Below are positions 1 to 64,000 of a stretch of DNA of 64,000 bases, piece after piece. Location: contig CAZQSY010000006.1 in NCBI GenBank assembly GCA_964596395.1, forward strand, positions 153 through 64,152. Direction: 5' to 3'. Position 1 is the stretch's first letter. Every line of letters starts with the position of its first letter. The translations under genes and the position numbers were made by a program. Origin of the DNA: an uncultured Candidatus Saccharibacteria bacterium (GTDB lineage: Bacteria > Patescibacteriota > Minisyncoccia > Phycocordibacterales > UBA9973). The notes under the pieces are model-generated. The model saw only the letters and a list, made by a program, of their open reading frames with translations, had not been told where the DNA came from and did not search any database.

Positions 1-80
1 GGTTCTACGGTAAGCTCGGTGACAGGGAATAAGTCGTAACAAGGCACGGGTAGCGGAAGCTGCTCGTGGATTAATTCAAT
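1..80 (+). rRNA. rrs: 16S rRNA, 3'-terminal fragment (gene starts upstream of the window)
   Basis: Contains the universal 16S 3' motif AAGTCGTAACAAGG followed by a helix-45-like GGTAGCGGAAGCTGCTCGTGGAT; the expected CACCTCCTT tail is replaced by TAATTCAATTG. Confidence 0.8.
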
Positions 81-280
81 TGAAAAACTCGGTTCGATTT
101 CGGTCGAACCTTAGTGAGTCGGTATTGTGTACTAGAATTCTGTACACAATGGTTTGGGTAAGACCTACAATACTCTGGCATCTTGGGAAGACAAGAAACC
201 TGCCCGCAATGCTATAGCATAGCTTTTGCAGGCGGGTAAAAAAGTTTAGAAGAACGAAACAAAACAAAGGACAGCACATA

Positions 281-326
281 AGCAAAAGTCGCCACGTTTT
301 ACGTGGCGACTTTTGCGTTTTTTGGT
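281..326 (+). terminator. Rho-independent terminator downstream of the 16S rRNA
   Basis: Hairpin AAAAGTCGCCACGT-TTT-ACGTGGCGACTTTT followed by a T-run. Confidence 0.7.
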
Positions 327-383
327 TGACTTTTTTGAGGGGGGGGTAGAATTAGGTTATTAAAAATTTAACCTAACATATAC

Positions 384-515
384 ATGAGTGATGAAGAATT
401 AAAACAACTTGCCGAAAAGGTCGCGGGAGGCAAAGCCTCTGAAGAAGAAAAATTGGCTTTTATGAAAAGGTTCAATGAGCTTCTTGAGGAATTAAAAAGG
501 GAATTAAGAAAATAA
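384..515 (+). CDS. small hypothetical protein (43 aa, acidic/Lys-rich helical)
   Basis: ATG..TAA ORF not in the track (<60 aa), ending 4 nt before the next gene. Confidence 0.3.
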   Translation: MSDEELKQLAEKVAGGKASEEEKLAFMKRFNELLEELKRELRK

Positions 516-519
516 TTTT

Positions 520-978
520 ATGATAGCAAAAGAAGAAATGCCGTTAAGCTGGTCATCTTTAGATCAACAATTAGCAAAAGAGGGAAAGAATTTAGCCACA
601 AATGCTCATGAGGTTTTGGAACTTTTGGGAAAAAATAAAGAAAAACCAAATGTTTTTTCACTTGAACTAAGATCACTTTTGGCAAAAATTGGGGCGACAT
701 GCTGTAAGTATGTTCAATTTGCTGGAATGGCAGCTGGTGTGGGGGTAACTGTTCCACCGTTCATATATGCGTTTTGGGAAAAGTTTGCCTTAAATAACAA
801 TAATCCGCCGTTTTCAGAAAGAGAAGTGATTATTGGGACCCTCGTTGCGTTTCTTGGGGTAGTAGCAACTCTCGGGGGAGATTTGGGAAGACGTGCACTT
901 GAAGAAAAGTCAACCGAGTTAAAGATTAAGTTAGAACAGATGGCACAACTGGCTTCAAAAACAGAAGGGGTAAAATAA
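520..978 (+). CDS. hypothetical membrane protein
   Basis: 152-aa ORF with hydrophobic segments; followed by a terminator. Confidence 0.5.
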   Translation: MIAKEEMPLSWSSLDQQLAKEGKNLATNAHEVLELLGKNKEKPNVFSLELRSLLAKIGATCCKYVQFAGMAAGVGVTVPPFIYAFWEKFALNNNNPPFSEREVIIGTLVAFLGVVATLGGDLGRRALEEKSTELKIKLEQMAQLASKTEGVK

Positions 979-992
979 TTTTAAAAAACAAA

Positions 993-1028
993 AAACCACC
1001 TAGCATGTTGGTGGTTTTTGTGTTTTTG
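993..1028 (+). terminator. Rho-independent terminator
   Basis: AACCACC-tagcatgtt-GGTGGTT hairpin plus a T-run. Confidence 0.65.
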
Positions 1029-1043
1029 GATTATAATTCACGC

Positions 1044-2006
1044 ATGTCAGACGCCTCGGTAAAAATACGGGTTGGGGTCCTCCGCGGCATGGCGGGGGAG
1101 CATTATGGCGACTCGCTTCAAAAAGGCGCGGATTTGATTTCTTTGATTGCCGAAAATTTGGCGGAGAAATTTAAGACCAGCGATATTTTTATAGACAAAG
1201 ATTATATCTGGCACTTGAACGGCCTGCCGCTCACGCCGGGCGATTTGGCGCACAAGGTTGACGTAATCTGGAACACCTCGCATCCGAGTTTAAACAACAT
1301 TATCGAGAGTTTGTATATTCCGCATGTCGGAGTTCCCGCTTTTTCTTCTGGTCTAGAAAAAAGCCGGGAAATGCTTCGGGAGCACATGAAAAAAATAGGG
1401 GTTAAAATGACTCGGCACGTTTTGATTCCGCCGTATCAAGAAGATTTCGATGCCCGCCCGCATACGCCTGAGCGTAGCGATGGCGGGCGGGGCCCCAAAG
1501 AAAAATATTCAATCAAAAAATCAAAAGAAATTTTTGAAAAATTCGGCGCGCCGTGGCTGGTGAAATCCGTCGCGCCCGACCCGAATATGGCCGTGCATTT
1601 GGCGAAAACTTTCCCAGAACTGGTCGAGGCGATAGAAGACGGAGTAAATCATGAGAGAGGTTTATTGGTAGAAGAATTCATATCCGACAGAAAAGTTTCG
1701 GTTCACTCGGTACCGACGTTTAGAGGCCAAGACATATATCTCTTTTCTCCCGATAACATGAGAGAAGACGAGAAAAAAAGCGCTCACGATATCATGCGGG
1801 GTTTGCACGAGCACACCGGCGCTAGGTATTATTTAAAGTCCGATTTTGTTTTTCACCCGCGAAGGGGGGTGTTTCTCTCGGGCTTGTCTTTTTCGCCGGA
1901 ATTTAAAAAAGATTCCCATCTTGAAAAATCTTGCGAGTCCGTTGGCGCCAAGATGCACCATGTGGTAGAACATATACTAGAGAGTGCGTTGAATTTAAGC
2001 AAATAA
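1044..2006 (+). CDS. ddl: D-alanine--D-alanine ligase-like ATP-grasp enzyme (divergent)
   Basis: N-terminal KIRVGVLRGMAGEHYGDSLQKG resembles the Ddl N-domain [20 protein letters not shown]; central WLVKSV and LLVEEFIS segments parallel the Ddl ATP-grasp core; start moved to ATG 1044 after the terminator. Confidence 0.5.
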   Translation: MSDASVKIRVGVLRGMAGEHYGDSLQKGADLISLIAENLAEKFKTSDIFIDKDYIWHLNGLPLTPGDLAHKVDVIWNTSHPSLNNIIESLYIPHVGVPAFSSGLEKSREMLREHMKKIGVKMTRHVLIPPYQEDFDARPHTPERSDGGRGPKEKYSIKKSKEIFEKFGAPWLVKSVAPDPNMAVHLAKTFPELVEAIEDGVNHERGLLVEEFISDRKVSVHSVPTFRGQDIYLFSPDNMREDEKKSAHDIMRGLHEHTGARYYLKSDFVFHPRRGVFLSGLSFSPEFKKDSHLEKSCESVGAKMHHVVEHILESALNLSK

Positions 2007-2012
2007 GTTTTC

Positions 2013-2092
2013 GGGGTAGAGTATAGTGGCAGTACGCGAGCATGGGGTGTTTGTAGCGGCGGTTCGATTCCGCCTACCCCGACGAGTTAAAG
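2013..2092 (+). tRNA. tRNA-Pro (anticodon GGG)
   Basis: Cloverleaf with C1:G72 acceptor CGGGGTA/TACCCCG, anticodon loop ATGGGGT, T-loop TTCGATT. Confidence 0.7.
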
Positions 2093-2132
2093 GTCTGGAA
2101 AAAATTCTATTTTGTGCTAATTTAATACTACT

Positions 2133-2203
2133 GGGCCTGTAGTATAGTAGTAACACGCGTCCATGGCATGGACGAGTCGGGGGTGCGATTCCCCCCAGGT
2201 CCA
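2133..2203 (+). tRNA. tRNA-Ala (anticodon GGC)
   Basis: Acceptor GGGCCTG/CAGGTCC with G3:U70, anticodon loop ATGGCAT. Confidence 0.8.
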
Positions 2204-2239
2204 CAAGCGCCTGAAATTTGCGCGACCACAAGATATATC

Positions 2240-2313
2240 GCATCCTTAGCTCAGTTGGTTAGAGCGTGCGATTCACATTCGCAAGGTCGGAAGTTCGAGT
2301 CTTCCAGGATGCA
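2240..2313 (+). tRNA. tRNA-Val (anticodon CAC)
   Basis: GCATCCTTAGCTCAGTTGGTTAGAGC 5' half, anticodon loop TTCACAT, T-arm GGAAGTTCGAGTCTTCC. Confidence 0.85.
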
Positions 2314-2329
2314 CACAATTTAATAGTGC

Positions 2330-2400
2330 GGGCCTATAGTAAAGTGGTATTACGCTACATTCGCATTGTAGAGGCGCGAGTTCGATTCTCGCTAGGTCCA
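2330..2400 (+). tRNA. tRNA-Ala (anticodon CGC)
   Basis: Acceptor GGGCCTA/TAGGTCC with G3:U70, anticodon loop TTCGCAT, T-loop TTCGATT. Confidence 0.8.
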
Positions 2401-2501
2401 CAGCCGTTTGTAAAATCTCCCCTGCGTTATATTTTTAGATTAACGCTTCCTTGCCCGAAGTGCTATTATTAGTGGAATATTATTAGTAATATAAAACTTC
2501 T

Positions 2502-3248
2502 ATGCCAACTTTTTATCTCATTGTTGCGGTCGTTGCGATTATTTTGTTCAGCATTAAGCAGATAAATCAATATGAGCGGGGTGTGAAATTCACCCTGGGG
2601 CGGTTCAGTAAAATAATGGAGCCGGGCTGGCGGCTCGTGGTTCCCGTTTTCCAATCCTATCAAAAGGTAGATATGCGGGTAAAAGCGGTAGATGTGCCCG
2701 ACCAGAACGCCATCACCCGCGACAACGTATCTGTCGCCGTAAACGCGGTGATTTACTACAAGGTTGCCTCGGCCGAGAAAGCCATCATTGAAGTTGAGGA
2801 TTTCTTTTACGCAGTGTCTCAATACGCGCAGACGACCATGCGAAACATTGTCGGCGAAGTTACTTTAGATGAGCTCTTGGCCGGGCGGGAGAAAATTGCG
2901 GAGAGAATCAGGGAAATCGTGGACAAAGAAACCGACGAATGGGGACTCAAGGTAAACAACGTGGAGTTGAAAGATATCAAACTGCCCGAGAATATGGAAA
3001 GGACAATCGCCAAGCAAGCCGAAGCCGAGCGTGAAAAGCGGGCCGTGATTATCACTTCTGAAGGAGAGCTGGCGGCCGCGAATAACATGGCGCAGGCGGC
3101 GAAAATTTTGTCTGCTTCCGACGGGGCGCTCCATCTGCGGACCCTGCAGGCGATTAACGACATTTCATCTGATCAATCCAATACCGTTGTCTTTACTCTT
3201 CCTCTAGAAATAGTAAAGGCCTTCATCGGTTACAAAAAAGAGAAGTAA
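2502..3248 (+). CDS. SPFH/band-7 (stomatin/prohibitin-like) membrane protein
   Basis: N-terminal TM helix then the SPFH core (QYERGVKFTLGRF, VDVPDQNAITRDNVSVAVNAVIYYKV, AEREKRAVIITSEGE). Confidence 0.85.
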   Translation: MPTFYLIVAVVAIILFSIKQINQYERGVKFTLGRFSKIMEPGWRLVVPVFQSYQKVDMRVKAVDVPDQNAITRDNVSVAVNAVIYYKVASAEKAIIEVEDFFYAVSQYAQTTMRNIVGEVTLDELLAGREKIAERIREIVDKETDEWGLKVNNVELKDIKLPENMERTIAKQAEAEREKRAVIITSEGELAAANNMAQAAKILSASDGALHLRTLQAINDISSDQSNTVVFTLPLEIVKAFIGYKKEK

Positions 3249-3312
3249 AATGGGGGACGTGATGTAGATATTCTTATAGTATTTAATTGATTCCTGTTTA
3301 TCCACAACTGTT

Positions 3313-3341
3313 TTGTTTTTTGGCTTGCGGTTTTGTATAAT
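3313..3341 (+). promoter_or_regulatory. sigma-70-like promoter (TTGTTT-17-TATAAT with upstream TG)
   Basis: Perfect TATAAT at 3336-3341 preceded by TG; drives a ~110-nt leader for the ATP-grasp gene. Confidence 0.4.
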
Positions 3342-3422
3342 TAGAGAGGTCGCTTAACAAGGATAAAAGAAGAAAATTTCATGTCCCTTGGAGGCCACTA
3401 AAAATACGGGGTTTATCCCTTC

Positions 3423-3450
3423 TTAAGAGACAGCGCGAGCTGTCTCTTAG
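3423..3450 (+). promoter_or_regulatory. 12-bp perfect hairpin 10 nt upstream of a start codon
   Basis: CTTAAGAGACAGC-gcga-GCTGTCTCTTAG. Confidence 0.5.
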
Positions 3451-3460
3451 TGATTTAGGC

Positions 3461-4669
3461 ATGTCTATAACACCGGAAAGCGAAGAAAAAAAAGTTCTAA
3501 ATAAAAAAGTATGCCCTTACTGCGGGGACGCGCCGATGAGTCACGCCTTTTCGTATACGGACGGAGTTTTATCGTACCTTTTTGATTTTCTTCTCGGCTG
3601 GACCCCGCGCATAACCCCTAGGTTTGTCTTGCGTTTGATAGAAAAATTTTTGCGTTTGTGTCTTGACGCCCTTATTATCGTCGGGGCTGTGAAATTTTCA
3701 AAAGACCCCGAGAAAGCGGCTACCTTGCGCTCAAGGGTTATTTGGGATGAAGCCAAAAAGAGAGGTAAAGATATGGAGCAACTTATAATTTTCGGGAAAT
3801 ATACTGATAATTATCGGGCGCGGATAAATGGAAAGTTTTTTTATTTCAACAGCTTGCCTTTAGATGTAGACCCCGCGGGTAATTCAGACAGATGGGATGA
3901 TAAATTTTTCTTGAAAAAGCGCCTGCGTGAAATTTCGGCGCCGGTTCCCCGGTGCGAGAACGTGCCTTTTTTGAAAGCGAATAGACGGCGTCTCTTTGAG
4001 AAGCTTACGAAACCTCTGGTGGTGAAGCCAAGGTCGGGTTCTAGAGGCAGGCACACGACCACAAACATAAATACCTTTGAAGAATTCGAAAAGGCGGTCA
4101 AAGTGGCGAGAAAGTTATCTCCGCATACTGTGGCTGAAGAATATCTCTCGGGTTACGTGTGCCGAGCGACCTGCGTAGACGGTAGGCTCGCGGGATTTTA
4201 CCGCGCAAACGAGCCGTATGTGACGGGAGACGGCGAAAAAACTTTGCGTGAACTGATTCAGAGCAAGAACGATAAAAGGCCCGAACGGGTGAAAGAAATT
4301 TTGGTATCGGACGAGATTCTGCAATTCGTGGGGCGGCTGGGCCTAACGCTCGACGGCATCCCTCAGAAGGGGAGAAGAATTTCTCTCACGCATCGGACGG
4401 GCAGATATTTCGGGGGCGGTACCAGAGAGATGCTCGACGAACTGCATAAAGATTTTATTCCCATACTTGAATCGGCCGCCCGGCTGACTGGTCTGCCGGT
4501 TGTCGGGCTTGATTGCATAGTACCCGACCCGGAACATGCGCCGAGTGCGCAGAGATGGGGAATCATTGAGTGCAACACTCTGCCTTTTATTGATTTGCAT
4601 TATTTTGCGCTTGAAGGAAAGCCCCGAAATATAGCGGGTATGGTGTGGGACATGGTGGAAAAGAAATAA
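3461..4669 (+). CDS. ATP-grasp domain protein (cyanophycin-synthetase-N-terminal-like / RimK-like)
   Basis: PLVVKPRSGSRGRHTT resembles the ATP-grasp motif PVVVKPLDGNQGRGV; Cys-cluster (CPYCGD) at the N-terminus. Confidence 0.55.
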   Translation: MSITPESEEKKVLNKKVCPYCGDAPMSHAFSYTDGVLSYLFDFLLGWTPRITPRFVLRLIEKFLRLCLDALIIVGAVKFSKDPEKAATLRSRVIWDEAKKRGKDMEQLIIFGKYTDNYRARINGKFFYFNSLPLDVDPAGNSDRWDDKFFLKKRLREISAPVPRCENVPFLKANRRRLFEKLTKPLVVKPRSGSRGRHTTTNINTFEEFEKAVKVARKLSPHTVAEEYLSGYVCRATCVDGRLAGFYRANEPYVTGDGEKTLRELIQSKNDKRPERVKEILVSDEILQFVGRLGLTLDGIPQKGRRISLTHRTGRYFGGGTREMLDELHKDFIPILESAARLTGLPVVGLDCIVPDPEHAPSAQRWGIIECNTLPFIDLHYFALEGKPRNIAGMVWDMVEKK

Positions 4670-4728
4670 ACCGGTCGCTTTCTTTTTTTGCCGTTTTGGG
4701 GTATATTTTCCTTGTTCATTTTCAATAT

Positions 4729-4799
4729 CGGGCTGTAGTATACCGGTAGTACGTGCGCTTCGGGTGCGTAAAGACTGGGTTCGATTCCCAGCAGCCCGA
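4729..4799 (+). tRNA. tRNA-Pro (anticodon CGG)
   Basis: C1:G72 acceptor CGGGCTG/CAGCCCG, anticodon loop TTCGGGT, T-loop TTCGATT. Confidence 0.85.
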
Positions 4800-4830
4800 C
4801 AGGATATCTTGTCTGTGTTATAATACTCGT

Positions 4831-4956
4831 CAGATTGTTTCTATCTGCGGCGGGTGGTCGCACTCACATAGGCACATATGTTGGAGTTTCGCCATCACCC
4901 GCTTCAAATGGGAAGAATCAAGCCCCGTCGCTCTAAAGCGACGGGGTTTTGTTTTT
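4831..4956 (+). ncRNA. candidate small RNA or tRNA trailer ending in a strong intrinsic terminator
   Basis: Extended -10 TGtTATAAT at 4816-4824; stem 4850-4856/4896-4902; terminator hairpin CCCCGTCGC-tctaaa-GCGACGGGG plus T-run at 4921-4956; no ORF. Confidence 0.3.
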
Positions 4957-4987
4957 AAAATCTTCCAGCAAAAATAAATTTCTATAA

Positions 4988-5060
4988 CGCACGGATATTT
5001 TTCTGCTGAAAAATTCCTCGTGCTCGCGTCGCCGCGCTCGCAAGGCGTTCTAGAAATTAT
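4988..5060 (-). repeat. degenerate copy (A) of a ~125-nt structured intergenic element family
   Basis: CACGGATATTTTTCTGCTGAAAAATTCCTCGTGCTCGCGTCGCCGCGCTCGCAAGGCG aligns with the copies at 30274-30396 and (reverse orientation) 57356-57480. Confidence 0.5.
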
Positions 5061-5252
5061 TTTCGCTTGCAGATTAAAGTTATCCACAGTTTTGTCTTGA
5101 AAAGTATTGTGCTTGCGTTTGATATGCGGGATAATTATTAGTAGAGCAATAATTATCAAAAATATTTTTCAATAAATTTTTTTAGAAAGAAAATATTTTC
5201 GGGTCGTATTATTGCAAACTAAAAATTAGAAGTTTAATTGCAAAAAACTAAA

Positions 5253-5312
5253 ATGGCAGCTAAAAAGAAGAAAGCTAAGAAGGCAGCAAAAAAGGGAAAG
5301 AAGCGAGCATAG
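5253..5312 (+). CDS. 19-codon poly-lysine micro-ORF (MAAKKKKAKKAAKKGKKRA)
   Basis: ATG..TAG followed immediately by a strong terminator; coding status uncertain. Confidence 0.2.
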   Translation: MAAKKKKAKKAAKKGKKRA

Positions 5313-5330
5313 TTTCTTTTTCCCACTTCT

Positions 5331-5370
5331 AAAAAATCCTCCCCCCCAAAAAAGGAGGATTTTTTAGTTT
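5331..5370 (+). terminator. Rho-independent terminator
   Basis: ATCCTCC-cccccaaaaaa-GGAGGAT hairpin then TTTTT. Confidence 0.65.
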
Positions 5371-5376
5371 TGTTTC

Positions 5377-5462
5377 GGCGAGGCCGGCAAGGTTTGCTCG
5401 GGTCCTCGGGTCGGCCTTTCAGGCCTCAACCAGACCAGCTCGCAGACCTTGCCGGCCTCGCC
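5377..5462 (+). promoter_or_regulatory. long GC-rich stem-loop (17-bp perfect stem) in the secA leader
   Basis: GGCGAGGCCGGCAAGGT ... ACCTTGCCGGCCTCGCC enclosing 52 nt; ends 8-30 nt before the secA start. Confidence 0.55.
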
Positions 5463-5491
5463 TTGATTGAATGTATGCTAATATAAATAGT

Positions 5492-7987
5492 ATGGCTTTT
5501 TTAAGCAGCATATTTGGTGATACCAGTGCGCATTTTGCCAATAAAGCTCGGGGAATTATAGCTAAAATAAACGACCTAGAAGGGGATTTTTCGGCTTTGC
5601 CGGATGAGGATTTTCCGAAAAAAACCGCCGAATTCAGGGAAATGCTAAAGAACGGGAAGACCGAAAACGACATCTTACCCGAGGCCTTCGCTCTGGTGCG
5701 GGAAGCCGCCAAGAGGACTTTAGGCGAGAGGCATTATGATGTACAGCTTATCGGCGGGATGGTGCTAGACCAGGGGAAAATTTCTGAAATGAAAACCGGC
5801 GAAGGCAAGACCTTGGTGGCGACCTTGCCGGCTTACTTGAACGCGCTTTCGGGCGAGGGTGTGCATATTGTCACCGTAAACGACTATCTGGCGAGGAGAG
5901 ACGCGGTTTTGATGGGACAGGTTTACAATTTTCTGGGCCTTTCCGTGGGCGTGATAAATTCGCAAAATGTTTCTTATCTGTACGATGCGAAACATACCGA
6001 AGAAGACAAAGAGCGAGACCAAGTGGGGGAATATAAAATTGTCTATGATTTTCTGAAACCGTGCACCCGCAAAGAAGCGTACGCCGCTGACATAACTTAC
6101 GGCACGAATCATGAGTACGGCTTTGATTATTTGCGCGACAATTTGGCAACCCGGGTTGAGGACCTGACGCAGAGGGGGCACAATTTCGCGATTGTGGACG
6201 AGGTGGACTCGATTTTGATAGACGAGGCGCGCACACCGCTTATAATTTCTTCGGCCTCGGCGGATTCGGGGGATTTTTACGTGAAATTTTCGCAAATTGC
6301 CAGACAGCTAAAGAGGGATACGGATTACGAGGTAGACGAGAAGCTTCGCGCAATCACACTGACGGATGCCGGCATCAGCAAGGCAGAGAATCTTTTGGGC
6401 ATAGAAAATATTTATACCGAAAAGGGCATAAAATATGTGCATCATCTGGAAACGGCGGTCAAAGCGCAGGCGCTTTTCGAGCGAGACAGGGATTATGTGG
6501 TGAAAGAAGGCGAGGTAATCATCGTGGACCCTTTTACCGGGCGGCTGCAGCCCGGCCGGCGCTGGAGCGAAGGCATACACCAAGCAATCGAGGCCAAGGA
6601 AGGAGTGAAAATTGAGAGAGAGACGAGATCTTCGGGTTCGATTACTTTCCAAAATTATTTCCGTTTTTATAAAAAACTTTCGGGTATGACCGGTACAGCG
6701 GCGACTTCGGCTGAGGAGTTTTTAAAAGTTTACGGCCTGGATGTGATTGTGGTACCGACGAACCGGCCGATGATACGTCGCGACCACGGGGACCTGATTT
6801 TTCAGACCGAGAAAGGCAAGTTTCAGGCCATTGCCAAAAAAGTGAAAGAACTCAATCAGAAAGGTCAGCCGGTATTAATCGGCACTATTTCGATTGAGAA
6901 AAACGAACTGCTCTCTGTATATCTAAAGCAGGAAGGCGTGCAGCATGTGATACTGAATGCCAAGAATCACGAGAAGGAAGGCGAGATTATCGCGCAAGCC
7001 GGCAAACGCGGGGCGGTGACGATTGCCACGAACATGGCCGGACGCGGAATCGACATAAAACTTGGCGGCAACCCTATCGTAAAAGAAGAATACGAATTCG
7101 TGAAAAGTGTGGGCGGGCTTTTCGTCCTCGGTACCGAACGGCACGAAGCCCGCCGCATTGACAATCAGCTGCGGGGACGTTCGGGCCGGCAGGGCGACCC
7201 GGGCGAGACACAGTTTTATGTTTCGCTTGAGGATGATTTGATGCGCGTTTTCGGTTCGGAGCGGATTAAGAATATGATGGGCAGGTTCGGAATTCCCGAA
7301 GATGTGCCGATAGACAACCGTTTCGTATCAAAGACGCTTGAGAGTGCGCAGGCGAAAATAGAGGGGTTTCATTTTGACGCGCGCAAGCACACGCTCGAGT
7401 ATGACGACGTGATGAATCATCAGCGCAATGTCGTGTATGACCGGCGCCGCAAGATGCTTTTCTCGGAAAAAGGGGAAATCGAGAATCTTTTGAATAAAAC
7501 TCTGGAGGGCCTAGAGGCTGAAGCAAAAGAAAGATTTGAGAAAATTATCAAGGAAAAAAGAGAAAAACTCGGCGAAGAAGCATTTTTTGAGACCGTTCGC
7601 CGGATCGCGCTTTATACCAATGACTCTCTTTGGATGGAGCATCTGGAAGAGATGGATTATCTACGAAGTTCGGTGAATTTGCGCGCTTACGGCCAGCGCG
7701 AACCGATTGTGGAATACAAGAAAGAAGGCCTATCGATGTTTAAGGCGATGGAAGAGGCGTTTAAAGAACAGGTCTTGTCGCTTATTGAAACGATTAATGT
7801 TGAACAGAAACCAAACTTGCAGGCCGAGGAAAAAGCGCCCAAGCAGACCTTAATCACGAGCCATAGCGAGCCCTCGGAATTAGGAGGGAAAAAGGAAAAT
7901 TTGCCGAAGCATGAAGCCAAAGTCGGCCGTAACGACCCGTGCCCGTGCGGAAGCGGTAAAAAATACAAGAAATGCCATGGTGCGTAA
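5492..7987 (+). CDS. secA: preprotein translocase ATPase SecA
   Basis: DEAD-motor motifs ([56 protein letters not shown]) and C-terminal zinc motif [14 protein letters not shown]; start at MAFLSS by alignment to SecA N-termini (track ORF begins at 5471). Confidence 0.95.
7956..7980 (+). repeat. 25-nt exact repeat, copy 1 (encodes the SecA zinc-finger tail)
   Basis: GTAAAAAATACAAGAAATGCCATGG is also present at 9821-9845. Confidence 0.9.
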
Positions 7988-7990
7988 GAG

Positions 7991-8380
7991 ATGAAAGAGC
8001 TCGAAAAGAAAATTTACAATCATCTGAAAGACAGGAACTGGCATAATTTGCGCCCGGTGGATTTGGCGAAATCAATTATGATAGAAGGTGCTGAACTATT
8101 GGAACTTTTTCAATGGGAAAATTTGCCGCTCCATGAAGTGAAAAAAAATAAAGAAAAGGTAGAGGAAATTAAGAACGAGCTTGCCGACGTGCTGATTTAT
8201 GCCATGGAAATGTCAGTTTTGCTCGGCCTTGATACTGAAAAAATCATAAAGAAAAAGCTAGCCCGCGTGGAGAAGAAATATCCGGCCAAATTAATAAAAT
8301 CGGCGAAACAAGAACCCGACAGTGATTTGAGTTTGTATTGGAAGATTAAAAAGGAACACAGGAAGAATAGGATAGCATAG
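7991..8380 (+). CDS. MazG-like nucleoside triphosphate pyrophosphohydrolase
   Basis: All-alpha MazG/dCTPase-type motif EGAELLELFQW...ELADVLIYAMEMSVLLGLD. Confidence 0.6.
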   Translation: MKELEKKIYNHLKDRNWHNLRPVDLAKSIMIEGAELLELFQWENLPLHEVKKNKEKVEEIKNELADVLIYAMEMSVLLGLDTEKIIKKKLARVEKKYPAKLIKSAKQEPDSDLSLYWKIKKEHRKNRIA

Positions 8381-8387
8381 AAGTATT

Positions 8388-8828
8388 ATGGCTTTTAAAC
8401 CAGACACAATTCGGGTAAAAGCAATGTGCCTAATTATTGATGGGGAGAAAGTACTTTTGGGCGAGGGCTACGATAAAGTAAGAAAAAAACATTTCTATAG
8501 GGTTTTGGGCGGGGGTATGGAATTTGGGGAAACTGCCGAGCAGGCGGTGCGAAGGGAAATTAAGGAAGAATTAAATTCTGAAATTGAAAACTTAAAATTT
8601 CTGAAAGCCCTAGAGAATATATTTACCTATGAAGGCATGAACGGGCACGAAATAACTTTCATGTTTAAGGGAGAATTGAAAGACAAAAGCCTGCTCAGAG
8701 AAGATTCTATCTTTATTGACGAAGGCGATTATTCTTTTGACGCTAAATGGGTTCCGGTTTCCGATATTCTGGAGAAGAAAATAACTTTGTATCCAAGCTG
8801 TGATTATAAAAAATTACTGAACCTATAA
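8388..8828 (+). CDS. NUDIX hydrolase
   Basis: Nudix box GGGMEFGETAEQAVRREIKEELN. Confidence 0.8.
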   Translation: MAFKPDTIRVKAMCLIIDGEKVLLGEGYDKVRKKHFYRVLGGGMEFGETAEQAVRREIKEELNSEIENLKFLKALENIFTYEGMNGHEITFMFKGELKDKSLLREDSIFIDEGDYSFDAKWVPVSDILEKKITLYPSCDYKKLLNL

Positions 8829-8834
8829 AGCAAA

Positions 8835-9296
8835 ATGCCAAGCAAAAGAGTTTTCACGCTTTGTACTATAATTGACGGCTCGAAGATTTTGCTTGGCAGG
8901 AAGAAAAAAGGTTTGGGTAAAGGGAAATGGAACGGCTTTGGCGGGAAGGTGGAGAAGGGGGAAACAATTAGAGAAACAGCAGTAAGGGAAGTGAAAGAAG
9001 AATGCGGGCTTTTGGTAAAGAACTTGAAGAAGGCAGGAGTTTTGGATTTTAAATTTGAGAATATCCGCGAAATTTTTCAGGTGCATTTTTTTTGGACAAG
9101 TGATTTCTCGGGCAAGCTCAAAGAAAGCCAAGAAATGAAGCCGAAATGGTTTGATATAGAAGATGTTCCCTACGAGAAAATGTGGCCAACTGACAAACAT
9201 TGGCTGCCGGTTTTGCTCAAGGGCGGTAAATTCAGGGGTCGGTTTCTCTTCGACAAAAATGAGGTTATACTAAAAGATGAATTAATAGAAACTTAA
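8835..9296 (+). CDS. NUDIX hydrolase (MutT/MTH1-like)
   Basis: Nudix box GFGGKVEKGETIRETAVREVKEECGL; WNGFGGK resembles MTH1-type enzymes. Confidence 0.8.
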   Translation: MPSKRVFTLCTIIDGSKILLGRKKKGLGKGKWNGFGGKVEKGETIRETAVREVKEECGLLVKNLKKAGVLDFKFENIREIFQVHFFWTSDFSGKLKESQEMKPKWFDIEDVPYEKMWPTDKHWLPVLLKGGKFRGRFLFDKNEVILKDELIET

Positions 9297-9301
9297 AAAA
9301 T

Positions 9302-9736
9302 ATGCAAAACGAAAAGGAAAAAATGCAGATGTTGGTTGTTTTGGCTTTGATTCGCGACAGAAAAGGAAAAATATTTCTGCAGAAGCGGCATGATTCTTTA
9401 ATACCAAGCGCTCACAACAAATGGGAATTCCCTGGTGGAAAAGTCAATTACGGAGAACGTCCCGATAAAGCTGTTGTACGGGAATGTTACGAAGAAACTG
9501 GTTTTAAGATAAAAGCATTGAGATTGTTACCTTACATTGCATCGAATGTTTGGAACAGGAACGATGGTAAAGAACACCATGCCCTAGTGTTGTGCTATGA
9601 AGCTAGGTTAGTAAAAAAGATTCCGAGACACTTGCACAGAAAAGTTTCTGAGGCTAAATGGTTTCCTGAAAAGGAGATTAAAAAATTAAATACACTTGCG
9701 GGTACAAGCGAGTTTATTAAGCTGTTTAAATATTAA
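9302..9736 (+). CDS. NUDIX hydrolase
   Basis: Nudix box EFPGGKVNYGERPDKAVVRECYEETGF. Confidence 0.8.
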   Translation: MQNEKEKMQMLVVLALIRDRKGKIFLQKRHDSLIPSAHNKWEFPGGKVNYGERPDKAVVRECYEETGFKIKALRLLPYIASNVWNRNDGKEHHALVLCYEARLVKKIPRHLHRKVSEAKWFPEKEIKKLNTLAGTSEFIKLFKY

Positions 9737-9805
9737 ACCCCGGTTTGTGCTACAATATTCAACATATGATAACGGCCGGCTTCCGAAAGGCAAGGCCTTT
9801 CGGAA

Positions 9806-10189
9806 ATGCGGAAGGAAACAGTAAAAAATACAAGAAATGCCATGGAGAGTAATAAGACAAAAATAGAAGAAAGAGGAGGAATTATTAGAAAAATCCGTGC
9901 CGGATGGAGTTTACTTAATTTGGAAGGTCGGGGAGAGGTTATTAAAGTGTACTACACCCCGGAAGATGAAGTGTTTGAAGATGATGGCCTTTCGCGCCAA
10001 GTAAGAGAGGAAATGGCGCAGTTGCCTGATTCTGTGAGGGATACGATTGAAAATGAAGGTAAGAAAATTTTATCTGAAGTTACTCAAAAAAGTTTTAAAA
10101 AAATCATTAAAGAAGCATCCATTGACGACCTGGAAAGATTTTCTAGAATCATTTCCAAAGTACTTTTAGAAGAAAGGTTTCAAAATTAA
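9806..10189 (+). CDS. hypothetical protein (N-terminus carries a copy of the secA 3' 25-mer)
   Basis: 127-aa ORF; the true start may be ATG 9851 (MESNK...). Confidence 0.4.
   Translation: MRKETVKNTRNAMESNKTKIEERGGIIRKIRAGWSLLNLEGRGEVIKVYYTPEDEVFEDDGLSRQVREEMAQLPDSVRDTIENEGKKILSEVTQKSFKKIIKEASIDDLERFSRIISKVLLEERFQN
9821..9845 (+). repeat. 25-nt exact repeat, copy 2
   Basis: Identical to 7956-7980. Confidence 0.9.
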
Positions 10190-10276
10190 GATATATTTTA
10201 TCGGGAAGCAAAATAGGAGGACACGATTAAGTTTTTTTTATTTACTTTAAAAGTATAGGTAAAGGGTAACAATAGT

Positions 10277-11572
10277 ATGGTCAGAAGAATCAACTACAAA
10301 AACATCTACAGGCGAGCGGTGAATAACTGGACAGGTTTTCATTTTTTCCGCGACCCTTTCAAGAACCTGAAAATAATCGGGGTGACGGGAACTAGCGGAA
10401 AGACGACCACGGCGACCCTGTTGTACAGAATTGCCACGGCGCTTGGCCACAAATCGGGGCTTTTGGGTACGGTAAAAAATGTTATCGGTCCGGAGAGCAA
10501 CGAAATTCCCCAGAAGGGTCCGCACGGCACGCCGGACCTTGCCGATTTGAACAGATATTTTTCTGAAATGGTAAAGCAGGGGTGCGAATACGCTTTCATG
10601 GAAGTCACTTCTATGGCTTCAGACCAGGATAGATACGCTGGCATAAATTTTACCGGCGGTATTTTCACCAATCTCACCCAGGACCACCTTGATTATCATG
10701 AGACCATGGAAAAATATTTTCTGGCCAAGAAAAAATTCTTCAGCCGGCTTTCCAAAAATGCTTTTGCTCTTTCAAATTCGGATGACGCCCGCGGCATATC
10801 GATGATAGAGGGCATCAAAGCGAAAAAATACCTGTACGGTTTCGGCGACATAAAGCTGGAGTTGCCGAACGGCAAGCGTACGCCGGATTGGCGCGACTTT
10901 CACGGGAAAATTTTGAAGTCGGATTTTTCAGGTCTGGAACTTGAACTCGGCGGAGAAAAAGTAAAATCAAAGTTGCTCGGCACATTCAACGCTTACAATC
11001 TGCTTGCCGTCTGGAGCGCCTGCAAACTGCTCGGTTTTGACATGGAAAAGGTTAAAAAAATCATCGAAGGCGTTGAGCCGCCCAAAGGCAGGTTTGACCA
11101 CTTTATGTCGCCCGCCGGGGTAATGATAGTAATTGATTATGCGCACAAACCCGACGCGCTTAAAAACGTCCTCCTCACTGCTAGAGAGATAAACCAAGGA
11201 AACGGAAGAATCATTTCCGTGTTTGGCTGCGGAGGTAACCGGGACAAAACCAAGCGGCCAAAGATGGGCAAAATAGGAGCGGAACTTTCCGACATCGCTA
11301 TTTTTACCTCGGATAACCCGCGCGACGAAAACCCCGACGAAATAATCGAACAAATGAAGGGTGACTTGTCCCACGACGAAATAAAAAAAGTTATTACCAT
11401 AGCTGACCGTCGTTTAGCCATACAACAGGCCGTAGAAATGGCCAAGAAGGGTGATGTGATTCTTTGCGCCGGCAAGGGACACGAAGACACTCAAGAAGTC
11501 AAGGGTATAGAAACCCATTTCAGCGACAGGGAAGAATTCCAAAAAACATTTTCACAAACTAAGATTATCTAG
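10277..11572 (+). CDS. murE: UDP-N-acetylmuramoyl-tripeptide synthetase (Mur ligase, MurE-like)
   Basis: P-loop GVTGTSGKTTT, TPD motif, TNLTQDHLDYH, DYAHKPDAL, GNRD C-domain. Confidence 0.8.
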   Translation: MVRRINYKNIYRRAVNNWTGFHFFRDPFKNLKIIGVTGTSGKTTTATLLYRIATALGHKSGLLGTVKNVIGPESNEIPQKGPHGTPDLADLNRYFSEMVKQGCEYAFMEVTSMASDQDRYAGINFTGGIFTNLTQDHLDYHETMEKYFLAKKKFFSRLSKNAFALSNSDDARGISMIEGIKAKKYLYGFGDIKLELPNGKRTPDWRDFHGKILKSDFSGLELELGGEKVKSKLLGTFNAYNLLAVWSACKLLGFDMEKVKKIIEGVEPPKGRFDHFMSPAGVMIVIDYAHKPDALKNVLLTAREINQGNGRIISVFGCGGNRDKTKRPKMGKIGAELSDIAIFTSDNPRDENPDEIIEQMKGDLSHDEIKKVITIADRRLAIQQAVEMAKKGDVILCAGKGHEDTQEVKGIETHFSDREEFQKTFSQTKII

Positions 11573-12983
11573 GAAACTTTTTTTCCGCCCAGACGGGTAT
11601 TTCTTCCATCAGTCCGCCGATTCTTCCCGAAGACATCAAGATTATCAAATCGTCCGGTCTGACGATGGCGGACAATTTTTTCATTGTTTCTCTTTTGTTC
11701 TTCGCGCCGTAAACATTTTTCTTGAATTTTTTGACCCGCTTCAGGATTTCTTCGAGCCCAACCTGGTCGTGGGTGCTTTTGCCGTGTTCCGGCGGAGAAA
11801 ATACTATGGTTTCGTCGCTATCTTTGAATATATCGTCATACCAGAAAATAGCGTTCCTGTTTCTCCAACTGAAAGTGTGCGGTTCAAATACAGTCACTAC
11901 CCGTTTGTTCGGAAAGTGTAGTTTTATCGCTTCAAAGTCCGTCCTAGCTTTGGCGTACGAAGAACCAAAGCTTTCGTAGACGAGGACGGAAGATTTTTTG
12001 GTTTTTAAATCCAGCCGGCCCGATAACCCTTTGAAACTCTCTACCGATTTTTGCAATTCTCTCGCTGAAATTATTTTTTTCTCTAGCAGGAAGGCGCTAA
12101 TCCCGGTGATGTTCTCAATATTATGTTTACCCAGCAAAGTCGTTTTGAGCCCGATTACTTTCTTTTTGTTTTTGAATAAATCGAAAGAGGTTATCTTGCC
12201 GTAAATTATGTTTTCTGGATGCCAGCCGGATTTTTCGCCGAGCCCGTATTTTATTATCTTGCTTTTTGCGTGTTTGATGACTTTGTCTACGTTCTTTCCG
12301 CTACGCGAGGCCACGATAATGCCGTTCTTCGGCAGTATGGAAACCAAGTCTTTGTACGGTTTGATATATTCTTCTTCAGTCGGAAAAACATTCACATGGT
12401 CGTGTTCGGCCGAAATTAAAATCAAGTTTTTCGGATGCAGATGCAAAAATTTAGACCTGTTGTCCCAATTCGACGAAGGGTATTCGTCGCCTTCCATGAC
12501 GAAATATTTTCCTTTGCCTATTTTGCCGCTGGTTTTCAAGCCGAAAGGTATCGCGCCGATAAAATAAGACGGCTTCTTGCCGTTTTTCTCGAGGCACCAA
12601 GCCAGCAGGGAAGTCACCGTGGATTTGCCGAAGCTTCCGGCTACGACAATATTTTCGGTATTTTCAGCCAGCTGTCCCAGTGTTTCCGGCAACGATTGTA
12701 TTTTGATTCCGGTTTTGAAAGCCTGAGCCACCTCTTTGTTGTCTTCCGGCGTCAAATCCGCAGCTTTACTGATTACGATTAAATCTGCGTCTTTGGGGAT
12801 ATTGGCGGGGGAATACCCGATAGCAAAATTTTTAACGCCGTTTTTTCTTAGGAAGTTTATGAACGGGTTATGCGCCAAGTGGCAGGAACCGCTTACGGCA
12901 AATCCCTTTTGTTTAAGCATCAAAGCCAGGGCAGACATGCCTCTGCCAGCGATTCCTATCAAATGGACTTTCTTTTCGCGCAT
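11565..12983 (-). CDS. Mur ligase of the MurC/Mpl family (Mpl-like)
   Basis: N-terminal HLIGIAGRGMSALA, P-loop GSFGKST, and EGDEYPSSNWDNRSKFLHLHPKNLILISAEHDH resembling the Mpl motif EADEYDCAFFDKRSKF...LEFDH; start trimmed to MREKKVH (ATG at 12983). Confidence 0.7.
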   Translation of the reverse strand: MREKKVHLIGIAGRGMSALALMLKQKGFAVSGSCHLAHNPFINFLRKNGVKNFAIGYSPANIPKDADLIVISKAADLTPEDNKEVAQAFKTGIKIQSLPETLGQLAENTENIVVAGSFGKSTVTSLLAWCLEKNGKKPSYFIGAIPFGLKTSGKIGKGKYFVMEGDEYPSSNWDNRSKFLHLHPKNLILISAEHDHVNVFPTEEEYIKPYKDLVSILPKNGIIVASRSGKNVDKVIKHAKSKIIKYGLGEKSGWHPENIIYGKITSFDLFKNKKKVIGLKTTLLGKHNIENITGISAFLLEKKIISARELQKSVESFKGLSGRLDLKTKKSSVLVYESFGSSYAKARTDFEAIKLHFPNKRVVTVFEPHTFSWRNRNAIFWYDDIFKDSDETIVFSPPEHGKSTHDQVGLEEILKRVKKFKKNVYGAKNKRETMKKLSAIVRPDDLIILMSSGRIGGLMEEIPVWAEKKFPR

Positions 12984-12988
12984 GGGGT

Positions 12989-14221
12989 TTATTTTACCAT
13001 GTTGGCCGAGTAATTTTGTTTGAGTATCGTGTCTCTTATCGCCAGAATAGTTTCCCCGAAGAGCGTGTGTTCGTTCGCTTCCAGATTTGAATCTGCGCGC
13101 AAGTCGAGAGGCCGGAGTGAACTGTTTTTCGGGAAAGCTCCGGTTGTTGTCAGGTTTTCCGTCGGCGCTTCTAAAATGGCGCGCCCGTGCAGGCACGGAA
13201 TTTCCGAGAAATTTTTCTTATACACGGGCAGGTATTCCGTCTGTGCGAAGGAACCGAAACATTTAAAGCGATTTAAAAATGTCAGCGCCAGAAATCCCAG
13301 CGGCAATCCCGGACAAAGCCGGTTATTTCGCATTTCCTCCTCCAAAATTTCCGGTTCAAGTTTTATTTCCCTCTCCGAGCTTTTCAGGCACTTGTTTTTG
13401 AGATAAAAGGCCTCCATGCGGCCGTACTTTCCTTTTTTTGCGCTGCCGTAAAAGAAAACTTCTTTGCCAAAAAATTCGACTGTTTTTTTATTGTCTTTTT
13501 CCGCGAATAAAATCTTATAAACGGGATGGCTGGCGTCTTTTACGGCAGACAGCAGGTAATTTGTCACAACCTCATTGAAGTCAAAAAAAACGGGTTTTCC
13601 GCGCAGGTACTTTTCATTAATCATCAGGGATGACTGAACCGCCCATTTTGTGTAGGACTCGCCGATTTTCGCGTCGGGTAAAAGTTTTTTTACTTTCGGC
13701 GGGGCGGTTTTCAGGGTATCAATCATTTTCTCGGGGATGACGCTCCTGTACACAAGTTCATCCTGCATTACGGCCGGTACCAAATTTATTTCTGTGTCAT
13801 GAAAGCATATTCGGCCCGGGCGGGTTTTGTTTGAGAAGGGAACACCCGAGAACATGGCAACTGGGTAGTATTCTTCCTTTTTTAGGGCAAGCGCTCCCAG
13901 CCAAGTAAAAAAGAAATGGCGCGGAACATTCACAGGGGAAAGAATATGCGGTCCGGTCTGCAGAATTCTTCTTTTTTCCAGAGAGGAAAGTATTTTTTCG
14001 CGCGAAGTGGTGTCAAAATCAAGTCGAGCAAGCTCTTCATCAAAGGCATCTTTAAGTTCCGGCTCCATCGGCCGGTCGGGGGAGTAAGTATTTAGCTCTT
14101 TTGAGTATTCCAGGCAGGTTTTGTCCCAATTTTCTTCGATTTGCCGGGCGAGGTTGATTTTTCCGTCACTTTTCAGCTTTTCTGTCAGGCCGAGAACCTC
14201 TTTTTGCAGGGAATCGCGCAT
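12989..14221 (-). CDS. hypothetical protein (410 aa), immediately upstream of and co-oriented with the Mpl-like ligase
   Basis: Long ORF, 5-nt gap to the downstream ligase; no recognisable motif. Confidence 0.55.
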   Translation of the reverse strand: MRDSLQKEVLGLTEKLKSDGKINLARQIEENWDKTCLEYSKELNTYSPDRPMEPELKDAFDEELARLDFDTTSREKILSSLEKRRILQTGPHILSPVNVPRHFFFTWLGALALKKEEYYPVAMFSGVPFSNKTRPGRICFHDTEINLVPAVMQDELVYRSVIPEKMIDTLKTAPPKVKKLLPDAKIGESYTKWAVQSSLMINEKYLRGKPVFFDFNEVVTNYLLSAVKDASHPVYKILFAEKDNKKTVEFFGKEVFFYGSAKKGKYGRMEAFYLKNKCLKSSEREIKLEPEILEEEMRNNRLCPGLPLGFLALTFLNRFKCFGSFAQTEYLPVYKKNFSEIPCLHGRAILEAPTENLTTTGAFPKNSSLRPLDLRADSNLEANEHTLFGETILAIRDTILKQNYSANMVK

Positions 14222-14325
14222 CCCCTGATACTAAACGTTTTCCACATGTTTTGCAATATGGCCCAAAAACCTTTATTTTACAAGGATTTTTGACCTTGAC
14301 ACAATGGAAATTTGTTGTTTAACTA

Positions 14326-14354
14326 TTGACTTTTTCTCGCAAGTATGCTATCAT
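14326..14354 (+). promoter_or_regulatory. sigma-70-like promoter TTGACT-17-TATCAT
   Basis: Canonical spacing; gives a ~140-nt leader for the gene at 14503. Confidence 0.45.
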
Positions 14355-14447
14355 ATCAATATAACCTTTATTAGAGGACTTAGGTCTTTTAATAGAGGTT
14401 TTTAGTTTCCTGCGGTAACTAATCCCAGAAAAATAGATGAGTTGGCA

Positions 14448-14485
14448 CCCGCCCGCCTCGCACACGCGAAGCGTTGCGGGCGGGG
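14448..14485 (+). promoter_or_regulatory. GC-rich stem-loop 17 nt upstream of a start codon
   Basis: CCCGCCCGC-(20 nt)-GCGGGCGGG. Confidence 0.5.
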
Positions 14486-14502
14486 AGCAATAACCGCTCA
14501 AT

Positions 14503-15165
14503 ATGAAAAATAACAATATAATACGGTTCGCCCAGTCCCTTTTTCTCTTGCCGTTTGTTACAGGGACAGTATCGCTTGGCGGTATTGAGATATTAAACAG
14601 TAATGCCACCAGCGAGGCCATCAAAGCCGTATTTGAGGAAAAACAAAATATGATAGGGGTTTCCGGGACAATCGTTTTTAACCAGGCGATGGACCAAAAG
14701 AAACTCGATTTAGATGCCCGTCTTGATTTAGCGAGACAGGCCAAAGCTCGGGCGATTGACGATTATTTCAAGGAATACGACATGCCCCTTCACGGCATGG
14801 GAGAGAAAATGGTTTTAGAGGCCGAGAAGAACGGCATCGATTGGCGGCTTCTGCCCGCGATTGCCGTGATTGAATCGACCGGAGGCAAGTTCGCCTGCAA
14901 GGGTGCCACGCACAGCTTCTTCGGTTGGGGTTCCTGCAAGATTAACTTCAAATCAAAAGAACAGGCCATCGAGATTGTGGCCATGAATTTGGGCGGCAAC
15001 AACCCGAATACCGACCATCATTATGCCGGCAAGACCGTCAAAGAAATTCTTGAGGCCTACAATCCTCCTTCTATTGTTCCGAATTACGCCAAAAAAGTTA
15101 TGAAGGTGATGAGCGTCATTGGTCCCGAGGAAATAGATACGGCTATAACTTTGGCTAAATCATAA
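14503..15165 (+). CDS. secreted lysozyme-like/peptidoglycan-hydrolase-like protein
   Basis: Signal peptide; GIDWRLLPAIAVIESTGGK...HSFFGWG resembles glucosaminidase/transglycosylase catalytic segments. Confidence 0.4.
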   Translation: MKNNNIIRFAQSLFLLPFVTGTVSLGGIEILNSNATSEAIKAVFEEKQNMIGVSGTIVFNQAMDQKKLDLDARLDLARQAKARAIDDYFKEYDMPLHGMGEKMVLEAEKNGIDWRLLPAIAVIESTGGKFACKGATHSFFGWGSCKINFKSKEQAIEIVAMNLGGNNPNTDHHYAGKTVKEILEAYNPPSIVPNYAKKVMKVMSVIGPEEIDTAITLAKS

Positions 15166-15170
15166 AAATA

Positions 15171-15304
15171 AAAAAGGCCAGAAAAAAGTTTTTAAGGGGT
15201 TTGGCGAGCCCTGCCTGCCGGCAGGCAGGGACGGCGAGCCAATTTCAGGAATTTTTAAGCTTCAAAAATTCCGTACCGACAAAAACTTTGTTTCTGGCCT
15301 TTTT
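15171..15304. repeat. 134-bp element of nested palindromes with ~24-bp terminal inverted repeats (MITE-like / bidirectional terminator) between convergent genes
   Basis: AAAAAGGCCAGAAAAAAGTTTTT ... AAAAACTTTGTTTCTGGCCTTTTT; inner perfect palindromes CTGCCTGCCGGCAGGCAG and GGAATTTTTaagcttcAAAAATTCC; flanking GGCGAGCC direct repeat. Confidence 0.5.
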
Positions 15305-16414
15305 CTACTCCAGATGCACCAGAGTCATTTTGTGCTCTTTTGGCTCAAAGAGCGTGATTTGGAAGTTGTAGTTTTTTCCGAGTTCCAGTTTTTCACGCAG
15401 TTTGACTTCTCCGCCTAAAGTAGAATTGTGCACTAGGCCGGCCACGCCTTCTTTGATCGAGACCAGCGCGCCATGCTTGTTGTATTTAATCACCACGCCC
15501 TGCACTATGTCGCCTTTCTTTAGTTTTCCTTCGAACTCTGTCCAGGGGTTTTCTTTGAGCTGTTTGATTGATAGCGATACTTTGCCTTCTTTTATTTCAA
15601 TCACCTTGGCGCGAACCTTTTCTCCGATTTTAAAGAGCGCCCGTGGGTCTTCCACCAGTCCCCAGTCAAGTTCCGAGATGTGCACCAGCCCTTCCAGGCC
15701 CTCTTCGAGTTTTAAGAACACGCCGAAATCCACAATGCCGGCCACCGTGCACTCCAGCTCGTCGCCGATTGAATATTTCGAGAGAATTTCTTTTTTCTCC
15801 TCGGGGTTATTTTCCTTTTCCGAGAAAATCAGCTTGCCTTCCTTGGGGAGCGTCGAGATTATCATCACCGACAATTTTTCGCCGACCAATTTTTTCAATT
15901 CTTTCAGGATTTTGTCCTTATCCGAATCGAGCACGCGGGGGTAATGTTCAGCTTTGAGCTGAGAAGCCGGGAGAAATCCCGAGAGTCCCTGCCATTCCAG
16001 AATCAGCCCGCCCTTGTTCGCGTCTTTTACCTCCAATAGAAAGGCGATTTTTTCCTTGATTGCTTTTTCCGCTTCGCTCCAAGTGAGCGCCTGCTTGGCT
16101 TCTTTAAGCGAAAGCTCCACATATCCGTCCTCATTTTCCGCCTCAACCACCTTTGCCTTGATAATGTCGCCTAGGTTTATTTTCTTGATGATGTCCTTGG
16201 CGTTGATGAATTCCCGTCCGTAGATGATGCCCGTGCCGAAAGGCGCGAGGTCCACGAAGACCGAAGATTTCTCCACCAGAATCACTTTTCCTTCCACCAG
16301 CGAATCAACCATCGGCTTCGCGATGCTTCTGTCCACGACGGATTTTAGAACCGGGTTCTCGTTTACGTCTTTTTGGGCTCCTCCGCGGGTTACATGTGTT
16401 TTTTCCTTTAACAT
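15305..16414 (-). CDS. rpsA: 30S ribosomal protein S1 (short, ~4 S1 domains)
   Basis: Repeated S1-domain motifs (GDIVQGVVIKYNKHGALVSI, GDELECTVAGIVDFGVFLKL). Confidence 0.85.
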   Translation of the reverse strand: MLKEKTHVTRGGAQKDVNENPVLKSVVDRSIAKPMVDSLVEGKVILVEKSSVFVDLAPFGTGIIYGREFINAKDIIKKINLGDIIKAKVVEAENEDGYVELSLKEAKQALTWSEAEKAIKEKIAFLLEVKDANKGGLILEWQGLSGFLPASQLKAEHYPRVLDSDKDKILKELKKLVGEKLSVMIISTLPKEGKLIFSEKENNPEEKKEILSKYSIGDELECTVAGIVDFGVFLKLEEGLEGLVHISELDWGLVEDPRALFKIGEKVRAKVIEIKEGKVSLSIKQLKENPWTEFEGKLKKGDIVQGVVIKYNKHGALVSIKEGVAGLVHNSTLGGEVKLREKLELGKNYNFQITLFEPKEHKMTLVHLE

Positions 16415-16619
16415 AAAATTTATCTAAAAATCTGCTTCAAAATAAAATATCCGCTCTGAAGCGGACATAAGGTCTTAGGTTTCCGTCCTTCTGTCAAAGA
16501 CCGTCTTTGACATCAAAACAGAGGTTACCCTAAATCCGTGCTTTTAAATATTACAGGACACTCTACCTCAATTTTTCCCAAAAAGCAACTGCTTTTCGGT
16601 TTCATTTTTTCCTTATATT

Positions 16620-16628
16620 TGTTATACT
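16620..16628 (+). promoter_or_regulatory. extended -10 (TGtTATACT) placed for a leaderless transcript
   Basis: -10 ends 7 nt before the ATG at 16636. Confidence 0.35.
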
Positions 16629-16635
16629 GTTACCA

Positions 16636-17280
16636 ATGATAATCACATACTTCGGTGAAGAGTTTTTTAAGGTAACGCAGGGGGACCTGGTGCTTGCTTT
16701 TAACCCCGTTTCCAAAAACTCCGGCTCTCAAGCGGCGGCCCATTTCGGCGCCGATATTGCTTTCGTTACAACCCGCCATCCGCTTTTTGCGGGGGTGGAG
16801 CAACTTTCGCACGGCGAACGAGAGCCGTTCGTGATTGACGGCCCGGGGGACTACGAAGTGAAGCAAATTTTCGTAAAAGGCGTGATGTCCGAGGCATTCA
16901 TCGGTGGCAAAAAATATATAAACACTATTTACTCTTTTGAACTTGAAAATATAAATGTTACCTTTTTGGGCGCGCTGGCGAATGGGGAAATTTCTAAAGA
17001 GGCGCGCGAGGCGCTAGACGGGCCCGATATTCTTTTTGTGCCGATTGGGGGAACGGGGGTGCACAAAGGGGTGAATCTCTTGGATGCGAAAGAGGCCGCC
17101 AAGCTCGCGCTTTCGTTCGAGGCGAAATTGGTGATTCCAATGAGCTACGACGAGAAATCGCTGCAGGTTTTTTTGAAGGAAATGGGCGAAGAAAAAGCGC
17201 CGGTTTTAGACAAGCTCACGCTTAAGGCGAAAGAATTGGAAGGAAAGGAAGGTGAAGTGGTAGTATTAAAACCAGTTTAA
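16636..17280 (+). CDS. metallo-beta-lactamase-fold hydrolase
   Basis: MBL-fold-like segments (FLGALANGE, DILFVPIGGTGV). Confidence 0.55.
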   Translation: MIITYFGEEFFKVTQGDLVLAFNPVSKNSGSQAAAHFGADIAFVTTRHPLFAGVEQLSHGEREPFVIDGPGDYEVKQIFVKGVMSEAFIGGKKYINTIYSFELENINVTFLGALANGEISKEAREALDGPDILFVPIGGTGVHKGVNLLDAKEAAKLALSFEAKLVIPMSYDEKSLQVFLKEMGEEKAPVLDKLTLKAKELEGKEGEVVVLKPV

Positions 17281-17293
17281 TAAAAATCATAAG

Positions 17294-17515
17294 ATGAAAA
17301 AAGTAATTCATCATTTAAGGAAACAGCCGGAAGAAGTCAGGAGACATGTTTTGCATCTCTCTATGATTGTTATCACCGCGATTATGTTCGGGTTGTGGAT
17401 TTTGAGTTTAGGTAAAAGCTTGGGCAACGCGGAAACGGCCGACAAAATAAAAGAAGACCTGAAACCCTTTTCCGAATTGAAAGAAGATTTGGTTGAAAGA
17501 TACAATCAGCAATAA
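17294..17515 (+). CDS. small membrane protein, hypothetical
   Basis: 73 aa with one TM helix; tightly packed between neighbours. Confidence 0.45.
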   Translation: MKKVIHHLRKQPEEVRRHVLHLSMIVITAIMFGLWILSLGKSLGNAETADKIKEDLKPFSELKEDLVERYNQQ

Positions 17516-17518
17516 TTT

Positions 17519-19981
17519 ATGCCGAAAAAACAGAACGACACAGAAGACGTGAAGCCGCGCGCCGAAGGAATAATACCGGTAGATGTGGTGCGGGAAATGA
17601 AAGATTCATATCTCGCTTATTCCATGTCGGTCATTACTGCGCGAGCTCTGCCCGACGTCAGAGACGGTTTGAAGCCCGTGCATCGCAGAATTTTGTATGC
17701 CATGCATGAAATGGGGCTTGCTTCGACGGCCCGGTTCAGAAAATCGGCGGCGGTGGTCGGCGACGTTTTGGGTAAATACCACCCGCACGGCGACGTGGCC
17801 GTTTATGACTCAATGGTCGGCATGGCGCAGGAATTTTCTTTCCGCTACCCGCTCATTTTAGGGCAGGGCAACTTCGGCTCGATCGACGGCGACGGTGCGG
17901 CAGCTATGCGCTACACCGAAGCGAAAATGTCTAAAATTTCTTCCGAACTTTTGCGCGACCTTGAAAAAGAAACGGTTGACTTCCGTCCGAACTACGACCA
18001 AACCCGCAAAGAGCCGGCAGTGCTGCCGGCCGCCGTTCCCTCGCTTCTCTTAAACGGTACTTTGGGTATCGCGGTGGGTATGGCGACGAATATCCCTCCG
18101 CACAATTTGGGCGAGGTCTTAGACGCGGCTGGGTATCTCATACAAAACGAGGATGCCACTACCGAAGACCTCATGCAATTCGTCAAAGGGCCCGATTTCC
18201 CGACGGGCGGAGTTGCTTACGGCTACAAAGACATGTTGCACGCTTACGGTACCGGCCGGGGCGGGGTGGTTTGCCGCGGTGAAGCCGAAATCATAGACCA
18301 AAAGGGCGGAGGGAACCAAATCATCATCACTTCCATTCCTTACCGGGTGAACAAGTCAACGCTGATTATGTCGATTGCCGAGCTGGTGCAGGAGAAGAAA
18401 CTCGAAGGCGTGAAAGGCCTGCGTGACGAATCGACCAAAGACATCCGCATAGTAATCGATTTGAAAAACACGGCCGTTCCGGAAAAAGTTTTGAATTACA
18501 TTTACAAAAATACCCAGCTTGAATCAAATTTCAATTTCAACATTGTCGCGCTGGTTGACGGCGTGCCGCAAACGCTCTCGCTCAAATCCATCCTTTCGCT
18601 TTTCATACAGCACCGCAAAGAAGTGGTGCGAAGGAGGAGCGAGTATGATTTGCGCAAGGCAGAGGAACGCGAACATATTCTGCTCGGTTTGAAAAAGGCG
18701 CTGGATAAAATAGACCGGGTGATTTCCGTGATTCGCGGCTCCAAAGACGCTACGGTGGCTAAAGTGAATTTGATTAAAGAATTCAAGTTTACCGAGCTCC
18801 AGGCCGTTGCGATACTTGAGATGAAACTGCAAAAACTCGCCGGACTCGAGAGAAAGGCGGTGGAAGACGAGCTCTTAGAAAAACAGAAATTTATCAAAGA
18901 AATGAACGAGCTTCTGGCCAGCCCGAAAAAAATTCTGGGGGTTATTTCCAAAGAACTGAAAGAAATTCGCGACAAATATGCCGACCTACGCCGCACGAAA
19001 ATCATCAAAGGCGGCAGCAAGGAATTGAGCGACGAGGACCTGATACCAGACAAAGAAACGGTGCTGGTGTTTACCCAGGGTGGATACGTGAAGCGCACCG
19101 ACCCTTCCGAGTACCGTTCGCAAAAGCGCGGCGGGGTGGGCGTGGTTGACCTTGAGACCAAAGAAGAGGATTTCGTGACCATGCTCGTCTCGGGGTCCAC
19201 CCATTCGGACCTTCTTTTCTTCACGAATCTAGGCAAGGCGTATCAGATGAAAATGTACGACCTGCCCGAAGGACGCCGCGCGACTCGCGGAAAATCAATC
19301 ATGAATTTCCTCCAGCTTGGCGCCGAAGAAAAAGTTACGTCCATCTTGACGATGCCGAAAGAACTCAGGAAGTCCCCGATTTCGCTTATGCTCGTCACTA
19401 AGCAGGGTACCGCCAAGAAAATGTCCGGCGAGTCGTTCAAAGACGTGCGCAGGAGCGGCATTATTGCCATACGTTTGGATAAGGGAGACCAGCTTGTTTC
19501 CGCGCTTTTGGTTGAAAAAGGCGATGAGGTGATGGTGGCGACGGGCGGCGGCCAGGCAATCAGATTCAAAGAAGGGGATATCCGGGAAATGGGCCGTACG
19601 GCCGGAGGTGTCCGCGGCATGAAGCTCGGCAAAGGCGACGAGGTAATCAGTGTGGATGTGGTGAAGAAAGAAGGGAAGGAAGGCACATTTCTCACCATGA
19701 GCGCGAACGGCTTCGGCAAGAAGACCGCTCTCAAAGAATACAAAGTGCAGAAACGCGGCGGCTCTGGCATTAAAACCGCCAAAGTTACTCCAAAAACCGG
19801 CAAGCTTATTGTGGCCAAGGTTCTTTCGGGCGAAGAAGAAGAGCTGATTGCTATGTCTAAAAAAGGTCAGGTGATTCGCACCGCGCTCAAAGATATTTCC
19901 GTGCTTGGCCGGCAGACCCAGGGCGTTACCATCATGCGCCTCCGTCCAGGCGACAATATCGCTTCCCTTACGTGCTTTTAG
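17519..19981 (+). CDS. gyrA: DNA gyrase subunit A
   Basis: [29 protein letters not shown], catalytic Tyr region AAMRYTEA, C-terminal beta-pinwheel repeats. Confidence 0.95.
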
Positions 19982-20030
19982 AAGTAAAAAGCAACATGTC
20001 AAAGGGCACCTTTGACAACATGAAAAACAT

Positions 20031-20522
20031 ATGGGTTACGAAAAATCTAATAAATTGCACATAGTCACACCAGTTGCAGTAATCATGAGAAGTGATGGAC
20101 GCATTCTTTTGCTTAAAAGACGCGATGATGAAGTTGTTTACCCAGGGTTTTATACTTTTCCGGGCGGAAAAGTCGAGGGTAACGATACTATCAGCCAGAC
20201 CTTGATTAAAGAGGTAAAAGAAGAATGTGGCTTAGATTTAAAAACAGGTTTTATCCTGATAAAAGAAAAGGCGATTTTTCGACCCGATGGTCAAACTTCC
20301 AAATCACTCTCTTTTTTGTGTGAAGTAACCGACCCCGAAAAAGTTGTCTTGGATACTAAAGATTTTACTGATTTTAGATGGACCAATTTAGAGGAGTTGA
20401 AGACGATAAAACATGTGGGGATTGAGGCTGAATTTATAAAAGCCCGAGCTATTTACGACTCAAAAATTGATAGAAATTTATTTTTTACGGATACCGACCA
20501 AGTAGACTTTAGTAAAAAGTAA
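20031..20522 (+). CDS. NUDIX hydrolase
   Basis: Nudix box FPGGKVEGNDTISQTLIKEVKEECGL. Confidence 0.8.
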   Translation: MGYEKSNKLHIVTPVAVIMRSDGRILLLKRRDDEVVYPGFYTFPGGKVEGNDTISQTLIKEVKEECGLDLKTGFILIKEKAIFRPDGQTSKSLSFLCEVTDPEKVVLDTKDFTDFRWTNLEELKTIKHVGIEAEFIKARAIYDSKIDRNLFFTDTDQVDFSKK

Positions 20523-20602
20523 TAGTGTCAAGGACGGTCCTTGACATTTGTTGATAACTTGGCTTGAAAATTGAGAAATTGTTTCGCTTTTAGTTTATAA
20601 TT

Positions 20603-21145
20603 ATGGCGATGTTCACCGACCCGGTAAAAAATTTGAAGGCCCTTGGTCTCGCCGAGGATGCCGTAGTGGCTGACCTCGGGGCGGGAAGCGGTTTTTATTC
20701 TATTCCGCTCGCCGGGCTCGTCCCGAACGGGCGCGTTTACGCGATAGAAGTGCAGAAAGATTTTCTGGCGACCGTAAGAAATAAAGCCAAAGAAGCGCGC
20801 TTGGAAAATCTGGAATGCATTCTCGGAGACGTGGAGAAAATAGGCGGCACCAAGCTGGCGGACGGAGTGGCCGATGCAGCGGTGGCCTCGGATGTTTTTT
20901 TTCAGCTGGAAGAAAAAGACAAATTTGCGGAGGAAGCGAAGAGGATATTGAAGCCGGGAGGTAAGGTGCTTTTGGTTGATTGGTCGCCTGATTCTCCGCT
21001 TTCGCTTTTTCCTAAAGAAAGAGCTATTCCCAAATCGCGAGCCCGCGAAATATTTGAGAGCAAGGGGTTGGTATTCACACGGGAGATTGATGCCGGAGCG
21101 CATCATTATGGTATGATATTTCAAAATGAGCTTAGCGCGAAATAA
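20603..21145 (+). CDS. class I SAM-dependent methyltransferase
   Basis: Motif I VADLGAGSGFYSIPLA; ILKPGGKVLLVDW. Confidence 0.65.
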   Translation: MAMFTDPVKNLKALGLAEDAVVADLGAGSGFYSIPLAGLVPNGRVYAIEVQKDFLATVRNKAKEARLENLECILGDVEKIGGTKLADGVADAAVASDVFFQLEEKDKFAEEAKRILKPGGKVLLVDWSPDSPLSLFPKERAIPKSRAREIFESKGLVFTREIDAGAHHYGMIFQNELSAK

Positions 21146-22457
21146 CGGAAGCTTTCAAGTTATAGTTGTGTTTATTTTCATGGTCGCCGCAGTGGCGGGC
21201 GTGCTTACCTTTGCCGGTGTGATTAAGCTTGGCGGAGGAGGAGACGGCAATACCGGTTCTGGCTCGGTGGTTTTGTGGGGTACCGCCAAGGCCTCTCTCG
21301 TAGAACCCTTGATAGTTGGTTTTAACCGCGCGAACGGCAATTTCACCGTAAAATACGAAGAAAAATCAGCCGATACTTTCGATAACGACCTCCTAGAGGC
21401 CTTGGCTGCCGGAAAAGGCCCTGATATATTTCTGATTTCCAACGAACTTTTGTTCAAATACAGCGACAAGATTTTTACCGTGCCTTACCAAAGCTACCCC
21501 CTGAGCGTTTTCAAACAGAATTTTCTCTCGGCCGGCGATGTTTTTTTGAGTTCAAAAGGCATTCTTGCTTTCCCGCTTGCGGTTGACCCGCTTATGACGT
21601 ATTACAACCAGAATTTACTGGAGGCGGCGGGCCGGGCCTATCCGCCGGCCACTTGGGAAGAGATTGCCGAGACAGTCCCGCTTTTTCTTGAAAGAAACGA
21701 AAAAGGTTTTTTGTCCCGTGCGCCCGTGGCCATGGGCCAGTTTACAAATGTTTTAAATGCCAAAGACATTCTTTCTGCCTTATTCTTGCAGACGGGCAAT
21801 TCTCTGGTGGCGGAAAATAATTTAGGCGCGAATGTTTCGCGTTTGAACGAAAAAGGCGGGCAATACGATTTGTCTCCGGTCCTGCGTTTTTACACCGATT
21901 TCGCTGACCCGAGCAAGGACGTTTATTCTTGGAACAAGTCCATGCCGGATTCGCGGGACGCTTTCGGCTCAGGCGCGCTTGCGTTTTATTTCGGCTTTGC
22001 GAGCGAGCTATCGGAAATCATAAATAAAAACCCGAATCTGAATTTTCACGTTGCTTCTTTCCCGCAGGCCGAGAGCGCTCCTTTCAAGCTGACGCTTGCT
22101 CGCGTTTCAGGCATCGCTATTTCTTCCGCCTCCAAAAATTTCAACACCGCTTTTACCGCCGCGAACCTGCTTACGAGCGGGAATTCCAGCTTTGCCAGGG
22201 ATTTCAGCGTTGCCTTAGGCGTGGCGCCGGCCCGCCGCGAATTTCTGAAGGCCCCCTCAGACAATCCCTTCCTGCCGGCTTTCTACGCCTCGGCTCTTTT
22301 GGCGCGCAGCTGGCTCGACCCTTCCCCGAAAGAAACGGAAAAAATTTTCCAGTCCATGGTTGAGAGGGTGCTTTCCGGTAGCGCGACCCCATCACAGGCA
22401 ATAGAAGATGCGGACGCCAGGTTCCGCTTATTATTAATCAAGAACAGTTCTCGCTAG
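21126..22457 (+). CDS. membrane-anchored extracellular solute-binding-protein-like protein (orphan, no adjacent permease or ATPase)
   Basis: N-terminal TM helix plus ~400-aa periplasmic-binding-protein-like body; weak family assignment. Confidence 0.4.
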   Translation: MSLARNNGSFQVIVVFIFMVAAVAGVLTFAGVIKLGGGGDGNTGSGSVVLWGTAKASLVEPLIVGFNRANGNFTVKYEEKSADTFDNDLLEALAAGKGPDIFLISNELLFKYSDKIFTVPYQSYPLSVFKQNFLSAGDVFLSSKGILAFPLAVDPLMTYYNQNLLEAAGRAYPPATWEEIAETVPLFLERNEKGFLSRAPVAMGQFTNVLNAKDILSALFLQTGNSLVAENNLGANVSRLNEKGGQYDLSPVLRFYTDFADPSKDVYSWNKSMPDSRDAFGSGALAFYFGFASELSEIINKNPNLNFHVASFPQAESAPFKLTLARVSGIAISSASKNFNTAFTAANLLTSGNSSFARDFSVALGVAPARREFLKAPSDNPFLPAFYASALLARSWLDPSPKETEKIFQSMVERVLSGSATPSQAIEDADARFRLLLIKNSSR

Positions 22458-22469
22458 GCGGCAAAACAA

Positions 22470-23675
22470 ATGAAAATAAAAATAATTTTTCTTCTCTTCC
22501 TGCTTGCCGCGGCTTTCGGCGCGTCCGCCCAATCCGGCGCGCCCGAAGACGACATCATAATGAATACGCTCGGGTACAGAATCCTAGGGCAAAGTGCTTA
22601 CGTTTTCAGGGGATACTATTCAGGCAATTATTTGAGAAAGGGTTTGACTGTTTATTTTGAATACAAAAAAGACGACGCTAATTTTAACTCTGGCGCACAG
22701 AAGACCATAGTGATTGAAGACAGTGGCGCGGATGAGTCCAAAGATTTTTATATAAGTCCAGAGCTCAACATGTTTTCGGTTTATCATTTTCGCGCGGTCG
22801 GTTATTTTAATGACAACCCGAATGTGAAATTTTACGGGGGCACTATTTCTGTAAATACCGGCACAGGTGTGAGCCCTTCTGGCTCTTACCCGTACACTCC
22901 GTCGGTGGAAAACGGAGGATGGAGCAGTTGGACGCTGTGGACGGCTTGTTCGGCGGTGGGGGAAGGGGCGACGGGTACGCGCTCCAGAAGTCGTACTTGC
23001 ACGAATCCGATACCGTCGGCGGGAGGCAGGGGTTGTTACGGGTCTAACGGAGGAGAGATGTTTGGAAAAGAAACAGTGTCCAAACCTTGTCAAAACGGAA
23101 AATGGGGCGCGTGGACTCCGCCGGCAAGCTCTTGTACCCCTCAATGCAATCAAAGGTGTTCGGATATCTATACCCGCCAATGCGATAGTCCTCCTCCTTC
23201 AAACGGCGGGCGCACTTGCCCGGGGGCCAGTACTGATTTGAGGTTTACAGAAGGGGCGCCCTGCGGTATACCCTTAGGCGGGAATGGAGGAGGAAATCCT
23301 CCCGTTACTACACCGCCCACCGGCACTCCCATTACAACACCGACTTCGGCTTCTGCTCCAACAGGGGGTCTGGTCACTTGCGCTGGTGATAACGTTAATT
23401 GCGGCTTTAAAGAACTGATGGAAATGCTAAAGAATGTCATAGATTATCTTTTTAAATACCTCGTTTTGCCGATTGCCGCCCTGATGTTCGCTTATGCCGG
23501 GTTTGAAATGGTTTTTTCGGGGGGCGTGCCTGAAAAAAGACAAAAAGCCATAAGTATATTCACGAATGTGGGCATCGGTTTGGTACTCGCCGCTGGGGCA
23601 TTTGTCATTATCAGAACAGTACTTTCAATTCTCGGCGCACAACCGGGTTATACCGACTGGTTTGGAATTTTTTAG
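22470..23675 (+). CDS. secreted protein with two thrombospondin-type-1-like repeats, a Pro/Thr linker and a C-terminal VirB2/TrbC-like T4SS-pilin domain
   Basis: Signal peptide; WSSWTLWTACSAVGEGATGTRSRSRTC and WGAWTPPASSCTPQCNQRCS... match the TSP1 W-x2-W...CS-x2-CG...R-x-R-x-C pattern; PPVTTPPTGTPITTPT linker; C-terminal LVLPIAALMFAYAGFEMVFSGG...IFTNVGIGLVLAAGAFVII homologous to the next four genes. Confidence 0.55.
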   Translation: MKIKIIFLLFLLAAAFGASAQSGAPEDDIIMNTLGYRILGQSAYVFRGYYSGNYLRKGLTVYFEYKKDDANFNSGAQKTIVIEDSGADESKDFYISPELNMFSVYHFRAVGYFNDNPNVKFYGGTISVNTGTGVSPSGSYPYTPSVENGGWSSWTLWTACSAVGEGATGTRSRSRTCTNPIPSAGGRGCYGSNGGEMFGKETVSKPCQNGKWGAWTPPASSCTPQCNQRCSDIYTRQCDSPPPSNGGRTCPGASTDLRFTEGAPCGIPLGGNGGGNPPVTTPPTGTPITTPTSASAPTGGLVTCAGDNVNCGFKELMEMLKNVIDYLFKYLVLPIAALMFAYAGFEMVFSGGVPEKRQKAISIFTNVGIGLVLAAGAFVIIRTVLSILGAQPGYTDWFGIF

Positions 23676-23681
23676 GGTTAA

Positions 23682-24065
23682 ATGTTACAATTTAGAAAAA
23701 TGAAATTTCTAAAAAAAAATTTTTTGCTTTCGTTGGCCTGTTTTTTTGTTTTAATTTTTCCCTTGATTTCTTTGTCCGATAGTACTGTGCCTGTTGACTC
23801 TGGCGTCACCATAACAAACCCCATAAATTCCGGCGACATCACCACTCTTGTCACGGCCGTGCTCCAAGGGGTTGTAAAAATAGCCCTGCCTATACTTGCC
23901 TTGGCGATTATCTATTCGGGATTCTTGTTTGTGGCCGCCCAAGGCAAACCCGAGGACTTGGATAAAGCGAGAAAGTCGCTTCTCTACACCTCAATCGGCG
24001 CGGCAATACTCCTCGGGGCGTATGCCATAGCCGAGCTTATATCAGAGACCGTGAAGTCATTATAA
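23682..24065 (+). CDS. VirB2/TrbC-like T4SS-pilin-like small membrane protein
   Basis: Signal/TM, then KIALPILALAIIYSGFLFVAAQGKPEDLDKARK...SIGAAILLGAYAIAE. Confidence 0.55.
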   Translation: MLQFRKMKFLKKNFLLSLACFFVLIFPLISLSDSTVPVDSGVTITNPINSGDITTLVTAVLQGVVKIALPILALAIIYSGFLFVAAQGKPEDLDKARKSLLYTSIGAAILLGAYAIAELISETVKSL

Positions 24066-24076
24066 ATAAAAAAATT

Positions 24077-24790
24077 TTGATTTTCGAAATGAAAAATTTT
24101 CAAAAAACAATTCTCTTCGCGTCAGTGCTTGCCTCAATATTCTTACCGTTTTTTTCTTTCGCCCAGTCACCTCAATGTTCTGGCTTGGACGGAGCAGGAC
24201 TCATAATTTGCAAATTCGGTTCTATCTTGGCATCGATTATTCCGGTGCTGATTGCGCTCGGCGTGGTTTATTTCATATTCGGCGTGGTGCAGTATGTGAT
24301 AAACGACGATGAAGAGGCCAAAACCAAAGGCAAGGATCGCATGATTTGGGGCATTATCGGGCTTACTGTCATTTTCGCCATGTGGGGGCTGGTATCCCTC
24401 GTTATCACCACTTTTGGCTTAGACCAAGGCGACTCTGCTCTCGTACAGAATTTTATTCAAAACAATGCTCAGGCCGTTTCAGGCAGTGCGAGTTCGTGTC
24501 AGAACGTCATTGTACTTAATAAGAGTTTAGGCAGTTACATTGATTATGCTACTTGCCTTATTGGCCGCTCGGTAATTCCTCTTATTATTGGTATCGCGGT
24601 AGCGACTTTTTTGTGGGGAGTGGTGCAATATGTCATAAATACCGACGATGAGGCCAAGCGGGAAAAGGGCAAACAATTTGTGGTGTGGGGGCTGATTGGT
24701 CTTTCGGTGATGATTTCGGTTTGGGGGCTCGTGCGGATTGTCGGCGTGAGCTTGGGCATTGAATATGCCATCCCCCAGCTTAAGAAATAA
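24077..24790 (+). CDS. tandem double T4SS-pilin-like domain protein
   Basis: Two copies of IIP[VL]LIALGVVYFIFGVVQYVIN[DT]DDEAK...GLIGL...WGLV within one ORF. Confidence 0.55.
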   Translation: MIFEMKNFQKTILFASVLASIFLPFFSFAQSPQCSGLDGAGLIICKFGSILASIIPVLIALGVVYFIFGVVQYVINDDEEAKTKGKDRMIWGIIGLTVIFAMWGLVSLVITTFGLDQGDSALVQNFIQNNAQAVSGSASSCQNVIVLNKSLGSYIDYATCLIGRSVIPLIIGIAVATFLWGVVQYVINTDDEAKREKGKQFVVWGLIGLSVMISVWGLVRIVGVSLGIEYAIPQLKK

Positions 24791-24900
24791 GTATCCACAC
24801 CTGCAATTGCGCTTTTTATCGGGTTCCTAGTATAATTATTGAAACATTATCAGGTCGTTCGCCGAATAGGCGAAATTATTAGAAAATTTTAAAAAATTTA

Positions 24901-25278
24901 ATGAAGAAAACTTTAATTGGTTTGTCCGGCTTGACTGCAGTTTTCCTGCCGATGGTTGCTTTCGCGCAAGGGGGATGCGGCGGAACCGGCAATGTTCCGG
25001 GAACTATTGAGGGAATGATTTGCAAAATCGGGGACATCTTGTCCATAATCATACCGATATTGATTGTTTTGGGCGTGCTTTACTTCGTCTGGGGTGTTGT
25101 GCAGTATGTTATATCCGATGACGAGGAAGCCAAGACCAAGGGCCGCGATAGAATGATTTACGGAATCATCGGTTTAGTGGTGATTGTTGCCATGTGGGGT
25201 TTGGTGCGGCTGGTGATTTCTACTTTTAGTTTAGACGCTGACAACACGCCTCTTCCGCCCCCAGGAGTGCAGTACTAA
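24901..25278 (+). CDS. VirB2/TrbC-like T4SS-pilin-like small membrane protein
   Basis: IIPILIVLGVLYFVWGVVQYVISDDEEAKTKGRDRMIYGIIGLVVIVAMWGLV. Confidence 0.55.
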   Translation: MKKTLIGLSGLTAVFLPMVAFAQGGCGGTGNVPGTIEGMICKIGDILSIIIPILIVLGVLYFVWGVVQYVISDDEEAKTKGRDRMIYGIIGLVVIVAMWGLVRLVISTFSLDADNTPLPPPGVQY

Positions 25279-25288
25279 ACCACCTCTC

Positions 25289-25579
25289 ATGCTCGGTTTA
25301 TTCTTTCCAAACACAGCTTACGCCAGTGTTGATACGTTCGTCGCGAACATCAACAGGATGATAATTAATCCGTTGATAAAGTTGCTCTTTGCGCTGGCGA
25401 TTGCGTATTTTCTGTGGGGGGTGTACAAGTATTTTGCCAACCCCGAAAGCGAAGAAGACAGGACACAAGGCAGACAGCACATGCTCTGGGGCATTATTGG
25501 TATCGTGGTAATGATGGGGGTATTCACGATTATCAACCTTATTACTTCGACCTTCGGTTTGCCCGCGCAAAATCCGTAG
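25289..25579 (+). CDS. VirB2/TrbC-like T4SS-pilin-like small membrane protein
   Basis: IKLLFALAIAYFLWGVYKYFANPESEEDRTQGRQHMLWGIIGIVVMMGVFTII. Confidence 0.55.
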   Translation: MLGLFFPNTAYASVDTFVANINRMIINPLIKLLFALAIAYFLWGVYKYFANPESEEDRTQGRQHMLWGIIGIVVMMGVFTIINLITSTFGLPAQNP

Positions 25580-25602
25580 CAAAATTGGAAAGATGTATGT
25601 GA

Positions 25603-25642
25603 ACAAAAAAACGCCCGGCTCTCGCCGGGCGTTTTTGTTTTT
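25603..25642 (+). terminator. bidirectional intrinsic terminator; 34-bp direct repeat copy 1
   Basis: AAAAAAACGCCCGGCtctcGCCGGGCGTTTTT; the 34-mer AACAAAAAAACGCCCGGCTCTCGCCGGGCGTTTT recurs at 28483-28516. Confidence 0.75.
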
Positions 25643-25720
25643 AAAAAGTTTTATATAAAAAATAAATTCCGTTAGATACTGTTCAAATCAATATCTCTAA
25701 TAGGATAAATCACTCTGAAA

Positions 25721-25759
25721 TAGAAAAACGGCAGGTCCACCAAGGTGAATCTGCCGTTT
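25721..25759 (-). terminator. Rho-independent terminator for the island operon (minus strand)
   Basis: AAACGGCAG-(16 nt)-CTGCCGTTT followed on the minus strand by TTTTT. Confidence 0.6.
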
Positions 25760-25784
25760 GCCGTTCCCTGCTTTAGGGGAGCGG

Positions 25785-26306
25785 CTAATAAAACAGCTCG
25801 ACACCCGTCGCGGACGAATCCGCGGGGGTGACGAGAATCGTGCCGGGGCGCTGCTTTGGCCCCACTACATCGACTCCCGGCGTGTCGATGTAGCTTGTCC
25901 CGTCGGGCAAACCGATCCATGTCGGCCCGCCTTTCGGGAAGAACTTCACGGTTCGCCGTACCGTGAAGCGCAGGGTGTCCCCGAACCCTGCAAATTCGTA
26001 CAAAGTGAACCCGCCTGGGGGGACGATGGTTCCAGCGGGGGTTGTTACGGTAGCCGCTTGGGGAGCGGTTGCCGTGTCGCTCTGGGGGGATTTGGAGCTG
26101 GGGACGATTTTGCTCTTGGTTTCAGGTTCTGGTTTGAAGCATGTGTAAACACAGCTTCCAAACCAGAAAATCAGGCCTAGAGCAATCGCCCCCATCAGGA
26201 AGTTTTCCCAAGGGAATTTCTTACCCGACTTCCTGTAACTTCCCAATACCAGCAAGAGAATCATGCCGGCGATGAGAAGTATGAACGCTACACGGGCGTA
26301 CATCAT
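25785..26306 (-). CDS. membrane-anchored protein, possible NfeD-like partner of the SPFH protein
   Basis: One N-terminal TM helix, Pro/Thr/Ala linker, beta-rich C-domain; 4-nt overlap with the upstream SPFH gene. Confidence 0.4.
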   Translation of the reverse strand: MMYARVAFILLIAGMILLLVLGSYRKSGKKFPWENFLMGAIALGLIFWFGSCVYTCFKPEPETKSKIVPSSKSPQSDTATAPQAATVTTPAGTIVPPGGFTLYEFAGFGDTLRFTVRRTVKFFPKGGPTWIGLPDGTSYIDTPGVDVVGPKQRPGTILVTPADSSATGVELFY

Positions 26307-27349
26307 TTTTTATCATCTCCTTTCTCCGGTGGTTTTTGGCCACCGCCAACAGGAAGGACGGGTGGGGCACCTGCACCGTCCACCAGAGTTGTGAGCTTCG
26401 ACTCTGGTCCCGCCAGGCTTTCGGCGCGGAGGGCGTCGGCCACAGCCCTGGCCAGAACATCTCCAGATGCGCCAGATTTGGCCAGTTCGGCAACGGTTTC
26501 GCGAATGCGTGCGCCGCGGGCCTTCGCAAGGCGTTCCTGTGCTGCCGCCTGGCCCTCAGCCTCGGCCATCACTCCCTTTGCTTTCGCTTTTGCGACTGCC
26601 TCGGCCTGCATGGCTTGCTTAATTGTCTCGTCGCTCGGGTTGTATTGAGCAACAGAGACGGCAACAAGACGGGGGCCTACCTGCCCAATGAGTTCTGTAT
26701 TGAGGGGTCCAGAGGAGTCCTTGAGAGATTTTAGGATTCCACTTTCCCCTTTGTCGGCCTTGATAAATTCATCAAGGTCAAACCCCTTCAACACATCGTT
26801 CACCGAAGCGCGGATGATGGACCCTGCAAGTTCGAAGAACTTGCCTTTAAGTTGAAAAACCGGAAGATAGGGGTCCACTATCTCCATTTTTGCGACGAGC
26901 AGTAGGTCGACCGACTGCCGGTCCTTCAACTCCACCGCCCTGAGGACAAATGGTCTCGGAAACGCAAAACGGAGAGACGAGACCATCTCCTCTCCGCCTT
27001 CCGTTATCCAATCCTCCGGCCCTTTGCCAGCCGGATTCTCCTTCTCCTTGGTGATAAGGAAGGAGTGAATGGACAAAAATGGCGGGATCCCAATCCAATA
27101 TATTCCAATGGACGGGAAATCCAACCAGTGCCTCTCGGGTTGTGTAATCGAGGATTCGAATTGCCCGGCACTAGACAAGACGAAACCCCTGACATCATAG
27201 ATTATCCTCCAGGGGCTCTCGCCCCTGACGATAAACTTGATATCCCCGCCCTGGACTCGCGTCCAGAACAGATCGAGCCCAGATAGTGCATATGCGAAAA
27301 ACGGCAATATGACTATCACGAGCCCTAAATAAATCAATAGCTCTAACAT
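26303..27349 (-). CDS. SPFH/band-7 flotillin-like (YqiK-like) protein
   Basis: N-terminal TM helix; SPFH core (DLLLVAKMEIVDPYLPVFQLKG, SVNDVLKGFDLDEFIK) and C-terminal Ala/Glu-rich coiled coil (AEAVAKAKAKGVMAEAEGQAAAQERLAKARGA); start placed at MLELLIYLGL (track ORF extends to 27424). Confidence 0.75.
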   Translation of the reverse strand: MLELLIYLGLVIVILPFFAYALSGLDLFWTRVQGGDIKFIVRGESPWRIIYDVRGFVLSSAGQFESSITQPERHWLDFPSIGIYWIGIPPFLSIHSFLITKEKENPAGKGPEDWITEGGEEMVSSLRFAFPRPFVLRAVELKDRQSVDLLLVAKMEIVDPYLPVFQLKGKFFELAGSIIRASVNDVLKGFDLDEFIKADKGESGILKSLKDSSGPLNTELIGQVGPRLVAVSVAQYNPSDETIKQAMQAEAVAKAKAKGVMAEAEGQAAAQERLAKARGARIRETVAELAKSGASGDVLARAVADALRAESLAGPESKLTTLVDGAGAPPVLPVGGGQKPPEKGDDKK

Positions 27350-27523
27350 CTTGCCTCCTTGTTTTGTTTTTTTGACTTCAGTTTGTTGGCTCGAAAGATT
27401 AGGCACAATCTGCCAAATCAACAAACCAAGTCGTCATTGTCAAGGTACATTCTTACCCCACAGGCAAGGCCTATGGGGTGGCGGGACTCCCGCTCACCTA
27501 TATATTATAGCATTTACAAACCA

Positions 27524-27552
27524 AAAAGTCAAGTCAAATCTTGACTTTTTTC
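27524..27552. terminator. bidirectional intrinsic terminator between the regulator and the SPFH operon
   Basis: AAGTCAAG-tcaaat-CTTGACTT flanked by an A-run and a T-run. Confidence 0.55.
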
Positions 27553-27712
27553 TCTCAAATGTCTTTATTTTCCAACCTTTTTTAGAAACTGTCAGTTAAA
27601 CTCGTACGAACAGCAAAAAGTCCATCTTACGCGCTAACCGTAGTTTATCCGCAAAATATCCGCCAAAACCAATCTCATTAAAAACATCACCTTAAAACTC
27701 CACCCAATTTCC

Positions 27713-27730
27713 CTACAATATACTGTAGCA
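27713..27730. promoter_or_regulatory. operator-like palindrome CTACAATATACTGTAGCA (site 1)
   Basis: Identical 18-mer to site 2; related to the perfect palindrome at site 3. Confidence 0.5.
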
Positions 27731-27812
27731 AATACCCTGTAAGGCAGTTTTTAAAAAACAACCCACGCTAAAACATACCCCGAAAGAACTCCCCAAAAAA
27801 TAATCAAATTTA

Positions 27813-27830
27813 CTACAATATACTGTAGCA
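27813..27830. promoter_or_regulatory. operator-like palindrome CTACAATATACTGTAGCA (site 2)
   Basis: Identical to site 1, 100 bp away. Confidence 0.5.
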
Positions 27831-27911
27831 GATTATGGTGAAGCTTTTGCAGACGATAAAAGACGTAATATACAAAGATCAGAGAAATAAAATAAAAAAG
27901 AAAAAACTTTT

Positions 27912-28319
27912 TTATTTCTTTGAGCTTTTCTTCCAGTACTTTTTCCCGTATTTAGGCGGCATAAACCCCCACAACAGCAAAATATCCTCAACAATTTTCA
28001 GAATATCGGTCTTTTCTTTTTCGGAAACTTGAAGTATGGTGTCGTATTTTCCGATTTCCAAATTCAAAGACATCCTGGCAACGGTCGTAGGGCTGACCTT
28101 GAGCACGTCCGCGATTTTGTCTTGAGGCGTTTCGCTTTGAAGCATTAGGATAATGGCCAGACGCTTAGCCAGCATGATTTTTTCCGTTTTGGTAAAGAGC
28201 TCCTGCATTACCTCTTTGGCGAATTTTCTACTGTGAGCTTTTTCAAAAACAGCCAAAAATTTTTCCAGCAATTTTCCTAAAAGCTTCGGTTTTATTTTTC
28301 TTTTCGAAACGTGCGGCAT
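27912..28319 (-). CDS. TrpR/YerC-YecD-like small HTH regulator
   Basis: KRLAIILMLQSETPQDKIADVLKVSPTTVARMSLNL parallels the YerC segment QRLQVAKMIKQGYTYATIEQESGASTATISRVKRSL; start trimmed to MPHVSK (ATG at 28319). Confidence 0.55.
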   Translation of the reverse strand: MPHVSKRKIKPKLLGKLLEKFLAVFEKAHSRKFAKEVMQELFTKTEKIMLAKRLAIILMLQSETPQDKIADVLKVSPTTVARMSLNLEIGKYDTILQVSEKEKTDILKIVEDILLLWGFMPPKYGKKYWKKSSKK

Positions 28320-28363
28320 AGGGTTTGTTATTCTTGGAATTTTATCTCCCAGTATTATGTTAT

Positions 28364-28385
28364 TTGCTACAATATATTGTAGCAA
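28364..28385. promoter_or_regulatory. 22-bp perfect palindrome TTGCTACAATATATTGTAGCAA (site 3), 45 nt upstream of the regulator start
   Basis: Perfect dyad overlapping the likely promoter of the TrpR-like gene; same half-sites as sites 1 and 2. Confidence 0.6.
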
Positions 28386-28482
28386 ATCTAAGATTGGGTG
28401 CAAGGGGCTGGTGCAAGCAGGCGTAAACAAAACAATATGAATTATGCAAGTGATTTATGTTGCCGTTGATTAAAAAATAGAA

Positions 28483-28516
28483 ACAAAAAAACGCCCGGCT
28501 CTCGCCGGGCGTTTTG
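28483..28516 (-). terminator. intrinsic terminator; 34-bp direct repeat copy 2
   Basis: Identical 34-mer to 25603-25636; terminates the minus-strand gene 28538-29347. Confidence 0.7.
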
Positions 28517-28537
28517 GTTTGTGTCTTACGGTGCGAG

Positions 28538-29347
28538 TTACGCGTGTTTCAGCGGCTTTGACTGATAATCTTCTTCGCCGTACACGTAGCGGAAGAGGAA
28601 GATTATGCCGAAGATTATAACAATCGCCATGAGCCACTGCATAAGACCGGAAGGCAGGAAGCTGTCGTAGCCGAGCATCGCGTTCGCGGTCACACCTTCG
28701 TATTCTTCGTTAATGTCGTCTTTGGTTTCTATCCGGTTGGACGTTTTCTTGACGGCAGTATTTGTATTTGCCGTAGTTGTGACAGCGGCGGTTTTGTTTA
28801 CGCTGTAGCTCGTGCCCGAGGTTTTGTAATTGTAATTCGTATCCGTGCTGTAATTACTGTAGCCGTAGCTCGTTTTGCTCTTGGTGTCTTTGACTGTATC
28901 TGCGTTTGCTTTGATAGAGAAGGAAGCCGCGTTCGAGTATTCTCCCTCGTCGCGGTTGTAGACCGAGACGTAGAATTCTGCCTGGTTGTCGGCGATTTCG
29001 CCCGGGCGGATATCAAACTGCATATGTCTCGGGTCTATGAACCTGCTCGAGTGGTTTATGCCGTCGATTTTTACCACCGAGCTCTCGTTGAAATTGTCGC
29101 CGGTAATCGTGATTCTCACCCTTTCCGTAAGTTCATCTGCGCCTTTCGGGTTGATGTAGGCGATGTAAGGTGTATCTTCTTCACCTTCGCGCACGTACCT
29201 GCGTAAATAAGCCCCGTTGTCGTCGGTTGCGAAATAATATTTATCGGCGGCCTGAGCCCTGGTAGCCATGAAGGTAATCAATCCGAAGCCCAAAATAACC
29301 AATATTTCAAAGCCCCAAATTATGAATTTTTTATTTACCTTAAACAT
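28538..29347 (-). CDS. cell-surface protein with IPT/TIG-like domain, Ser/Thr/Asn/Tyr-rich region and C-terminal TM anchor
   Basis: Signal peptide; VRITITGDNFNESSVVKIDGINHSS IPT-like strand pattern; low-complexity STNY region; C-terminal TM helix. Confidence 0.5.
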   Translation of the reverse strand: MFKVNKKFIIWGFEILVILGFGLITFMATRAQAADKYYFATDDNGAYLRRYVREGEEDTPYIAYINPKGADELTERVRITITGDNFNESSVVKIDGINHSSRFIDPRHMQFDIRPGEIADNQAEFYVSVYNRDEGEYSNAASFSIKANADTVKDTKSKTSYGYSNYSTDTNYNYKTSGTSYSVNKTAAVTTTANTNTAVKKTSNRIETKDDINEEYEGVTANAMLGYDSFLPSGLMQWLMAIVIIFGIIFLFRYVYGEEDYQSKPLKHA

Positions 29348-29384
29348 ATTTAAATTATAGCATACTAGGGCTTAAAAGTCAAGG

Positions 29385-29466
29385 TGCCCGAGGTGGGGGT
29401 CGAACCCACATCCCTTGCGAGACACGATTTTAAGTCGTGCGCGTATACCAATTCCGCCACTCGGGC
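29385..29466 (-). tRNA. tRNA-Leu (anticodon TAA)
   Basis: Reverse complement GCCCGAGTGGCGGAATTGGTA...; anticodon loop CTTAAAA; long variable arm; T-arm GGGTTCGACCCCC. Confidence 0.85.
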
Positions 29467-29507
29467 TTTTTAGAAAACATATTTCATGTTTCCTGTTTTG
29501 CAAAGCA

Positions 29508-29584
29508 AAACCAAAACCCGAGCGTCGGCCTCCTCACTTCGTTCGGATGAGAAACAAAGCAGTTTGTTTTTCATCCACTCGGGC
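29508..29584 (-). terminator. structured terminator after tRNA-Cys (long hairpin plus U-run on the minus strand)
   Basis: Outer stem CCCGAG/CTCGGG, inner stem GGATGAGAAACAAA/TTTGTTTTTCATCC, then TTTTGGTTTTG on the transcribed strand; the 5' 10-mer GCCCGAGTGG duplicates the tRNA-Leu 5' end. Confidence 0.45.
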
Positions 29585-29598
29585 ATTGCTTCGCAAAG

Positions 29599-29670
29599 AG
29601 GCCTGGGTGGGAATCGCACCCACGTATAAGAGTTTTGCAGACTCTTGCCTTACTACTTGGCGACCAGGCC
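29599..29670 (-). tRNA. tRNA-Cys (anticodon GCA)
   Basis: Reverse complement GGCCTGGTCGCCAAGTAGTAAGGCA...; anticodon loop CTGCAAA; discriminator U73. Confidence 0.8.
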
Positions 29671-29759
29671 TTGTTTTTTTAAAAGAAATAAACAAGATAT
29701 AATCTAACATTTTTTTCACAACTTTCAAAATAAAAAAGAATGTGTTAAATTTAAAAAAA

Positions 29760-29832
29760 CCGCCCGTAGCTCAGCTGGTAGAGCAACTCCCTCTTAAGGA
29801 GATGGTCCTCAGTTCGATTCTGAGCGGGCGGA
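29760..29832 (+). tRNA. tRNA-Lys (anticodon CTT)
   Basis: CCGCCCGTAGCTCAGCTGGTAGAGC; anticodon loop CTCTTAA; T-loop TTCGATT. Confidence 0.8.
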
Positions 29833-29852
29833 CAGTTAACCGAAATTGATTG

Positions 29853-29936
29853 GCCGAGGTGGCGAAATTGGCAGACGCACTTGCCTTAGGAGCAAGCGAG
29901 AGAAATCTCTTGGGAGTTCAAATCTCCCCCTCGGCA
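29853..29936 (+). tRNA. tRNA-Leu (anticodon TAG)
   Basis: GCCGAGGTGGCGAAATTGGCAGACGC; anticodon loop CTTAGGA; long variable arm; acceptor GCCGAGG/CCTCGGC. Confidence 0.85.
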
Positions 29937-29940
29937 CCGC

Positions 29941-30264
29941 TTATTTTCCCCGCAACAGTTCGTCGATTCGTTGCCGTCTTTTTTCGCCCGCGTCTATGGC
30001 GAAATCCAGGAAGGGGAGATTTTTGGTTTTCAAGTTTTTCGCCAGAACTTCGCGCAGCTCGCGGCGCTTGCGTTTTACAAATTCAAGCGCGAGTTTTTCT
30101 TTTTCCTCAGGTAGCACGCTGATGAGAATAGTGGCCCGTTTCAGGTCGGGGGAGACATTTGCCGAAGTGACAGTGATGAGAGACGATTTGTCCGTCTCCC
30201 GCTCCAAAAAATTCGCCGCGAGCTCTTTTATAAGGTTTGCCACTTTGTCTTGTCTGTCTGACAT
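29941..30264 (-). CDS. rbfA: ribosome-binding factor A
   Basis: 107 aa; KVANLIKELAANFLERETDKSSLITVTSANVSPDLKRATILISV matches the RbfA KH-like fold. Confidence 0.8.
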   Translation of the reverse strand: MSDRQDKVANLIKELAANFLERETDKSSLITVTSANVSPDLKRATILISVLPEEKEKLALEFVKRKRRELREVLAKNLKTKNLPFLDFAIDAGEKRRQRIDELLRGK

Positions 30265-30273
30265 ATTTTTCTT

Positions 30274-30396
30274 AAATCACGAAACCCTTTCTTGGCGTAC
30301 TTTTTGATAGACACGAAAATTTTCTGCTGAAAATTTTCTCTGTCCGGCGCCGCCGCGCCTCCCAAGGTCTCTCAAAAAGTACGCCCGCGACGGGTT
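30274..30396 (-). ncRNA. copy B of a ~125-nt conserved structured intergenic element, between the infB stop and the rbfA start
   Basis: On the transcribed minus strand aligns base-by-base with copy C at 57356-57480 (about 85% identity) with compensatory changes in the outer stem (CGAAACCC/GGGTTTCG vs TCTGAAACTC/GAGTTTCAGA). Confidence 0.45.
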
Positions 30397-30406
30397 TCGA
30401 GGTAGG

Positions 30407-31930
30407 TTACCTTTGCGTTATGCTAAACGCTTCGATTACATCACCTTCGGCGATTTCAATTTTCGATTCCAGCATCATTCCAAATTCCACCCCTTCTTCG
30501 ACTTCGCGTACTTTCGTTTTGCTTTTTTCCAGGTTCACGATTTTTCCGCGTCCGATTTCAAACTCCCGGCGCAGGATTTTTACCGTACCGTCCATGGTTA
30601 CCTTGCCTTTTAGCGTTTTCGCCCCGACGATTTGCCGTTCTTTGGTGCGGCTGAAGGTCTTTAAAATTTTCGCCCGGCCCGTCACCTCTACCGTTTCAAT
30701 TCTCGGCCGGCGCTTTTCCAGCTCTTCGGTGAGCCATTCGGTCATCTTGTAAATTATGTCAAAGGAATGTATGTCGATGCCTTTCTTGTTCGCCAGCTCG
30801 GCCGCGTTTTTGTCGGCTTTCACGTTAAAGGCGACAATAAGCGCTTCTTCGGAAGGCCCGATTCCTTTTATGTCTCCTTCTGAAACCGGCCCGACTCCCT
30901 TTTGGATTATCCTGAATTCCGCGTTGTCCGTTTTTATTTTTCCGATTTCCTTTTCAATGGCTTCGAGCGAACCGACAATATCGGCCTTCAGCACCATCGG
31001 AATCATTTTCTTCTGATTTTCGCTTTCATTCAGATGGATGGCCGGGCTTTCGTCCGAGCGCGTCTTCTCTTTGCATCCCTCGCAATATTCCGAGGCATCT
31101 CCCTTTTTTTCAAAAGACCTGAATTCCGCGCCCACTTTCGGGATTTTGCTGAAACCGACCAGCCGCACGGGCGAAGAGAAAGTAGCTTCTTTCACCGGCT
31201 TGCCCTGAAAGTCCTCCATTATGTTTGTGCCCGCCATGCTGTCTCCAGCCGCCACACACATGCCTTTTTTTAGCGTGCCGTTTTTTATGACGAGCGTCGC
31301 CTGGATGCCACGGCGGGAATCCAAATTTGCCTCAAGCACGAAGCCCGAAGCGGGGAGGTTCTTGTCTCCTTCCAGATTTTCCATTTCGGCCACAATCGAG
31401 AGAAGTTCCAAAAGATTATCCACGCCGGCACCGGTCTTGGCTGATATTTCGGCGAAAGGAATTTTGCCCCCGTAGTTTTCGAGGTAAATTTCGTTTTCGG
31501 CCAGCTCTTGTTTTGTTTTCTCCACGTTCGCATTCGGTTTGTCTATTTTGTTAATTGCCACCACGCAGGGGATTTTGTTCTGGCAGATGCTTTTCCACGC
31601 TTCCACCGTCTGCGGCTTCGCGCCGTCTTCGGCCGATACGATGAGTATCGCGATGTCGGCAGTTTTCGCTCCGCGTTCGCGCATGCCCGAAAATGACTCG
31701 TGGCCGGGAGTGTCTATGAAAGTCACCCTTTCTTCTTTTCCGCCCGCGTTTTTGCGCGAGACCTCGTATGCCGAAATTCGCTGGGTTATTCCGCCGGCTT
31801 CTTTTTCGGTGATGTTCGTTTTTCTGATGTAGTCGAGCAGAGTCGACTTGCCATGGTCAATATGACCCATTACCACCACGATTGGCGGTCTCGAAATCTT
31901 TCCGTTGTTTTTTGTTTCTTTCTTGTCCAT
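30407..31930 (-). CDS. infB: translation initiation factor IF-2 (short form, 507 aa)
   Basis: G-domain GHIDHGKSTLLD, DTPGHESF, NKIDK; beta-barrel domains; lacks long N-terminal domains. Confidence 0.9.
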   Translation of the reverse strand: MDKKETKNNGKISRPPIVVVMGHIDHGKSTLLDYIRKTNITEKEAGGITQRISAYEVSRKNAGGKEERVTFIDTPGHESFSGMRERGAKTADIAILIVSAEDGAKPQTVEAWKSICQNKIPCVVAINKIDKPNANVEKTKQELAENEIYLENYGGKIPFAEISAKTGAGVDNLLELLSIVAEMENLEGDKNLPASGFVLEANLDSRRGIQATLVIKNGTLKKGMCVAAGDSMAGTNIMEDFQGKPVKEATFSSPVRLVGFSKIPKVGAEFRSFEKKGDASEYCEGCKEKTRSDESPAIHLNESENQKKMIPMVLKADIVGSLEAIEKEIGKIKTDNAEFRIIQKGVGPVSEGDIKGIGPSEEALIVAFNVKADKNAAELANKKGIDIHSFDIIYKMTEWLTEELEKRRPRIETVEVTGRAKILKTFSRTKERQIVGAKTLKGKVTMDGTVKILRREFEIGRGKIVNLEKSKTKVREVEEGVEFGMMLESKIEIAEGDVIEAFSITQR

Positions 31931-31931
31931 G

Positions 31932-32387
31932 TCATATTTTTGCCTTACTTAGCACTTCTCTTTCTTCGGCGGTAAGCTCATACTCGGATTTTCCGGATTT
32001 CACCGGTTTACAGAAAACGCTCATCCGGTCCCGGGCATACAAACTCGAAAGCACTAATCCGTTTCCTTCTTCGTCAAGCATTCCCACCGCGAAACTTTGG
32101 TTGCCGCCTTGGTCAGGGAAAGGGTTGAAACGCAGAACTTCCAAACTGCGCACGCTTTTTTTCAGTTTCTGGTTTATTCCGGCGAGCTGTGCTGCGGTTT
32201 CTTTTTTCGCCGATTCAAGATTTTCTATGTTTTTCTCTAAGAGTAGAATTTTTTCCTCGAGGTCTTTCGCTTTTTTGCCGGCGAAAAATTTTCGCAAGCG
32301 ATGCTCTGTGCGAAGCGACCAGAGCAGGCCGATGAGAAAAGCGGCAACGAAAAAAACAAAAAGAAAAAATTGGAGCTTTGTATCCAT
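31932..32387 (-). CDS. hypothetical membrane protein with coiled-coil (DUF4446-like)
   Basis: TM helix then coiled coil; start placed at MDTKLQ to avoid overlap with the downstream divergent gene. Confidence 0.4.
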   Translation of the reverse strand: MDTKLQFFLFVFFVAAFLIGLLWSLRTEHRLRKFFAGKKAKDLEEKILLLEKNIENLESAKKETAAQLAGINQKLKKSVRSLEVLRFNPFPDQGGNQSFAVGMLDEEGNGLVLSSLYARDRMSVFCKPVKSGKSEYELTAEEREVLSKAKI

Positions 32388-32427
32388 CGCATTTTCACTA
32401 TATACTATCTTTACGCCTAAATCAAAT

Positions 32428-33684
32428 ATGCCTGGCAAGAAAAAAAAGAGAATTATCCATATGGATTACGCGGCCGCCGCCGAACCGAATCCGAGTTCTA
32501 TACATTCCGAGGGGGTGGCCGCCGGCGCGAAACTCGCGGAAGCGCGAAGCGCAGTTGCCCGCATTTTGGACGCCCGGCCGGAGGAAATAATTTTTACCAG
32601 CGGGGGGACGGAATCAAACAACCTGGCCATCCAAGGGGTTGTTTTAGCCGCGAAAGAAAAATTTTCCCCGTCGGCAAAATTTCATATTGTCACCACCAAC
32701 ATAGAGCACCCCTCGGTGTTTGAAACTTGCCGGTTGCTTGAAAAAAGGGGAATGGCCGAAGTTTCTTTCGTGCCAGTGGAATCGGACGGCCTTGTGCAGG
32801 CGAAGAAAGTAAAAAAAGCAATCAAAGAAAACACCGTGCTTGTTTCGGTAATGTACGCGAACAATGAAGTCGGCACCATCCAGCCGGTTCGCGAAATTGT
32901 CAGAGAAATTCGTCATTTTCGAAAGACGCGCGGCGCAGAGCATGCGACTCACAGCGTGTATCCGCTCTTTCACCTGGATGCGGTTCAGGCTACTAATTTT
33001 CTGGATTTAAACGTCGAGCGGCTGGGGGTTGATTTGCTCTCAATTTCTGGCGCGAAGTTGGAAGGAGCCGGCGGGACCGGCGTGTTGTATAAAAAGAAAA
33101 CAGTTCCGCTCGCGCCGGTCTTCGGCGGAGGAGACCAGGAATTCGGTCTTCGTCCCGGCACAGAAAACCTGAAGGCCATCGTTCATTTCGCTTCGGCGTT
33201 TCAAAAATCGGAAAAGGCGAAAGAAAAAGAATTTAAACGGCTAGCCAAACTGCGGGATTATTTCATAAAAAAGCTCGTTTCGCAGACAGCCAATTCTCTC
33301 GGTCCTCGGGTCGCCCATGCAGAAAGTTTTAACAGGAATGGGCTCAGCCAGACGCTCGAAAATCGGCAGTCTGCTTTACTCGTTATAAACGGTGATTTGA
33401 AAGAGAGATTGCCGAACAATTTGAACGTGACTTTTCCTAAAATTCCGAGCGACCTTCTGGTAATCGAACTTTCGGCGAGGGGAATTATGTGTTCTTCAAA
33501 GAGCGTGTGCAAAATCGGAAGTTCCGAAGGTTCTTACGTAATCAAAGCGCTCCGGCCCGGCGCCGACCCTGAAGAGGGCGGCGTGCGTTTTTCTTTCGGT
33601 GCGGAAACGACCAAAGCGGATATTGACTATGTTGTCAAAGCGCTTGGCGAAATTTTAAAAAAGCTCGGGAGGTGGTATAAATAA
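32428..33684 (+). CDS. cysteine desulfurase-like class V aminotransferase (IscS/NifS family)
   Basis: IHSEG...AKLAEARSAVARIL..EIIFTSGGTESNNLAI, HLDAVQA, SISGAKL; start chosen at MPGKKKK (track ORF is artificially extended upstream). Confidence 0.75.
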   Translation: MPGKKKKRIIHMDYAAAAEPNPSSIHSEGVAAGAKLAEARSAVARILDARPEEIIFTSGGTESNNLAIQGVVLAAKEKFSPSAKFHIVTTNIEHPSVFETCRLLEKRGMAEVSFVPVESDGLVQAKKVKKAIKENTVLVSVMYANNEVGTIQPVREIVREIRHFRKTRGAEHATHSVYPLFHLDAVQATNFLDLNVERLGVDLLSISGAKLEGAGGTGVLYKKKTVPLAPVFGGGDQEFGLRPGTENLKAIVHFASAFQKSEKAKEKEFKRLAKLRDYFIKKLVSQTANSLGPRVAHAESFNRNGLSQTLENRQSALLVINGDLKERLPNNLNVTFPKIPSDLLVIELSARGIMCSSKSVCKIGSSEGSYVIKALRPGADPEEGGVRFSFGAETTKADIDYVVKALGEILKKLGRWYK

Positions 33685-33691
33685 AAAATCT

Positions 33692-34219
33692 ATGAAATTT
33701 GAAGCGCTAAGCGGTAAAAGATCATACGGAATAAAAAAAGGTGCTAAAGCGGCTGTGATAACGGCAATGATGCTAGCTCCATTCGCAAAGGACGTTTTGG
33801 CTCAAGACAAAAACACAAACCCGGGTTACTCGGCTAACAGCGGGGAAATAAAACCGATTGATTTCGAATATAGCGCCCTACTGGATAGCACTGAAGCATA
33901 CGGTAAAAAACTGAAGCTAGAAGAAAACCCTTTAAGTATAAAAGGTTTGGAATTAGCGCTTTCTCAGGCGAATATAAAATTTACTTTTCCCGAATACAAA
34001 AAATGGGCGGATTTAGCAAAAGAGAATGGATGGACAACAGCACACCTCGCGTTTGAAAGATTTAGACAGCCGGTTGGAGTCACATCGCAACCTTCTGGAC
34101 TTCATAGAGTTCCTGAACGTATACCAAAAAATAAATATACAAATTTGGAAACAAGCGGTAATACTGGTGTAAAGAAGGTAGAGCTTAAAAAACCTTTTCC
34201 CAGAAACAAAAAGAAATAG
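33692..34219 (+). CDS. secreted hypothetical protein
   Basis: Signal-peptide-like N-terminus; no recognised domain. Confidence 0.4.
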   Translation: MKFEALSGKRSYGIKKGAKAAVITAMMLAPFAKDVLAQDKNTNPGYSANSGEIKPIDFEYSALLDSTEAYGKKLKLEENPLSIKGLELALSQANIKFTFPEYKKWADLAKENGWTTAHLAFERFRQPVGVTSQPSGLHRVPERIPKNKYTNLETSGNTGVKKVELKKPFPRNKKK

Positions 34220-34256
34220 AATTTTGTTAAACTTTTGAAAGTGTTATAATACCGCT

Positions 34257-34997
34257 ATGGATATCAAGGATTTAAACAAACCTCAGCTTATTCTGCTTGC
34301 CCTGCTTATTTCTTTTGTCACTTCGCTGGCCACCGGCATTACCACGGTGACTTTGATGCAGCAGGCGCCCGATACTGTAACTACGCCGATTACCAACGTG
34401 GTAAGACAAACGGTAGAGAAGATAGTGCAGGTGCCGGGAAAAACCGCCGTGCAGACAGTGGTCATAAAAGAAGAAGACCTGGTGGTGGACGCGATAGAAA
34501 AAAATAAATCAGCTCTCTTTTCTTTGACGAAAGAATGGAAGGATAATGATGGGAATGCAATGCAGGCCTCCGCGGGGTACGGATTCGCAGTTTCTGAGGA
34601 CGGGATACTGGTCGCCGACAGTTTTCTGATTTCTCCGGAAGAAAATTACTACGCGGAAAATGAAAGCGGAAAGTTCAAAGCGACTCCGATTGCTTCGCAG
34701 GGAAAAAAGGACTTTGTTTTTTTGAAAATCGGAGAGCCCTTGGACCCCGCGAGTAAAATTTCTTTTTCCGTACCCGAGGCGGGCGATATCGGCCAAATGA
34801 AAGCCGGCCAGAAAATTTTGATTTTGGGGGAATCAGTGTCCTCGCTCTTTCTTTCTGGAAGCAAAGAGCTGAAAATACCCGGCGCAAGCGGGGGCTCTCT
34901 GGTACTGAATCTTGAAGGGCAGGCGCTCGGCATGGTTTCTTCGGCCGGCGAAGTAAAGTTTGTTCCGATAGATAAAATTCTTGAATCCCTAATTTAA
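34257..34997 (+). CDS. membrane-anchored trypsin-like serine protease (HtrA/DegP catalytic domain only, no PDZ)
   Basis: TM anchor; GASGGSLVLNLEGQALGMVS resembles the catalytic-serine segment GNSGGPLVN..G.VIGI. Confidence 0.6.
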   Translation: MDIKDLNKPQLILLALLISFVTSLATGITTVTLMQQAPDTVTTPITNVVRQTVEKIVQVPGKTAVQTVVIKEEDLVVDAIEKNKSALFSLTKEWKDNDGNAMQASAGYGFAVSEDGILVADSFLISPEENYYAENESGKFKATPIASQGKKDFVFLKIGEPLDPASKISFSVPEAGDIGQMKAGQKILILGESVSSLFLSGSKELKIPGASGGSLVLNLEGQALGMVSSAGEVKFVPIDKILESLI

Positions 34998-35006
34998 AAT
35001 TTATTT

Positions 35007-37706
35007 ATGCCACCGCTGCACAAATTCACAACCAAATCAAAAGACGCCATAAAGAAAGCGCATGAACTGGCGATTGAACGGGGACAGAACCATGTTTCTT
35101 CGACGCACCTTCTGGCCGCCTTGCTTTTGCAGGAAGAAAGCATGGTTGGCTCGATATTGGACAAGCTCGAAATAGACACTGTGTTCTTGACCGACTCGGT
35201 GATGGAAAGCATCGAGTCGCCCGAGCGCGCGAGCACCCTTTCTCCTTCGTATCAGATATATTTAAATCCGGACCTGGCGCAGGTGATTGAGCATTCGGTG
35301 AAACTGGCCGAGTACATGAAGGATGATTTTGTTTCGACCGAGCATCTTTTCTTGGCTTTGCTCGAAGTGCCGGGCGAAGCACGGGAAGTCCTTGCCCGTT
35401 TTCGAATACTGAAGGAACCGGTGGTAAAGGTTTTGGAAGAGCTTCGCAGTCAGAACATTACCGACGTCACCGAGCCGAAGAAATTCAAACTACTTCTGAA
35501 ATACACCCGCAATCTGACCAAGCTGGCCAAAGAAGACAAGCTCGACCCTGTTATAGGCCGCGACACCGAAATCATGCGGATTGTGCAGATTCTTTCCCGG
35601 CGCACCAAAAACAACCCGATACTTATCGGCGAAGCGGGTACTGGCAAGACCGCCGTGGTAGAAGGGCTGGCTGAACGGATTGCCAAAGGCAACGTACCCG
35701 AATCCTTGAAAGACAAAGAGCTTGTTTCTCTTGATTTGGGCCTTCTTATAGCCGGTACTAAATACCGCGGAGAATTCGAGGAAAGATTGAAGGGCATCAT
35801 GAAAGAAATAGAACGGGCCGACGGCCGGGTGATTATTTTCATAGACGAGATACACACGATAGTCGGAGCCGGCGGCACCGAAGGCACGATGGATGCCTCG
35901 AACATGTTAAAGCCCGCCCTCTCGCGCGGAGAATTGCGCGCAATCGGCGCGACAACTCTGAAAGAATATCAAAAGCATATTGAAAAAGACCCGGCGCTGG
36001 CCAGGCGTTTTCAGCCTGTGTACATAGACGAGCCGACGCTTGAAGATGCCATCACGATTTTGCGCGGACTCAAAGAGAAGTACGAGCTTTTTCACGGAGT
36101 GCGCATTACCGACGATGCCATAGTCGCGGCGGTGAACCTTTCCACCCGCTATGTTACGAACAGGTTCTTGCCCGACAAGGCAGTTGACCTGATAGACGAG
36201 GCCTCTTCGTCCCTAAAAATCGCGCTTGAAAATAAGCCGCCGGTTTTGGAAGACGCGCATAGAAAGGTTATGCGATTGGAGATAGAAAAGGAAGCGCTTA
36301 AAAAAGAAATCGAAAGCGACACAAAAGAAGAAAAAGAAAAAATCACCAGCACCAAGGCAAGAATCAAGGAGATAGACAAAGAAATTGCCGAGCTGCGCGA
36401 AAAAACGAAAGAATTGGAATTAAAATGGCAGAACGAAAAAGAGACGGTAGCTGAAATTCGTTCAATTAAAAAAGAGCTGGACACTTTGCGCCTGTCTGCC
36501 GAAGACGCCGAAATGCGGGCCGACCTAGCGCGCGCCGCCGAAATACGCTATGGCAAAATTCCGCTTCTTGGCAAAGAGCTCGAGACCAAATCGGCGCGTT
36601 TGAAAAAATTGCAGAAATCAAGGAGGATTCTGAAAGAAGAAGTTACGTCGGAAGATATAGCCGAAGTCGTCGCCCGCTGGACCGGCATCCCGCTCACCAA
36701 GATGCTCGAAGAAGACCGGGCCAAGCTTGCCAGAATGGAAGAAGAATTAAGGAAAAGAGTCGTCGGCCAAGATGACGCCATCGCGCGCGTTTCAGACGCG
36801 ATTCGCCGCTCGCGCGCGGGTATCGGCGACCCGAACCGCCCGGCCGGTTCTTTCATCTTTCTCGGGCCTACCGGTGTGGGAAAGACCGAACTCACCAAGG
36901 CCTTGGCGCAGTTTTTGTTCAACGACGAGAGCGCCCTGATTCGCGTGGATATGTCGGAGTATATGGAGAAACATTCGGTGTCGAAGCTCGTCGGCTCACC
37001 GCCGGGGTACGTGGGTTACGACGAAGCGGGACAGCTCACTGAATCGGTGCGGCACAGGCCTTTCTCAGTGGTGCTTTTCGACGAGATTGAGAAAGCGCAT
37101 CCGGAGGTTTTCAATATACTGCTTCAGGTTATCGACGAAGGCCGGCTTACCGACGGCAAAGGCAGGGTGGTGAATTTCAAAAACACCGTAATTATTTTGA
37201 CGTCGAACATCGGTTCGCAGTTCATAGAAAAGATGCAGACCATCGGCTTTTCAAATAATTCAGACAAAGATAACTACGAGAGCATGAAAGAAAAAGTCAT
37301 GGAGGCGATGAAAGACCACTTCCGGCCTGAGTTCATCAATCGTCTGGATGAAATAATAGTATTCGACATACTTTCCGAAGAATCCATCAAGAAAATCGTC
37401 GGTCTGCGCATGAATACGGTGAAGGAGAGATTGGCCGCCAAAAATATAGACTTGAAAATCTCGGAAGAAGCGCTGTCGTATCTGGCTCAAAAAGGGTATG
37501 ACCCGAATTACGGCGCGCGTCCGCTTAACCGCCTGATTCAGAACAAAATTTTGAATCCCATCGCTTCGCACATAATTTCAAACAACGTGAAAGAGGGGGA
37601 TACTGTCTTCGTGTCAATGAAAAATGATGAACTTTTGATAGAAGTTAAGAAGGGTAAAATCAAAAGCCCGATTCGCCTGCATTCAAGCTCGGGCGCGAAG
37701 GCGTAA
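35007..37706 (+). CDS. clpB: ATP-dependent chaperone ClpB
   Basis: Clp N-domain, two AAA+ modules ([15 protein letters not shown]; [15 protein letters not shown]) separated by a coiled-coil M-domain. Confidence 0.95.
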
Positions 37707-37747
37707 TATGGTGCAAAAAATTTGCTTTTGTGCTAGCTTTTAGGCAA

Positions 37748-37833
37748 GCGCCGATGATAGAGTGGTCAATTATAGCACGCTGTAAACGTGCCGCCTTCGG
37801 GCTACGGGGGTTCGAATCCCTCTCGGCGCACCA
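37748..37833 (+). tRNA. tRNA-Tyr (anticodon GTA), CCA encoded
   Basis: Acceptor GCGCCGA/TCGGCGC, anticodon loop CTGTAAA, long variable arm, terminal ACCA. Confidence 0.85.
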
Positions 37834-37989
37834 AAACAAAACTATTGAGGATTATTTGAAGTTCAAAAATTTTGGGCAAACAAATGCTTAAAAAGATTTT
37901 TCGGGTCTTGATACTGATTTATGGCTTTGCTTTTTTCTGTTAAATAAATTTAGCAAAAGACGTGAAATTCTGCAGTTGTGATATTTTCC

Positions 37990-38018
37990 TTGCAAAAAAG
38001 GTAATTTTTTTGTACAAT
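37990..38018 (+). promoter_or_regulatory. sigma-70-like promoter TTGCAA-17-TACAAT (with TG) upstream of groES
   Basis: Canonical spacing; no inverted CIRCE element visible nearby. Confidence 0.45.
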
Positions 38019-38101
38019 TCCTATTGCCTTAAATGTGCTTTGGCAGAAGCCAGAGTGCTTTTGGGTCTTGTATTACAAGCTTAATTTAATTATTTAGCCA
38101 T

Positions 38102-38458
38102 ATGAAGAAAGAAAAGAAGCTTGCTCGCCGAAGCACTAGCGCAGGCGGGAAAATTTTAAGCAAGATAACTCCGCTCGGAGACAGGGTTTTGGTTTTGCCG
38201 CTTGAACTTTCAGGTGGCGAACACAAAAAAACCGAATCCGGAATTTACGTCCCGGATAGCGAAGCGAAAGAAAAACCCGAACGAGGCACGGTGATAGCCG
38301 TGGGCAAGGGGCATTACGATGACGGCAAGCTCGTGCCAATGTCGGTGAAGGTCGGAGACAAAGTCATGTTTTCGAAATACGGCTACGACGAGGTGAAAGA
38401 AGGCGAGAAGAAATTTTTCATTATAAAAGAAGAAAACATTTTAGCGGTTATAAAATAA
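38102..38458 (+). CDS. groES: co-chaperonin GroES (with short N-terminal basic extension)
   Basis: ITPLGDRVLVLP...GIYVPDSEAKEKPERGTVIAVGKG...GDKVMFSKYG. Confidence 0.85.
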   Translation: MKKEKKLARRSTSAGGKILSKITPLGDRVLVLPLELSGGEHKKTESGIYVPDSEAKEKPERGTVIAVGKGHYDDGKLVPMSVKVGDKVMFSKYGYDEVKEGEKKFFIIKEENILAVIK

Positions 38459-38477
38459 TTTAATTTTTCCGAAAAAT

Positions 38478-40106
38478 ATGTCAAAACAAATTCTATACGA
38501 CCAGGATGCCCGCAAGGCGCTCAAAAAAGGCGTGGATGTCGTGGCAAACGCGGTGAAAATAACGCTCGGCCCGAGAGGAAGAAACGTAATCTTGGAAAAA
38601 AGTTACGGCGCGCCGACTATCACGAACGACGGGGTGACTATTGCGCGGGATATTTCGCTCAAAGACAAGTTTGAGAACATGGGCGCGGAGATTGTGAAAG
38701 AGGTGGCTTCAAAGACGAACGACAGCGCCGGCGACGGCACTACCACTTCGGTCATTCTTACTCAGGCAATCATCGCCGAAGGCCTGAAGCATGTTTCTAT
38801 GGGGGTGAATGCGGTGGCTCTGCGCGTGGGAATTGAAAAAGCGGCGCAAGAAGTAGTAAAGGCGCTTCGCGAAATTTCCAAGGCCATAAAAAACAAAGAC
38901 GAAATAAAACAAGTCGCCACTATTTCGGCTGAATCGGCTGAGATCGGCAAAATTATCGCCGACACGATTGAAAAAGTCGGCAAAGACGGGGTGGTGACAG
39001 TAGAAGAATCCCAATCCTTCGGAGTTGATTCAGAAGTGGTTGAAGGGCTTGAGTTTGACAAGGGCTACGTGTCTCCATACATGATTACCAATCCGGAAAG
39101 AATGGAGGCCGAAATGAAAGACCCTTACATATTGGTGACTGACAAGAAAATTTCTTCAGTGAAAGAGATTTTGCCGGTAATGGAAAAAATGGCGCAGGCA
39201 GGAAAGAAAGAACTGGTAATTATCGCCGAAGATGTAGATGGTGAAGCGTTGGCGACATTTATTTTGAACAAATTGCGCGGGGCTTTCAGTGTGCTGGCAG
39301 TCAAGGCGCCCGGTTTCGGAGACGACAAAAAGAGCCAGCTTGAGGATATCGCTGTGGTTGTCGGCGGGAAGCCGGTGATTTCCGACCTTAACATGAAGCT
39401 TGAAGACACGACGCTTGCTATGCTGGGGCGAGCGAACAAGGTTTTATCGGCCAAAGACAGCACCGTGATTGTGGGTGGCAAGGGTAAAAAAGTCGACATT
39501 GAAAAAAGAATCTCTGAGCTGAGGGTGCAAAAAGAAAATTTTGATTCAAAATACGACAAAGAGAAATACGAAAAGAGAATCGCCAAACTTTCGGGTGGCG
39601 TGGCGATTATACGAGTAGGCGCGGCTACCGAGACCGAGATGAAGTATCTGAAATTAAAGATTGAAGACGCGGTAAATGCGACCAAGGCGGCCATCGAGGA
39701 AGGTATTGTGGTGGGCGGCGGCAGCGCCTTAGTGAAAGTTTACAAAAAACTTTCCGGCAAGAAAGGTACCTCGGGCGAGACGATGGAATCCGCTTTGGGT
39801 TCGGAGATAATTCTGAAAGCGCTGCTTTCTCCACTTAAACAAATCGCGGTGAATGCCGGCAAGGAAGACGGTTCGGTAATCGTGGACAAAGTGATGAATT
39901 CTCTGAAGGAAAACGCCGGTTACGACGCGCTGGCCGACAAATTCGTGGATGACATGCTGAAAGCGGGAATTATAGACCCGGTGAAAGTGACCCGCACGGC
40001 GGTAGAGAACGCTTCTTCTGCGGCGGCCATCCTTCTTACCACCGAAGTGGCGATTACCGACGAGCCGGAAAAAGAAAAACCGGTTCCCCCGGCGCCGGAA
40101 TACTAA
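38478..40106 (+). CDS. groEL: chaperonin GroEL
   Basis: [43 protein letters not shown], and further conserved apical and equatorial motifs along the full-length protein. Confidence 0.97.
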
Positions 40107-40107
40107 A

Positions 40108-40362
40108 GTGAGCGAAAACAGCAATTCTCTTCTAAAAGTAACACCAGGAAAAAAATTAGAACCAGCGTTGGAAGTTGGGGATATTGGTTTAGAATTGACT
40201 GCAATTCAAAGTTGTCTCGAGAAAAGATTAGTGAATATAGCTAAATTACACACAAGAGATTTAATGGAAAGAATAATATCTTCTAAAAAAATACCAGAGG
40301 TAGACAAGCAGGCCTTAATAAAAAATCTAGAAGCGTTAATCTCCAATCATAAAGGTTCATGA
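40108..40362 (+). CDS. hypothetical small protein (GTG start, 4-nt overlap with maf)
   Basis: 84-aa ORF translationally coupled (ATGA) to the downstream gene. Confidence 0.4.
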   Translation: MSENSNSLLKVTPGKKLEPALEVGDIGLELTAIQSCLEKRLVNIAKLHTRDLMERIISSKKIPEVDKQALIKNLEALISNHKGS

Positions 40363-40937
40363 AACTCATCCTTGGTTCTGCTTCAAAACACCGTAAAGAA
40401 ATCCTAGAAAAAGAAGGATATATTTTTGATGTTCTTGTTTCAGATATAGACGAAAGAAAAATTAAGACAGATAACCCTCGCGAAAGACCTCTTGTGTTGG
40501 CTCGTGCGAAAGCTGATGCTTTGGCGGCGAAAGTGAAAGAACCGGCTTTCATAATAACTTCTGACACAGTTATAATAGCTGGCGGCGAGCTTCGCGAGAA
40601 ACCTGAAACAGAAGGAGAAGCAAGAAAATTTCTTAAGGAATATAGTGCGGGAGTTGCACCAGAAGCAATCACAGCCGTAGTGATTATGAACACCGAAACT
40701 GGAAAGAGATACGAGGGCGTAGATACAGGTAAAACGTTCTTCAAACACCTTCCTGATTCTTTCGTAGAGGACTTCATAAAGTATGGGGAGCCTCTGACCC
40801 TTGCTGGAGGATTCGGTGTTGGTCATCCTCTCATGAAACCGTACATTGAGAGGATTGAAGGCGACGCCGAGGCCATTATTGGTATGCCGGCTCACTTGCT
40901 TAAGGACTTGCTTTCCAAGGCAGGATACAAAAATTAA
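40359..40937 (+). CDS. maf: Maf-like nucleoside triphosphate pyrophosphatase
   Basis: MKLILGSASKHRKEIL..., SDTVII, LAGGFGV typical of Maf/Ham1-like family. Confidence 0.7.
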   Translation: MKLILGSASKHRKEILEKEGYIFDVLVSDIDERKIKTDNPRERPLVLARAKADALAAKVKEPAFIITSDTVIIAGGELREKPETEGEARKFLKEYSAGVAPEAITAVVIMNTETGKRYEGVDTGKTFFKHLPDSFVEDFIKYGEPLTLAGGFGVGHPLMKPYIERIEGDAEAIIGMPAHLLKDLLSKAGYKN

Positions 40938-42785
40938 ATGGAAATTAGAAATATAGCGATAATAGCTCACGTGGACCATGGGAAGACCACGCTTACTGAC
41001 GCATTAATGAAGCAGTGTGGGGTGGTTGAAGAAGGTGTGTCAATGGATTCAAACGCGCTTGAGAAAGAGCGCGGTATAACCATTTATTCAAAGAACACTT
41101 CTGTCTATTACAAGAACACAAAGATAAATATCGTGGATACTCCCGGCCATGCCGATTTCGGCTCGGAAGTGGAACGCGTTTTGCGGGCGGTTGATTCGGT
41201 ATTGCTTCTGGTAGACGCGGTAGAGGGACCGATGCCACAGACCAGATTCGTGCTCAAGAAATCGCTAGAGCTCGGCATCAAGCCGATTGTCGTGATTAAT
41301 AAAATAGACAAGCCGGCCTCGGACATCAAAAGAGTGCATGACGAGATTTTTGAATTGTTTCTGGAGCTCGGCGCGAACAATGAGCAGCTTGATTTCGAGA
41401 CGGTGTACGCCATAGGGCGGGAAGGCAAGGCCTTTAGAAAACCCGGGGATGCTTCGGGGGACTTATCTCCGCTTCTCGACGTGATACTTGAAAGGGTGCC
41501 CGAGGCCTCAAGTCAAGGGGCATCCTTGACGAGCTCGTCAAAGATGCACCTTGACGCCGGCGCCGCCAAGCTTGCCGCGCAGGTTTTCAATTTGGCGTAC
41601 GATAATTTTCTGGGCCGTATGGCCGTATGCAGGATTTATTCGGGAGAAATTTTTTCGGGCCGGCCGGTGGTGGTAAAGGGAGAAAATGGGGAGAGAAACG
41701 GAAAAATCAGCAAACTTTTCACTTTTGAAGGAGTGAGCAGAAAAGAAACATCTTCTGCACTGACAGGCGACATCGTTTTGGTGGCCGGCATACCCGACAT
41801 CTATATCGGCGAGACGATTTGTGAAGACAAAGATGTGCCCGAATTACCCCATATCGCCATCGACGAACCCACTTTGTCGCTAAATTTCTTAGTAAACGAT
41901 TCACCCTTCGCCGGACGCGAAGGAAAATTTGTAACCAGCAGACAGCTCAAAGAACGGCTTCTAAAAGAATTGGAAGTAAACGTGGGTCTGAAAGTTGATT
42001 TTTCGCCTGATGAGGCAAAAAATTCCGGAACTGCTTTTTTCAAGGTCTACGGGCGGGGAGAGCTTCACATCGCGATACTTTTAGAAAACATGCGCCGCGA
42101 GGGTTTCGAAGTGCAGGTATCCCAGCCCGAGGTCATAATCAAAATTATTGGCGGAATTCAAAGCGAACCGTACGAAGAACTTGTGATTGACGTGCCGATG
42201 GAATACTCCGGCGGAGTCATAGAAAAAATCGGCAAACGGAAGGGGATTATGAAAAGCATGGCGGACAAAGAAGGCATCGCCAGAATGATTTTCGACATAC
42301 CCACCCGCGGGCTTCTGGGCTATCGCGGAGAATTTATAGTAGATACCAAGGGCTTAGGCATAATGTCTTCGCGGGTTACGGGTTTCAGGGAATATGCGGG
42401 AGAAATCAAGCGCCGGGAGTACGGTTCTATGGTTTCAATGACTTCCGGCAAGGCGGTGGCCTTTGCTCTTGCAAATTTACAAGAACGTGGTATAATATAT
42501 ATTGAGCATGGGACAGAAGTGTACGAAGGCATGGTGGTGGGGAATGTCTTAAAGGGCGGTGATATGTCGGTAAATCCCACCAAAGGAAAGGAGTTATCAA
42601 ACATGCGGGCGTCGGGTTCGGATGAAGCGATATACCTTTCTCCGGCTTTTATTTTAAGCATCGAACGCGGGTTGGAGGCAATCAGCGGAGACGAATACCT
42701 AGAAGTCACCCCGAAATCGGTGCGATTGCGTAAAAAGTATCTTACCGAACTTGACAGGGTGAGAGCCGAGAGGAAAAAACTTTGA
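40938..42785 (+). CDS. typA: translational GTPase TypA/BipA
   Basis: RNIAIIAHVDHGKTTLTDAL, DTPGHADFGSEVER, NKIDK; ~610 aa with EF-G-like domains. Confidence 0.85.
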   Translation: MEIRNIAIIAHVDHGKTTLTDALMKQCGVVEEGVSMDSNALEKERGITIYSKNTSVYYKNTKINIVDTPGHADFGSEVERVLRAVDSVLLLVDAVEGPMPQTRFVLKKSLELGIKPIVVINKIDKPASDIKRVHDEIFELFLELGANNEQLDFETVYAIGREGKAFRKPGDASGDLSPLLDVILERVPEASSQGASLTSSSKMHLDAGAAKLAAQVFNLAYDNFLGRMAVCRIYSGEIFSGRPVVVKGENGERNGKISKLFTFEGVSRKETSSALTGDIVLVAGIPDIYIGETICEDKDVPELPHIAIDEPTLSLNFLVNDSPFAGREGKFVTSRQLKERLLKELEVNVGLKVDFSPDEAKNSGTAFFKVYGRGELHIAILLENMRREGFEVQVSQPEVIIKIIGGIQSEPYEELVIDVPMEYSGGVIEKIGKRKGIMKSMADKEGIARMIFDIPTRGLLGYRGEFIVDTKGLGIMSSRVTGFREYAGEIKRREYGSMVSMTSGKAVAFALANLQERGIIYIEHGTEVYEGMVVGNVLKGGDMSVNPTKGKELSNMRASGSDEAIYLSPAFILSIERGLEAISGDEYLEVTPKSVRLRKKYLTELDRVRAERKKL

Positions 42786-42842
42786 TATAAAATGAAACTG
42801 TTGTATAATACCTAGGTTTCACCCTAAGCAGAATATTTTTTC

Positions 42843-43871
42843 ATGTCTACACTTTCCTTTAAACCAAAACAAGTAACTAAGAGAATAACTTCCCACCTGC
42901 AGGACCGCATGCGGGATATCATTCTCAACCGTTTCGGCTTGACGGCTGACGTACGCAAAAAAACGCTGGACGAAATCGGCAAAAAATACAGCATCACCCG
43001 CGAGCGCGTTCGCCAGATAGAGGATGTCGCGATTAAAATGATAAAAAAGTCGGCTGTTTATCATGAAGAGCAGAAAATTTTTGAAGAACTGAAAGAGCTA
43101 GTTCATTCCCTGGGAGGGATTGTTGCCGAACACGACCTGCTTTCGCACGTTTCCAAAGATAAAAACACTCAAAATCACATCCGTTTTTATCTGGAACTTG
43201 GGGACTATTTCAGAAAACATCATGAAGATGAACATTTCAAAGCCCGCTGGAGTGTAGATGACGAGTTAGCCGAGAGGGTGCACAGTTCGCTGAAAAAATT
43301 GTACGAAGGACTTAAAGACGAGGAGCTTTTGCATGAGACCGAGATGATAAAAAGATTTTTGGAGCACATGAAAGACGTGGCTGAAAAGTATCAGAACGAT
43401 GAAATTGTAAAAAGGTGGCTGGCGCTCACTAAAACCATTTCCCGAAATCCGCTCGGCGAATGGGGCAAATCAACTTCGCCGAATGTTCGCACCCGCGGTG
43501 TCAAGGACTTTGCATACTTGGTTATGCGAAAGCACGGCAGCCCGATGCATTTCAAAGAAGTGGCCGACGCGATTTCAAGAACCTTCGGCAGAAAGACGCA
43601 TTATGCCACTTGCCACAACGAGCTGATTAAAGACCCGCGCTTCGTGCTGGTGGGGCGGGGGCTCTACGCGCTTTCCGAGTGGGGTTATAAGACAGGCATC
43701 GCCAGAGACGTGATACGCGATATTTTAAAAAGGGAAGGCCCGCTTTCCAAGGAACAAGTGGTAGAAAAAGTGATGAAAGAGAGATACTTCAAGAAGAACA
43801 CTATACTGGTAAATTTAGTGAATTCAAAGTATTTCAAGAAGCTGAAAAACGGCTTGTATTCCGCGGTCTAA
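42843..43871 (+). CDS. protein with N-terminal sigma-70 region-4-like HTH and long C-terminal extension
   Basis: LDEIGKKYSITRERVRQIEDVAIKMIKK matches the sigma70 r4.2 signature; no regions 2 or 3 visible. Confidence 0.45.
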   Translation: MSTLSFKPKQVTKRITSHLQDRMRDIILNRFGLTADVRKKTLDEIGKKYSITRERVRQIEDVAIKMIKKSAVYHEEQKIFEELKELVHSLGGIVAEHDLLSHVSKDKNTQNHIRFYLELGDYFRKHHEDEHFKARWSVDDELAERVHSSLKKLYEGLKDEELLHETEMIKRFLEHMKDVAEKYQNDEIVKRWLALTKTISRNPLGEWGKSTSPNVRTRGVKDFAYLVMRKHGSPMHFKEVADAISRTFGRKTHYATCHNELIKDPRFVLVGRGLYALSEWGYKTGIARDVIRDILKREGPLSKEQVVEKVMKERYFKKNTILVNLVNSKYFKKLKNGLYSAV

Positions 43872-43915
43872 ATTCTCTAGTTTCTCTTTTCTAAGAAATG
43901 TACTAAAATATACAG

Positions 43916-45316
43916 GTGCGGCATTTTCTTGAAGAGATAAAAAACTTTTGGCCGATTATTTTGTTTGTTATCTTGGCCTATTTCATAACTGCCGAAGCCG
44001 GAGCGGTGGCTTTTCGCGTTGACCTGACTGCTTTGTGGGTATACAAGGTGGCGCTGGCTCTTCTGCCGTTTCTGGCAACGGCTCTTCTGGCTTATGCCGC
44101 TTACAAAATGTGGCTTCATTATGTGCAGGCCGACTTTATTTCGGGCATTGACTGGGTATTGTTAGAGATTGTGCCACCGCGCGATGTGGTGCGCTCGCCG
44201 AAGGCCATGGAGCTTTTTATCACGAACGCCTTATATCACTGGAGCGAAAAAGGCGGGCTTGAAACCTACTGGCAGGGAGCGGTGTGGTTTTGGTTTTCGC
44301 TCGAAATTGCCTCAATCGACGGGCAGGTGCATTTTTATATTCGTACGCCGACCCGCGTGAAGGGTTTGATAGAGACCCAGATGTACGCGCAGTATCCCCA
44401 AGCGCAGGTAAAGGTGGTCGAGGACTATACTTTGGCGGTTGATAAAATCACTGCCGACAGCCCTTGGAATTTGTGGGGCTGCGAATTCAAACTCAAGAGA
44501 CCGGATGTCTTTCCCATTATGACTTATGTTGACTTCGGGCTGGATAAAGACCCGAAGGAAGAATACAAAGTTGACCCGATAACGCCGGTCGTAGAGCTTT
44601 TCGGCTCACTTCAGAAGGGAGAACAAATGTGGATGCAAATAGTGGTAAGGCCGTCTAAAAAAGAATACAAGGTGCCTGGCAAATGGTTTAAGAAGCACGA
44701 CTGGCTTACGCAAGGCGAGATTGATTTGAAAAAATACATGCAGGAGTTCACCAGATTGAACAAATCTGAAGACCCCGCGCATCCGACTGCCAAAGAAATT
44801 CGTCTGCCGGATTATTTGCAGGAAAATGTGAAGAGAGCTGGCGCTAAAATGAACAAGGTCGGTTTCGACGCGGGTATCCGTGTGTGCTATGTGGCCAAGA
44901 GAGAGCTTTTTAACATGAACAATCGCCGTAATTTGCGCTTGATTTTCCGCCAGTATGCCGCGCCTTACCGTAATGAGCTTTGGCGCTTCAACGCTACCCA
45001 GGCCGATGCTTTTGCGTCGGGCCTGTTCAGCGGTTTCTTCTTGGCTTCTAAGAAATCAATAATTCGCCTTTGCGACAGAATGCTCGAAGAATATCGCGAG
45101 CGGGAATTTTACCATCCGCCCATGCGCCACAAATTACACCTTCCTTGGCCGATATCGCCTTACATTTTTCCGAACTATTTTCACCACCACATAAATATTC
45201 TGAATACCGAAGAACTTGCCACTTTATGGCACTTCCCGGGCCAGATACTGCGTGTCCCGGCGCTCGAGCGTATAGAATCAAAAGAGGCGTCGCCCCCTAC
45301 GAACTTGCCCACGTAA
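43916..45316 (+). CDS. hypothetical membrane protein (2 N-terminal TM helices + ~400-aa soluble domain)
   Basis: Long ORF, hydrophobic N-terminus, His/Pro-rich C-terminus; no recognised motif. Confidence 0.5.
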   Translation: MRHFLEEIKNFWPIILFVILAYFITAEAGAVAFRVDLTALWVYKVALALLPFLATALLAYAAYKMWLHYVQADFISGIDWVLLEIVPPRDVVRSPKAMELFITNALYHWSEKGGLETYWQGAVWFWFSLEIASIDGQVHFYIRTPTRVKGLIETQMYAQYPQAQVKVVEDYTLAVDKITADSPWNLWGCEFKLKRPDVFPIMTYVDFGLDKDPKEEYKVDPITPVVELFGSLQKGEQMWMQIVVRPSKKEYKVPGKWFKKHDWLTQGEIDLKKYMQEFTRLNKSEDPAHPTAKEIRLPDYLQENVKRAGAKMNKVGFDAGIRVCYVAKRELFNMNNRRNLRLIFRQYAAPYRNELWRFNATQADAFASGLFSGFFLASKKSIIRLCDRMLEEYREREFYHPPMRHKLHLPWPISPYIFPNYFHHHINILNTEELATLWHFPGQILRVPALERIESKEASPPTNLPT

Positions 45317-45322
45317 AATATT

Positions 45323-46264
45323 ATGGAGAATTTTTCTCAATCGGACAACGAATCTGAATACGATTTTGAATTCCGGCGGCGGATGTCCGGTTTGGACAGA
45401 AAAATCGCCTTGGGCGCTTTTCTGGTTGTTCTGGCTCTATTTCTGGCCTATTTGTTTTTTTTCAGCCCGCCTGGGGATTTTCCGGTTGGAGAGTTTGTGA
45501 GTGTGCAAGAGGGGGCGGGTTTGCGTTCCGTTTCGCAGAGTTTAGAGGAGAGCGGAATAATCCGTTCCCGGGCCGTTTTCGAGACCTTGGTGATAACTCT
45601 GGGCAGCGACAGGCGAGTGATTGCCGGGGACTACTTTTTCGAGAGAAAGATTACTGTTTTTGAAGTTGCCCGCCGGCTGGCCAAAGGCGAACAGAACCTT
45701 TTGCCGGTACGGGTGACTATACCCGAGGGTTTTACCGCTTTGGATATTGCTACACTGTTAGCCGAAAAGCTTTCGAAATTTAATAAAGAAAATTTTCTAA
45801 AGGAAGCGAGGGAGGGGTATCTTTTCCCGGACACTTACTTTTTTACGGTCCGCGACAGCGAGACCGACGTGTTGCGTTCGATTCAGAGAAATTATGAGAA
45901 AAAAATTTCTTTAGTGCGCGAGGACATAAAGAAGAGCGGCAGAACAGAGGGGGAAATAATAACCATGGCTTCCCTAATCGAGAAAGAAGCGAACGGCGAC
46001 GGCGACCGAGAAATTATTTCCGGGATTTTATGGAAAAGGCTGGGGAAGGGTATGCCGCTTCAGGTTGACGCCGAGCCCAAGACCTACGAATCAAAGGGTC
46101 TGCCCAAGACGCCCATCGCGAATCCCGGGATGGACTCGATAAAGGCGGCCATTTACCCTAAAAGTTCGGCTTATCTTTATTATCTGCACGACAAAGACGG
46201 CAAGGTGCACTATGCCAGTACTTTGGCCGAGCATAACGCGAACATACGGAAGTATTTAAAGTAA
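45323..46264 (+). CDS. mltG: endolytic murein transglycosylase MltG (YceG family)
   Basis: TM anchor; YceG motifs GDYFFERKITVFEV, IPEGFTALDIA, EGYLFPDTYFF, ITMASLIEKEA, MPLQVDA. Confidence 0.8.
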   Translation: MENFSQSDNESEYDFEFRRRMSGLDRKIALGAFLVVLALFLAYLFFFSPPGDFPVGEFVSVQEGAGLRSVSQSLEESGIIRSRAVFETLVITLGSDRRVIAGDYFFERKITVFEVARRLAKGEQNLLPVRVTIPEGFTALDIATLLAEKLSKFNKENFLKEAREGYLFPDTYFFTVRDSETDVLRSIQRNYEKKISLVREDIKKSGRTEGEIITMASLIEKEANGDGDREIISGILWKRLGKGMPLQVDAEPKTYESKGLPKTPIANPGMDSIKAAIYPKSSAYLYYLHDKDGKVHYASTLAEHNANIRKYLK

Positions 46265-46265
46265 C

Positions 46266-46793
46266 ATGGAAAAACGCAGTTTTGCTTTCGTGGACATAGA
46301 AACCACCGGACTCGACGTAGCAGTGCACGAGATTGTTGAAATCGGGTGCGTTATAGTTAACCCCGAACTCGAAATTATCGGGACTTTTGAAGCGAAAGCA
46401 AAACCGGAACACATAGAAAACGCCGACCCGGTTTCGCTCAAGGTGAATCACTACAGCGAGAGCGGCTGGGAAAATGCGGGGACGCTAGCCGAGGCCATGA
46501 AGTCCTTCTCCGAGAAAGCCAGGGATTGCGTGATGGTGGGCCACAACGTGGCGTTTGATTCGTGTTTTTTAGAACAGGCCTTCGCGAAAACGGGGGTGAA
46601 AAATACCATGCATTACCACAAGCTCGATACTATTTCAATCGCTTGGGCCAAACTTCACGGGCGCGAAGATGTGAAGCACCTTTCGCTACGCGACCTTACC
46701 AAACATTTCGGCATAGAAAACCCAAAAGCGCACAGCGCCCTCTCCGACGCTTATGCTACGTTCGAGCTTTACAAGAAATTGATGGAGGTTTAG
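46266..46793 (+). CDS. DEDDh 3'-5' exonuclease domain protein (DnaQ/epsilon-like)
   Basis: Exo I FAFVDIETTGLD, Exo II MVGHNVAFDSCFL, Exo III HSALSDAYAT. Confidence 0.7.
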   Translation: MEKRSFAFVDIETTGLDVAVHEIVEIGCVIVNPELEIIGTFEAKAKPEHIENADPVSLKVNHYSESGWENAGTLAEAMKSFSEKARDCVMVGHNVAFDSCFLEQAFAKTGVKNTMHYHKLDTISIAWAKLHGREDVKHLSLRDLTKHFGIENPKAHSALSDAYATFELYKKLMEV

Positions 46794-46814
46794 TTTTATG
46801 TAAAGATAATTTGT

Positions 46815-47042
46815 CTATTCCTCACTTTTTATTATTTTGGCTCGCGCTGTGTTTACGAAATTATCTAACAATGAGAGTAGCTGAGGTGATGTAATTTCTC
46901 TACTCCTGAACTTTTGTAGTAGTTCTGCAAGTTTTGCTAAAATTTCCCGTTGACCCATTCTGTTGGCTACTTCAGCGATATTTGCTACTTCCCCATCGGC
47001 AAGTTGTTCAGGTTGTACGGGTGCTCTACTTTCTTTCACCAT
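46815..47042 (-). CDS. small hypothetical protein (75 aa)
   Basis: Fills the 300-bp gap between convergently/divergently arranged genes; no homology recognised. Confidence 0.3.
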   Translation of the reverse strand: MVKESRAPVQPEQLADGEVANIAEVANRMGQREILAKLAELLQKFRSREITSPQLLSLLDNFVNTARAKIIKSEE

Positions 47043-47092
47043 ATGCTTTATTTATCAAATATGTTAATAATGTAATTTATTATACCACTTTT

Positions 47093-48280
47093 ATGAAAAG
47101 CAAGAAGAAAACAATATTTGTCGGGCTTTCGGGGGGTGTGGATAGCGCTGTTTCCGCCGCTTTGCTCAAAAAAGAAGGTTGCGAAGTGGTCGGGGTTTTT
47201 ATGAAGACCTGGCACCCGGATTTTTTGCCCTGCAACGAAGAAAAAGAGCGCCGAGACGCGATGCGGGTTGCCGCGCATTTAGATATACCTTTCCTCACTT
47301 TTGATTTTGAAGAAGTTTACAAAAAGGAAGTTGCTGATTACATGATTGCCGAGTATAAAGCGGGGCGGACGCCGAATCCCGACATAATGTGCAACAAATA
47401 CGTGAAGTTCGGCGCTTTTTTAGATAAAGCGCTCTCTATGGGGGCGGATTTCGTGGCGACGGGGCACTACGCTAGGGTAGAAAAGATTTCAGCGGGAAAT
47501 GCTTTTTCTCAGGTCCTCGGGTCGCCCGCGCAGAATTTTTTTAAGGAGCGGGCTCAACCAGACCGTTCGAAAAAGCATTTCCCGCTTTCATTACTAAAAG
47601 GCAAAGACCCCGCCAAAGACCAAAGTTATTTTCTTTGGACCCTGACGCAAAAACAACTGTCTAAAATTTTGTTCCCCGTTGGCCATTTGCCGAAGCCCGA
47701 AGTTCGCAAGGTTGCCAAAAAAATCGGGCTTCCGGTCTCAGAAAAAAAAGACAGCCAGGGAATCTGTTTTTTGGGCGAAGTGGATTTGAAAAAATTCCTG
47801 AAGCACTACATCAAAGAAAAGAAGGGAAAAGTTTTGCGCGCCGAAGACGGCGCGGAAATCGGATATCATGACGGAACGGTTTTCAGCACTTTGGGCGAGC
47901 GTCACGGATTCACCATTACCAAGAAAAACCCGAACGACGGGCCGTACTACATAGTGAGTAAAGATTTAGAAAAAAATGTTTTGATAGTTTCATCCAGGCA
48001 AGGCCTAGCTCAAAATCATTCTAACATTCCCTGCTTGCCGGACAGGCAGGTAACGAACATTAGAATAAGAAATATTAATTGGGTTTCTGATATTCCTGAG
48101 GCCGAAAAAAAATACACCGCCCAAATCCGCTACCACGGAGAATTTTTGCCATGCAAGATTGAATGCAAAACGCCGGATGCCGGGCAGGCGGTTTTCGATA
48201 GGCCCGTTTTGGTTGCGCCCGGGCAATCTTTGGTTCTATACGATCAAGATGTTTGTCTAGGCGGTGGAATTGTGCGATAA
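47093..48280 (+). CDS. mnmA: tRNA-specific 2-thiouridylase MnmA
   Basis: PP-loop VGLSGGVDSAVSA; catalytic Cys region DIMCNKYVKFGAF; start trimmed to MKSKKK (track ORF extended upstream). Confidence 0.85.
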   Translation: MKSKKKTIFVGLSGGVDSAVSAALLKKEGCEVVGVFMKTWHPDFLPCNEEKERRDAMRVAAHLDIPFLTFDFEEVYKKEVADYMIAEYKAGRTPNPDIMCNKYVKFGAFLDKALSMGADFVATGHYARVEKISAGNAFSQVLGSPAQNFFKERAQPDRSKKHFPLSLLKGKDPAKDQSYFLWTLTQKQLSKILFPVGHLPKPEVRKVAKKIGLPVSEKKDSQGICFLGEVDLKKFLKHYIKEKKGKVLRAEDGAEIGYHDGTVFSTLGERHGFTITKKNPNDGPYYIVSKDLEKNVLIVSSRQGLAQNHSNIPCLPDRQVTNIRIRNINWVSDIPEAEKKYTAQIRYHGEFLPCKIECKTPDAGQAVFDRPVLVAPGQSLVLYDQDVCLGGGIVR

Positions 48281-48287
48281 TTAAAAA

Positions 48288-48767
48288 ATGAACGAATTTT
48301 TTGTTCAAAACGGGGAAGTAGCAATTCGGCTCGCGATAGCCGTCGTTTTAGGTGCGCTTATAGGTGCCGAGCGCCTACTAGTACGCAAGGACGCGGGAGT
48401 CAAAACGCACGCACTGGTGTCTTTGGGGGCGGCGCTTTTTGTCATCGTTTCGGAAGCCATGGCTGCGAAATACAGCTCTTTTGGAAATTTTGACCCGAGC
48501 CGTATAGCCTCGCAGATAGTGGTAGGCATAGGTTTCCTGGGAGCGGGTCTCATAATTTTCCAAGACAACAAGCTTTTAGGGCTTACCACAGCGAGCGGAC
48601 TTTGGGTGACAGCTGGCATTGGCACGGCCGCCGGTTTTGGTCTCTTTGGGATAGCTCTTATTGCCACATTGCTTGTACTTGTCGTGCTTACGATTATGTT
48701 TTTTGTCGAGAGACCCATAAGGAGAATTTCGGAAAAGAACTTTGAGAATTATAATTCTAGAAGTTGA
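48288..48767 (+). CDS. MgtC/SapB family membrane protein
   Basis: RLAIAVVLGALIGAER...GVKTHALVSLGAALFVI...GLWVTAGIGTAAG. Confidence 0.7.
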   Translation: MNEFFVQNGEVAIRLAIAVVLGALIGAERLLVRKDAGVKTHALVSLGAALFVIVSEAMAAKYSSFGNFDPSRIASQIVVGIGFLGAGLIIFQDNKLLGLTTASGLWVTAGIGTAAGFGLFGIALIATLLVLVVLTIMFFVERPIRRISEKNFENYNSRS

Positions 48768-48773
48768 TTTTTT

Positions 48774-50621
48774 ATGCAATCAGGCGAAATACGCTCAAGG
48801 TTTTTGAAGTTTTTTGAAGAAAGGGGGCATAAAATAATTCCCTCGGCTCCACTTGTTCCTGTTAACGACCCTAGCACCCTTTTTACCGGCTCTGGCATGC
48901 AACCAATGGTTCCATATCTGCTCGGCGAGCCACATCCTCTCGGTAAACGCATTGCTGATTCTCAAAAATCTTTCCGTACCGTTGATATAGACGAGGTTGG
49001 AGATAATCGTCACACTACTTTTTTCGAGATGCTTGGCAACTGGTCCTTGGGAGATTATTTCAAGAAAGAACAAATTAAATGGGTGTTTGAATTTCTCGTT
49101 GATGGTATCGGACTTAATCCCAAAAAACTCTATGTCTCTGTTTTTATTGGCGATGAGAAAAACAATATTCCTAAAGATCCGGAATCGGCCAGTTTTTGGA
49201 AAGCCCTGTTTGAAGAAAAAGGCATAGAGGCGAAGGAAATTAATATCGGTAGTGAAGAAAACGGATACAGGGTTGGCATGCAGGGTGGCCGTATATTTTA
49301 CTACGACGTGAAAAAAAATTGGTGGAGCCGCGCGGGTACTCCGGATGATATGCCCGTGGGAGAACCGGGCGGTCCCGACTCGGAAGTTTTCTACGAATTT
49401 GAAGGAATTGAGCATAACCCTAAGTTTGGCGAGTATTGTCATCCTAACTGCGACTGTGGAAGATTTTTAGAGATAGGTAACAGTGTTTTTATGGAGTACA
49501 AGAAAAATGAGGATGGCACTTTTTCCAAATTACCGAAACAAAACGTTGATTTTGGCGGGGGCCTAGAGCGCATTACCATGGCGGTAAATAATAATCCAGA
49601 CATCATCAAAACCAACCACGGTTACATTCTTGATTTTCTCGAAAGAATTTCCGGTAGGAAGTACGGAGAAAAAATCGAAGACACAAAAGCTTTTCGTGTT
49701 ATTTCAGACCATATGAAAGCAGCCGTATTTTTGATTGCCGATGGTGTTACTCCATCTAATACCGAACGTGGTTATTTTATTAGACGACTAATTCGCCGCG
49801 CGGTCCTATTTTCCGATAAACTAGGCATAGAGCATAGTGGTTTAGCCCATGTAACCGATTCAATAGTTGAATCTTACAGAGATATATATCCCGACACGTA
49901 TGAAAAAAGAGAACAAGTTAAAAAGGAAATTTCACTCGAAGAGCAAAAGTTTAGAGAAACACTTGCAAGAGGAATGAAAGAATTTGAAAGAGGTACCGAC
50001 CCGTTCGTTTTATTCACTACTTACGGATTTCCTATTGAACTAACCCAAGAAATTGCGAAAGAACGAGGCAAAGAAATCGATATTGAAGATTTTCGCAAAA
50101 AGATGGCCGAGCATCAAAAACTTTCACAAACTGCTTCGGCTGGCATGTTCAAAGGGGGACTTGCGAACCACAACGAAAAAACAGTCAAATTGCACACCGC
50201 GCACCACCTTCTGCTTGCTGGTTTGCAAAATGTCGTGGGGAAAAGTGTAAAACAGAGGGGGAGCAATATAAATGAAGAGCGTTTGCGTATGGATTTCATA
50301 TGCGACCATAAACTAACCGAGGAAGAAAAGAAGAAAGTGGAAGATTTTGTGAATGAAAAAATAAAACAGGGTTTAAATGTCGTGCGCCGCGAAATGCCGC
50401 TCGAGGAAGCGCAGAAATTGGGCGCCGAGATGGAATTCGGTGCTAAATATCCCGATGTCGTTTCGGTTTATTTTGTGGAGGACGGGGAGGGGAATATTAT
50501 TTCAAAAGAATTCTGCGGCGGACCGCATGTGAAAAATACTTCTGAACTTGGCCCTTTCAAAATACAAAAAGAAGAAGCCGTTTCCGCCGGTATTCGCCGC
50601 ATCAAGGCGATGTTAGCTTAG
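48774..50621 (+). CDS. alaS: alanyl-tRNA synthetase (short form lacking the C-terminal C-Ala domain)
   Basis: Catalytic-domain motifs (RFLKFFEERGHKIIPSAPLVP, FTGSGMQ, GNWSLGDYFK) and editing-domain HTAHHLL plus CGGPHV. Confidence 0.9.
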   Translation: MQSGEIRSRFLKFFEERGHKIIPSAPLVPVNDPSTLFTGSGMQPMVPYLLGEPHPLGKRIADSQKSFRTVDIDEVGDNRHTTFFEMLGNWSLGDYFKKEQIKWVFEFLVDGIGLNPKKLYVSVFIGDEKNNIPKDPESASFWKALFEEKGIEAKEINIGSEENGYRVGMQGGRIFYYDVKKNWWSRAGTPDDMPVGEPGGPDSEVFYEFEGIEHNPKFGEYCHPNCDCGRFLEIGNSVFMEYKKNEDGTFSKLPKQNVDFGGGLERITMAVNNNPDIIKTNHGYILDFLERISGRKYGEKIEDTKAFRVISDHMKAAVFLIADGVTPSNTERGYFIRRLIRRAVLFSDKLGIEHSGLAHVTDSIVESYRDIYPDTYEKREQVKKEISLEEQKFRETLARGMKEFERGTDPFVLFTTYGFPIELTQEIAKERGKEIDIEDFRKKMAEHQKLSQTASAGMFKGGLANHNEKTVKLHTAHHLLLAGLQNVVGKSVKQRGSNINEERLRMDFICDHKLTEEEKKKVEDFVNEKIKQGLNVVRREMPLEEAQKLGAEMEFGAKYPDVVSVYFVEDGEGNIISKEFCGGPHVKNTSELGPFKIQKEEAVSAGIRRIKAMLA

Positions 50622-50654
50622 CCCTCCGAAGCATGCTTATGATATAATTAGCGT

Positions 50655-51860
50655 ATGGGGATTTTTTCCAAGCGTGAAAAAGAAGAAAACCTTTTTCTCC
50701 TTTTTGATGTCGGTTCTGCTTCGGTTGGCGGGGCCTTGTTCAAGGCCGGTGGTTCCCGGGTTCCGGAAGTTATTTTCTGCGCGCGCGAAAGCATCGACTT
50801 TGAAGAAAAGATAGAGCCGGAGAAGTTTTTTTCTTCTACTTTGCGCGCGTTGAACGCGGTTACCGGCAAAATTCATCTCTCGGGTCTAGGCAGGCCGGAG
50901 AAAATTTTTTGCGTGCTTTCGTCTCCCTGGTACGTATCGCAGACCAGATTTATCAAGCTTGAAAAAAACACGCCTTTCGTTTTCACCGAGAAGGTCGCCG
51001 ACGAGCTGATTCAGAAAGAAATAGAAATTTTGGAAAAAGAAAACACGGAAAAGTTTGGAAAAGAGTCGAAAAAAATCCGGCCGATAGAATTCAAGAGCAT
51101 GAAGACCTTCTTGAACGGCTATCCGATTGCGAATCCTTACGGCAAGAAAGCCAGGATTCTGGAAATGCCCGCTTTCATTTCTGCCGGAGCGGAAAAGATT
51201 TTGAAGAAGATGGAGCAAACAATAAGGAAACATTTCCATACGGAAAATGTGAAGTTCATGTCTTTCGCCATGGCGCAGTTCGCGGTGGCGCGGGACGTCT
51301 GGCGCGATAAAGAAAATTTTCTTCTGGTGGATATTGCCGGCGAAGTAACCGATGTCTCGATAGTCAAAAAAGAAGTGCTACACAATTCTGTCTCTTATCC
51401 GCTCGGGCGCAATTTTATCATCCGAAAAATCGCGCAGGAATTCGGTTTTACCTTAAACGAAGCCGAGTCGGTCATATCGCTTTATATCCAAGGACACGCC
51501 GATAAATCCCTGCTCAGGAAGATTCTGCCTTTTATGAAAGAGGCCGAAAGCGATTGGCTCAGGGGCTTTCAGCAGTCCTTGATAAAAATATCCAACGATA
51601 TTTCAATCCCGGCCGATGTTTTTATGTCGGCGGACAGGCAATTTGAAAAATTTTTCGGAGATATCATAGAGACGGAACAATTTAGCCAGTACACCCTGAC
51701 CGAGTCGAAATTTCGGGTTGTTCCGATGAATACCGAAATACTGCACGGCTTGGCGTCTTTCAAAGAAGGAGTGAAGCGCGACCCTTTCATAATCGCGGGT
51801 ATTTTTTATGCAAGCCGTTTTTTGCTGGCGCCCGCCTTGGGTAGCGGAACGAGGATTTAA
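50655..51860 (+). CDS. actin-like ATPase-fold protein (FtsA/PilM-like)
   Basis: LLFDVGSASVGGALF (phosphate-1-like) and LLVDIAGEVTDVSIV...LGRNFIIRKIAQEFG (phosphate-2/adenosine-like) arranged as in FtsA/PilM. Confidence 0.4.
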   Translation: MGIFSKREKEENLFLLFDVGSASVGGALFKAGGSRVPEVIFCARESIDFEEKIEPEKFFSSTLRALNAVTGKIHLSGLGRPEKIFCVLSSPWYVSQTRFIKLEKNTPFVFTEKVADELIQKEIEILEKENTEKFGKESKKIRPIEFKSMKTFLNGYPIANPYGKKARILEMPAFISAGAEKILKKMEQTIRKHFHTENVKFMSFAMAQFAVARDVWRDKENFLLVDIAGEVTDVSIVKKEVLHNSVSYPLGRNFIIRKIAQEFGFTLNEAESVISLYIQGHADKSLLRKILPFMKEAESDWLRGFQQSLIKISNDISIPADVFMSADRQFEKFFGDIIETEQFSQYTLTESKFRVVPMNTEILHGLASFKEGVKRDPFIIAGIFYASRFLLAPALGSGTRI

Positions 51861-51901
51861 CTCTCCTGGATTTTGCGTCTCTGGAGATATAAAATAAAGT
51901 T

Positions 51902-53161
51902 ATGACCAAAAGAATACTTCAGGATATGGTAAAGGTGAGAAAATCGCCGCCCGAGGCCATAAGGCCGCCGAGGGAAAGGGAAGAAAATATTTTCCCCGCG
52001 CGAGAGAGGCCGAAGGTTTTGAAGACCGATTCGAAATATGGAATTTATTTCGTCGCGCTGGTTTCCGTCGTTTCTTTACTTTTCGCGCTCTCATATCTTT
52101 TTTCCGGGGTGAAAATCACTCTGACCCCGAAGACGGAAGAAATACAGTTCAAGAAAAGTTTCTCTGCCTCTGGCGCGAACAGTTCAGCCGACCTTTCCTT
52201 CGAGACGGTGGTTCTCACCGGGGAACAGAGCAAGACCATTTTGGCCGGCGAGCAAAAAGACGTGAAGATTCCGGCTAAAGGCACCGTGGTTATCTACAAT
52301 TCGTTCAGTTCTTCCCCACAGGCGCTGGATATAGATACACGGCTGGAGGGTTCGAACGGCAAACTATACAAGACCGACCAGAAGATAACGGTGCCAGGCA
52401 TGAAAGAAGACGGCAAGCCAGGAAGTGTGGAAGTCGGGATACATGCCTCTGAAGGAGGTCCTTCATACAACAGCGGGCCGCTTGATTTTAAAATTTTTGG
52501 TTTCAAGGGAACTCCGAAATACGCGAAATTTTACGGCCGGTCAAAAGGCGACATAGCCGGCGGTTTCGAAGGAAAGTCGCCGGTGGTTTCTTCGCTCGAC
52601 AAGAGTATTGCCGTAAACGATTTGAAGTCGAAACTCAAAGATGGTCTTCTCCCTAAGATCGGCGCGCAGATACCGCAGGGCTTTGTGTTTTTCAAAAACG
52701 CGGCTTTTCTCTCGGTGGATGACAGGCAAACCATCGTTTCCGCCTCGGGGGAAGATATGGCATTGGTAACCATCAAGGGTTCTCTGTACGGCGTGCTTTT
52801 TGACGAGAAAAAATTAGCCAAGAAAATCGCAGAGACGGTGGTTGACAAATATGACGGGAGTGAAATTTATATACCGAATATCCGTGAGCTCGAGTTTTCC
52901 CTGCCCGGCGCAGAGGACATAAATTTTGCCGAAGCAAAAAGCATAAACTTCTCTCTTTCCGGCACGCCGAAGATTGTCTGGAGAGTTGACGAGGGCAAGT
53001 TCGTCTCTGACCTGCTTCGAAAAGAAAAAAGCGAATTCAATAACATTCTCTCGAAACACACCAGCATCTCTACTGCCAAATTGGTCATACGTCCGTTCTG
53101 GAAAGGTTCTTTTCCGGAAAAAGCGGAAGACATACAAATCATCGTCAACTATCCGCAGTAA
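51902..53161 (+). CDS. bitopic membrane protein, hypothetical (possible partner of the FtsA/PilM-like protein)
   Basis: Basic cytoplasmic N-terminus, one TM helix, ~330-aa extracytoplasmic beta-rich domain. Confidence 0.45.
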   Translation: MTKRILQDMVKVRKSPPEAIRPPREREENIFPARERPKVLKTDSKYGIYFVALVSVVSLLFALSYLFSGVKITLTPKTEEIQFKKSFSASGANSSADLSFETVVLTGEQSKTILAGEQKDVKIPAKGTVVIYNSFSSSPQALDIDTRLEGSNGKLYKTDQKITVPGMKEDGKPGSVEVGIHASEGGPSYNSGPLDFKIFGFKGTPKYAKFYGRSKGDIAGGFEGKSPVVSSLDKSIAVNDLKSKLKDGLLPKIGAQIPQGFVFFKNAAFLSVDDRQTIVSASGEDMALVTIKGSLYGVLFDEKKLAKKIAETVVDKYDGSEIYIPNIRELEFSLPGAEDINFAEAKSINFSLSGTPKIVWRVDEGKFVSDLLRKEKSEFNNILSKHTSISTAKLVIRPFWKGSFPEKAEDIQIIVNYPQ

Positions 53162-53174
53162 TATACCTTTACTG

Positions 53175-53203
53175 TTGACTCTAAAAGTTTAATTTAGTAT
53201 TAT
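53175..53203 (+). promoter_or_regulatory. sigma-70-like promoter TTGACT-17-TATTAT upstream of infA
   Basis: Canonical hexamers and spacing, TSS ~12 nt before the start codon. Confidence 0.5.
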
Positions 53204-53214
53204 CTAACGAATTG

Positions 53215-53448
53215 ATGAACGGGCAAAAAATTGAAAAGGACTTGACGGCGAGGGGAGTGGTTACCGAATCGCTTCCTTCAACCTTGTTTCGGGTAAAAAT
53301 AAAAGAGAAGGACGGCGAAGAAAAAGAAATCTTGGCGTATCTCTCGGGTAAAATGCGCATGCATCGAATCAAGGTATTAATCGGCGACTCGGTTGAAGTC
53401 GTACTAGACGAGTACGGGGGGAAAGGAAGGATTGTGAAAAGGTTGTAA
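53215..53448 (+). CDS. infA: translation initiation factor IF-1
   Basis: S1-like fold sequence GVVTESLPSTLFRVKI...AYLSGKMRMHRIKVLIGDSVEV..GKGRIV. Confidence 0.85.
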   Translation: MNGQKIEKDLTARGVVTESLPSTLFRVKIKEKDGEEKEILAYLSGKMRMHRIKVLIGDSVEVVLDEYGGKGRIVKRL

Positions 53449-53550
53449 TTTTTTTAGTTATAGTGTATTATACTGATTACAGTTTTATAAAAGGTTTTAT
53501 ACATTGAAAAATCAAGGGTTTTTCCCTTATTTTTTGTCTTGTTTGTTTTT

Positions 53551-53661
53551 ATGCGCATAAGAGCAACCGTCAAAAAAATATGCGACAACTGCAAAATGGT
53601 GAAACGCGGAAGGCACCTGCGGGTTGTCTGTTCTAATCCGAAGCATAAGCAGAAACAGTAG
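53551..53661 (+). CDS. rpmJ: 50S ribosomal protein L36
   Basis: [36 protein letters not shown] with a CxxC...C...H zinc ribbon; not in the track (<60 aa). Confidence 0.85.
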
Positions 53662-53669
53662 AAATTTTC

Positions 53670-54050
53670 ATGAGAGTATTTGGCATAACAATACCAGACG
53701 ATAAAAGATTGGAATTCGGCCTCACTTGCCTTTACGGCATAGGTGTTTCTACTGCGCGCAAGATTTTGGCGAAGGTGGATATAGATTTAGGCAAGAAGGC
53801 CAAAGAACTTACCGCCGAAGAGGAAAACAAAATACGAACCATCATCGAGGGGATGAAAATCGAAGGAAACCTGAAGAGAGAAGTTTCCGCCAACATCAAG
53901 AGATTGAAAGACATCAAGACCTACCGCGGAGTGAGGCACGCCAAGAGGTTGCCCGTCAGAGGCCAGCGCACTAAGACCAATTCAAGAACAGTCAGAGGCA
54001 ATGTCAGAAAGACGATGGCTTCGGGACGAAGAAAAGAGAGCAAGACCTAA
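53670..54050 (+). CDS. rpsM: 30S ribosomal protein S13
   Basis: GITIPDDKRLEFGLTCLYGIG..; C-terminal basic tail. Confidence 0.9.
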   Translation: MRVFGITIPDDKRLEFGLTCLYGIGVSTARKILAKVDIDLGKKAKELTAEEENKIRTIIEGMKIEGNLKREVSANIKRLKDIKTYRGVRHAKRLPVRGQRTKTNSRTVRGNVRKTMASGRRKESKT

Positions 54051-54065
54051 AATAGTTATGTAGTT

Positions 54066-54521
54066 ATGGGAAAAACAAAAATCACAACTAAACCCGAAGA
54101 AGAATCCGTCGAGAAAGGCGCAAAGCCGGCGCCGACCGAAGAGAAGGGAACTTCCGCGAAAACCCCGAAGAAAAAAATCACTTCGGGCACTTTATATATC
54201 GATGCCACCTTCAACAACACGAAAGTTCTTTTCGGAGACAAGATAGGCAATACTTTGTTTTGGTCAAGCGCCGGCAGTTTGGGTTTCAAAGGGGCGAAGA
54301 AAGGAACGCCTTTTGCCGCTTCGAAAGTGGGTGACCTGATAGCCGAGAAGGCGGCGGCTCTGGGTGTGAAAGACGCCGGAGTAGTGGTGCGGGGGGTTGG
54401 CTCTGGACGTGAACCGGCGATAAGGGCCTTCATGGCACGGGGCATAGACATAACTTCCATCAAAGATGTGACTCCGGTCCCGCACAACGGGCCGAAGCCG
54501 AAGAAGCCGAGGAGAGTTTAA
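54066..54521 (+). CDS. rpsK: 30S ribosomal protein S11 (with N-terminal Lys/Glu-rich extension)
   Basis: ATFNNTKVLFGD..GNTLFWSSAGSLGFKGAKKGTPFAA...GVVVRGVGSGREPAIRAF. Confidence 0.9.
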   Translation: MGKTKITTKPEEESVEKGAKPAPTEEKGTSAKTPKKKITSGTLYIDATFNNTKVLFGDKIGNTLFWSSAGSLGFKGAKKGTPFAASKVGDLIAEKAAALGVKDAGVVVRGVGSGREPAIRAFMARGIDITSIKDVTPVPHNGPKPKKPRRV

Positions 54522-54555
54522 CAAATGAGCGGGCGGTATATTTTAAAAATCAGCA

Positions 54556-55161
54556 ATGATAAAGAAACCAAAATTTAAAATAGCAAGAAGGTTAGGGGCA
54601 GGGGTTTATGACAAATGCCAGACCCCGAAATTTTCGGCTTCTTCCGGGAAGTTTGGCGGTTCGTTCGGGAAGCGTCCCAAGGCCCTGACCGAATACGGCA
54701 CTCAGTTGATTGAAAAGCAGAAGATTCGCTATTCGTACGGGATTACCGAGCGCCAGCTGGGAAATTACGTGGGAAAAGCGACCCAAGCGAAAGGCGCCGG
54801 CGCGGCCGAGAAATTTTATGAAGAACTCGAATCCCGGCTCGATAATGTAATTTACAGAATGGGCTTGGCTCCATCCAGACGCGCGGCCAGGCAGATGGTT
54901 TCTCACGGACATTTCGTAGTGAATAAAAAGAAAGTAACGGTCCCGTCTTACGGAGCCAGAGTCGGGGATTTGATAGAAATACGCGAGGGTTCCAAGGGCA
55001 GGAAAATTTTTGACAATTTGAATGAAAGAATGAAGAATTACAATCCGCCGGCTTGGCTTGTTTTTGATACGTCAAAGATGGAAGGAAAGGTGCTGGCCAA
55101 ACCCAAAAATACGGAGACATTTCTCGACCTAAACTCCGTGCTTGAATTTTATAGCCGTTAA
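54556..55161 (+). CDS. rpsD: 30S ribosomal protein S4
   Basis: LDNVIYRMGLAPSRRAARQMVSHGHFVVNKKKVTVPSY. Confidence 0.9.
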   Translation: MIKKPKFKIARRLGAGVYDKCQTPKFSASSGKFGGSFGKRPKALTEYGTQLIEKQKIRYSYGITERQLGNYVGKATQAKGAGAAEKFYEELESRLDNVIYRMGLAPSRRAARQMVSHGHFVVNKKKVTVPSYGARVGDLIEIREGSKGRKIFDNLNERMKNYNPPAWLVFDTSKMEGKVLAKPKNTETFLDLNSVLEFYSR

Positions 55162-55187
55162 TTTTATTAATATTTAAAAGCAAAAAA

Positions 55188-56174
55188 ATGCCCGAATATA
55201 AAATAATTTTGCCCTCCAAGCCCCGCGTTGTCTTGGAAGAGGAAAAAAAAGGAGTGTTTGAGATAGACGGCCTTTACCCCGGCTATGGTCACACTCTAGG
55301 CAACAGCTTACGGAGAATCATTCTCTCATCTCTCCCGGGCGCCAGCATTACCTCTATCAAGATAGACGGCGTAAGCCATGAATTTCAGACAATCGAGGGG
55401 ATAAAAGAAGATGTAATCATTATGATTCTGAACTTAAAAAAAGTTCGTTTCAAGATGCTGTCTGACGAGCCACAGATGGTCACCTTGTCGGTGAAAGGTC
55501 CGAAGGAAGTCACCGCGAAAGACATAAAGACCGGCGGGCAGGTTGAAATACTCAATCCGGAAATGCATATTGCCGAAGTTACGGGCAAAGCGAATCTGAA
55601 TATAGAGATGAGAATAGAAAAGGGGCTGGGTTTTGTTCCGAAAGAGGCCCTGCAGAAAGAAAAAGTGGATATCGGCACGATAGCGGTGGACGGCATTTTT
55701 ACTCCGATTCGCCGGGTTTCTTATGAAGTTGAAAATATGCGCGTGGGGGACAATACGAATTTCAACCGCCTGCGCGTTTCGATAGAGACCGACGGCACCC
55801 TCACGCCGCGCGAGGCGCTGATGCGTTCGATTGATATAATGATAAACCAGCTCAAAGCCATAACCGGTTTCAAGGAAGTCGAAATTCCGGTTTCAGAGGA
55901 AACGGAGGTTTCGGGTGGAGGCGGAGAGCAAGAAGCAGAGGGAATGTCCGATAAAAAATCCGACGACCTCACCGACGTGCTTAAAACACGCACGGAAAGC
56001 TTAGACCTTTCCACCAGAACGATGAACGCTCTGGCTGCCAAAGGAATCCGCACGCTGGGCGGTTTGGCCAGAAAGAAACGGGAAGATTTGCTTGAAATCG
56101 AAGGAATCGGGGAAAAAGGAATCAGCGAAATCAAAAAGGTATTGAATAAATTCGGGCTTAGCTTGAAAGAATAA
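55188..56174 (+). CDS. rpoA: DNA-directed RNA polymerase subunit alpha
   Basis: N-terminal GYGHTLGNSLRRILLSSLPG; C-terminal domain DLSTRTMNALAAKGIRTLGGL. Confidence 0.92.
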   Translation: MPEYKIILPSKPRVVLEEEKKGVFEIDGLYPGYGHTLGNSLRRIILSSLPGASITSIKIDGVSHEFQTIEGIKEDVIIMILNLKKVRFKMLSDEPQMVTLSVKGPKEVTAKDIKTGGQVEILNPEMHIAEVTGKANLNIEMRIEKGLGFVPKEALQKEKVDIGTIAVDGIFTPIRRVSYEVENMRVGDNTNFNRLRVSIETDGTLTPREALMRSIDIMINQLKAITGFKEVEIPVSEETEVSGGGGEQEAEGMSDKKSDDLTDVLKTRTESLDLSTRTMNALAAKGIRTLGGLARKKREDLLEIEGIGEKGISEIKKVLNKFGLSLKE

Positions 56175-56179
56175 GAAAC

Positions 56180-56533
56180 ATGCGGCACCACAACACAAAC
56201 AGAAAATTCGGCAGAACAAGGAATCAGAGAAACGCGCTTCTATCTTCTTTGGCGCTCAATCTTATCCTGCGCGAGAAGATAAAAACCACTTTGCCGAAAG
56301 CGAAAGAAACCAGGCCTCTGGCCGAAAAGCTCGTTACCCGGGCGAAAAAAGACAACATGAGCTCGCGAAGATTCGTCGCATCCAGGCTGTCCAACAGCGA
56401 CAAAGGAGTGAAGAAGCTTTTCGAGAAAATTGCTCCGAAATACGCCGACAGAAACGGCGGCTACACTAGGATTCTGAAATTGGAAATTCGAAAATCCGAC
56501 GGCGCACAGATGGCGCGTTTAGAGTTTGTTTAA
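56180..56533 (+). CDS. rplQ: 50S ribosomal protein L17
   Basis: MRHHNTNRKFGRTRNQRNALLSSLALNLI. Confidence 0.9.
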   Translation: MRHHNTNRKFGRTRNQRNALLSSLALNLILREKIKTTLPKAKETRPLAEKLVTRAKKDNMSSRRFVASRLSNSDKGVKKLFEKIAPKYADRNGGYTRILKLEIRKSDGAQMARLEFV

Positions 56534-56912
56534 AATAAAAATGGAGAAAAAAGCGAAAAAACAGAATAAGGAAAAAGTCATAGACGCGTCGGGGAAAGTG
56601 CTCGGCCGGCTCGCCAGCGAGGTGGCTGTGTCGCTCATAGGCAAAGACAAGGCCTCGTACGAGCGCCACAATTATTCAGGGAGCCCCGTCAAGGTCTTGA
56701 ATGTTTCAAAAATAAAAATTACGCCGAAGAAACTCGACAATATAACCCACCTCAGATACACCGGCCATCGGGGCGGTTTGCGCTCGGCCGTGGCGAGAGA
56801 GACCGTTGCAAAAAAAGGGTTCAAAGAACTTTTGCGCTTATCGGTGTACCGCATGCTTCCTTCAAACAAGCTGAGGAGGGAAATGATGAAAAATTTAAAA
56901 ATAGAAGAATAA
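56526..56912 (+). CDS. rplM: 50S ribosomal protein L13
   Basis: [38 protein letters not shown]. Confidence 0.85.
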
Positions 56913-56913
56913 T

Positions 56914-57354
56914 ATGGACAAAAAAACAGCAAAACCTGTTCGCCGAGAAGGCGGAGAGAAATATACCGAAGCCACAGGCAGAAGAAAGACCGCGACCGCC
57001 CGAGTACGCCTTTTTGAAGCGGCCAAATCGAGTTTCTCGGTGAACGGTAAGGACATAAAGGAATATTTCAAGACCGAAGAAGAAAGGCGGCTGGTAGAAG
57101 GTCCGCTTACAAAAGGAGTGGAAAAGAAATTTGATTTTAAATGGAAAATCGAAGCGAGGGTTTCGGGTGGCGGGCATCACGCGCAGGCCGAGGCCGTGCG
57201 CCACGGTATCGCTCGGGCGTTGGTTTTACACGATGGGGAATTGCGTTCGGGTTTGAAGTCCCTGGGATATCTGAAACGCGACCCGCGCGCCAAAGAGCGT
57301 CGCAAGTTCGGCCTAAAGAAAGCCCGCAAAGCTCCGCAGTGGTCTAAGAGATAG
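56914..57354 (+). CDS. rpsI: 30S ribosomal protein S9
   Basis: [15 protein letters not shown]...[19 protein letters not shown]...[26 protein letters not shown]. Confidence 0.9.
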
Positions 57355-57355
57355 T

Positions 57356-57480
57356 TCTGAAACTCTTCGCAGGTGTACTTTTTAGAAGGCCTTGGGAGGA
57401 GCGACGGCGACGGACAGAGAAAATTTTTAGCAAAAAATTTTCGTGCCTGATAAAAAGTATGCCAAGAGTAGAGTTTCAGA
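57356..57480 (+). ncRNA. copy C of the ~125-nt conserved structured intergenic element (rpsI 3' side), followed by an intrinsic terminator
   Basis: Outer 12-bp stem TTCTGAAACTCT/AGAGTTTCAGAA encloses conserved GTACTTTTT..CCTTGGGAGG..GACGGACAGAGAAAATTTTT..AAAATTTTCGTG..AAAAAGTA.GCCAAGA core shared with copy B. Confidence 0.45.
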
Positions 57481-57487
57481 ACACTGA

Positions 57488-57514
57488 CCTCCTTGAAGAA
57501 AGGAGGTTTTTTGT
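57488..57514 (+). terminator. Rho-independent terminator
   Basis: CCTCCTTgaagaaAGGAGG plus TTTTTTG. Confidence 0.7.
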
Positions 57515-57528
57515 GTTAGTATAAAAAC

Positions 57529-58125
57529 ATGTCAGATGAAAAAGAAGAATCAAAAAAAGAAGAAAAGACCCCCGAGGAATCGGAGGTTCTTGAGTTTGAA
57601 TTTAACGAAGACGGGGAGGAAGATTTAAAAAAGACAATCAAGAAACTCCGCGCCGAACTAAAAACCGCCAAGGCAGAACGAGACGAATACCTTACCGGCT
57701 GGCAGAAAGAGCGGGCCGATTTTGCCAATTACAAAAGAGAGGAGGAGAACCGCAAGGCAAGTTTTTCCGAATCGGTTCGGGAGCGCATTTTGACGAAATT
57801 TTTGGCGGTGCTGGATAGTTTCAGCATGGCTTTCGCCAACAAAGACGCTTGGGAGAAAGTTGACGAGGGCTGGCGCAAGGGGGTTGAATATATCCATTCA
57901 CAGTTTCAGAATGTTTTTGAAGAATACGGAGTAAAAGAAATCGGGGAAATTGGAGAAAGTTTCGACGCCAACATTCACCATTCGGTAGGCGGTACCCCGA
58001 CCGAAGAAAAAGAGAAAGACCACAAGGTCGCCCTGGTCGTCCAAAAAGGATACAAGCTGGGCGAACGCGTGCTGCGCCCGGCCAAGGTGAACGTCTACGA
58101 ATATGTCGAAAACGGAGGAGAATAG
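57529..58125 (+). CDS. grpE: nucleotide exchange factor GrpE
   Basis: Coiled-coil N-terminus, GWQKERADFANYKRE (GrpE signature-like), C-terminal beta-domain. Confidence 0.85.
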   Translation: MSDEKEESKKEEKTPEESEVLEFEFNEDGEEDLKKTIKKLRAELKTAKAERDEYLTGWQKERADFANYKREEENRKASFSESVRERILTKFLAVLDSFSMAFANKDAWEKVDEGWRKGVEYIHSQFQNVFEEYGVKEIGEIGESFDANIHHSVGGTPTEEKEKDHKVALVVQKGYKLGERVLRPAKVNVYEYVENGGE

Positions 58126-58248
58126 AATTTGCGAGCGGTGCTATCAGCAAGAAGTGTATTAATTTTCTAGAAAGTGGTACAATTAAGTTAAACCCCGTCG
58201 TTCGCGAACGACGGGGTAAAGGTCGAGCATTAGTAAATATCACTCTAT

Positions 58249-58557
58249 ATGGTATTTATTCATACGACTTGCGCTACCTCCGAAGAAGCAGAACGCCTGG
58301 GCAAAATGATTTTGGATAAAAAGCTCGGCGCCTGCGTTGAATATTGGCCGGTTACATCTATATATCGCTGGAAAGGGGAATTAAAGAACACGCAGGAAGT
58401 CATGATGACTATTACCACGTTCGAGCCGCGCCTAGAAGACGTGAACAATCTGATTTCACAAGAACACAGCTATTCTACCCCGATGATTGCCGGCATAGAC
58501 GTGCGCCGCATTAACCGCGCCTACAAAGAGTGGATGATGGAAGAGGTAGTTCAATAA
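58249..58557 (+). CDS. cutA: CutA1-like divalent-cation tolerance protein
   Basis: ~100 aa with C(V)EYWPVTSIYRWKGEL...TTFEPRLEDV..YSTPMIAGIDV pattern typical of CutA1 trimers. Confidence 0.6.
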   Translation: MVFIHTTCATSEEAERLGKMILDKKLGACVEYWPVTSIYRWKGELKNTQEVMMTITTFEPRLEDVNNLISQEHSYSTPMIAGIDVRRINRAYKEWMMEEVVQ

Positions 58558-58572
58558 AATTTGTGCCCGTGA

Positions 58573-59091
58573 CTATCCGTTTGCGCTTTTCAAAAAAGCG
58601 TGCCTGGTCTTTTCATCTATTTTATTTGAGACGATTATCATGAGTTCAGAGAGAAGCCCCATGTCTTTTTTAATATTTTCAAAAAGAAATTCGTACGGAT
58701 ATGGGGAAATCCAGACGGTATTTTTTACGCACCGGAAGCCGGCTTTTTTCAGTAGGTAGCGTAGCGCCTCGCGTTCGTTTTTTCTTTCTTCAGGCATGTC
58801 TAAAATAACGATTCGCCAAAAACCGTCCCAGGCGGGGGATACCAGAGCGCCTTCGCCTTCGAGTTTTATGCGGTCCAACTTTTCTTTGCCGGCCTTGGTA
58901 AGACGCAGGTAGCTTTTGTTGTCTGATTTTATTATTTCCACGCACCCTGCGGTGGCCAGGTTTTTTATCGAACGGTTTATGGCATATCTGGTTTTTTTGT
59001 CTGTCTTTTCCGCGATGGATTCTATCGAGACAACCCTTTTTTCAGCCAATTTTTTCAATATTTTACCGGAATATTCTTTTCTGCTTGACAT
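58573..59091 (-). CDS. PaaX-family-like transcriptional regulator (wHTH plus C-terminal PaaX-type domain), divergent from dnaK
   Basis: C-terminal WDGFWRIVILDMPEERKNEREALRYLLKKAGFRCVKNTVWISP fits the PaaX pattern W.G.W..V.YDIPE..R..R..LR..L...GF..LQ.SVW..P. Confidence 0.5.
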   Translation of the reverse strand: MSSRKEYSGKILKKLAEKRVVSIESIAEKTDKKTRYAINRSIKNLATAGCVEIIKSDNKSYLRLTKAGKEKLDRIKLEGEGALVSPAWDGFWRIVILDMPEERKNEREALRYLLKKAGFRCVKNTVWISPYPYEFLFENIKKDMGLLSELMIIVSNKIDEKTRHAFLKSANG

Positions 59092-59183
59092 GTGGATATA
59101 CTATCATATATACTCTTATTATACAAATATTTCGTGGTCGCAAAATTATTGTTATCAACATATTATAAAATAAAAATCAAAAT

Positions 59184-61109
59184 ATGTCAAAAATAATAGG
59201 TATTGATTTAGGAACAACCAACTCGGCCTTTGCCGTTATAGAAGGCGGTGAACCGAAAATTTTAGAAAATGCGGAAGGTATGCGCACCACGCCTTCAATC
59301 GTGGCCATGGCCAAGAATGGAGACCGTCTGGCTGGAGTTTTAGCCAAAAGGCAGTCTGTCACTAATCCGAAAAACACCATTTTTCAAATCAAGAGATTCA
59401 TGGGGCACACTTTCGACGAGCCGGGCGTGCAGAAAGATATTAAAGCTGTCTCTTTTGACATTCGTAAATCTGAAAACGGTGGAGTCGAGGTGAAGATGAG
59501 CGACAAATGGTACCGGCCGGAAGAAATTTCCGCGATGATTCTGCAAAAAATTAAAGCCGACGCCGAGGCCCGGCTCGGAGAAAAAGTAACCGAAGCGGTA
59601 ATCACTGTGCCGGCTTACTTCAACGATTCGCAAAGAAAAGCCACCAAAGACGCCGGGGCGATTGCCGGTCTTGATGTGAAGCGCATCATCAATGAGCCGA
59701 CAGCTGCCGCCTTGGCTTACGGATTTAACAAAAAGAAAAACGAAAAAATTGCCGTGTTTGATTTCGGCGGCGGAACTTTTGACATTTCGGTACTCGAAGT
59801 CGGTGAAGACGTGGTAGAAGTGAAAGCCGTCGATGGAGACGCGCATCTGGGCGGCAAAGACATCGACCAGAAAATAATAAACTGGCTGGCGGAAGGATTC
59901 CAGAAAGAACACGGGATTGATTTGAGGAAAGATACTCTGGCCCGACAGCGCCTAGACGATGCCGCCGAAAAAGCGAAAATCGAGCTTTCCACCGCAGTTG
60001 AGTCAGAAATTAATCTGCCTTTCATTACGTCTTCAGACGCCGGGCCCCTGCACTTGGTACGTACCATGAAAAGAGCTGACCTAGAAGATATTTGCCGAGA
60101 ATTTGTGGATAGAGCGATGCAGATTACCAAGCGAGCAGTAGAAGCATCTCCATTTAAATTATCCGACATAAATGAAGTTGTCTTGGTCGGCGGTCAGACC
60201 CGCATGCCGATGATTCAGGCGGAGGTTGAAAAATTTTTCGGCAAGAAACCGCACATGGGTGTGAACCCCGACGAAGTTGTAGCTCTCGGCGCCGCGGTGC
60301 AGGCCGGAGTTTTGCAAGGCGACGTTAAAGATGTTTTACTTCTCGACGTTACGCCCCTGTCTTTGGGCATTGAGACCTTGGGCGGAGTCGCTACAAAGTT
60401 AATTGAAAGAAACACGACTATTCCGGCTTCGAAGTCGCAGGTTTTTTCTACTGCCGCCGACAATCAGACCTCGGTAGAAATTCACATCGTGCAGGGCGAG
60501 CGCCCGATGGCTTCTGACAACAAATCGCTAGGCCGGTTTATTTTGGATGGCATTCCGCCGGCGCCTAGGGGCATGCCGCAGGTTGAGGTTACTTTTGATA
60601 TCGATGTAAATGGAATTCTCCACGTGAAAGCTGCGGATAAGGCCTCTGGTAAAGCTCAATCAATCAAGATTGAAGCGAGCTCTGGCTTAAAAGATGAAGA
60701 CATCAAGAAGATGCAGCAGGACGCCGAAGCGCATGCGGAAGAAGATAAGAAGAAAAAAGAAAACGCCGACGCGCGGAACACGGCCGAAATGATTATTTAT
60801 ACGGCGGAGAAAGCGCTTAAAGACAATGAAGCGAAAATTCCGGCAGACGTGAAAGACGGCGTGAATAAAAAAATCGCCGTTTTAAAAGAAGTGAAAGACG
60901 GCGCGGACGCGGAAAAAATCAAAAAAGCCACAGAAGAACTTTCTTCCGAGATGTCTAAAATTGGCGAGGCGATTTCAAAATCTGCCGGAGCCGGACAGTC
61001 TGGTTCTAACCCGAGCTCGGAACAGCCCGGTAGTAACAATCAAGACGGCAATGTCCGCGACGCTGACTTCAAGGAAGGCGATAAAGACCAAGAGCCGCCG
61101 AAACAGTAA
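59184..61109 (+). CDS. dnaK: molecular chaperone DnaK (Hsp70)
   Basis: [28 protein letters not shown], substrate-binding domain and Gly-rich C-terminus. Confidence 0.97.
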
Positions 61110-61131
61110 AGTTAAACCGAAATAAAAACTA

Positions 61132-61169
61132 GCGCAAAAAGCCCCAAATAATGTCGGGGCTTTTTGCGC
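61132..61169. terminator. 14-bp palindromic intrinsic terminator after dnaK
   Basis: GCGCAAAAAGCCCC-aaataatgtc-GGGGCTTTTTGCGC. Confidence 0.65.
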
Positions 61170-61195
61170 TATCCTTTGTATGTCATAATAATATC

Positions 61196-62887
61196 ATGCA
61201 GGCAGAAACCCGTATTTGTCAAAATTGTAGGCAAAACTTCACCATTGATTCCGACGATTTCGGCTTTTACGAAAAAATCCACGTCCCTCCGCCGACGTTT
61301 TGCCCGGAGTGCCGTAGACAAAGAAGATTGGCCTGGCGGAACGATTTTAATTTTTATAATCGTAACTGCGACTTATGTAAAAGAAATATTATCTCAGTCT
61401 ATTCTCCCGATAATCCCCAGGTAATCTATTGCAACAAATGCTGGTGGAGCGATAAATGGGACCCGAAAGCTTACACCATGGATTTTGATTTTTCAAGACC
61501 CTTTTTTGAGCAGTTTGCCGAGTTCCGGATGAAGGTTCCCGCCCTGGCGCTTTTCAACGATAATAATATTGGCAGCGAAAACTGCGAGTACACCCAAGAT
61601 TTTGCTTTCGGAAAAAATTGCTATATGTGCATGGTGGCTTGGAAGATACAGGATTGTATGTATTTCTGTTACGGAGCAGATGGAAAAGAGTTAGTTGATT
61701 CGATGGGTATATTCGATACGAGTCAAGGGCTTTATGAGGCGATGTATTCTGGCAAATGTTTCGGCTCTAGAAACATACATTATTCTTCTGCTTTGATAAA
61801 CTGTGCTTTCTGTTATGATTGCGACGGCTGCGAATACTGTTTTATGTGCGTGAATTTGAAAGGGAAAAAATATTGTGTTTTAAACAAGCAGTATAGCAGG
61901 GAAGAATATGAGAAGATTTTACAATCATATCAACTAAACACTTGGAGTGGAGTTCAAGAAGCAGAAAAGGAATTTTGGAGATTTGTGCTTACACAACCTA
62001 GGAAATTTGTGTTTTTCAGGAATTGTAAAAATTGCACGGGTAACAATTTAGTGAATAGCAAGAATGCGAAAAATGTTTTCCATGGACGAAGGTCAGAGGA
62101 TTCAAAATATTTGGAAAATGGCGATACTCAAAAAACCAGTTATGATTTGTCGGTCGGTGGAGAGCTCACGGAATGTTATGAAGGGCTTACCCCAGACCAT
62201 TCAAACAGAGCTTTATTTGTTATTTACACATGGAGGTGCGTCGATGTAGCTTACTCAGAATCTTGCCAATCTTCCCAGAATTGTTTCGGATGTATTGGGC
62301 TTAAACATGGAGAATATTCTATTTTCAATAAACAATATCCTAAGGAAGAATATCTAGAACTCAAGGAGAAAATTATAGAGCACATGAAAAAAACGGGAGA
62401 GTGGGGAGAATTTTTCCCAATGAAATTCTCGCCTTTTGCATACAACGAATCCATGGCGAATTTATCTTTCCCGATGACAGAAGAAGAGGTGATAAATTTT
62501 GGCTTGCGTTGGCAGGATAATTTACAACGAACGAGGGGAAGGACAACGTTAGAAAGTATCCCAGACAGTATTGATAATGTACCAGAAAATATTACGGACG
62601 AAATTTTAGAATGTAAAAAATGCGAAAGAAATTACAAGATAACACCAAACGAATTTTCTTTTTATAAAAAGTGGCGGATTCCCGTCCCTAGGCATTGTTT
62701 CTTTTGTCGTTTAGAAAAACGTTTTTCACTTCGAACGCCTTCTCGCCTTTGGTACCGTTCCTGCATGTGTGAAAAAGGAAATCACGGGCATGCTGGAAAA
62801 TGTCCGAATGAATTCGAAACCAGTTATGCTCCTGATCGGCCGGAAATAGTTTACTGCGAACGGTGTTACCAGCAGGAGGTTTACTGA
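61196..62887 (+). CDS. very cysteine-rich protein (~50 Cys in 563 aa) with duplicated terminal zinc-ribbon-like modules; function unknown
   Basis: N-terminal CQNCRQNFTIDSDDFGFYEKIHVPPPTFCPECRRQRRLAWRN and C-terminal CKKCERNYKITPNEFSFYKKWRIPVPRHCFFCRLEKRFSLR are paralogous; internal CYDCDGCEYCFMC and CQSSQNCFGC clusters; start trimmed to MQAETRIC. Confidence 0.6.
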   Translation: MQAETRICQNCRQNFTIDSDDFGFYEKIHVPPPTFCPECRRQRRLAWRNDFNFYNRNCDLCKRNIISVYSPDNPQVIYCNKCWWSDKWDPKAYTMDFDFSRPFFEQFAEFRMKVPALALFNDNNIGSENCEYTQDFAFGKNCYMCMVAWKIQDCMYFCYGADGKELVDSMGIFDTSQGLYEAMYSGKCFGSRNIHYSSALINCAFCYDCDGCEYCFMCVNLKGKKYCVLNKQYSREEYEKILQSYQLNTWSGVQEAEKEFWRFVLTQPRKFVFFRNCKNCTGNNLVNSKNAKNVFHGRRSEDSKYLENGDTQKTSYDLSVGGELTECYEGLTPDHSNRALFVIYTWRCVDVAYSESCQSSQNCFGCIGLKHGEYSIFNKQYPKEEYLELKEKIIEHMKKTGEWGEFFPMKFSPFAYNESMANLSFPMTEEEVINFGLRWQDNLQRTRGRTTLESIPDSIDNVPENITDEILECKKCERNYKITPNEFSFYKKWRIPVPRHCFFCRLEKRFSLRTPSRLWYRSCMCEKGNHGHAGKCPNEFETSYAPDRPEIVYCERCYQQEVY

Positions 62888-62911
62888 TAAAATATGCTAT
62901 AATTTTACGGT

Positions 62912-64000
62912 ATGGAGCTCCACGAACTGCCCAAGAACAAGGAAATAACTTACCTGGGTCTTACTACCTATAGAGACAAAAACACGCTTTTTGGAATCAA
63001 GCGCAAAGACCGGCGCCAGCATGTGTACATTCTCGGAAAATCCGGCACCGGTAAGTCGGCTCTCATGTTTAATATGATTATCCAGAACATCGAGAACGGC
63101 GATGGCGTGTGTCTTGTCGACCCGCACGGCGAAAATGTGGAAGCAGTGCTCTCGGCCATTCCGCCACACCGCATGAAGGATGTAGTTTATTTCAACCCGG
63201 CCGATACCGATTACCATATTGGTTTTAACGTGCTTGAGCTGATTGATCCGAAATACAAGCATCTAGTGGCCTCGGGTCTCATGGGAATTTTCACCAAGAT
63301 TTGGGCGAATGCCTGGAGCGCCCGCATGGAATATATTTTAAACAACGCGATTCTGGCCCTCTTGGATACTCCAGGTTCGACCTTGCTTGGTATTATGCGC
63401 ATGCTGGTGGATAAAGATTACCGCCAGAAAATAATCACCAACCTGAAAGACCCGGTGATAAAGGCATTTTGGATTCACGAGTACGAGGCCTGGCAGGATA
63501 AATTCAGGAATGAAGCTATTGCCCCGATTCAGAACAAAGTCGGGCAGTTTCTCTCTACATCTATCATCAGGAATATTGTCGGCCAATCCAAGAGCACGAT
63601 TAACATTTTTGACATCATGAACCAGGGGAAAATTTTCTTGGTGAACGTGTCAAAGGGGCGCATCGGAGAAGACAATTCGTCGCTGTTGGGAGGAATTATC
63701 ATTACCAAGATTCAGCTCGCAGCCATGGAAAGGGTGCGCATACCCGAAGAAAGCAGGAAAGATTTCTATCTGTATGTCGACGAGTTTCAGAATTTCGTAA
63801 CGCAGGCCTTTGCCGGCATTTTGTCGGAAGCCAGGAAGTACCGCTTGAATCTGACCGTCGCCCATCAATACACCGCCCAGCTTATTTCTGAAAAAAATAC
63901 CAGCGTGAAAGACGCGATTTTCGGCAACGTCGGCACGATGATAGTTTTCCGCGTCGGCGCGGACGACGCGAAGTTTTTGGAAAAAGAATTTGAGCCGGAA
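62912..64000 (+). CDS. soluble VirD4/TrwB-like type IV coupling-protein ATPase (3' end beyond window)
   Basis: Not in the ORF track (no stop in window); HVYILGKSGTGKSALMFNMIIQNIENGDGVCLVDPHGE parallels TrwB HLLVVGATGTGKSVLLRELAYTGLLRGDRMVIVDPNGD; C-terminal YVDEFQNF matches the TraG/TraD DEFqn motif; no N-terminal TM helices. Confidence 0.7.
   Translation, partial: MELHELPKNKEITYLGLTTYRDKNTLFGIKRKDRRQHVYILGKSGTGKSALMFNMIIQNIENGDGVCLVDPHGENVEAVLSAIPPHRMKDVVYFNPADTDYHIGFNVLELIDPKYKHLVASGLMGIFTKIWANAWSARMEYILNNAILALLDTPGSTLLGIMRMLVDKDYRQKIITNLKDPVIKAFWIHEYEAWQDKFRNEAIAPIQNKVGQFLSTSIIRNIVGQSKSTINIFDIMNQGKIFLVNVSKGRIGEDNSSLLGGIIITKIQLAAMERVRIPEESRKDFYLYVDEFQNFVTQAFAGILSEARKYRLNLTVAHQYTAQLISEKNTSVKDAIFGNVGTMIVFRVGADDAKFLEKEFEPE

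Follow-up and report, generated by a model that had tools for sequence, protein, structure and literature searches.

The CYS gene, a member of a cysteine-rich family, occupies positions 61196-62887 (+) of the 64,000-nucleotide stretch of DNA that was analysed (the window) and encodes a 563-aa protein. The open reading frame and its translation confirm the extent and length claimed in the earlier note, with an ATG at 61196 and the stop codon at 62885-62887. The gene lies directly downstream of dnaK and is followed after 24 nt by a gene for a soluble ATPase. The features at the level of genes are as follows.

43916-45316, + strand: 466-aa homologue of c1 (33% identity in tblastn, E=4.6e-56), whose N-terminus has two hydrophobic helices (8-35 and 35-63)
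57529-58125, + strand: grpE; in relatives a CYS paralogue starts -32 to +29 nt from its end
59184-61109, + strand: dnaK, with orthologues 73-77% identical in the same neighbourhoods
61130-61171, no strand assigned: terminator-like hairpin with an 18-bp stem, between dnaK and the CYS gene
61196-62887, + strand: CYS gene
62912-64000, + strand: soluble P-loop ATPase resembling TrwB/TraD/VirD4; the window ends after 363 aa of it; Walker A near residue 42

The open frame around the CYS gene spans 61151-62887 (+) and offers two candidate ATGs, at 61151 and 61196. Because the former lies inside the loop of the hairpin and CYS homologues start with M-x(2-6)-C-x2-C, position 61196 is the likelier start of the gene. 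The protein contains 37 cysteines (6.6%) rather than the roughly 50 counted previously; the family median is also 37 (5-95% range 31-43). A hydrophobic 19-mer (mean Kyte-Doolittle >=1.6) occurs in none of 223 family members, indicating no signal peptide or TM segment. The median distance of the first zinc ligand from the N-terminus is 7 residues; among 260 members, what follows the last CxxC measures 6 aa from the 5th to the 95th percentile. From the lack of hydrophobic segments and the closeness of the Cys ligands to both ends, we infer that the protein is cytosolic and carries no free tail. The GC content near the gene (0.44-0.45) falls inside the range of the remaining window (0.39-0.52), and horizontal transfer of the gene was rejected on this ground.

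Predicted architecture of the CYS protein

The predicted domains are listed from the N- to the C-terminus.

61217-61312, + strand: zinc finger 1, residues 8-39, C8xxC11-x24-C36xxC39, with FGFYEK...P.P..CPECRRQRR and a conserved Arg patch
61367-61441, + strand: zinc finger 2, residues 58-82, C58xxC61-x17-C79xxC82, invariant in alignment A1
61550-61891, + strand: solenoid 1, residues 119-232, about 9 coils of 12-13 residues each that carry a Cys ladder; the C203...C218 CxxC run and NKQY close it
61892-61999, + strand: helical hairpin 1, residues 233-268, paralogue-specific, with AF2 helices at 235-245 and 250-264
62000-62335, + strand: solenoid 2, residues 269-380, degenerate duplicate of solenoid 1 with period 3/12, ending in FGC.GLK...NKQY
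62336-62590, + strand: helix and most conserved interior block, residues 381-465, GE(F/W)GEFFP...S.F(G/A)YNE..A...FP
62612-62707, + strand: zinc finger 3, residues 473-504, C473xxC476-x24-C501xxC504, paralogue of finger 1
62762-62866, + strand: zinc finger 4, residues 523-557, C523...C536-x17-C554xxC557, with a variable insert containing C/H

The AF2 model of the protein is compact and confident (pLDDT 85.6, pTM 0.83). By BLASTP, the modules at the N- and C-terminus are paralogues (95 aa aligned at 27% identity, E=1e-15), in agreement with the earlier note, but each measures about 95 aa and holds two fingers instead of the 45 aa or so proposed there; the alignment spans both the CxxC...F[GS]FY[EK]K...P.P..CxxCR finger and the ...YCxxC finger. 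Each module carries CxxC-x24-CxxC and then CxxC-x17-CxxC, making four predicted Cys4 zinc sites in total. The 16 terminal cysteines form four CxxC...CxxC pairs of fixed spacing and most are at least 90% conserved, those of finger 1 at 94-99% across the family and those of finger 4, whose C557 lies 6 residues from the end of the protein, at 98-99%. The x24 spacing of finger 1 recurs in 212 of 260 members and the x17 spacing of finger 2 in 191 of 260. Several columns of fingers 2 and 3 are only 60-83% conserved in the wider alignment, which we attribute to alignment shifts because the same columns are invariant in alignment A1. The fixed spacing and conservation of the four pairs, together with weak treble-clef profile matches for the terminal fingers, suggest that the CYS protein likely binds multiple zinc ions, as had been proposed. 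In fingers 1 and 3 alike, the second knuckle is followed by conserved Arg clusters (R40, R43, R44, R48, R505, R509 and R521), and both end modules are basic, with a pI of 8.5-8.8.

The layout of fingers 1 and 3, with two CxxC knuckles about 24 residues apart and an aromatic/Pro motif (CxxC...F.F...FY.K...P..CxxCR), is that of zf_Tbcl (PF13451). PF13451 matches the CYS protein weakly (14.8 bits, E=0.029, below the gathering threshold of 24 bits) and 18 of 46 CYS homologues at E<0.1 (best 1.5e-4). The spacing of fingers 2 and 4, which run ...Y.P....VYCxxC, is that of TIGR04272, the 'CxxC-x17-CxxC domain', equivalent to zf_Tbcl_2 (PF23477); PF23477 matches 7 of the 46 homologues (best E=9e-4), and the CYS protein itself has no NCBIfam match. 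Neither zf_Tbcl nor zf_Tbcl_2 matches CYS at its curated threshold; phage 'zinc-ribbon' models superpose on finger 1 at 0.7-0.8 Å over 43-44 aa. LIM-type fingers (CRIP, CRP1), which give the best matches in the PDB profile search, are alike in their two consecutive knuckle pairs and ...YCxxCY, but the matches are insignificant (E=0.57-3.8) and the ligand pattern and spacing differ from those of CYS. Known treble-clef fingers are small domains that occur on their own or as appendages at protein ends, whereas in CYS four such predicted fingers enclose a 370-aa domain not described by any model.

The interior is predicted to be an internally duplicated β-solenoid of period 3/12. Autocorrelation peaks at 3, 6, 9, 12 and 24, the 12-residue register of solenoid 1 is readable in the sequence with AF2 strands at 180, 192, 204 and 216, and the two halves, solenoids 1 and 2, align with each other (38% over 47 aa, E=2e-9). 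Two interior motifs described in the earlier note are indeed present, namely the cluster C203-x2-C206-x2-C209-x2-C212-x2-C215-x2-C218 and the repeated NKQY motif, which occurs twice as NKQY(S/P)(R/K)EEY, at residues 229-238 and 378-387. Conservation of helical hairpin 1 is 0.69 inside the orthogroup versus 0.38 family-wide, and that of the block at residues 381-465 reaches 0.60-0.69 family-wide, with S412, Y416, N417, E418 and A421 invariant in alignment A1.

All weak Foldseek matches are left-handed β-helix (hexapeptide) enzymes, LpxD, GlmU and gamma-carbonic-anhydrase, the best at E=2.7e-3 with TM 0.09-0.11; their period is 6/18 as opposed to 3/12, and the CYS protein has no Pfam match to Hexapep. 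Its 12-residue register and fixed cysteine positions recall 12-residue Cys-ladder solenoids, of which the Tenebrio antifreeze protein is an example. Solenoids of the latter kind are secreted and disulfide-bonded, whereas CYS appears to be cytosolic and is flanked by predicted zinc fingers.

The CYS family and its tandem paralogues

The CYS protein has at least 6,900 homologues. Clustered at 50% identity, the family forms at least 4,705 clusters, and Patescibacteria are the source of essentially all clusters. No Pfam domain is found in any of these homologues, and searches of Pfam, NCBIfam, PDB sequences and Foldseek returned no significant match to the CYS protein. The earlier statement that the family is unrecognised thus stands, there being no Pfam or NCBIfam match at threshold and no PDB sequence match. 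A literature search found no description of the family or its finger domains, and a metatranscriptome paper on Paceibacteria makes no mention of the family. A defence or phage origin was rejected, since PADLOC and PHROG gave no match for the CYS protein and two peptide patterns found no relatives in IMG/VR viral contigs.

CYS genes line up in tandem on one strand, in arrays that reach 10 genes. An array of that size covers about 17 kb, which amounts to about 2% of the genome when Patescibacteria genomes are taken as under about 1 Mb. The window carries a single copy, with no paralogue elsewhere in it. Spans of 2.0-2.5 kb in tblastn against a 1.7-kb gene raised the possibility of an intein or other insertion, which was discarded because the long spans are overlapping matches that cover adjacent tandem paralogues. 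The best between-genome identity exceeds the best within-genome identity for 94% of members (median 58% versus 43%); by these sequence comparisons the paralogues are ancient and conserved. Their divergence is concentrated in residues 119-178, 233-350 and 441-465, and orthologues are about as conserved as DnaK.

A soluble VirD4-like ATPase and Hsp70 genes as neighbours

The ATPase exceeds the Pfam cut-offs for TrwB_AAD_bind (41.2 bits, cut-off 20.5), T4SS-DNA_transf (33.9, cut-off 20.1) and TraG-D_C (27.6, cut-off 22), and also that for DUF87 (35.6 bits). It shares these P-loop domains with the VirD4/TraD/TrwB coupling proteins, and, as with those proteins, paralogue arrays adjoin its gene on the same strand. 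Known coupling-protein partners include TraM for TraD and the products of the Bartonella virD4-bep arrays; the CYS protein shows no similarity to TraM, Bep/BID domains or relaxosome proteins. Compared with VirD4, TraD and TrwB, the window-type ATPase lacks a TM anchor, has a separate 2-TM protein, c1, as its usual neighbour, and scores 10-20 times below the equivalog cut-offs. The scores for the NCBIfam T4CP equivalogs are 43.7 versus 366 bits for SXT_TraD, 40.6 versus 250 for CD1115 and 23.1 versus 521 for TraD_Ftype. No hydrophobic 19-mer is found in 34 of the 36 ATPase ORFs of CYS-seeded loci, and the two exceptions are N-terminal extensions made by ORF calling. Across Patescibacteria c1 is the usual gene upstream of the ATPase family (c1 followed by ATPase in 39 loci), and the two are fused in loci L008, L032 and L051.

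Annotation of the window covered 18 of its roughly 20 largest ORFs, with lower limits of 250 aa for 1-41 kb and 120 aa for 41-50 kb. These encode housekeeping proteins, including SecA, Mur ligases, GyrA, IF-2, ClpB, GroEL, BipA and AlaRS, and no T4SS gene or relaxase is among them. As it has neither membrane anchor nor T4SS context, the ATPase is not a classical coupling protein. What survives of the adjacent 'T4 coupling ATPase' of the earlier note is a TrwB/TraD-like P-loop ATPase 24 nt downstream; for a protein devoid of the N-terminal membrane segment the label was overstated. Neither the suggested relaxosome-like role nor a classical T4SS role finds support, given that the ATPase is soluble, that it misses every T4CP equivalog cut-off, that the annotated ORFs contain no T4SS gene and that only 148 of 5,713 Patescibacteria T4CP homologues lie near virB4 (PMC12102498). 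According to the same 2025 survey, such homologues are possibly 'exapted for other functions', and in Southlakia the T4SS genes are essential while the T4CP homologue is non-essential (PMC12102498).

The ATPase and the CYS protein have a finger type in common. Orthologues of the window ATPase at 90-93% identity end in a C-terminal CxxC-x17-CxxC finger that passes TIGR04272 (54.8 bits, cut-off 36), and the profile of this tail finger, when compared with that of CYS finger 2, shows a modest similarity (82% probability in hhalign, E=1e-5).

Direct junctions between CYS and ATPase genes number 38, all co-oriented, with CYS first in 19 and ATPase first in 19 (median gaps 43 and 27 nt, respectively, and often 0-8 nt); a separate listing holds 34 ATPase genes with a CYS gene at most 400 nt away. 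The adjacency involves three ATPase subtypes (long, short and c1-fused), about 47% identical to each other versus about 90% between orthologues, and occurs in records labelled Nomurabacteria, Staskawiczbacteria, Minisyncoccia and Peribacterales. An ATPase gene is present in 18 of 34 full-flank CYS loci, compared with about 5% expected by a rough estimate from how large the genomes are, and is absent within 8 kb in the other 16. CYS genes occur in only 12 of 80 ATPase-seeded loci, and ATPases 57-68% identical to that of the window sit in a c2-c1-ATPase-pgk-recJ context free of CYS genes, so the ATPase needs no adjacent CYS gene. Inherited synteny inflates all these linkage counts, because the sampled loci are phylogenetically related. 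Conservation of the linkage in relatives, one of the points raised earlier, is therefore borne out as a recurrent but not an obligate association. Nor has the CYS protein turned out to be a zinc-ribbon protein of housekeeping function that has no link with the ATPase, although the latter is not demonstrably a T4SS component.

Over 160 loci, the conserved neighbours comprise c1, c2, pgk and a recJ-like gene as well as Hsp70 and CYS genes. In this lineage, CYS and ATPase genes are interspersed among grpE, dnaK and dnaJ: GrpE is followed by CYS in 11 loci (at the gaps of -32 to +29 nt), ATPase by DnaJ in 10 and DnaK by ATPase in 5, and 13 of the 34 full-flank CYS loci contain an Hsp70-system gene. 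The junctions with grpE and dnaJ are as tight as those with the ATPase and permit a chaperone-related reading, which weighs against an adaptor role. In the window, the terminator-like hairpin stands between dnaK and the CYS gene, with no counterpart between the CYS gene and the ATPase gene. The CYS protein resembles DnaJ in its place after dnaK and its Cys-rich, putatively zinc-binding character, but it has no J domain, HPD motif, CxxCxGxG repeat or DnaJ Pfam match, and a bona fide dnaJ exists elsewhere in related loci; replacement of DnaJ was rejected on these grounds.

Possible roles of the CYS family

We tentatively favour a reading in which the CYS protein is a cytoplasmic zinc scaffold that serves as partner or adaptor of the ATPase. 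The two paralogous double-finger modules would cap the duplicated, Cys-laddered β-solenoid of 12 residues per coil, with several zinc ions stabilizing the structure, and the family would supply the specificity or adaptor subunit in physical contact with a soluble, TraD/VirD4-like hexameric ATPase encoded alongside. A shared function in docking or in binding nucleic acids would fall to the universal finger modules together with the 361-440 core, with one CYS finger type matching the finger on the ATPase's own C-terminal tail, and the paralogue-specific solenoid and helix surfaces may select different substrates.

The adjacency might instead be an accident of inherited synteny in one order-level lineage, with CYS acting independently as a nucleic-acid-binding or regulatory zinc-finger protein or as a lineage-specific housekeeping factor. 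The scarcity of CYS genes in ATPase-seeded loci (12 of 80) and the 16 of 34 full-flank loci lacking the ATPase are consistent with this, as are the DnaK-level conservation of orthologues, the Arg clusters and the basic end modules. CYS arrays also lie beside three recurrent clusters, which, judged from the starts of their sequences alone, we take to be FtsW/RodA-, MraY- and MurG-like. Association with three diverged ATPase subtypes in both gene orders, often at gaps of 0-8 nt, and the finger type present in both proteins argue the other way, making an independent function not very likely.

A T4CP-like ATPase flanked by tandem paralogue arrays also recalls the effector arrays beside virD4 in Bartonella and the substrates beside EccC in type VII systems. 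CYS paralogues might accordingly be cargo exported by the ATPase, possibly into hosts, with c1 or a T4SS as the membrane part and the interleaved grpE/dnaK/dnaJ products keeping them export-competent. Cysteine ladders are typical of secreted solenoid proteins. Patescibacteria are episymbionts, and the T4SS genes of Southlakia are essential (PMC12102498). We consider export quite improbable, however, as a protein ending 6 residues past a zinc ligand has no free C-terminal tail for a T4SS signal, the paralogues are ancient and strongly constrained rather than fast-evolving, and four zinc fingers suggest a stable cytosolic fold; moreover, the ATPase is soluble, its homologues are rarely near virB4 and the one in Southlakia is non-essential (PMC12102498).

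Co-regulation with Hsp70 would suit zinc or thiol holdases, co-chaperones or redox sensors, comparable to the DnaJ zinc-finger domain or Hsp33, and the many cysteines, the Hsp70 junctions and the position of the window gene in the usual place of dnaJ are all compatible with such a proteostasis factor. It is nevertheless very doubtful, since the DnaJ signatures are absent and these genomes have a separate dnaJ, the hairpin parts the CYS gene from dnaK in the window, and the Hsp70 association is confined to related loci, whereas the link between CYS and the ATPase extends more widely (for example, to L051 and L036).

Very unlikely is an Fe-S or redox-metal protein whose interior CxxC run holds an iron-sulfur cluster or stores metal, the other metal option of the earlier note: C209, C212, C215 and C218, in a region modelled by AF2 with high confidence, are 74-92% conserved with CxxCxxCxxC spacing, but most interior cysteines are 1-60% conserved and often replaced by Ser, Leu or Tyr, the solenoid duplicate has no equivalent cysteines, the ferredoxin and radical-SAM motifs CxxCxxCxxxCP and CxxxCxxC are absent, and no Fe-S family is among the Pfam/NCBIfam matches.

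Beyond the adaptor reading lies a broader one, which we judge unlikely: CYS arrays and duplicated soluble VirD4-like ATPases in the grpE-dnaK-dnaJ operon may constitute a new Patescibacteria-specific machine, in which a hexameric translocase and Hsp70 handle ancient zinc-finger/solenoid adaptors or cargoes, and the 12-residue Cys-ladder solenoid would then be a new cytosolic fold class.

Patescibacteria make up a large share of bacterial diversity, and unannotated genes carry much of their biology. A family of at least 4,705 clusters, whose orthologues are conserved to a degree similar to DnaK, has had neither model nor name nor paper that we could find; its fixed finger spacings and the GEFFP...S.FGYNE block offer a signature usable for a family model. 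The grpE-dnaK-dnaJ operon is among the most conserved in bacteria, and its remodelling by interspersed CYS and ATPase genes is unusual. For the orphan soluble VirD4-like ATPases, CYS is a first, testable candidate partner (compare PMC12102498), and the machine, if real, would explain the role of thousands of 'orphan' coupling-protein homologues in episymbionts.

Gene and architecture of the CYS protein

The gene of the cysteine-rich protein (CYS) lies between dnaK and a P-loop ATPase gene, in an ORF with two candidate start codons. We take ATG 61196 as the probable true start, since ATG 61151 sits in the loop of a terminator-like hairpin behind dnaK and since homologues open with M-x(2-6)-C-x2-C; translated from there, the ORF gives the 563-aa protein described in the earlier note.

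Features at the CYS gene
61130-61171, between dnaK and the CYS gene: hairpin with an 18-bp stem and T-runs on both sides
61151-62887, + strand: CYS ORF, 563 aa from ATG 61196
62888-62911, behind the CYS gene and ahead of the ATPase ATG: 24-nt spacer

The hairpin looks like a bidirectional terminator, and its in-frame ATG would falsely lengthen the CYS ORF to 578 aa. Within the spacer, TGCTATAAT matches the extended -10 consensus and ends 9 nt before the ATPase ATG. Ahead of the CYS gene, a CATAAT ends 7 nt short of its ATG. The two elements, which are consensus matches only, would suit leaderless or near-leaderless transcripts.

CYS has 37 cysteines, the same as the family median, rather than the ~50 first estimated. 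Its N- and C-terminal modules are indeed paralogous (27% identity, E=1e-15), with an alignment that covers ~95 residues and two zinc knuckle pairs at each end instead of the ~45 aa proposed. Across the family, the terminal cysteines form four pairs of fixed spacing, which would constitute four zinc fingers.

Terminal fingers, family-wide
Fingers 1 and 3: CxxC-x24-CxxC
Finger 2: CxxC-x17-CxxC
Finger 4: C-x(4-12)-C-x17-CxxC

Conservation is 91-99% for most of these ligands; some finger 2 and 3 columns fall to 60-83% in the wider alignment, probably through alignment shifts, as the same cysteines are invariant in the CYS homologue alignment (A1). The chain ends exactly 6 residues past the last zinc ligand (5th-95th percentile of members) and no hydrophobic segment is found in any family member examined, which argues for a cytosolic protein predicted to lack a free C-terminal tail.

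The interior contains the CxxC run and the repeated NKQY..EEY motifs noticed before, the former as six cysteines at spacing 3 (C203 to C218) and the latter as two copies, and its two halves align with each other (E=2e-9). Interior cysteines are mostly variable (1-60% conserved), except for C215 and C366 (92-93%), C212 (87%) and C142, C209, C218 and C357 (74-76%). The best conserved interior block, residues 361-440, carries FGC.GLK..., NKQY.KEEY and GEFFP...S.FGYNE..A...FP.

An AlphaFold2 model of CYS built on a 46-sequence alignment is compact and confident (pLDDT 85.6, pTM 0.83) and comprises, in order, a double finger, a helix, a beta-rich segment (119-232), a helical hairpin, a second beta-rich segment (269-380), a helix, the conserved block and a double finger. 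The beta segments keep to a register of 12 residues (strands at 180, 192, 204 and 216; rows of 'GK[ND]C.Y......'), and the profile autocorrelation peaks at each multiple of 3, highest at 12 and 24. The predicted secondary structure and the 12-residue periodicity together suggest a cysteine-laddered solenoid whose coils span 12 residues each. Residues 119-380 (window 61550-62335) also carry a strong period-3 signal atop the 12-residue repeat, every third residue being alike, which is unusual among beta-solenoids.

Distribution and paralogues of the CYS family

The family escaped recognition in the earlier note, and database searches agree. CYS has no match at threshold in Pfam or NCBIfam, and the weak recurrent Pfam matches of its homologues are solely to the treble-clef families zf_Tbcl (18/46) and zf_Tbcl_2 (7/46). 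PDB sequence and profile searches return only insignificant, LIM-like matches; Foldseek gives no PDB match at E<=1e-3, its weak matches being left-handed beta-helix enzymes throughout (TM<=0.11). Among viral models, only ~44-aa 'putative zinc-ribbon' proteins superpose well locally (0.7-0.8 Å). PADLOC and PHROG yield no match, IMG/VR contigs no relatives and the literature searched no description of the family. The finger types themselves are known domains of unknown function.

A word-index search recovers at least 6,900 homologues among 8,000 candidates scored, all 'hypothetical' and devoid of Pfam domains, those with a named source being Paceibacterota or Patescibacteria. An exhaustive search gives 4,705 clusters at 50% identity, 2,041 of them at E<=1e-30, with uniform lengths of ~545-600 aa. 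Two peptide patterns alone locate more than 575 CYS loci in GTDB species representatives. The best 80 of these bear labels including Nomurabacteria, Paceibacterota, Minisyncoccia, Uhr-, Staskawicz-, Harrison-, Lipton- and Sungbacteria and also Peregrinibacteria/Peribacterales; two have other labels (Ignavibacteria, Bdellovibrionales), possibly products of mis-binning.

These 80 loci contain 223 CYS genes, full-flank loci having a median of 3 and at most 10; the window has one copy only. Adjacent pairs are always on the same strand (105/105), with a median gap of ~40 nt. In 94% of cases a gene's closest match lies in another genome rather than its own (median best match 58% vs 43%), and the paralogues are therefore old. 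Most of their divergence falls within residues 119-178, 233-350 and 441-465, and all of them share the fingers and the 351-440 block.

The neighbouring ATPase and its linkage to CYS

The ATPase gene starts 24 nt past the CYS stop codon and extends beyond the window end. Its adjacency to CYS holds, but the name 'T4 coupling ATPase' goes too far, as it differs from a classical coupling protein. The protein exceeds the Pfam thresholds of TrwB_AAD_bind, T4SS-DNA_transf, TraG-D_C and DUF87, with a Walker A motif at ~residue 42, and it scores 10-20 times under every cut-off of the curated type IV coupling protein (T4CP) equivalogs. No membrane segment is found in it or in 34 of 36 ATPase ORFs from CYS-seeded loci, the hydrophobic segments of the other two being ORF-calling extensions. 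Orthologues 90-93% identical to it end in a CxxC-x17-CxxC finger (TIGR04272, 54.8 bits, cut-off 36; PF23477, E=1e-13) and a K/E-rich tail, and hhalign pairs the profile of this finger with CYS finger 2 (82% probability, E=1e-5). A further match of the ATPase is to mad8, a PADLOC model (E=7.5e-16).

ATPase subtypes
Long: ~700 aa, finger present; the window's type
Short: ~490 aa, ~47% identity
c1-fused: ATPase joined to c1 (see below)

Long ATPases (e.g. L028:442-2571; L-numbers denote loci) bear a 150-250-aa Lys/Glu/Pro-rich low-complexity tail past the finger; the short paralogue has neither finger nor tail.

In 80 metagenome loci seeded with the ATPase, the usual Patescibacteria order is SecDF, c2, c1, ATPase, pgk and a recJ-like gene, where c2 is a Sigma70_r4 + HARE-HTH protein and c1, of ~450 aa and without a Pfam match, has two hydrophobic helices at its N-terminus. 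Given this context, the c1-ATPase adjacency (39 loci) and the c1-ATPase fusions (L008, L032, L051 and phrog_5156), the ATPase resembles one half, the soluble one, of a split VirD4-like system found lineage-wide, rather than part of a conjugative type IV secretion system (T4SS). Such a system agrees with published counts of 5,713 T4CP homologues in 2,918 Patescibacteria genomes, only 148 of them near virB4 (PMC12102498); in Southlakia the T4CP homologue is non-essential (PMC12102498). Between c1 and the ATPase there is often a ~170-aa protein, c9 (L101:6768-7283 and 8 other loci), which has a hydrophobic segment at its N-terminus, an R-N-E-L-A-H motif (Rx4H, HEPN-like) and no Pfam match.

Window c2 and c1, 17 kb upstream of CYS and the ATPase
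42843-43871: c2
43916-45316: c1, followed by yceG and not by the ATPase

The window c2-c1 pair is intact, and the ATPase is relocated 17 kb off, behind dnaK and the CYS gene.

An ATPase gene is present in 26 of 80 CYS-seeded loci, and in 18 of the 34 with full 8-kb flanks versus ~5% expected from a rough, genome-size-based estimate (binomial p=4e-15, ignoring relatedness between loci). CYS precedes the ATPase at 19 junctions and follows it at 19, all co-oriented, with median gaps of 43 and 27 nt, respectively, and several of 0-8 nt; long, short and c1-fused ATPases all occur there. Conversely, a CYS gene occurs in only 12 of 80 ATPase-seeded loci. In ten of these the ATPase is at least 70% identical to that of the window; the exceptions are L103 and L110. 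The link is real, then, yet confined to a lineage, and the ATPase does not require it.

The Hsp70 operon and candidate functions of CYS

In the lineage with linked CYS and ATPase, their block is interleaved with chaperone genes, typically in the order grpE, one to three CYS genes, a paaX-like gene (-), dnaK, long ATPase, CYS, short ATPase, dnaJ. GrpE-to-CYS gaps range from -32 to +29 nt in 11 loci (our ORF calls) and ATPase-to-DnaJ gaps from 1 to 100 nt in 10 loci. This split grpE-dnaK-dnaJ operon with CYS and two ATPase paralogues is seen in L084, L088, L023, L025-L027, L040, L041 and L072, where a small membrane protein (c18) follows dnaJ; window 57529-64000 holds a reduced version (grpE, cutA, paaX-like (-), dnaK, hairpin, CYS, long ATPase).

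58573-59091, - strand: PaaX_M (Cas2-like) domain protein, 172 aa, divergent, just upstream of dnaK

The divergent PaaX_M gene is kept in at least 13 related loci, and its product could be a heat-shock regulator replacing HrcA. The annotated remainder of the window is housekeeping (SecA, Mur ligases, GyrA, IF-2, ClpB, GroEL, BipA, MnmA, AlaRS, ribosomal proteins); with ClpB and GroEL together at 35007-40106, which places them ~20 kb ahead of grpE and dnaK, the 64-kb stretch is unusually chaperone-rich.

Our leading, still tentative, reading is that CYS is a cytosolic scaffold that would hold four zinc ions and partner the soluble VirD4-like ATPase. A common docking or nucleic-acid-binding role may fall to the conserved finger modules and core, and specificity to the paralogue-specific solenoid and helix surfaces, a combination that would point to an adaptor or specificity subunit. 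Architecture, conservation, arrays, junctions and the finger common to both proteins are observed, whereas zinc binding, contact with the ATPase and the adaptor role are inferred. The relaxosome-like role once suggested finds no support. Somewhat less probable is a zinc-finger function unrelated to the ATPase, with inherited synteny, which the non-reciprocal linkage favours. That CYS is cargo of the ATPase is unlikely, given its slow evolution and missing C-terminal tail. The tight grpE and dnaJ junctions favour an Hsp70-linked proteostasis or redox factor, yet CYS bears no DnaJ or Hsp33 signature, and this reading is slightly more doubtful still. An Fe-S or metal-storage protein, whose motifs are absent, is highly improbable.

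On the leading reading, CYS would be an accessory protein with several zinc fingers that serves a TraD/VirD4-type ATPase. No earlier description seems to exist of the full-length family, the central domain, the tandem arrays or the association of CYS with orphan ATPases and the Hsp70 operon, and there is a small but appreciable chance that CYS marks a truly new, Patescibacteria-specific machine.

Follow-up and report, generated by a model that had tools for sequence, protein, structure and literature searches.

The Patescibacteria, a group of ultra-small bacteria that is both very large and diverse, appear for the most part to depend on a host cell. To our knowledge, the T4SS is the only machinery without which their epibiotic growth has been shown to fail, and its gene cluster carries no recognizable coupling protein. 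The 64-kb stretch of DNA analyzed here (the window) ends within an ORF resembling a coupling-protein ATPase, which raises the question of what this protein is, how it could reach the membrane, and what it might move. That VirD4 homologs occur in nearly all Patescibacteria was already published in 2025. At what we judge to be an even chance, the ORF encodes the motor subunit of an ATPase of the coupling-protein (T4CP; VirD4/TrwB) lineage that is split over two genes, docks at the membrane, and belongs to the Patescibacteria core genome.

Table 1. Coordinates of the ATPase ORF, its motifs, and other genes of the window discussed in the text
Feature	Position (nt)	Strand	Remarks
Five VirB2-like T4SS pilin genes (predicted)	22470–23675, 23682–24065, 24077–24790, 24901–25278, 25289–25579	+	
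Sigma70_r4 + HARE-HTH protein, 342 aa	42843–43871	+	Conserved gene directly upstream of DUF8128
DUF8128 (PF26449) membrane protein, 466 aa	43916–45316	+	GTG start
Cys-rich protein, 563 aa	61196–62887	+	100%-identical database protein P0279
VirD4/TrwB-like ATPase, 5′ 58% (363 of ~630 codons)	62912–64000	+	ATG at 62912; open past window end; predicted cytoplasmic
Walker A, GKSGTGKS	63035–63058	+	ATPase ORF, aa 42–49
VDPHGE motif	63116–63133	+	ATPase ORF, aa 69–74
All-alpha insertion within ATPase	~63248–63622	+	Predicted, AF2 model
Walker B, YLYVDEFQNF; DEFQNF	63779–63796	+	DEFQNF at aa 290–295 of ATPase ORF

Family assignment of the ATPase

The N-terminus of the ORF is rightly called, as its orthologs begin at the same position, and its truncation by the window edge, asserted in the preliminary description, is genuine: orthologs of 88%–93% identity are 595–634 aa long. 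The motifs are not attributable to chance, since the fragment exceeds the gathering cut-off of four Pfam families: TrwB_AAD_bind (41.2 bits; cut-off 20.5), DUF87 (35.6; 23.2), T4SS-DNA_transf (33.9; 20.1), and TraG-D_C (27.6; 22). Scores for the T4CP models range over 41–56 bits for TrwB_AAD_bind, 32–37 for T4SS-DNA_transf, and 26–31 for TraG-D_C. DEFQNF, first taken for a C-terminal motif, belongs to Walker B at residue 290 of ~630 and is therefore not C-terminal. The AlphaFold model (pLDDT 86; core >95) predicts helices throughout aa 113–237, forming an all-alpha domain inserted into an FtsK-HerA-type nucleotide-binding domain that carries both Walker motifs; the predicted fold is nearest to those of solved T4CPs.

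TrwB was the sole match when the PDB was searched by sequence, and Foldseek placed it first among matches to the model (4e-13; TM-score on target 0.62–0.65), ahead of Cag-beta (1e-11), HerA (1.6e-10), and VirB4 (2.8e-8). Profiles, PDB search, and AlphaFold model thus agree that the ATPase belongs to the VirD4/TrwB coupling-protein lineage. This sustains the identity originally proposed, including the two profiles named for it (TrwB_AAD_bind and TraG-D_C, both above cut-off) and its priority over a HerA or FtsK affiliation. TrwB of R388, VirD4, and Cag-beta, which share with the ATPase a P-loop FtsK-HerA-superfamily domain, the inserted all-alpha domain, and the TraG-D_C region, are its best sequence and fold matches, at an identity of ~15%.

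A HerA-, FtsK-, or VirB4-type motor unrelated to coupling proteins, such as a repair helicase or a defense motor, is very hard to reconcile with this ranking. DUF87/HerA does exceed its cut-off, HerA structures are strong in Foldseek, PADLOC returns weak matches to mad8 and HerA, and VirB4 chains are the only PDB folds matched at E ≤ 0.02 by the model of the DUF8128 protein described below. However, coupling-protein models and structures rank higher in every test: DUF87 stays below the T4CP models, led by TrwB_AAD_bind; HerA structures fall behind both TrwB and Cag-beta; and AAA_10 (16–21 bits; cut-off 27.5) and FtsK_SpoIIIE (17 bits; cut-off 24), the profiles of VirB4 and FtsK, are below threshold. 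Among the neighboring genes examined, none encodes NurA, Sir2, or any further partner of HerA. A defense-system reading was rejected, the mad8 match being just modest.

The ATPase nonetheless departs from TrwB, VirD4, and Cag-beta in several respects. No membrane helix is present in the fragment (peak Kyte–Doolittle value of 1.3 over 19-mers), full-length orthologs likewise have no hydrophobic segment, and the N-terminal transmembrane domain is thus missing from the polypeptide. The gene is not found beside relaxase or T4SS genes, and the protein falls below the cut-offs of all curated NCBIfam coupling-protein families (TraD, CD1115 VirD4-like, and others; best 44–48 bits against cut-offs of 250–366). 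The gene belongs to the core genome and is very strongly constrained, and its product is predicted to have a C-terminal zinc finger. Orthologs end in this zinc finger and a disordered tail: in P0008 (90% identity, 628 aa), zf_Tbcl_2/TIGR04272 is above cut-off at aa 452–485, a position past the window end, and a CxxC-x15-19-CxxC pattern occurs in 24 of 26 full-length orthologs of at least 70% identity. The family concerned is TIGR04272/PF23477. By comparison with these orthologs, the absent 3′ part should complete the ATPase domain and then encode a CxxC-x17-CxxC zinc finger followed by a disordered tail.

A separately encoded membrane module

The preliminary description stressed the absence of a membrane anchor. 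This holds for the ATPase ORF itself, but a candidate anchor is encoded separately, 18 kb upstream in the same window, by the DUF8128 gene. Behind two N-terminal hydrophobic helices (aa ~12–33 and ~39–64), its product has an alpha/beta domain, and its C-terminus is a conserved ...PPTNLP tail. The family assignment derives from precomputed PF26449 annotations, carried by P0399, a protein with 100% identity, and by nearly all of the 120 matches listed; more than 2,300 homologs were found overall. In 46 of 75 related loci, DUF8128 lies directly upstream of the ATPase on the same strand (median gap ~5 nt), and in about a third of family representatives (~55 of 150) it is fused to the ATPase core; two such fusions (L090 and L091) carry precomputed DUF8128 and TrwB_AAD_bind Pfam annotations in one protein. 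From these arrangements, we propose that DUF8128 serves as the N-terminal module of the ATPase, encoded by a gene of its own and anchoring the motor to the membrane.

A parallel is found in the Gram-positive-type system of pIP501, in which TraJ is a coupling protein without a transmembrane segment and the small two-TM protein TraI is its proposed anchor (PMC12857230). In both cases, a helix-less motor would be paired with a separately encoded membrane protein as putative tether. Compared by description, DUF8128 proteins differ from TraI in their size (440–520 aa) and large conserved soluble domain; additionally, fusion proteins directly document DUF8128 and the ATPase as one unit, unlike TraJ and TraI.

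Long (800–900 aa) coupling-type ATPases of monoderm plasmids similarly place a DUF8128-like domain ahead of the ATPase. On the Shouchella clausii plasmid NZ_CP012476, an 883-aa protein encoded beside a Replic_Relax relaxase, TcpC, and a VirB4-like ATPase matches DUF8128 at its N-terminus (hhalign 95.7%, E 1e-8) and the ATPase at its C-terminus (E 2e-36); inspection of its sequence revealed no obvious N-terminal membrane helix. The Embleya plasmid NZ_CP108778 carries, in order, PrgI, VirB4, an 812-aa homolog (31% identity), a relaxase, and NlpC/P60, although the N-domain of this homolog aligns only weakly with DUF8128, at the junction motif. Unlike the window genes, these plasmid proteins are single polypeptides inside conjugation clusters. 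These sequence relationships point to descent of the ATPase/DUF8128 pair from monoderm conjugative coupling proteins and count in favor of the two-gene explanation. An N-terminal extension in Bradyrhizobium was rejected as a DUF8128 homolog, as it gave no alignment.

The fold of DUF8128 raises a second comparison. By sequence, the protein had no match in the PDB even at E 10, none in NCBIfam, none in a Pfam model set that lacks PF26449, and none by hhalign to two plasmid VirB4 proteins. By structure, all hits of its model at E ≤ 0.02 were TrwK/VirB4 chains (top 14, E 1e-4 to 2e-2), at low TM-scores of 0.26–0.34. The predicted layout of membrane helices, alpha/beta domain, and then motor recalls the N-domain of VirB4 (TrwK) and VirB3-VirB4 fusions, whereas the ATPase motor itself is nearer to VirD4.

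Genomic context and conservation

Paceibacteria and ABY1-type lineages share one fixed gene order (SecD-SecF, sigma-HARE gene, DUF8128, ATPase, MnmA, AlaRS), and the ATPase gene lies always among housekeeping genes in related loci. With more than 8,000 close matches and 6,375 clusters at 50% identity (E ≤ 1e-30), and present phylum-wide at 59%–93% identity, the ATPase is a core-genome component of Patescibacteria. In close genome pairs, it is 83%–90% identical, as compared with 74%–77% for DnaK, 77%–80% for RpoA, and 56%–71% for ribosomal proteins, a difference that may be inflated by the selection of related loci on ATPase similarity. The all-alpha domain, which is usually variable in coupling proteins, is here conserved equally to the ATPase core.

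The explanation that we favor draws support from such constraint. A level above that of DnaK is at the same time unlike mobile-element coupling proteins, which counts against it and in favor of another reading, in which a pair of conjugative T4CP descent was exapted for housekeeping and now acts at the membrane independently of a T4SS. Its substrate, processed or transported, might be one common to all cells (nucleic acid or zinc-ribbon proteins), possibly with SecDF or the transcription genes involved. We regard this as a substantial alternative, probable enough to weigh seriously, though short of an even chance. The invariant all-alpha domain and the gene order fixed from SecD-SecF to AlaRS agree with it, as does the reported census, in which 5,713 VirD4 homologs occupy 2,918 of 3,035 Patescibacteria genomes while VirB4 occurs in 2,407 of 3,035 assemblies (PMC12102498); the authors of that study also raise exaptation. 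However, a shared gene order in reduced genomes may reflect history instead of function, a family with two copies should turn up in more incomplete genome bins than VirB4 does, and no alternative channel or substrate was identified.

Essentiality data from Southlakia epibionticum bear on both readings. The T4CP homologs of Patescibacteria treated by Quinonero-Coronel et al. (2025), and SEML1_0293 and SEML1_0142 of Wang et al. (2023), belong to the same family as the ATPase; in the passages searched for T4CPs, these two papers give counts and essentiality only. SEML1_0293 shares with the family the synteny with the sigma/HARE gene, whose ortholog SEML1_0294 lies directly upstream. The Saccharimonadia proteins appear fused, with the ATPase starting from residue ~380–400; the window has the split form. 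In the essentiality results available from Wang et al. (2023), SEML1_0294 is essential and the paralog SEML1_0142 is essential, as T4SS genes are, whereas the fused, syntenic SEML1_0293 is non-essential, its insertion reads being down ~4-fold. The essentiality of SEML1_0142 supports the explanation that we favor; the non-essential SEML1_0293 favors exaptation and stands against T4SS coupling. The same data list a canonical FtsK as essential, so that the chromosome-segregation role is not vacant for an exapted motor and a replacement of FtsK by the ATPase is ruled out; ComEC is dispensable, a further point against exaptation (Wang et al., 2023).

Pilins, relaxases, and the T4SS

The preliminary description linked the ATPase to a pilin-like array at 22–25 kb. 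PF18895 is above cut-off for four of the five genes, the fifth is a BLASTP paralog of genes 3 and 4, and gene 3 passes NF045849, an NCBIfam model for a Mycoplasma ICE pilin-like protein; on these profile matches, the array is assigned to real VirB2-type T4SS pilins, and a functional link with the ATPase is possible. The idea of a T4SS-derived apparatus dispersed over the chromosome is consistent with PMC12102498, but its supposed role in DNA translocation finds no support. The relaxase and competence genes suggested as possible neighbors did not appear: no relaxase, VirB4, ComEC, integrase, or VirB6 was found among the ORFs scanned in the window. Across 82 related loci, distant BLASTP queries (of limited sensitivity) detected no VirB4, PrgI, relaxase, or pilin within 10 kb of the ATPase. 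Of the 5,713 VirD4 homologs in the published census, only 148 are near virB4 (PMC12102498). The absence of a physical genetic link to a T4SS in the loci examined is evidence against T4SS coupling.

A stricter form of the preliminary description is conjugation, in which the ATPase would be the coupling protein that pumps relaxase-bound DNA, for instance from an integrated conjugative element. The nearest characterized relatives are indeed conjugative coupling proteins, and the window has pilin genes, but the window ORFs scanned include no relaxase, integrase, VirB4, or VirB6, the flanks are vertically inherited housekeeping genes, the ATPase is phylum-wide, and relaxases are reported in just 103 of 3,035 Patescibacteria genomes (PMC12102498). 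We consider this reading largely refuted already and its probability very small.

Cys-rich neighbors

The gene immediately upstream of the ATPase encodes a Cys-rich protein with double zinc-ribbon modules at each end and Cys-rich repeats in the middle. Its ORF was listed from 61151, and the identical P0279 begins at Met16 (61196). The gap to the ATPase, given earlier as 25 nt, is 24 nt (stop TGA at 62885–62887). In 18 of 82 loci, which fall into three kinds of genomic context, between one and six Cys-rich paralogs adjoin the ATPase, and the family counts more than 6,700 homologs. Searches of the PDB, Pfam, NCBIfam, and PADLOC gave nothing significant (zf_Tbcl sub-threshold), and these proteins have no recognized T4SS signal. 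We consider the Cys-rich protein a possible client of the ATPase, or an adaptor for it. In the Bartonella virD4-bep locus, the coupling-protein gene is flanked by diverging paralogous substrate genes; the placement of the ATPase beside Cys-rich paralog arrays resembles this layout, an analogy that serves as a lead only.

Discussion

Under the two-gene, membrane-docked motor that we favor, the ATPase subunits would form a ring, with six members if TrwB is a guide, and DUF8128 would hold this ring at the cytoplasmic membrane, much as TraI is proposed to anchor TraJ. The all-alpha domain and zinc-finger tail may bind one conserved cargo or adaptor, for which the adjacent zinc-ribbon proteins are obvious candidates, and ATP hydrolysis would power the movement of this cargo toward a membrane channel or across it. 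The channel that we favor, although it is unproven, is the T4SS that Patescibacteria encode on the chromosome without a relaxase (VirB4/VirB6 and VirB2-like pili such as those of the 22–25 kb array); were it the channel, a DNA strand piloted by a relaxase would be a less likely cargo than protein or nucleic acid of a non-conjugative kind. We infer the DUF8128–ATPase contact, the formation of a ring, and the nature of the cargo.

A bolder version can be drawn from the same gene set, although we think it unlikely: DUF8128, the ATPase, and the Cys-rich arrays may together form a module, not described before, that selects cargo for the Patescibacteria T4SS. The split motor would recognize zinc-ribbon proteins, whether effectors or nucleic-acid-carrying adaptors, through its zinc-finger tail, after which it would power an exchange of macromolecules with the host cell. 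Sharing the same low probability is a related reading, in which the VirB4-like fold of DUF8128 and the VirD4-like motor mark a form midway between the two families of T4SS ATPases.

In the literature available to us, no description was found of the split design, zinc finger, or extreme conservation of this ATPase family, and full-text searches found no paper describing DUF8128 or the zinc-finger names in Patescibacteria. The present analysis recasts the Patescibacteria VirD4 homolog as a two-part motor with DUF8128 as partner, a zinc-finger tail, and recurrent Cys-rich neighbors, and provides a first context for two large families without assigned function, DUF8128 and the Cys-rich proteins. 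It also turns the vague notion of a possibly exapted T4CP into questions open to test, namely anchoring by DUF8128, docking to VirB4/VirB6, and zinc-ribbon cargo. Were the cargo-selection module real, it would supply the missing substrate receptor for a relaxase-less T4SS that is essential for growth.

Family and fold of the ATPase

The ORF that runs off the end of the window exceeds the curated Pfam cut-offs of four families: TrwB_AAD_bind (41.2 bits), DUF87 (35.6), T4SS-DNA_transf (33.9), and TraG-D_C (27.6). Together with its nucleotide-binding motifs, these matches indicate a real ATPase rather than a chance motif match, and bear out the preliminary description, which had likened an ORF with a P-loop, VDPHGE, and DEFQNF to type IV secretion system (T4SS) coupling proteins and had named TrwB_AAD_bind and TraG-D_C as informative profiles. 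However, DEFQNF, described there as C-terminal, is actually the Walker B motif, at residue 290 of ~630, and the spacing from the upstream Cys-rich gene (stop codon TGA, 62885-62887) is 24 nt rather than 25. A perfect TATAAT hexamer lies within this gap, 8 nt upstream of the start codon, and no obvious Shine-Dalgarno sequence was seen ahead of the start; the hexamer could reflect a near-leaderless transcript, or chance in AT-rich DNA.

The same description named HerA/FtsK-type ATPases as the alternative identity. In Pfam searches of the window fragment and two full-length orthologues, coupling-protein profiles rank top, and AAA_10 (VirB4-type) and FtsK_SpoIIIE remain below threshold; the sole matches in a PDB sequence search were TrwB of R388. 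An AlphaFold2 model of a 90%-identical orthologue (P0008; alignment of 77 sequences) reached a pLDDT of 86, above 95 in the core, with an all-helical insertion at residues 113-237. Foldseek does recover HerA with this model (1.6e-10), though behind TrwB (4e-13) and Cag-beta (1e-11); DotL (7.7e-10), DndH-C (2.7e-9), and VirB4 (2.8e-8) follow. With TrwB ahead in profiles, PDB sequences, and structures alike, a HerA/FtsK identity is unlikely. The ATPase comes nowhere near any cut-off of the curated NCBIfam coupling-protein models; given these rankings, it falls within the VirD4 lineage but is divergent, outside any defined equivalog.

Orthologues at 74-93% identity, from Nomura-, Jorgensen-, Harrisonbacteria, and similar groups, are 595-634 aa long and indicate what probably lies beyond the window: in them the ATPase domain extends to ~aa 440, followed by a CxxC-x17-CxxC zinc finger (aa 452-485), above cut-off for both PF23477 and TIGR04272, and a low-complexity tail. 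Of 75 full-length orthologues from reference genomes, 60 show a CxxC-x15-19-CxxC pattern (24/26 at >=70% identity). The same domain binds zinc in small proteins of Methanosarcina (PMC12704099).

Features of the window discussed in the text, with nucleotide coordinates unless marked aa
Feature	Position	Strand	Remark
MazG-like gene, then three tandem NUDIX hydrolase genes	7991-9736		with the fourth, unusually dense for a reduced genome
Fourth NUDIX gene	20031-20522
Sizeable ORFs (410, 175, 246, 419 aa)	12989-14221 (-), 33692-34997, 51902-53161		no Pfam match
Solute-binding protein gene	21126-22457		directly upstream of pilin array
VirB2-like T4SS pilin array	22470-25579		five tandem genes; those at 22470-25278 all pass PF18895 (T4SS_pilin)
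Fifth pilin paralogue	25289-25579
Window copy of conserved block	42843-50621
Sigma70_r4/HARE-HTH protein	42843-43871		Sigma70_r4 N-terminal; HARE-HTH as in RNA polymerase delta
DUF8128 protein	43916-45316	+	followed by YceG
401-aa ORF	50655-51860		sole Pfam match, sub-threshold FtsA
Small protein, PaaX central Cas2-like domain	58573-59091	-	opposite strand, just upstream of dnaK; position kept in related Nomurabacteria-like genomes
Cys-rich protein gene	61196-62887	+	start at Met16, as in the 100%-identical database protein
TATAAT hexamer	62898-62903
ATPase ORF	62912-64000	+	ATG start; 363 codons, still open at the window end
Walker A, GKSGTGKS	aa 42-49
VDPHGE	aa 69-74
Walker B, YLYVDEFQNF	aa 286-295

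A proposed membrane partner in split and fused forms

No segment of the ATPase ORF reaches membrane-helix-level hydrophobicity in a hydrophobicity scan, and orthologues share its start residue and likewise carry no membrane helix. Comparing gene order at 82 loci, of which 80 come from species-representative genomes (59-90% identity) and two from metagenomes, revealed a conserved block of SecD-SecF, a Sigma70_r4/HARE-HTH protein, a protein of 440-520 aa, the ATPase, and often MnmA and AlaRS. The 440-520-aa protein is not itself an ATPase; it belongs to Pfam DUF8128 (PF26449), with two N-terminal hydrophobic helices by hydrophobicity scan and a conserved PPxNLP tail at its C-terminal end. The Sigma70_r4/HARE-HTH gene directly upstream of it is conserved across the phylum. 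Among the 75 loci with enough upstream sequence, DUF8128 lies immediately 5′ of the ATPase on the same strand in 46 (median gap ~5 nt) and at another position in the locus in a further 8. Of the 150 closest representatives at the 50%-identity level, approximately 55 carry DUF8128-homologous sequence fused ahead of the ATPase core, at full length in the best-matching of them; two fused genes read in their contigs carry precomputed Pfam DUF8128 and TrwB_AAD_bind assignments and also retain the sigma/HARE and SecDF neighborhood. In the Nomurabacteria-like clade that includes the window, the ATPase instead adjoins dnaK. Given this constant neighbor and fusion partner, the reported absence of a membrane anchor is true of the ORF, yet the proposed anchor exists as a separate gene, DUF8128, 17.6 kb upstream.

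In a rough neighbor-joining tree, plasmid homologues and fused forms branch basally, and forms without the N-terminal extension make up a derived clade, where the zinc finger appears; we read this, with low confidence, as fission being the derived state. The AlphaFold2 model of DUF8128 (pLDDT 79, shallow alignment) has only TrwK/VirB4 chains as PDB matches at E<=0.02, these being the top 14 hits (E 1e-4 to 2e-2; TM 0.26-0.34). They hint tentatively at a fold like that of the VirB4 N-domain, which finds no support at the sequence level. A full-text literature search with the DUF8128, PF26449, and zinc-finger names returned no paper describing them in Patescibacteria.

Conservation and genomic setting

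The ATPase is extremely conserved. Nine close relatives share 83-90% identity with the window ATPase; in the same genome pairs the values are 74-77% for DnaK, 77-80% for RpoA, and, for S9 and L13, 56-71%. Seven distant loci give 59-64% identity for the ATPase, versus 37-48% for RpoA and 33-40% for L13. All of these loci were picked by similarity to the ATPase itself. The all-alpha domain is as conserved (0.67) as the ATPase core (0.65-0.68). Its counterpart in plasmid coupling proteins faces the substrate and varies; conservation here points to one conserved partner.

The rest of the window is housekeeping in character (SecA, Mur ligases, GyrA, IF-2, ClpB, GroES/EL, TypA, AlaRS, ribosomal proteins, RpoA, GrpE, and DnaK). 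The preliminary description proposed looking nearby for relaxase or competence genes; the scanned ORFs of the 64-kb window included no relaxase, VirB4, VirB6, or ComEC, and BLASTP with distant queries gave no VirB4, PrgI, relaxase, or pilin hit less than 10 kb from the ATPase in any of the 82 loci. A T4SS-independent housekeeping role is a serious rival, if one we consider somewhat less probable than a role at the T4SS. The pilin-like array described at 22-25 kb is upheld by its PF18895 matches and an additional paralogue; one gene also passes NF045849 (a Mycoplasma ICE pilin-like protein), and two of the five are mutually 58% identical. Patescibacteria are already known to carry arrays of 2-11 VirB2-like pilins (Quinonero-Coronel et al. 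2025; PMC12102498). No tie between array and ATPase was found within the window.

The Cys-rich neighbor belongs to a family of >6,700 homologues of ~565 aa, all annotated as hypothetical and without Pfam or NCBIfam assignment, with homologous double zinc-ribbon modules at each end and Cys-rich repeats between. Paralogues 28-50% identical to the window protein adjoin the ATPase in 18/82 loci, 1-6 per locus, in arrays of up to six diverged copies (noted at L001, L006, L021, L032, and L084). They do so at the dnaK locus in Nomurabacteria-like genomes, at the EF-P locus in Jorgensenbacteria, and in the DUF8128-ATPase operon in Kerfeld- and Staskawiczbacteria; at L032 the Cys-rich gene separates DUF8128 from the ATPase. 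This linkage, outlasting rearrangement, suggests a functional tie.

Paralogues and plasmid relatives

A ~500-aa paralogue (47-49% identical) lies near the ATPase in 14/82 loci, and in two more a more divergent, ~35%-identical one sits between DUF8128 and the main ATPase. In close relatives (L001, 12485-13972; equivalents in L008-L018), the second VirD4-like gene of ~500 aa and 47-49% identity immediately precedes dnaJ; its product has neither membrane helix nor zinc finger and clusters with fused forms in the rough tree; in the window genome it probably lies just past the window end. In S. epibionticum, Wang et al. (2023) list SEML1_0293 (921 aa, TrwB_AAD at 402-719) directly downstream of SEML1_0294, an essential Sigma70_r4/HARE-HTH gene. 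SEML1_0294 is the orthologue of the corresponding window gene, and by synteny SEML1_0293 is the fused ATPase orthologue. The Tn-seq table there scores SEML1_0293 non-essential, with insertion reads going from 5,817 to 1,372, and SEML1_0142 (1,019 aa, P-loop at 381-800), a paralogue in Saccharimonadia, essential at all time points; it also lists a canonical, essential FtsK, and the T4SS cluster is described as having no recognizable coupling or relaxase proteins.

Searching plasmids by tblastn with the ATPase gave 527 records, every one below 60% identity. In a Shouchella clausii plasmid, the neighbors of an 883-aa DUF87 protein include a Replic_Relax relaxase, TcpC, and a VirB4-like ATPase (AAA_10); hhalign aligns residues 56-168 of the 883-aa protein with DUF8128 (95.7%, E 1e-8), and residues 326-719 match the Patescibacteria ATPase (25% identity, E 2e-36). 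On an Embleya plasmid (gene order PrgI, VirB4, homologue, relaxase, NlpC/P60), the core, 31% identical, occupies the C-terminus of an 812-aa protein, in which the junction motif alone aligns with DUF8128. The two-module protein thus also occurs within monoderm conjugation clusters, which fits the conclusion in PMC12102498 that monoderm conjugation machinery gave rise to the Patescibacteria T4SS. The closest plasmid relative (Sulfitobacter NZ_CP081110, 7986-9173; 395 aa, 38.5% identity) has no N-terminal extension and is an orphan among transposases and a recombinase, in an alphaproteobacterial host far from Patescibacteria.

Classical conjugative DNA pumping is unlikely for the Patescibacteria ATPase. 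Quinonero-Coronel et al. (2025; PMC12102498) count 5,713 VirD4-type homologues, spread over 2,918 of 3,035 Patescibacteria genomes. Near virB4 they place just 148 of these; they report relaxases in 103 genomes and leave exaptation standing as a possibility.

Proposed role

In the mechanism we propose, DUF8128 would hold ATPase subunits at the membrane as a ring. A conserved cargo or adaptor would be bound by the invariant all-alpha domain together with the zinc-finger tail, and ATP hydrolysis would deliver it to a channel. The channel we favor, at roughly even confidence, is the phylum's relaxase-less T4SS. The ATPase family itself is already published; what appear novel are its split design and partnership with DUF8128, the zinc finger, the linkage to Cys-rich proteins, and the degree of conservation.
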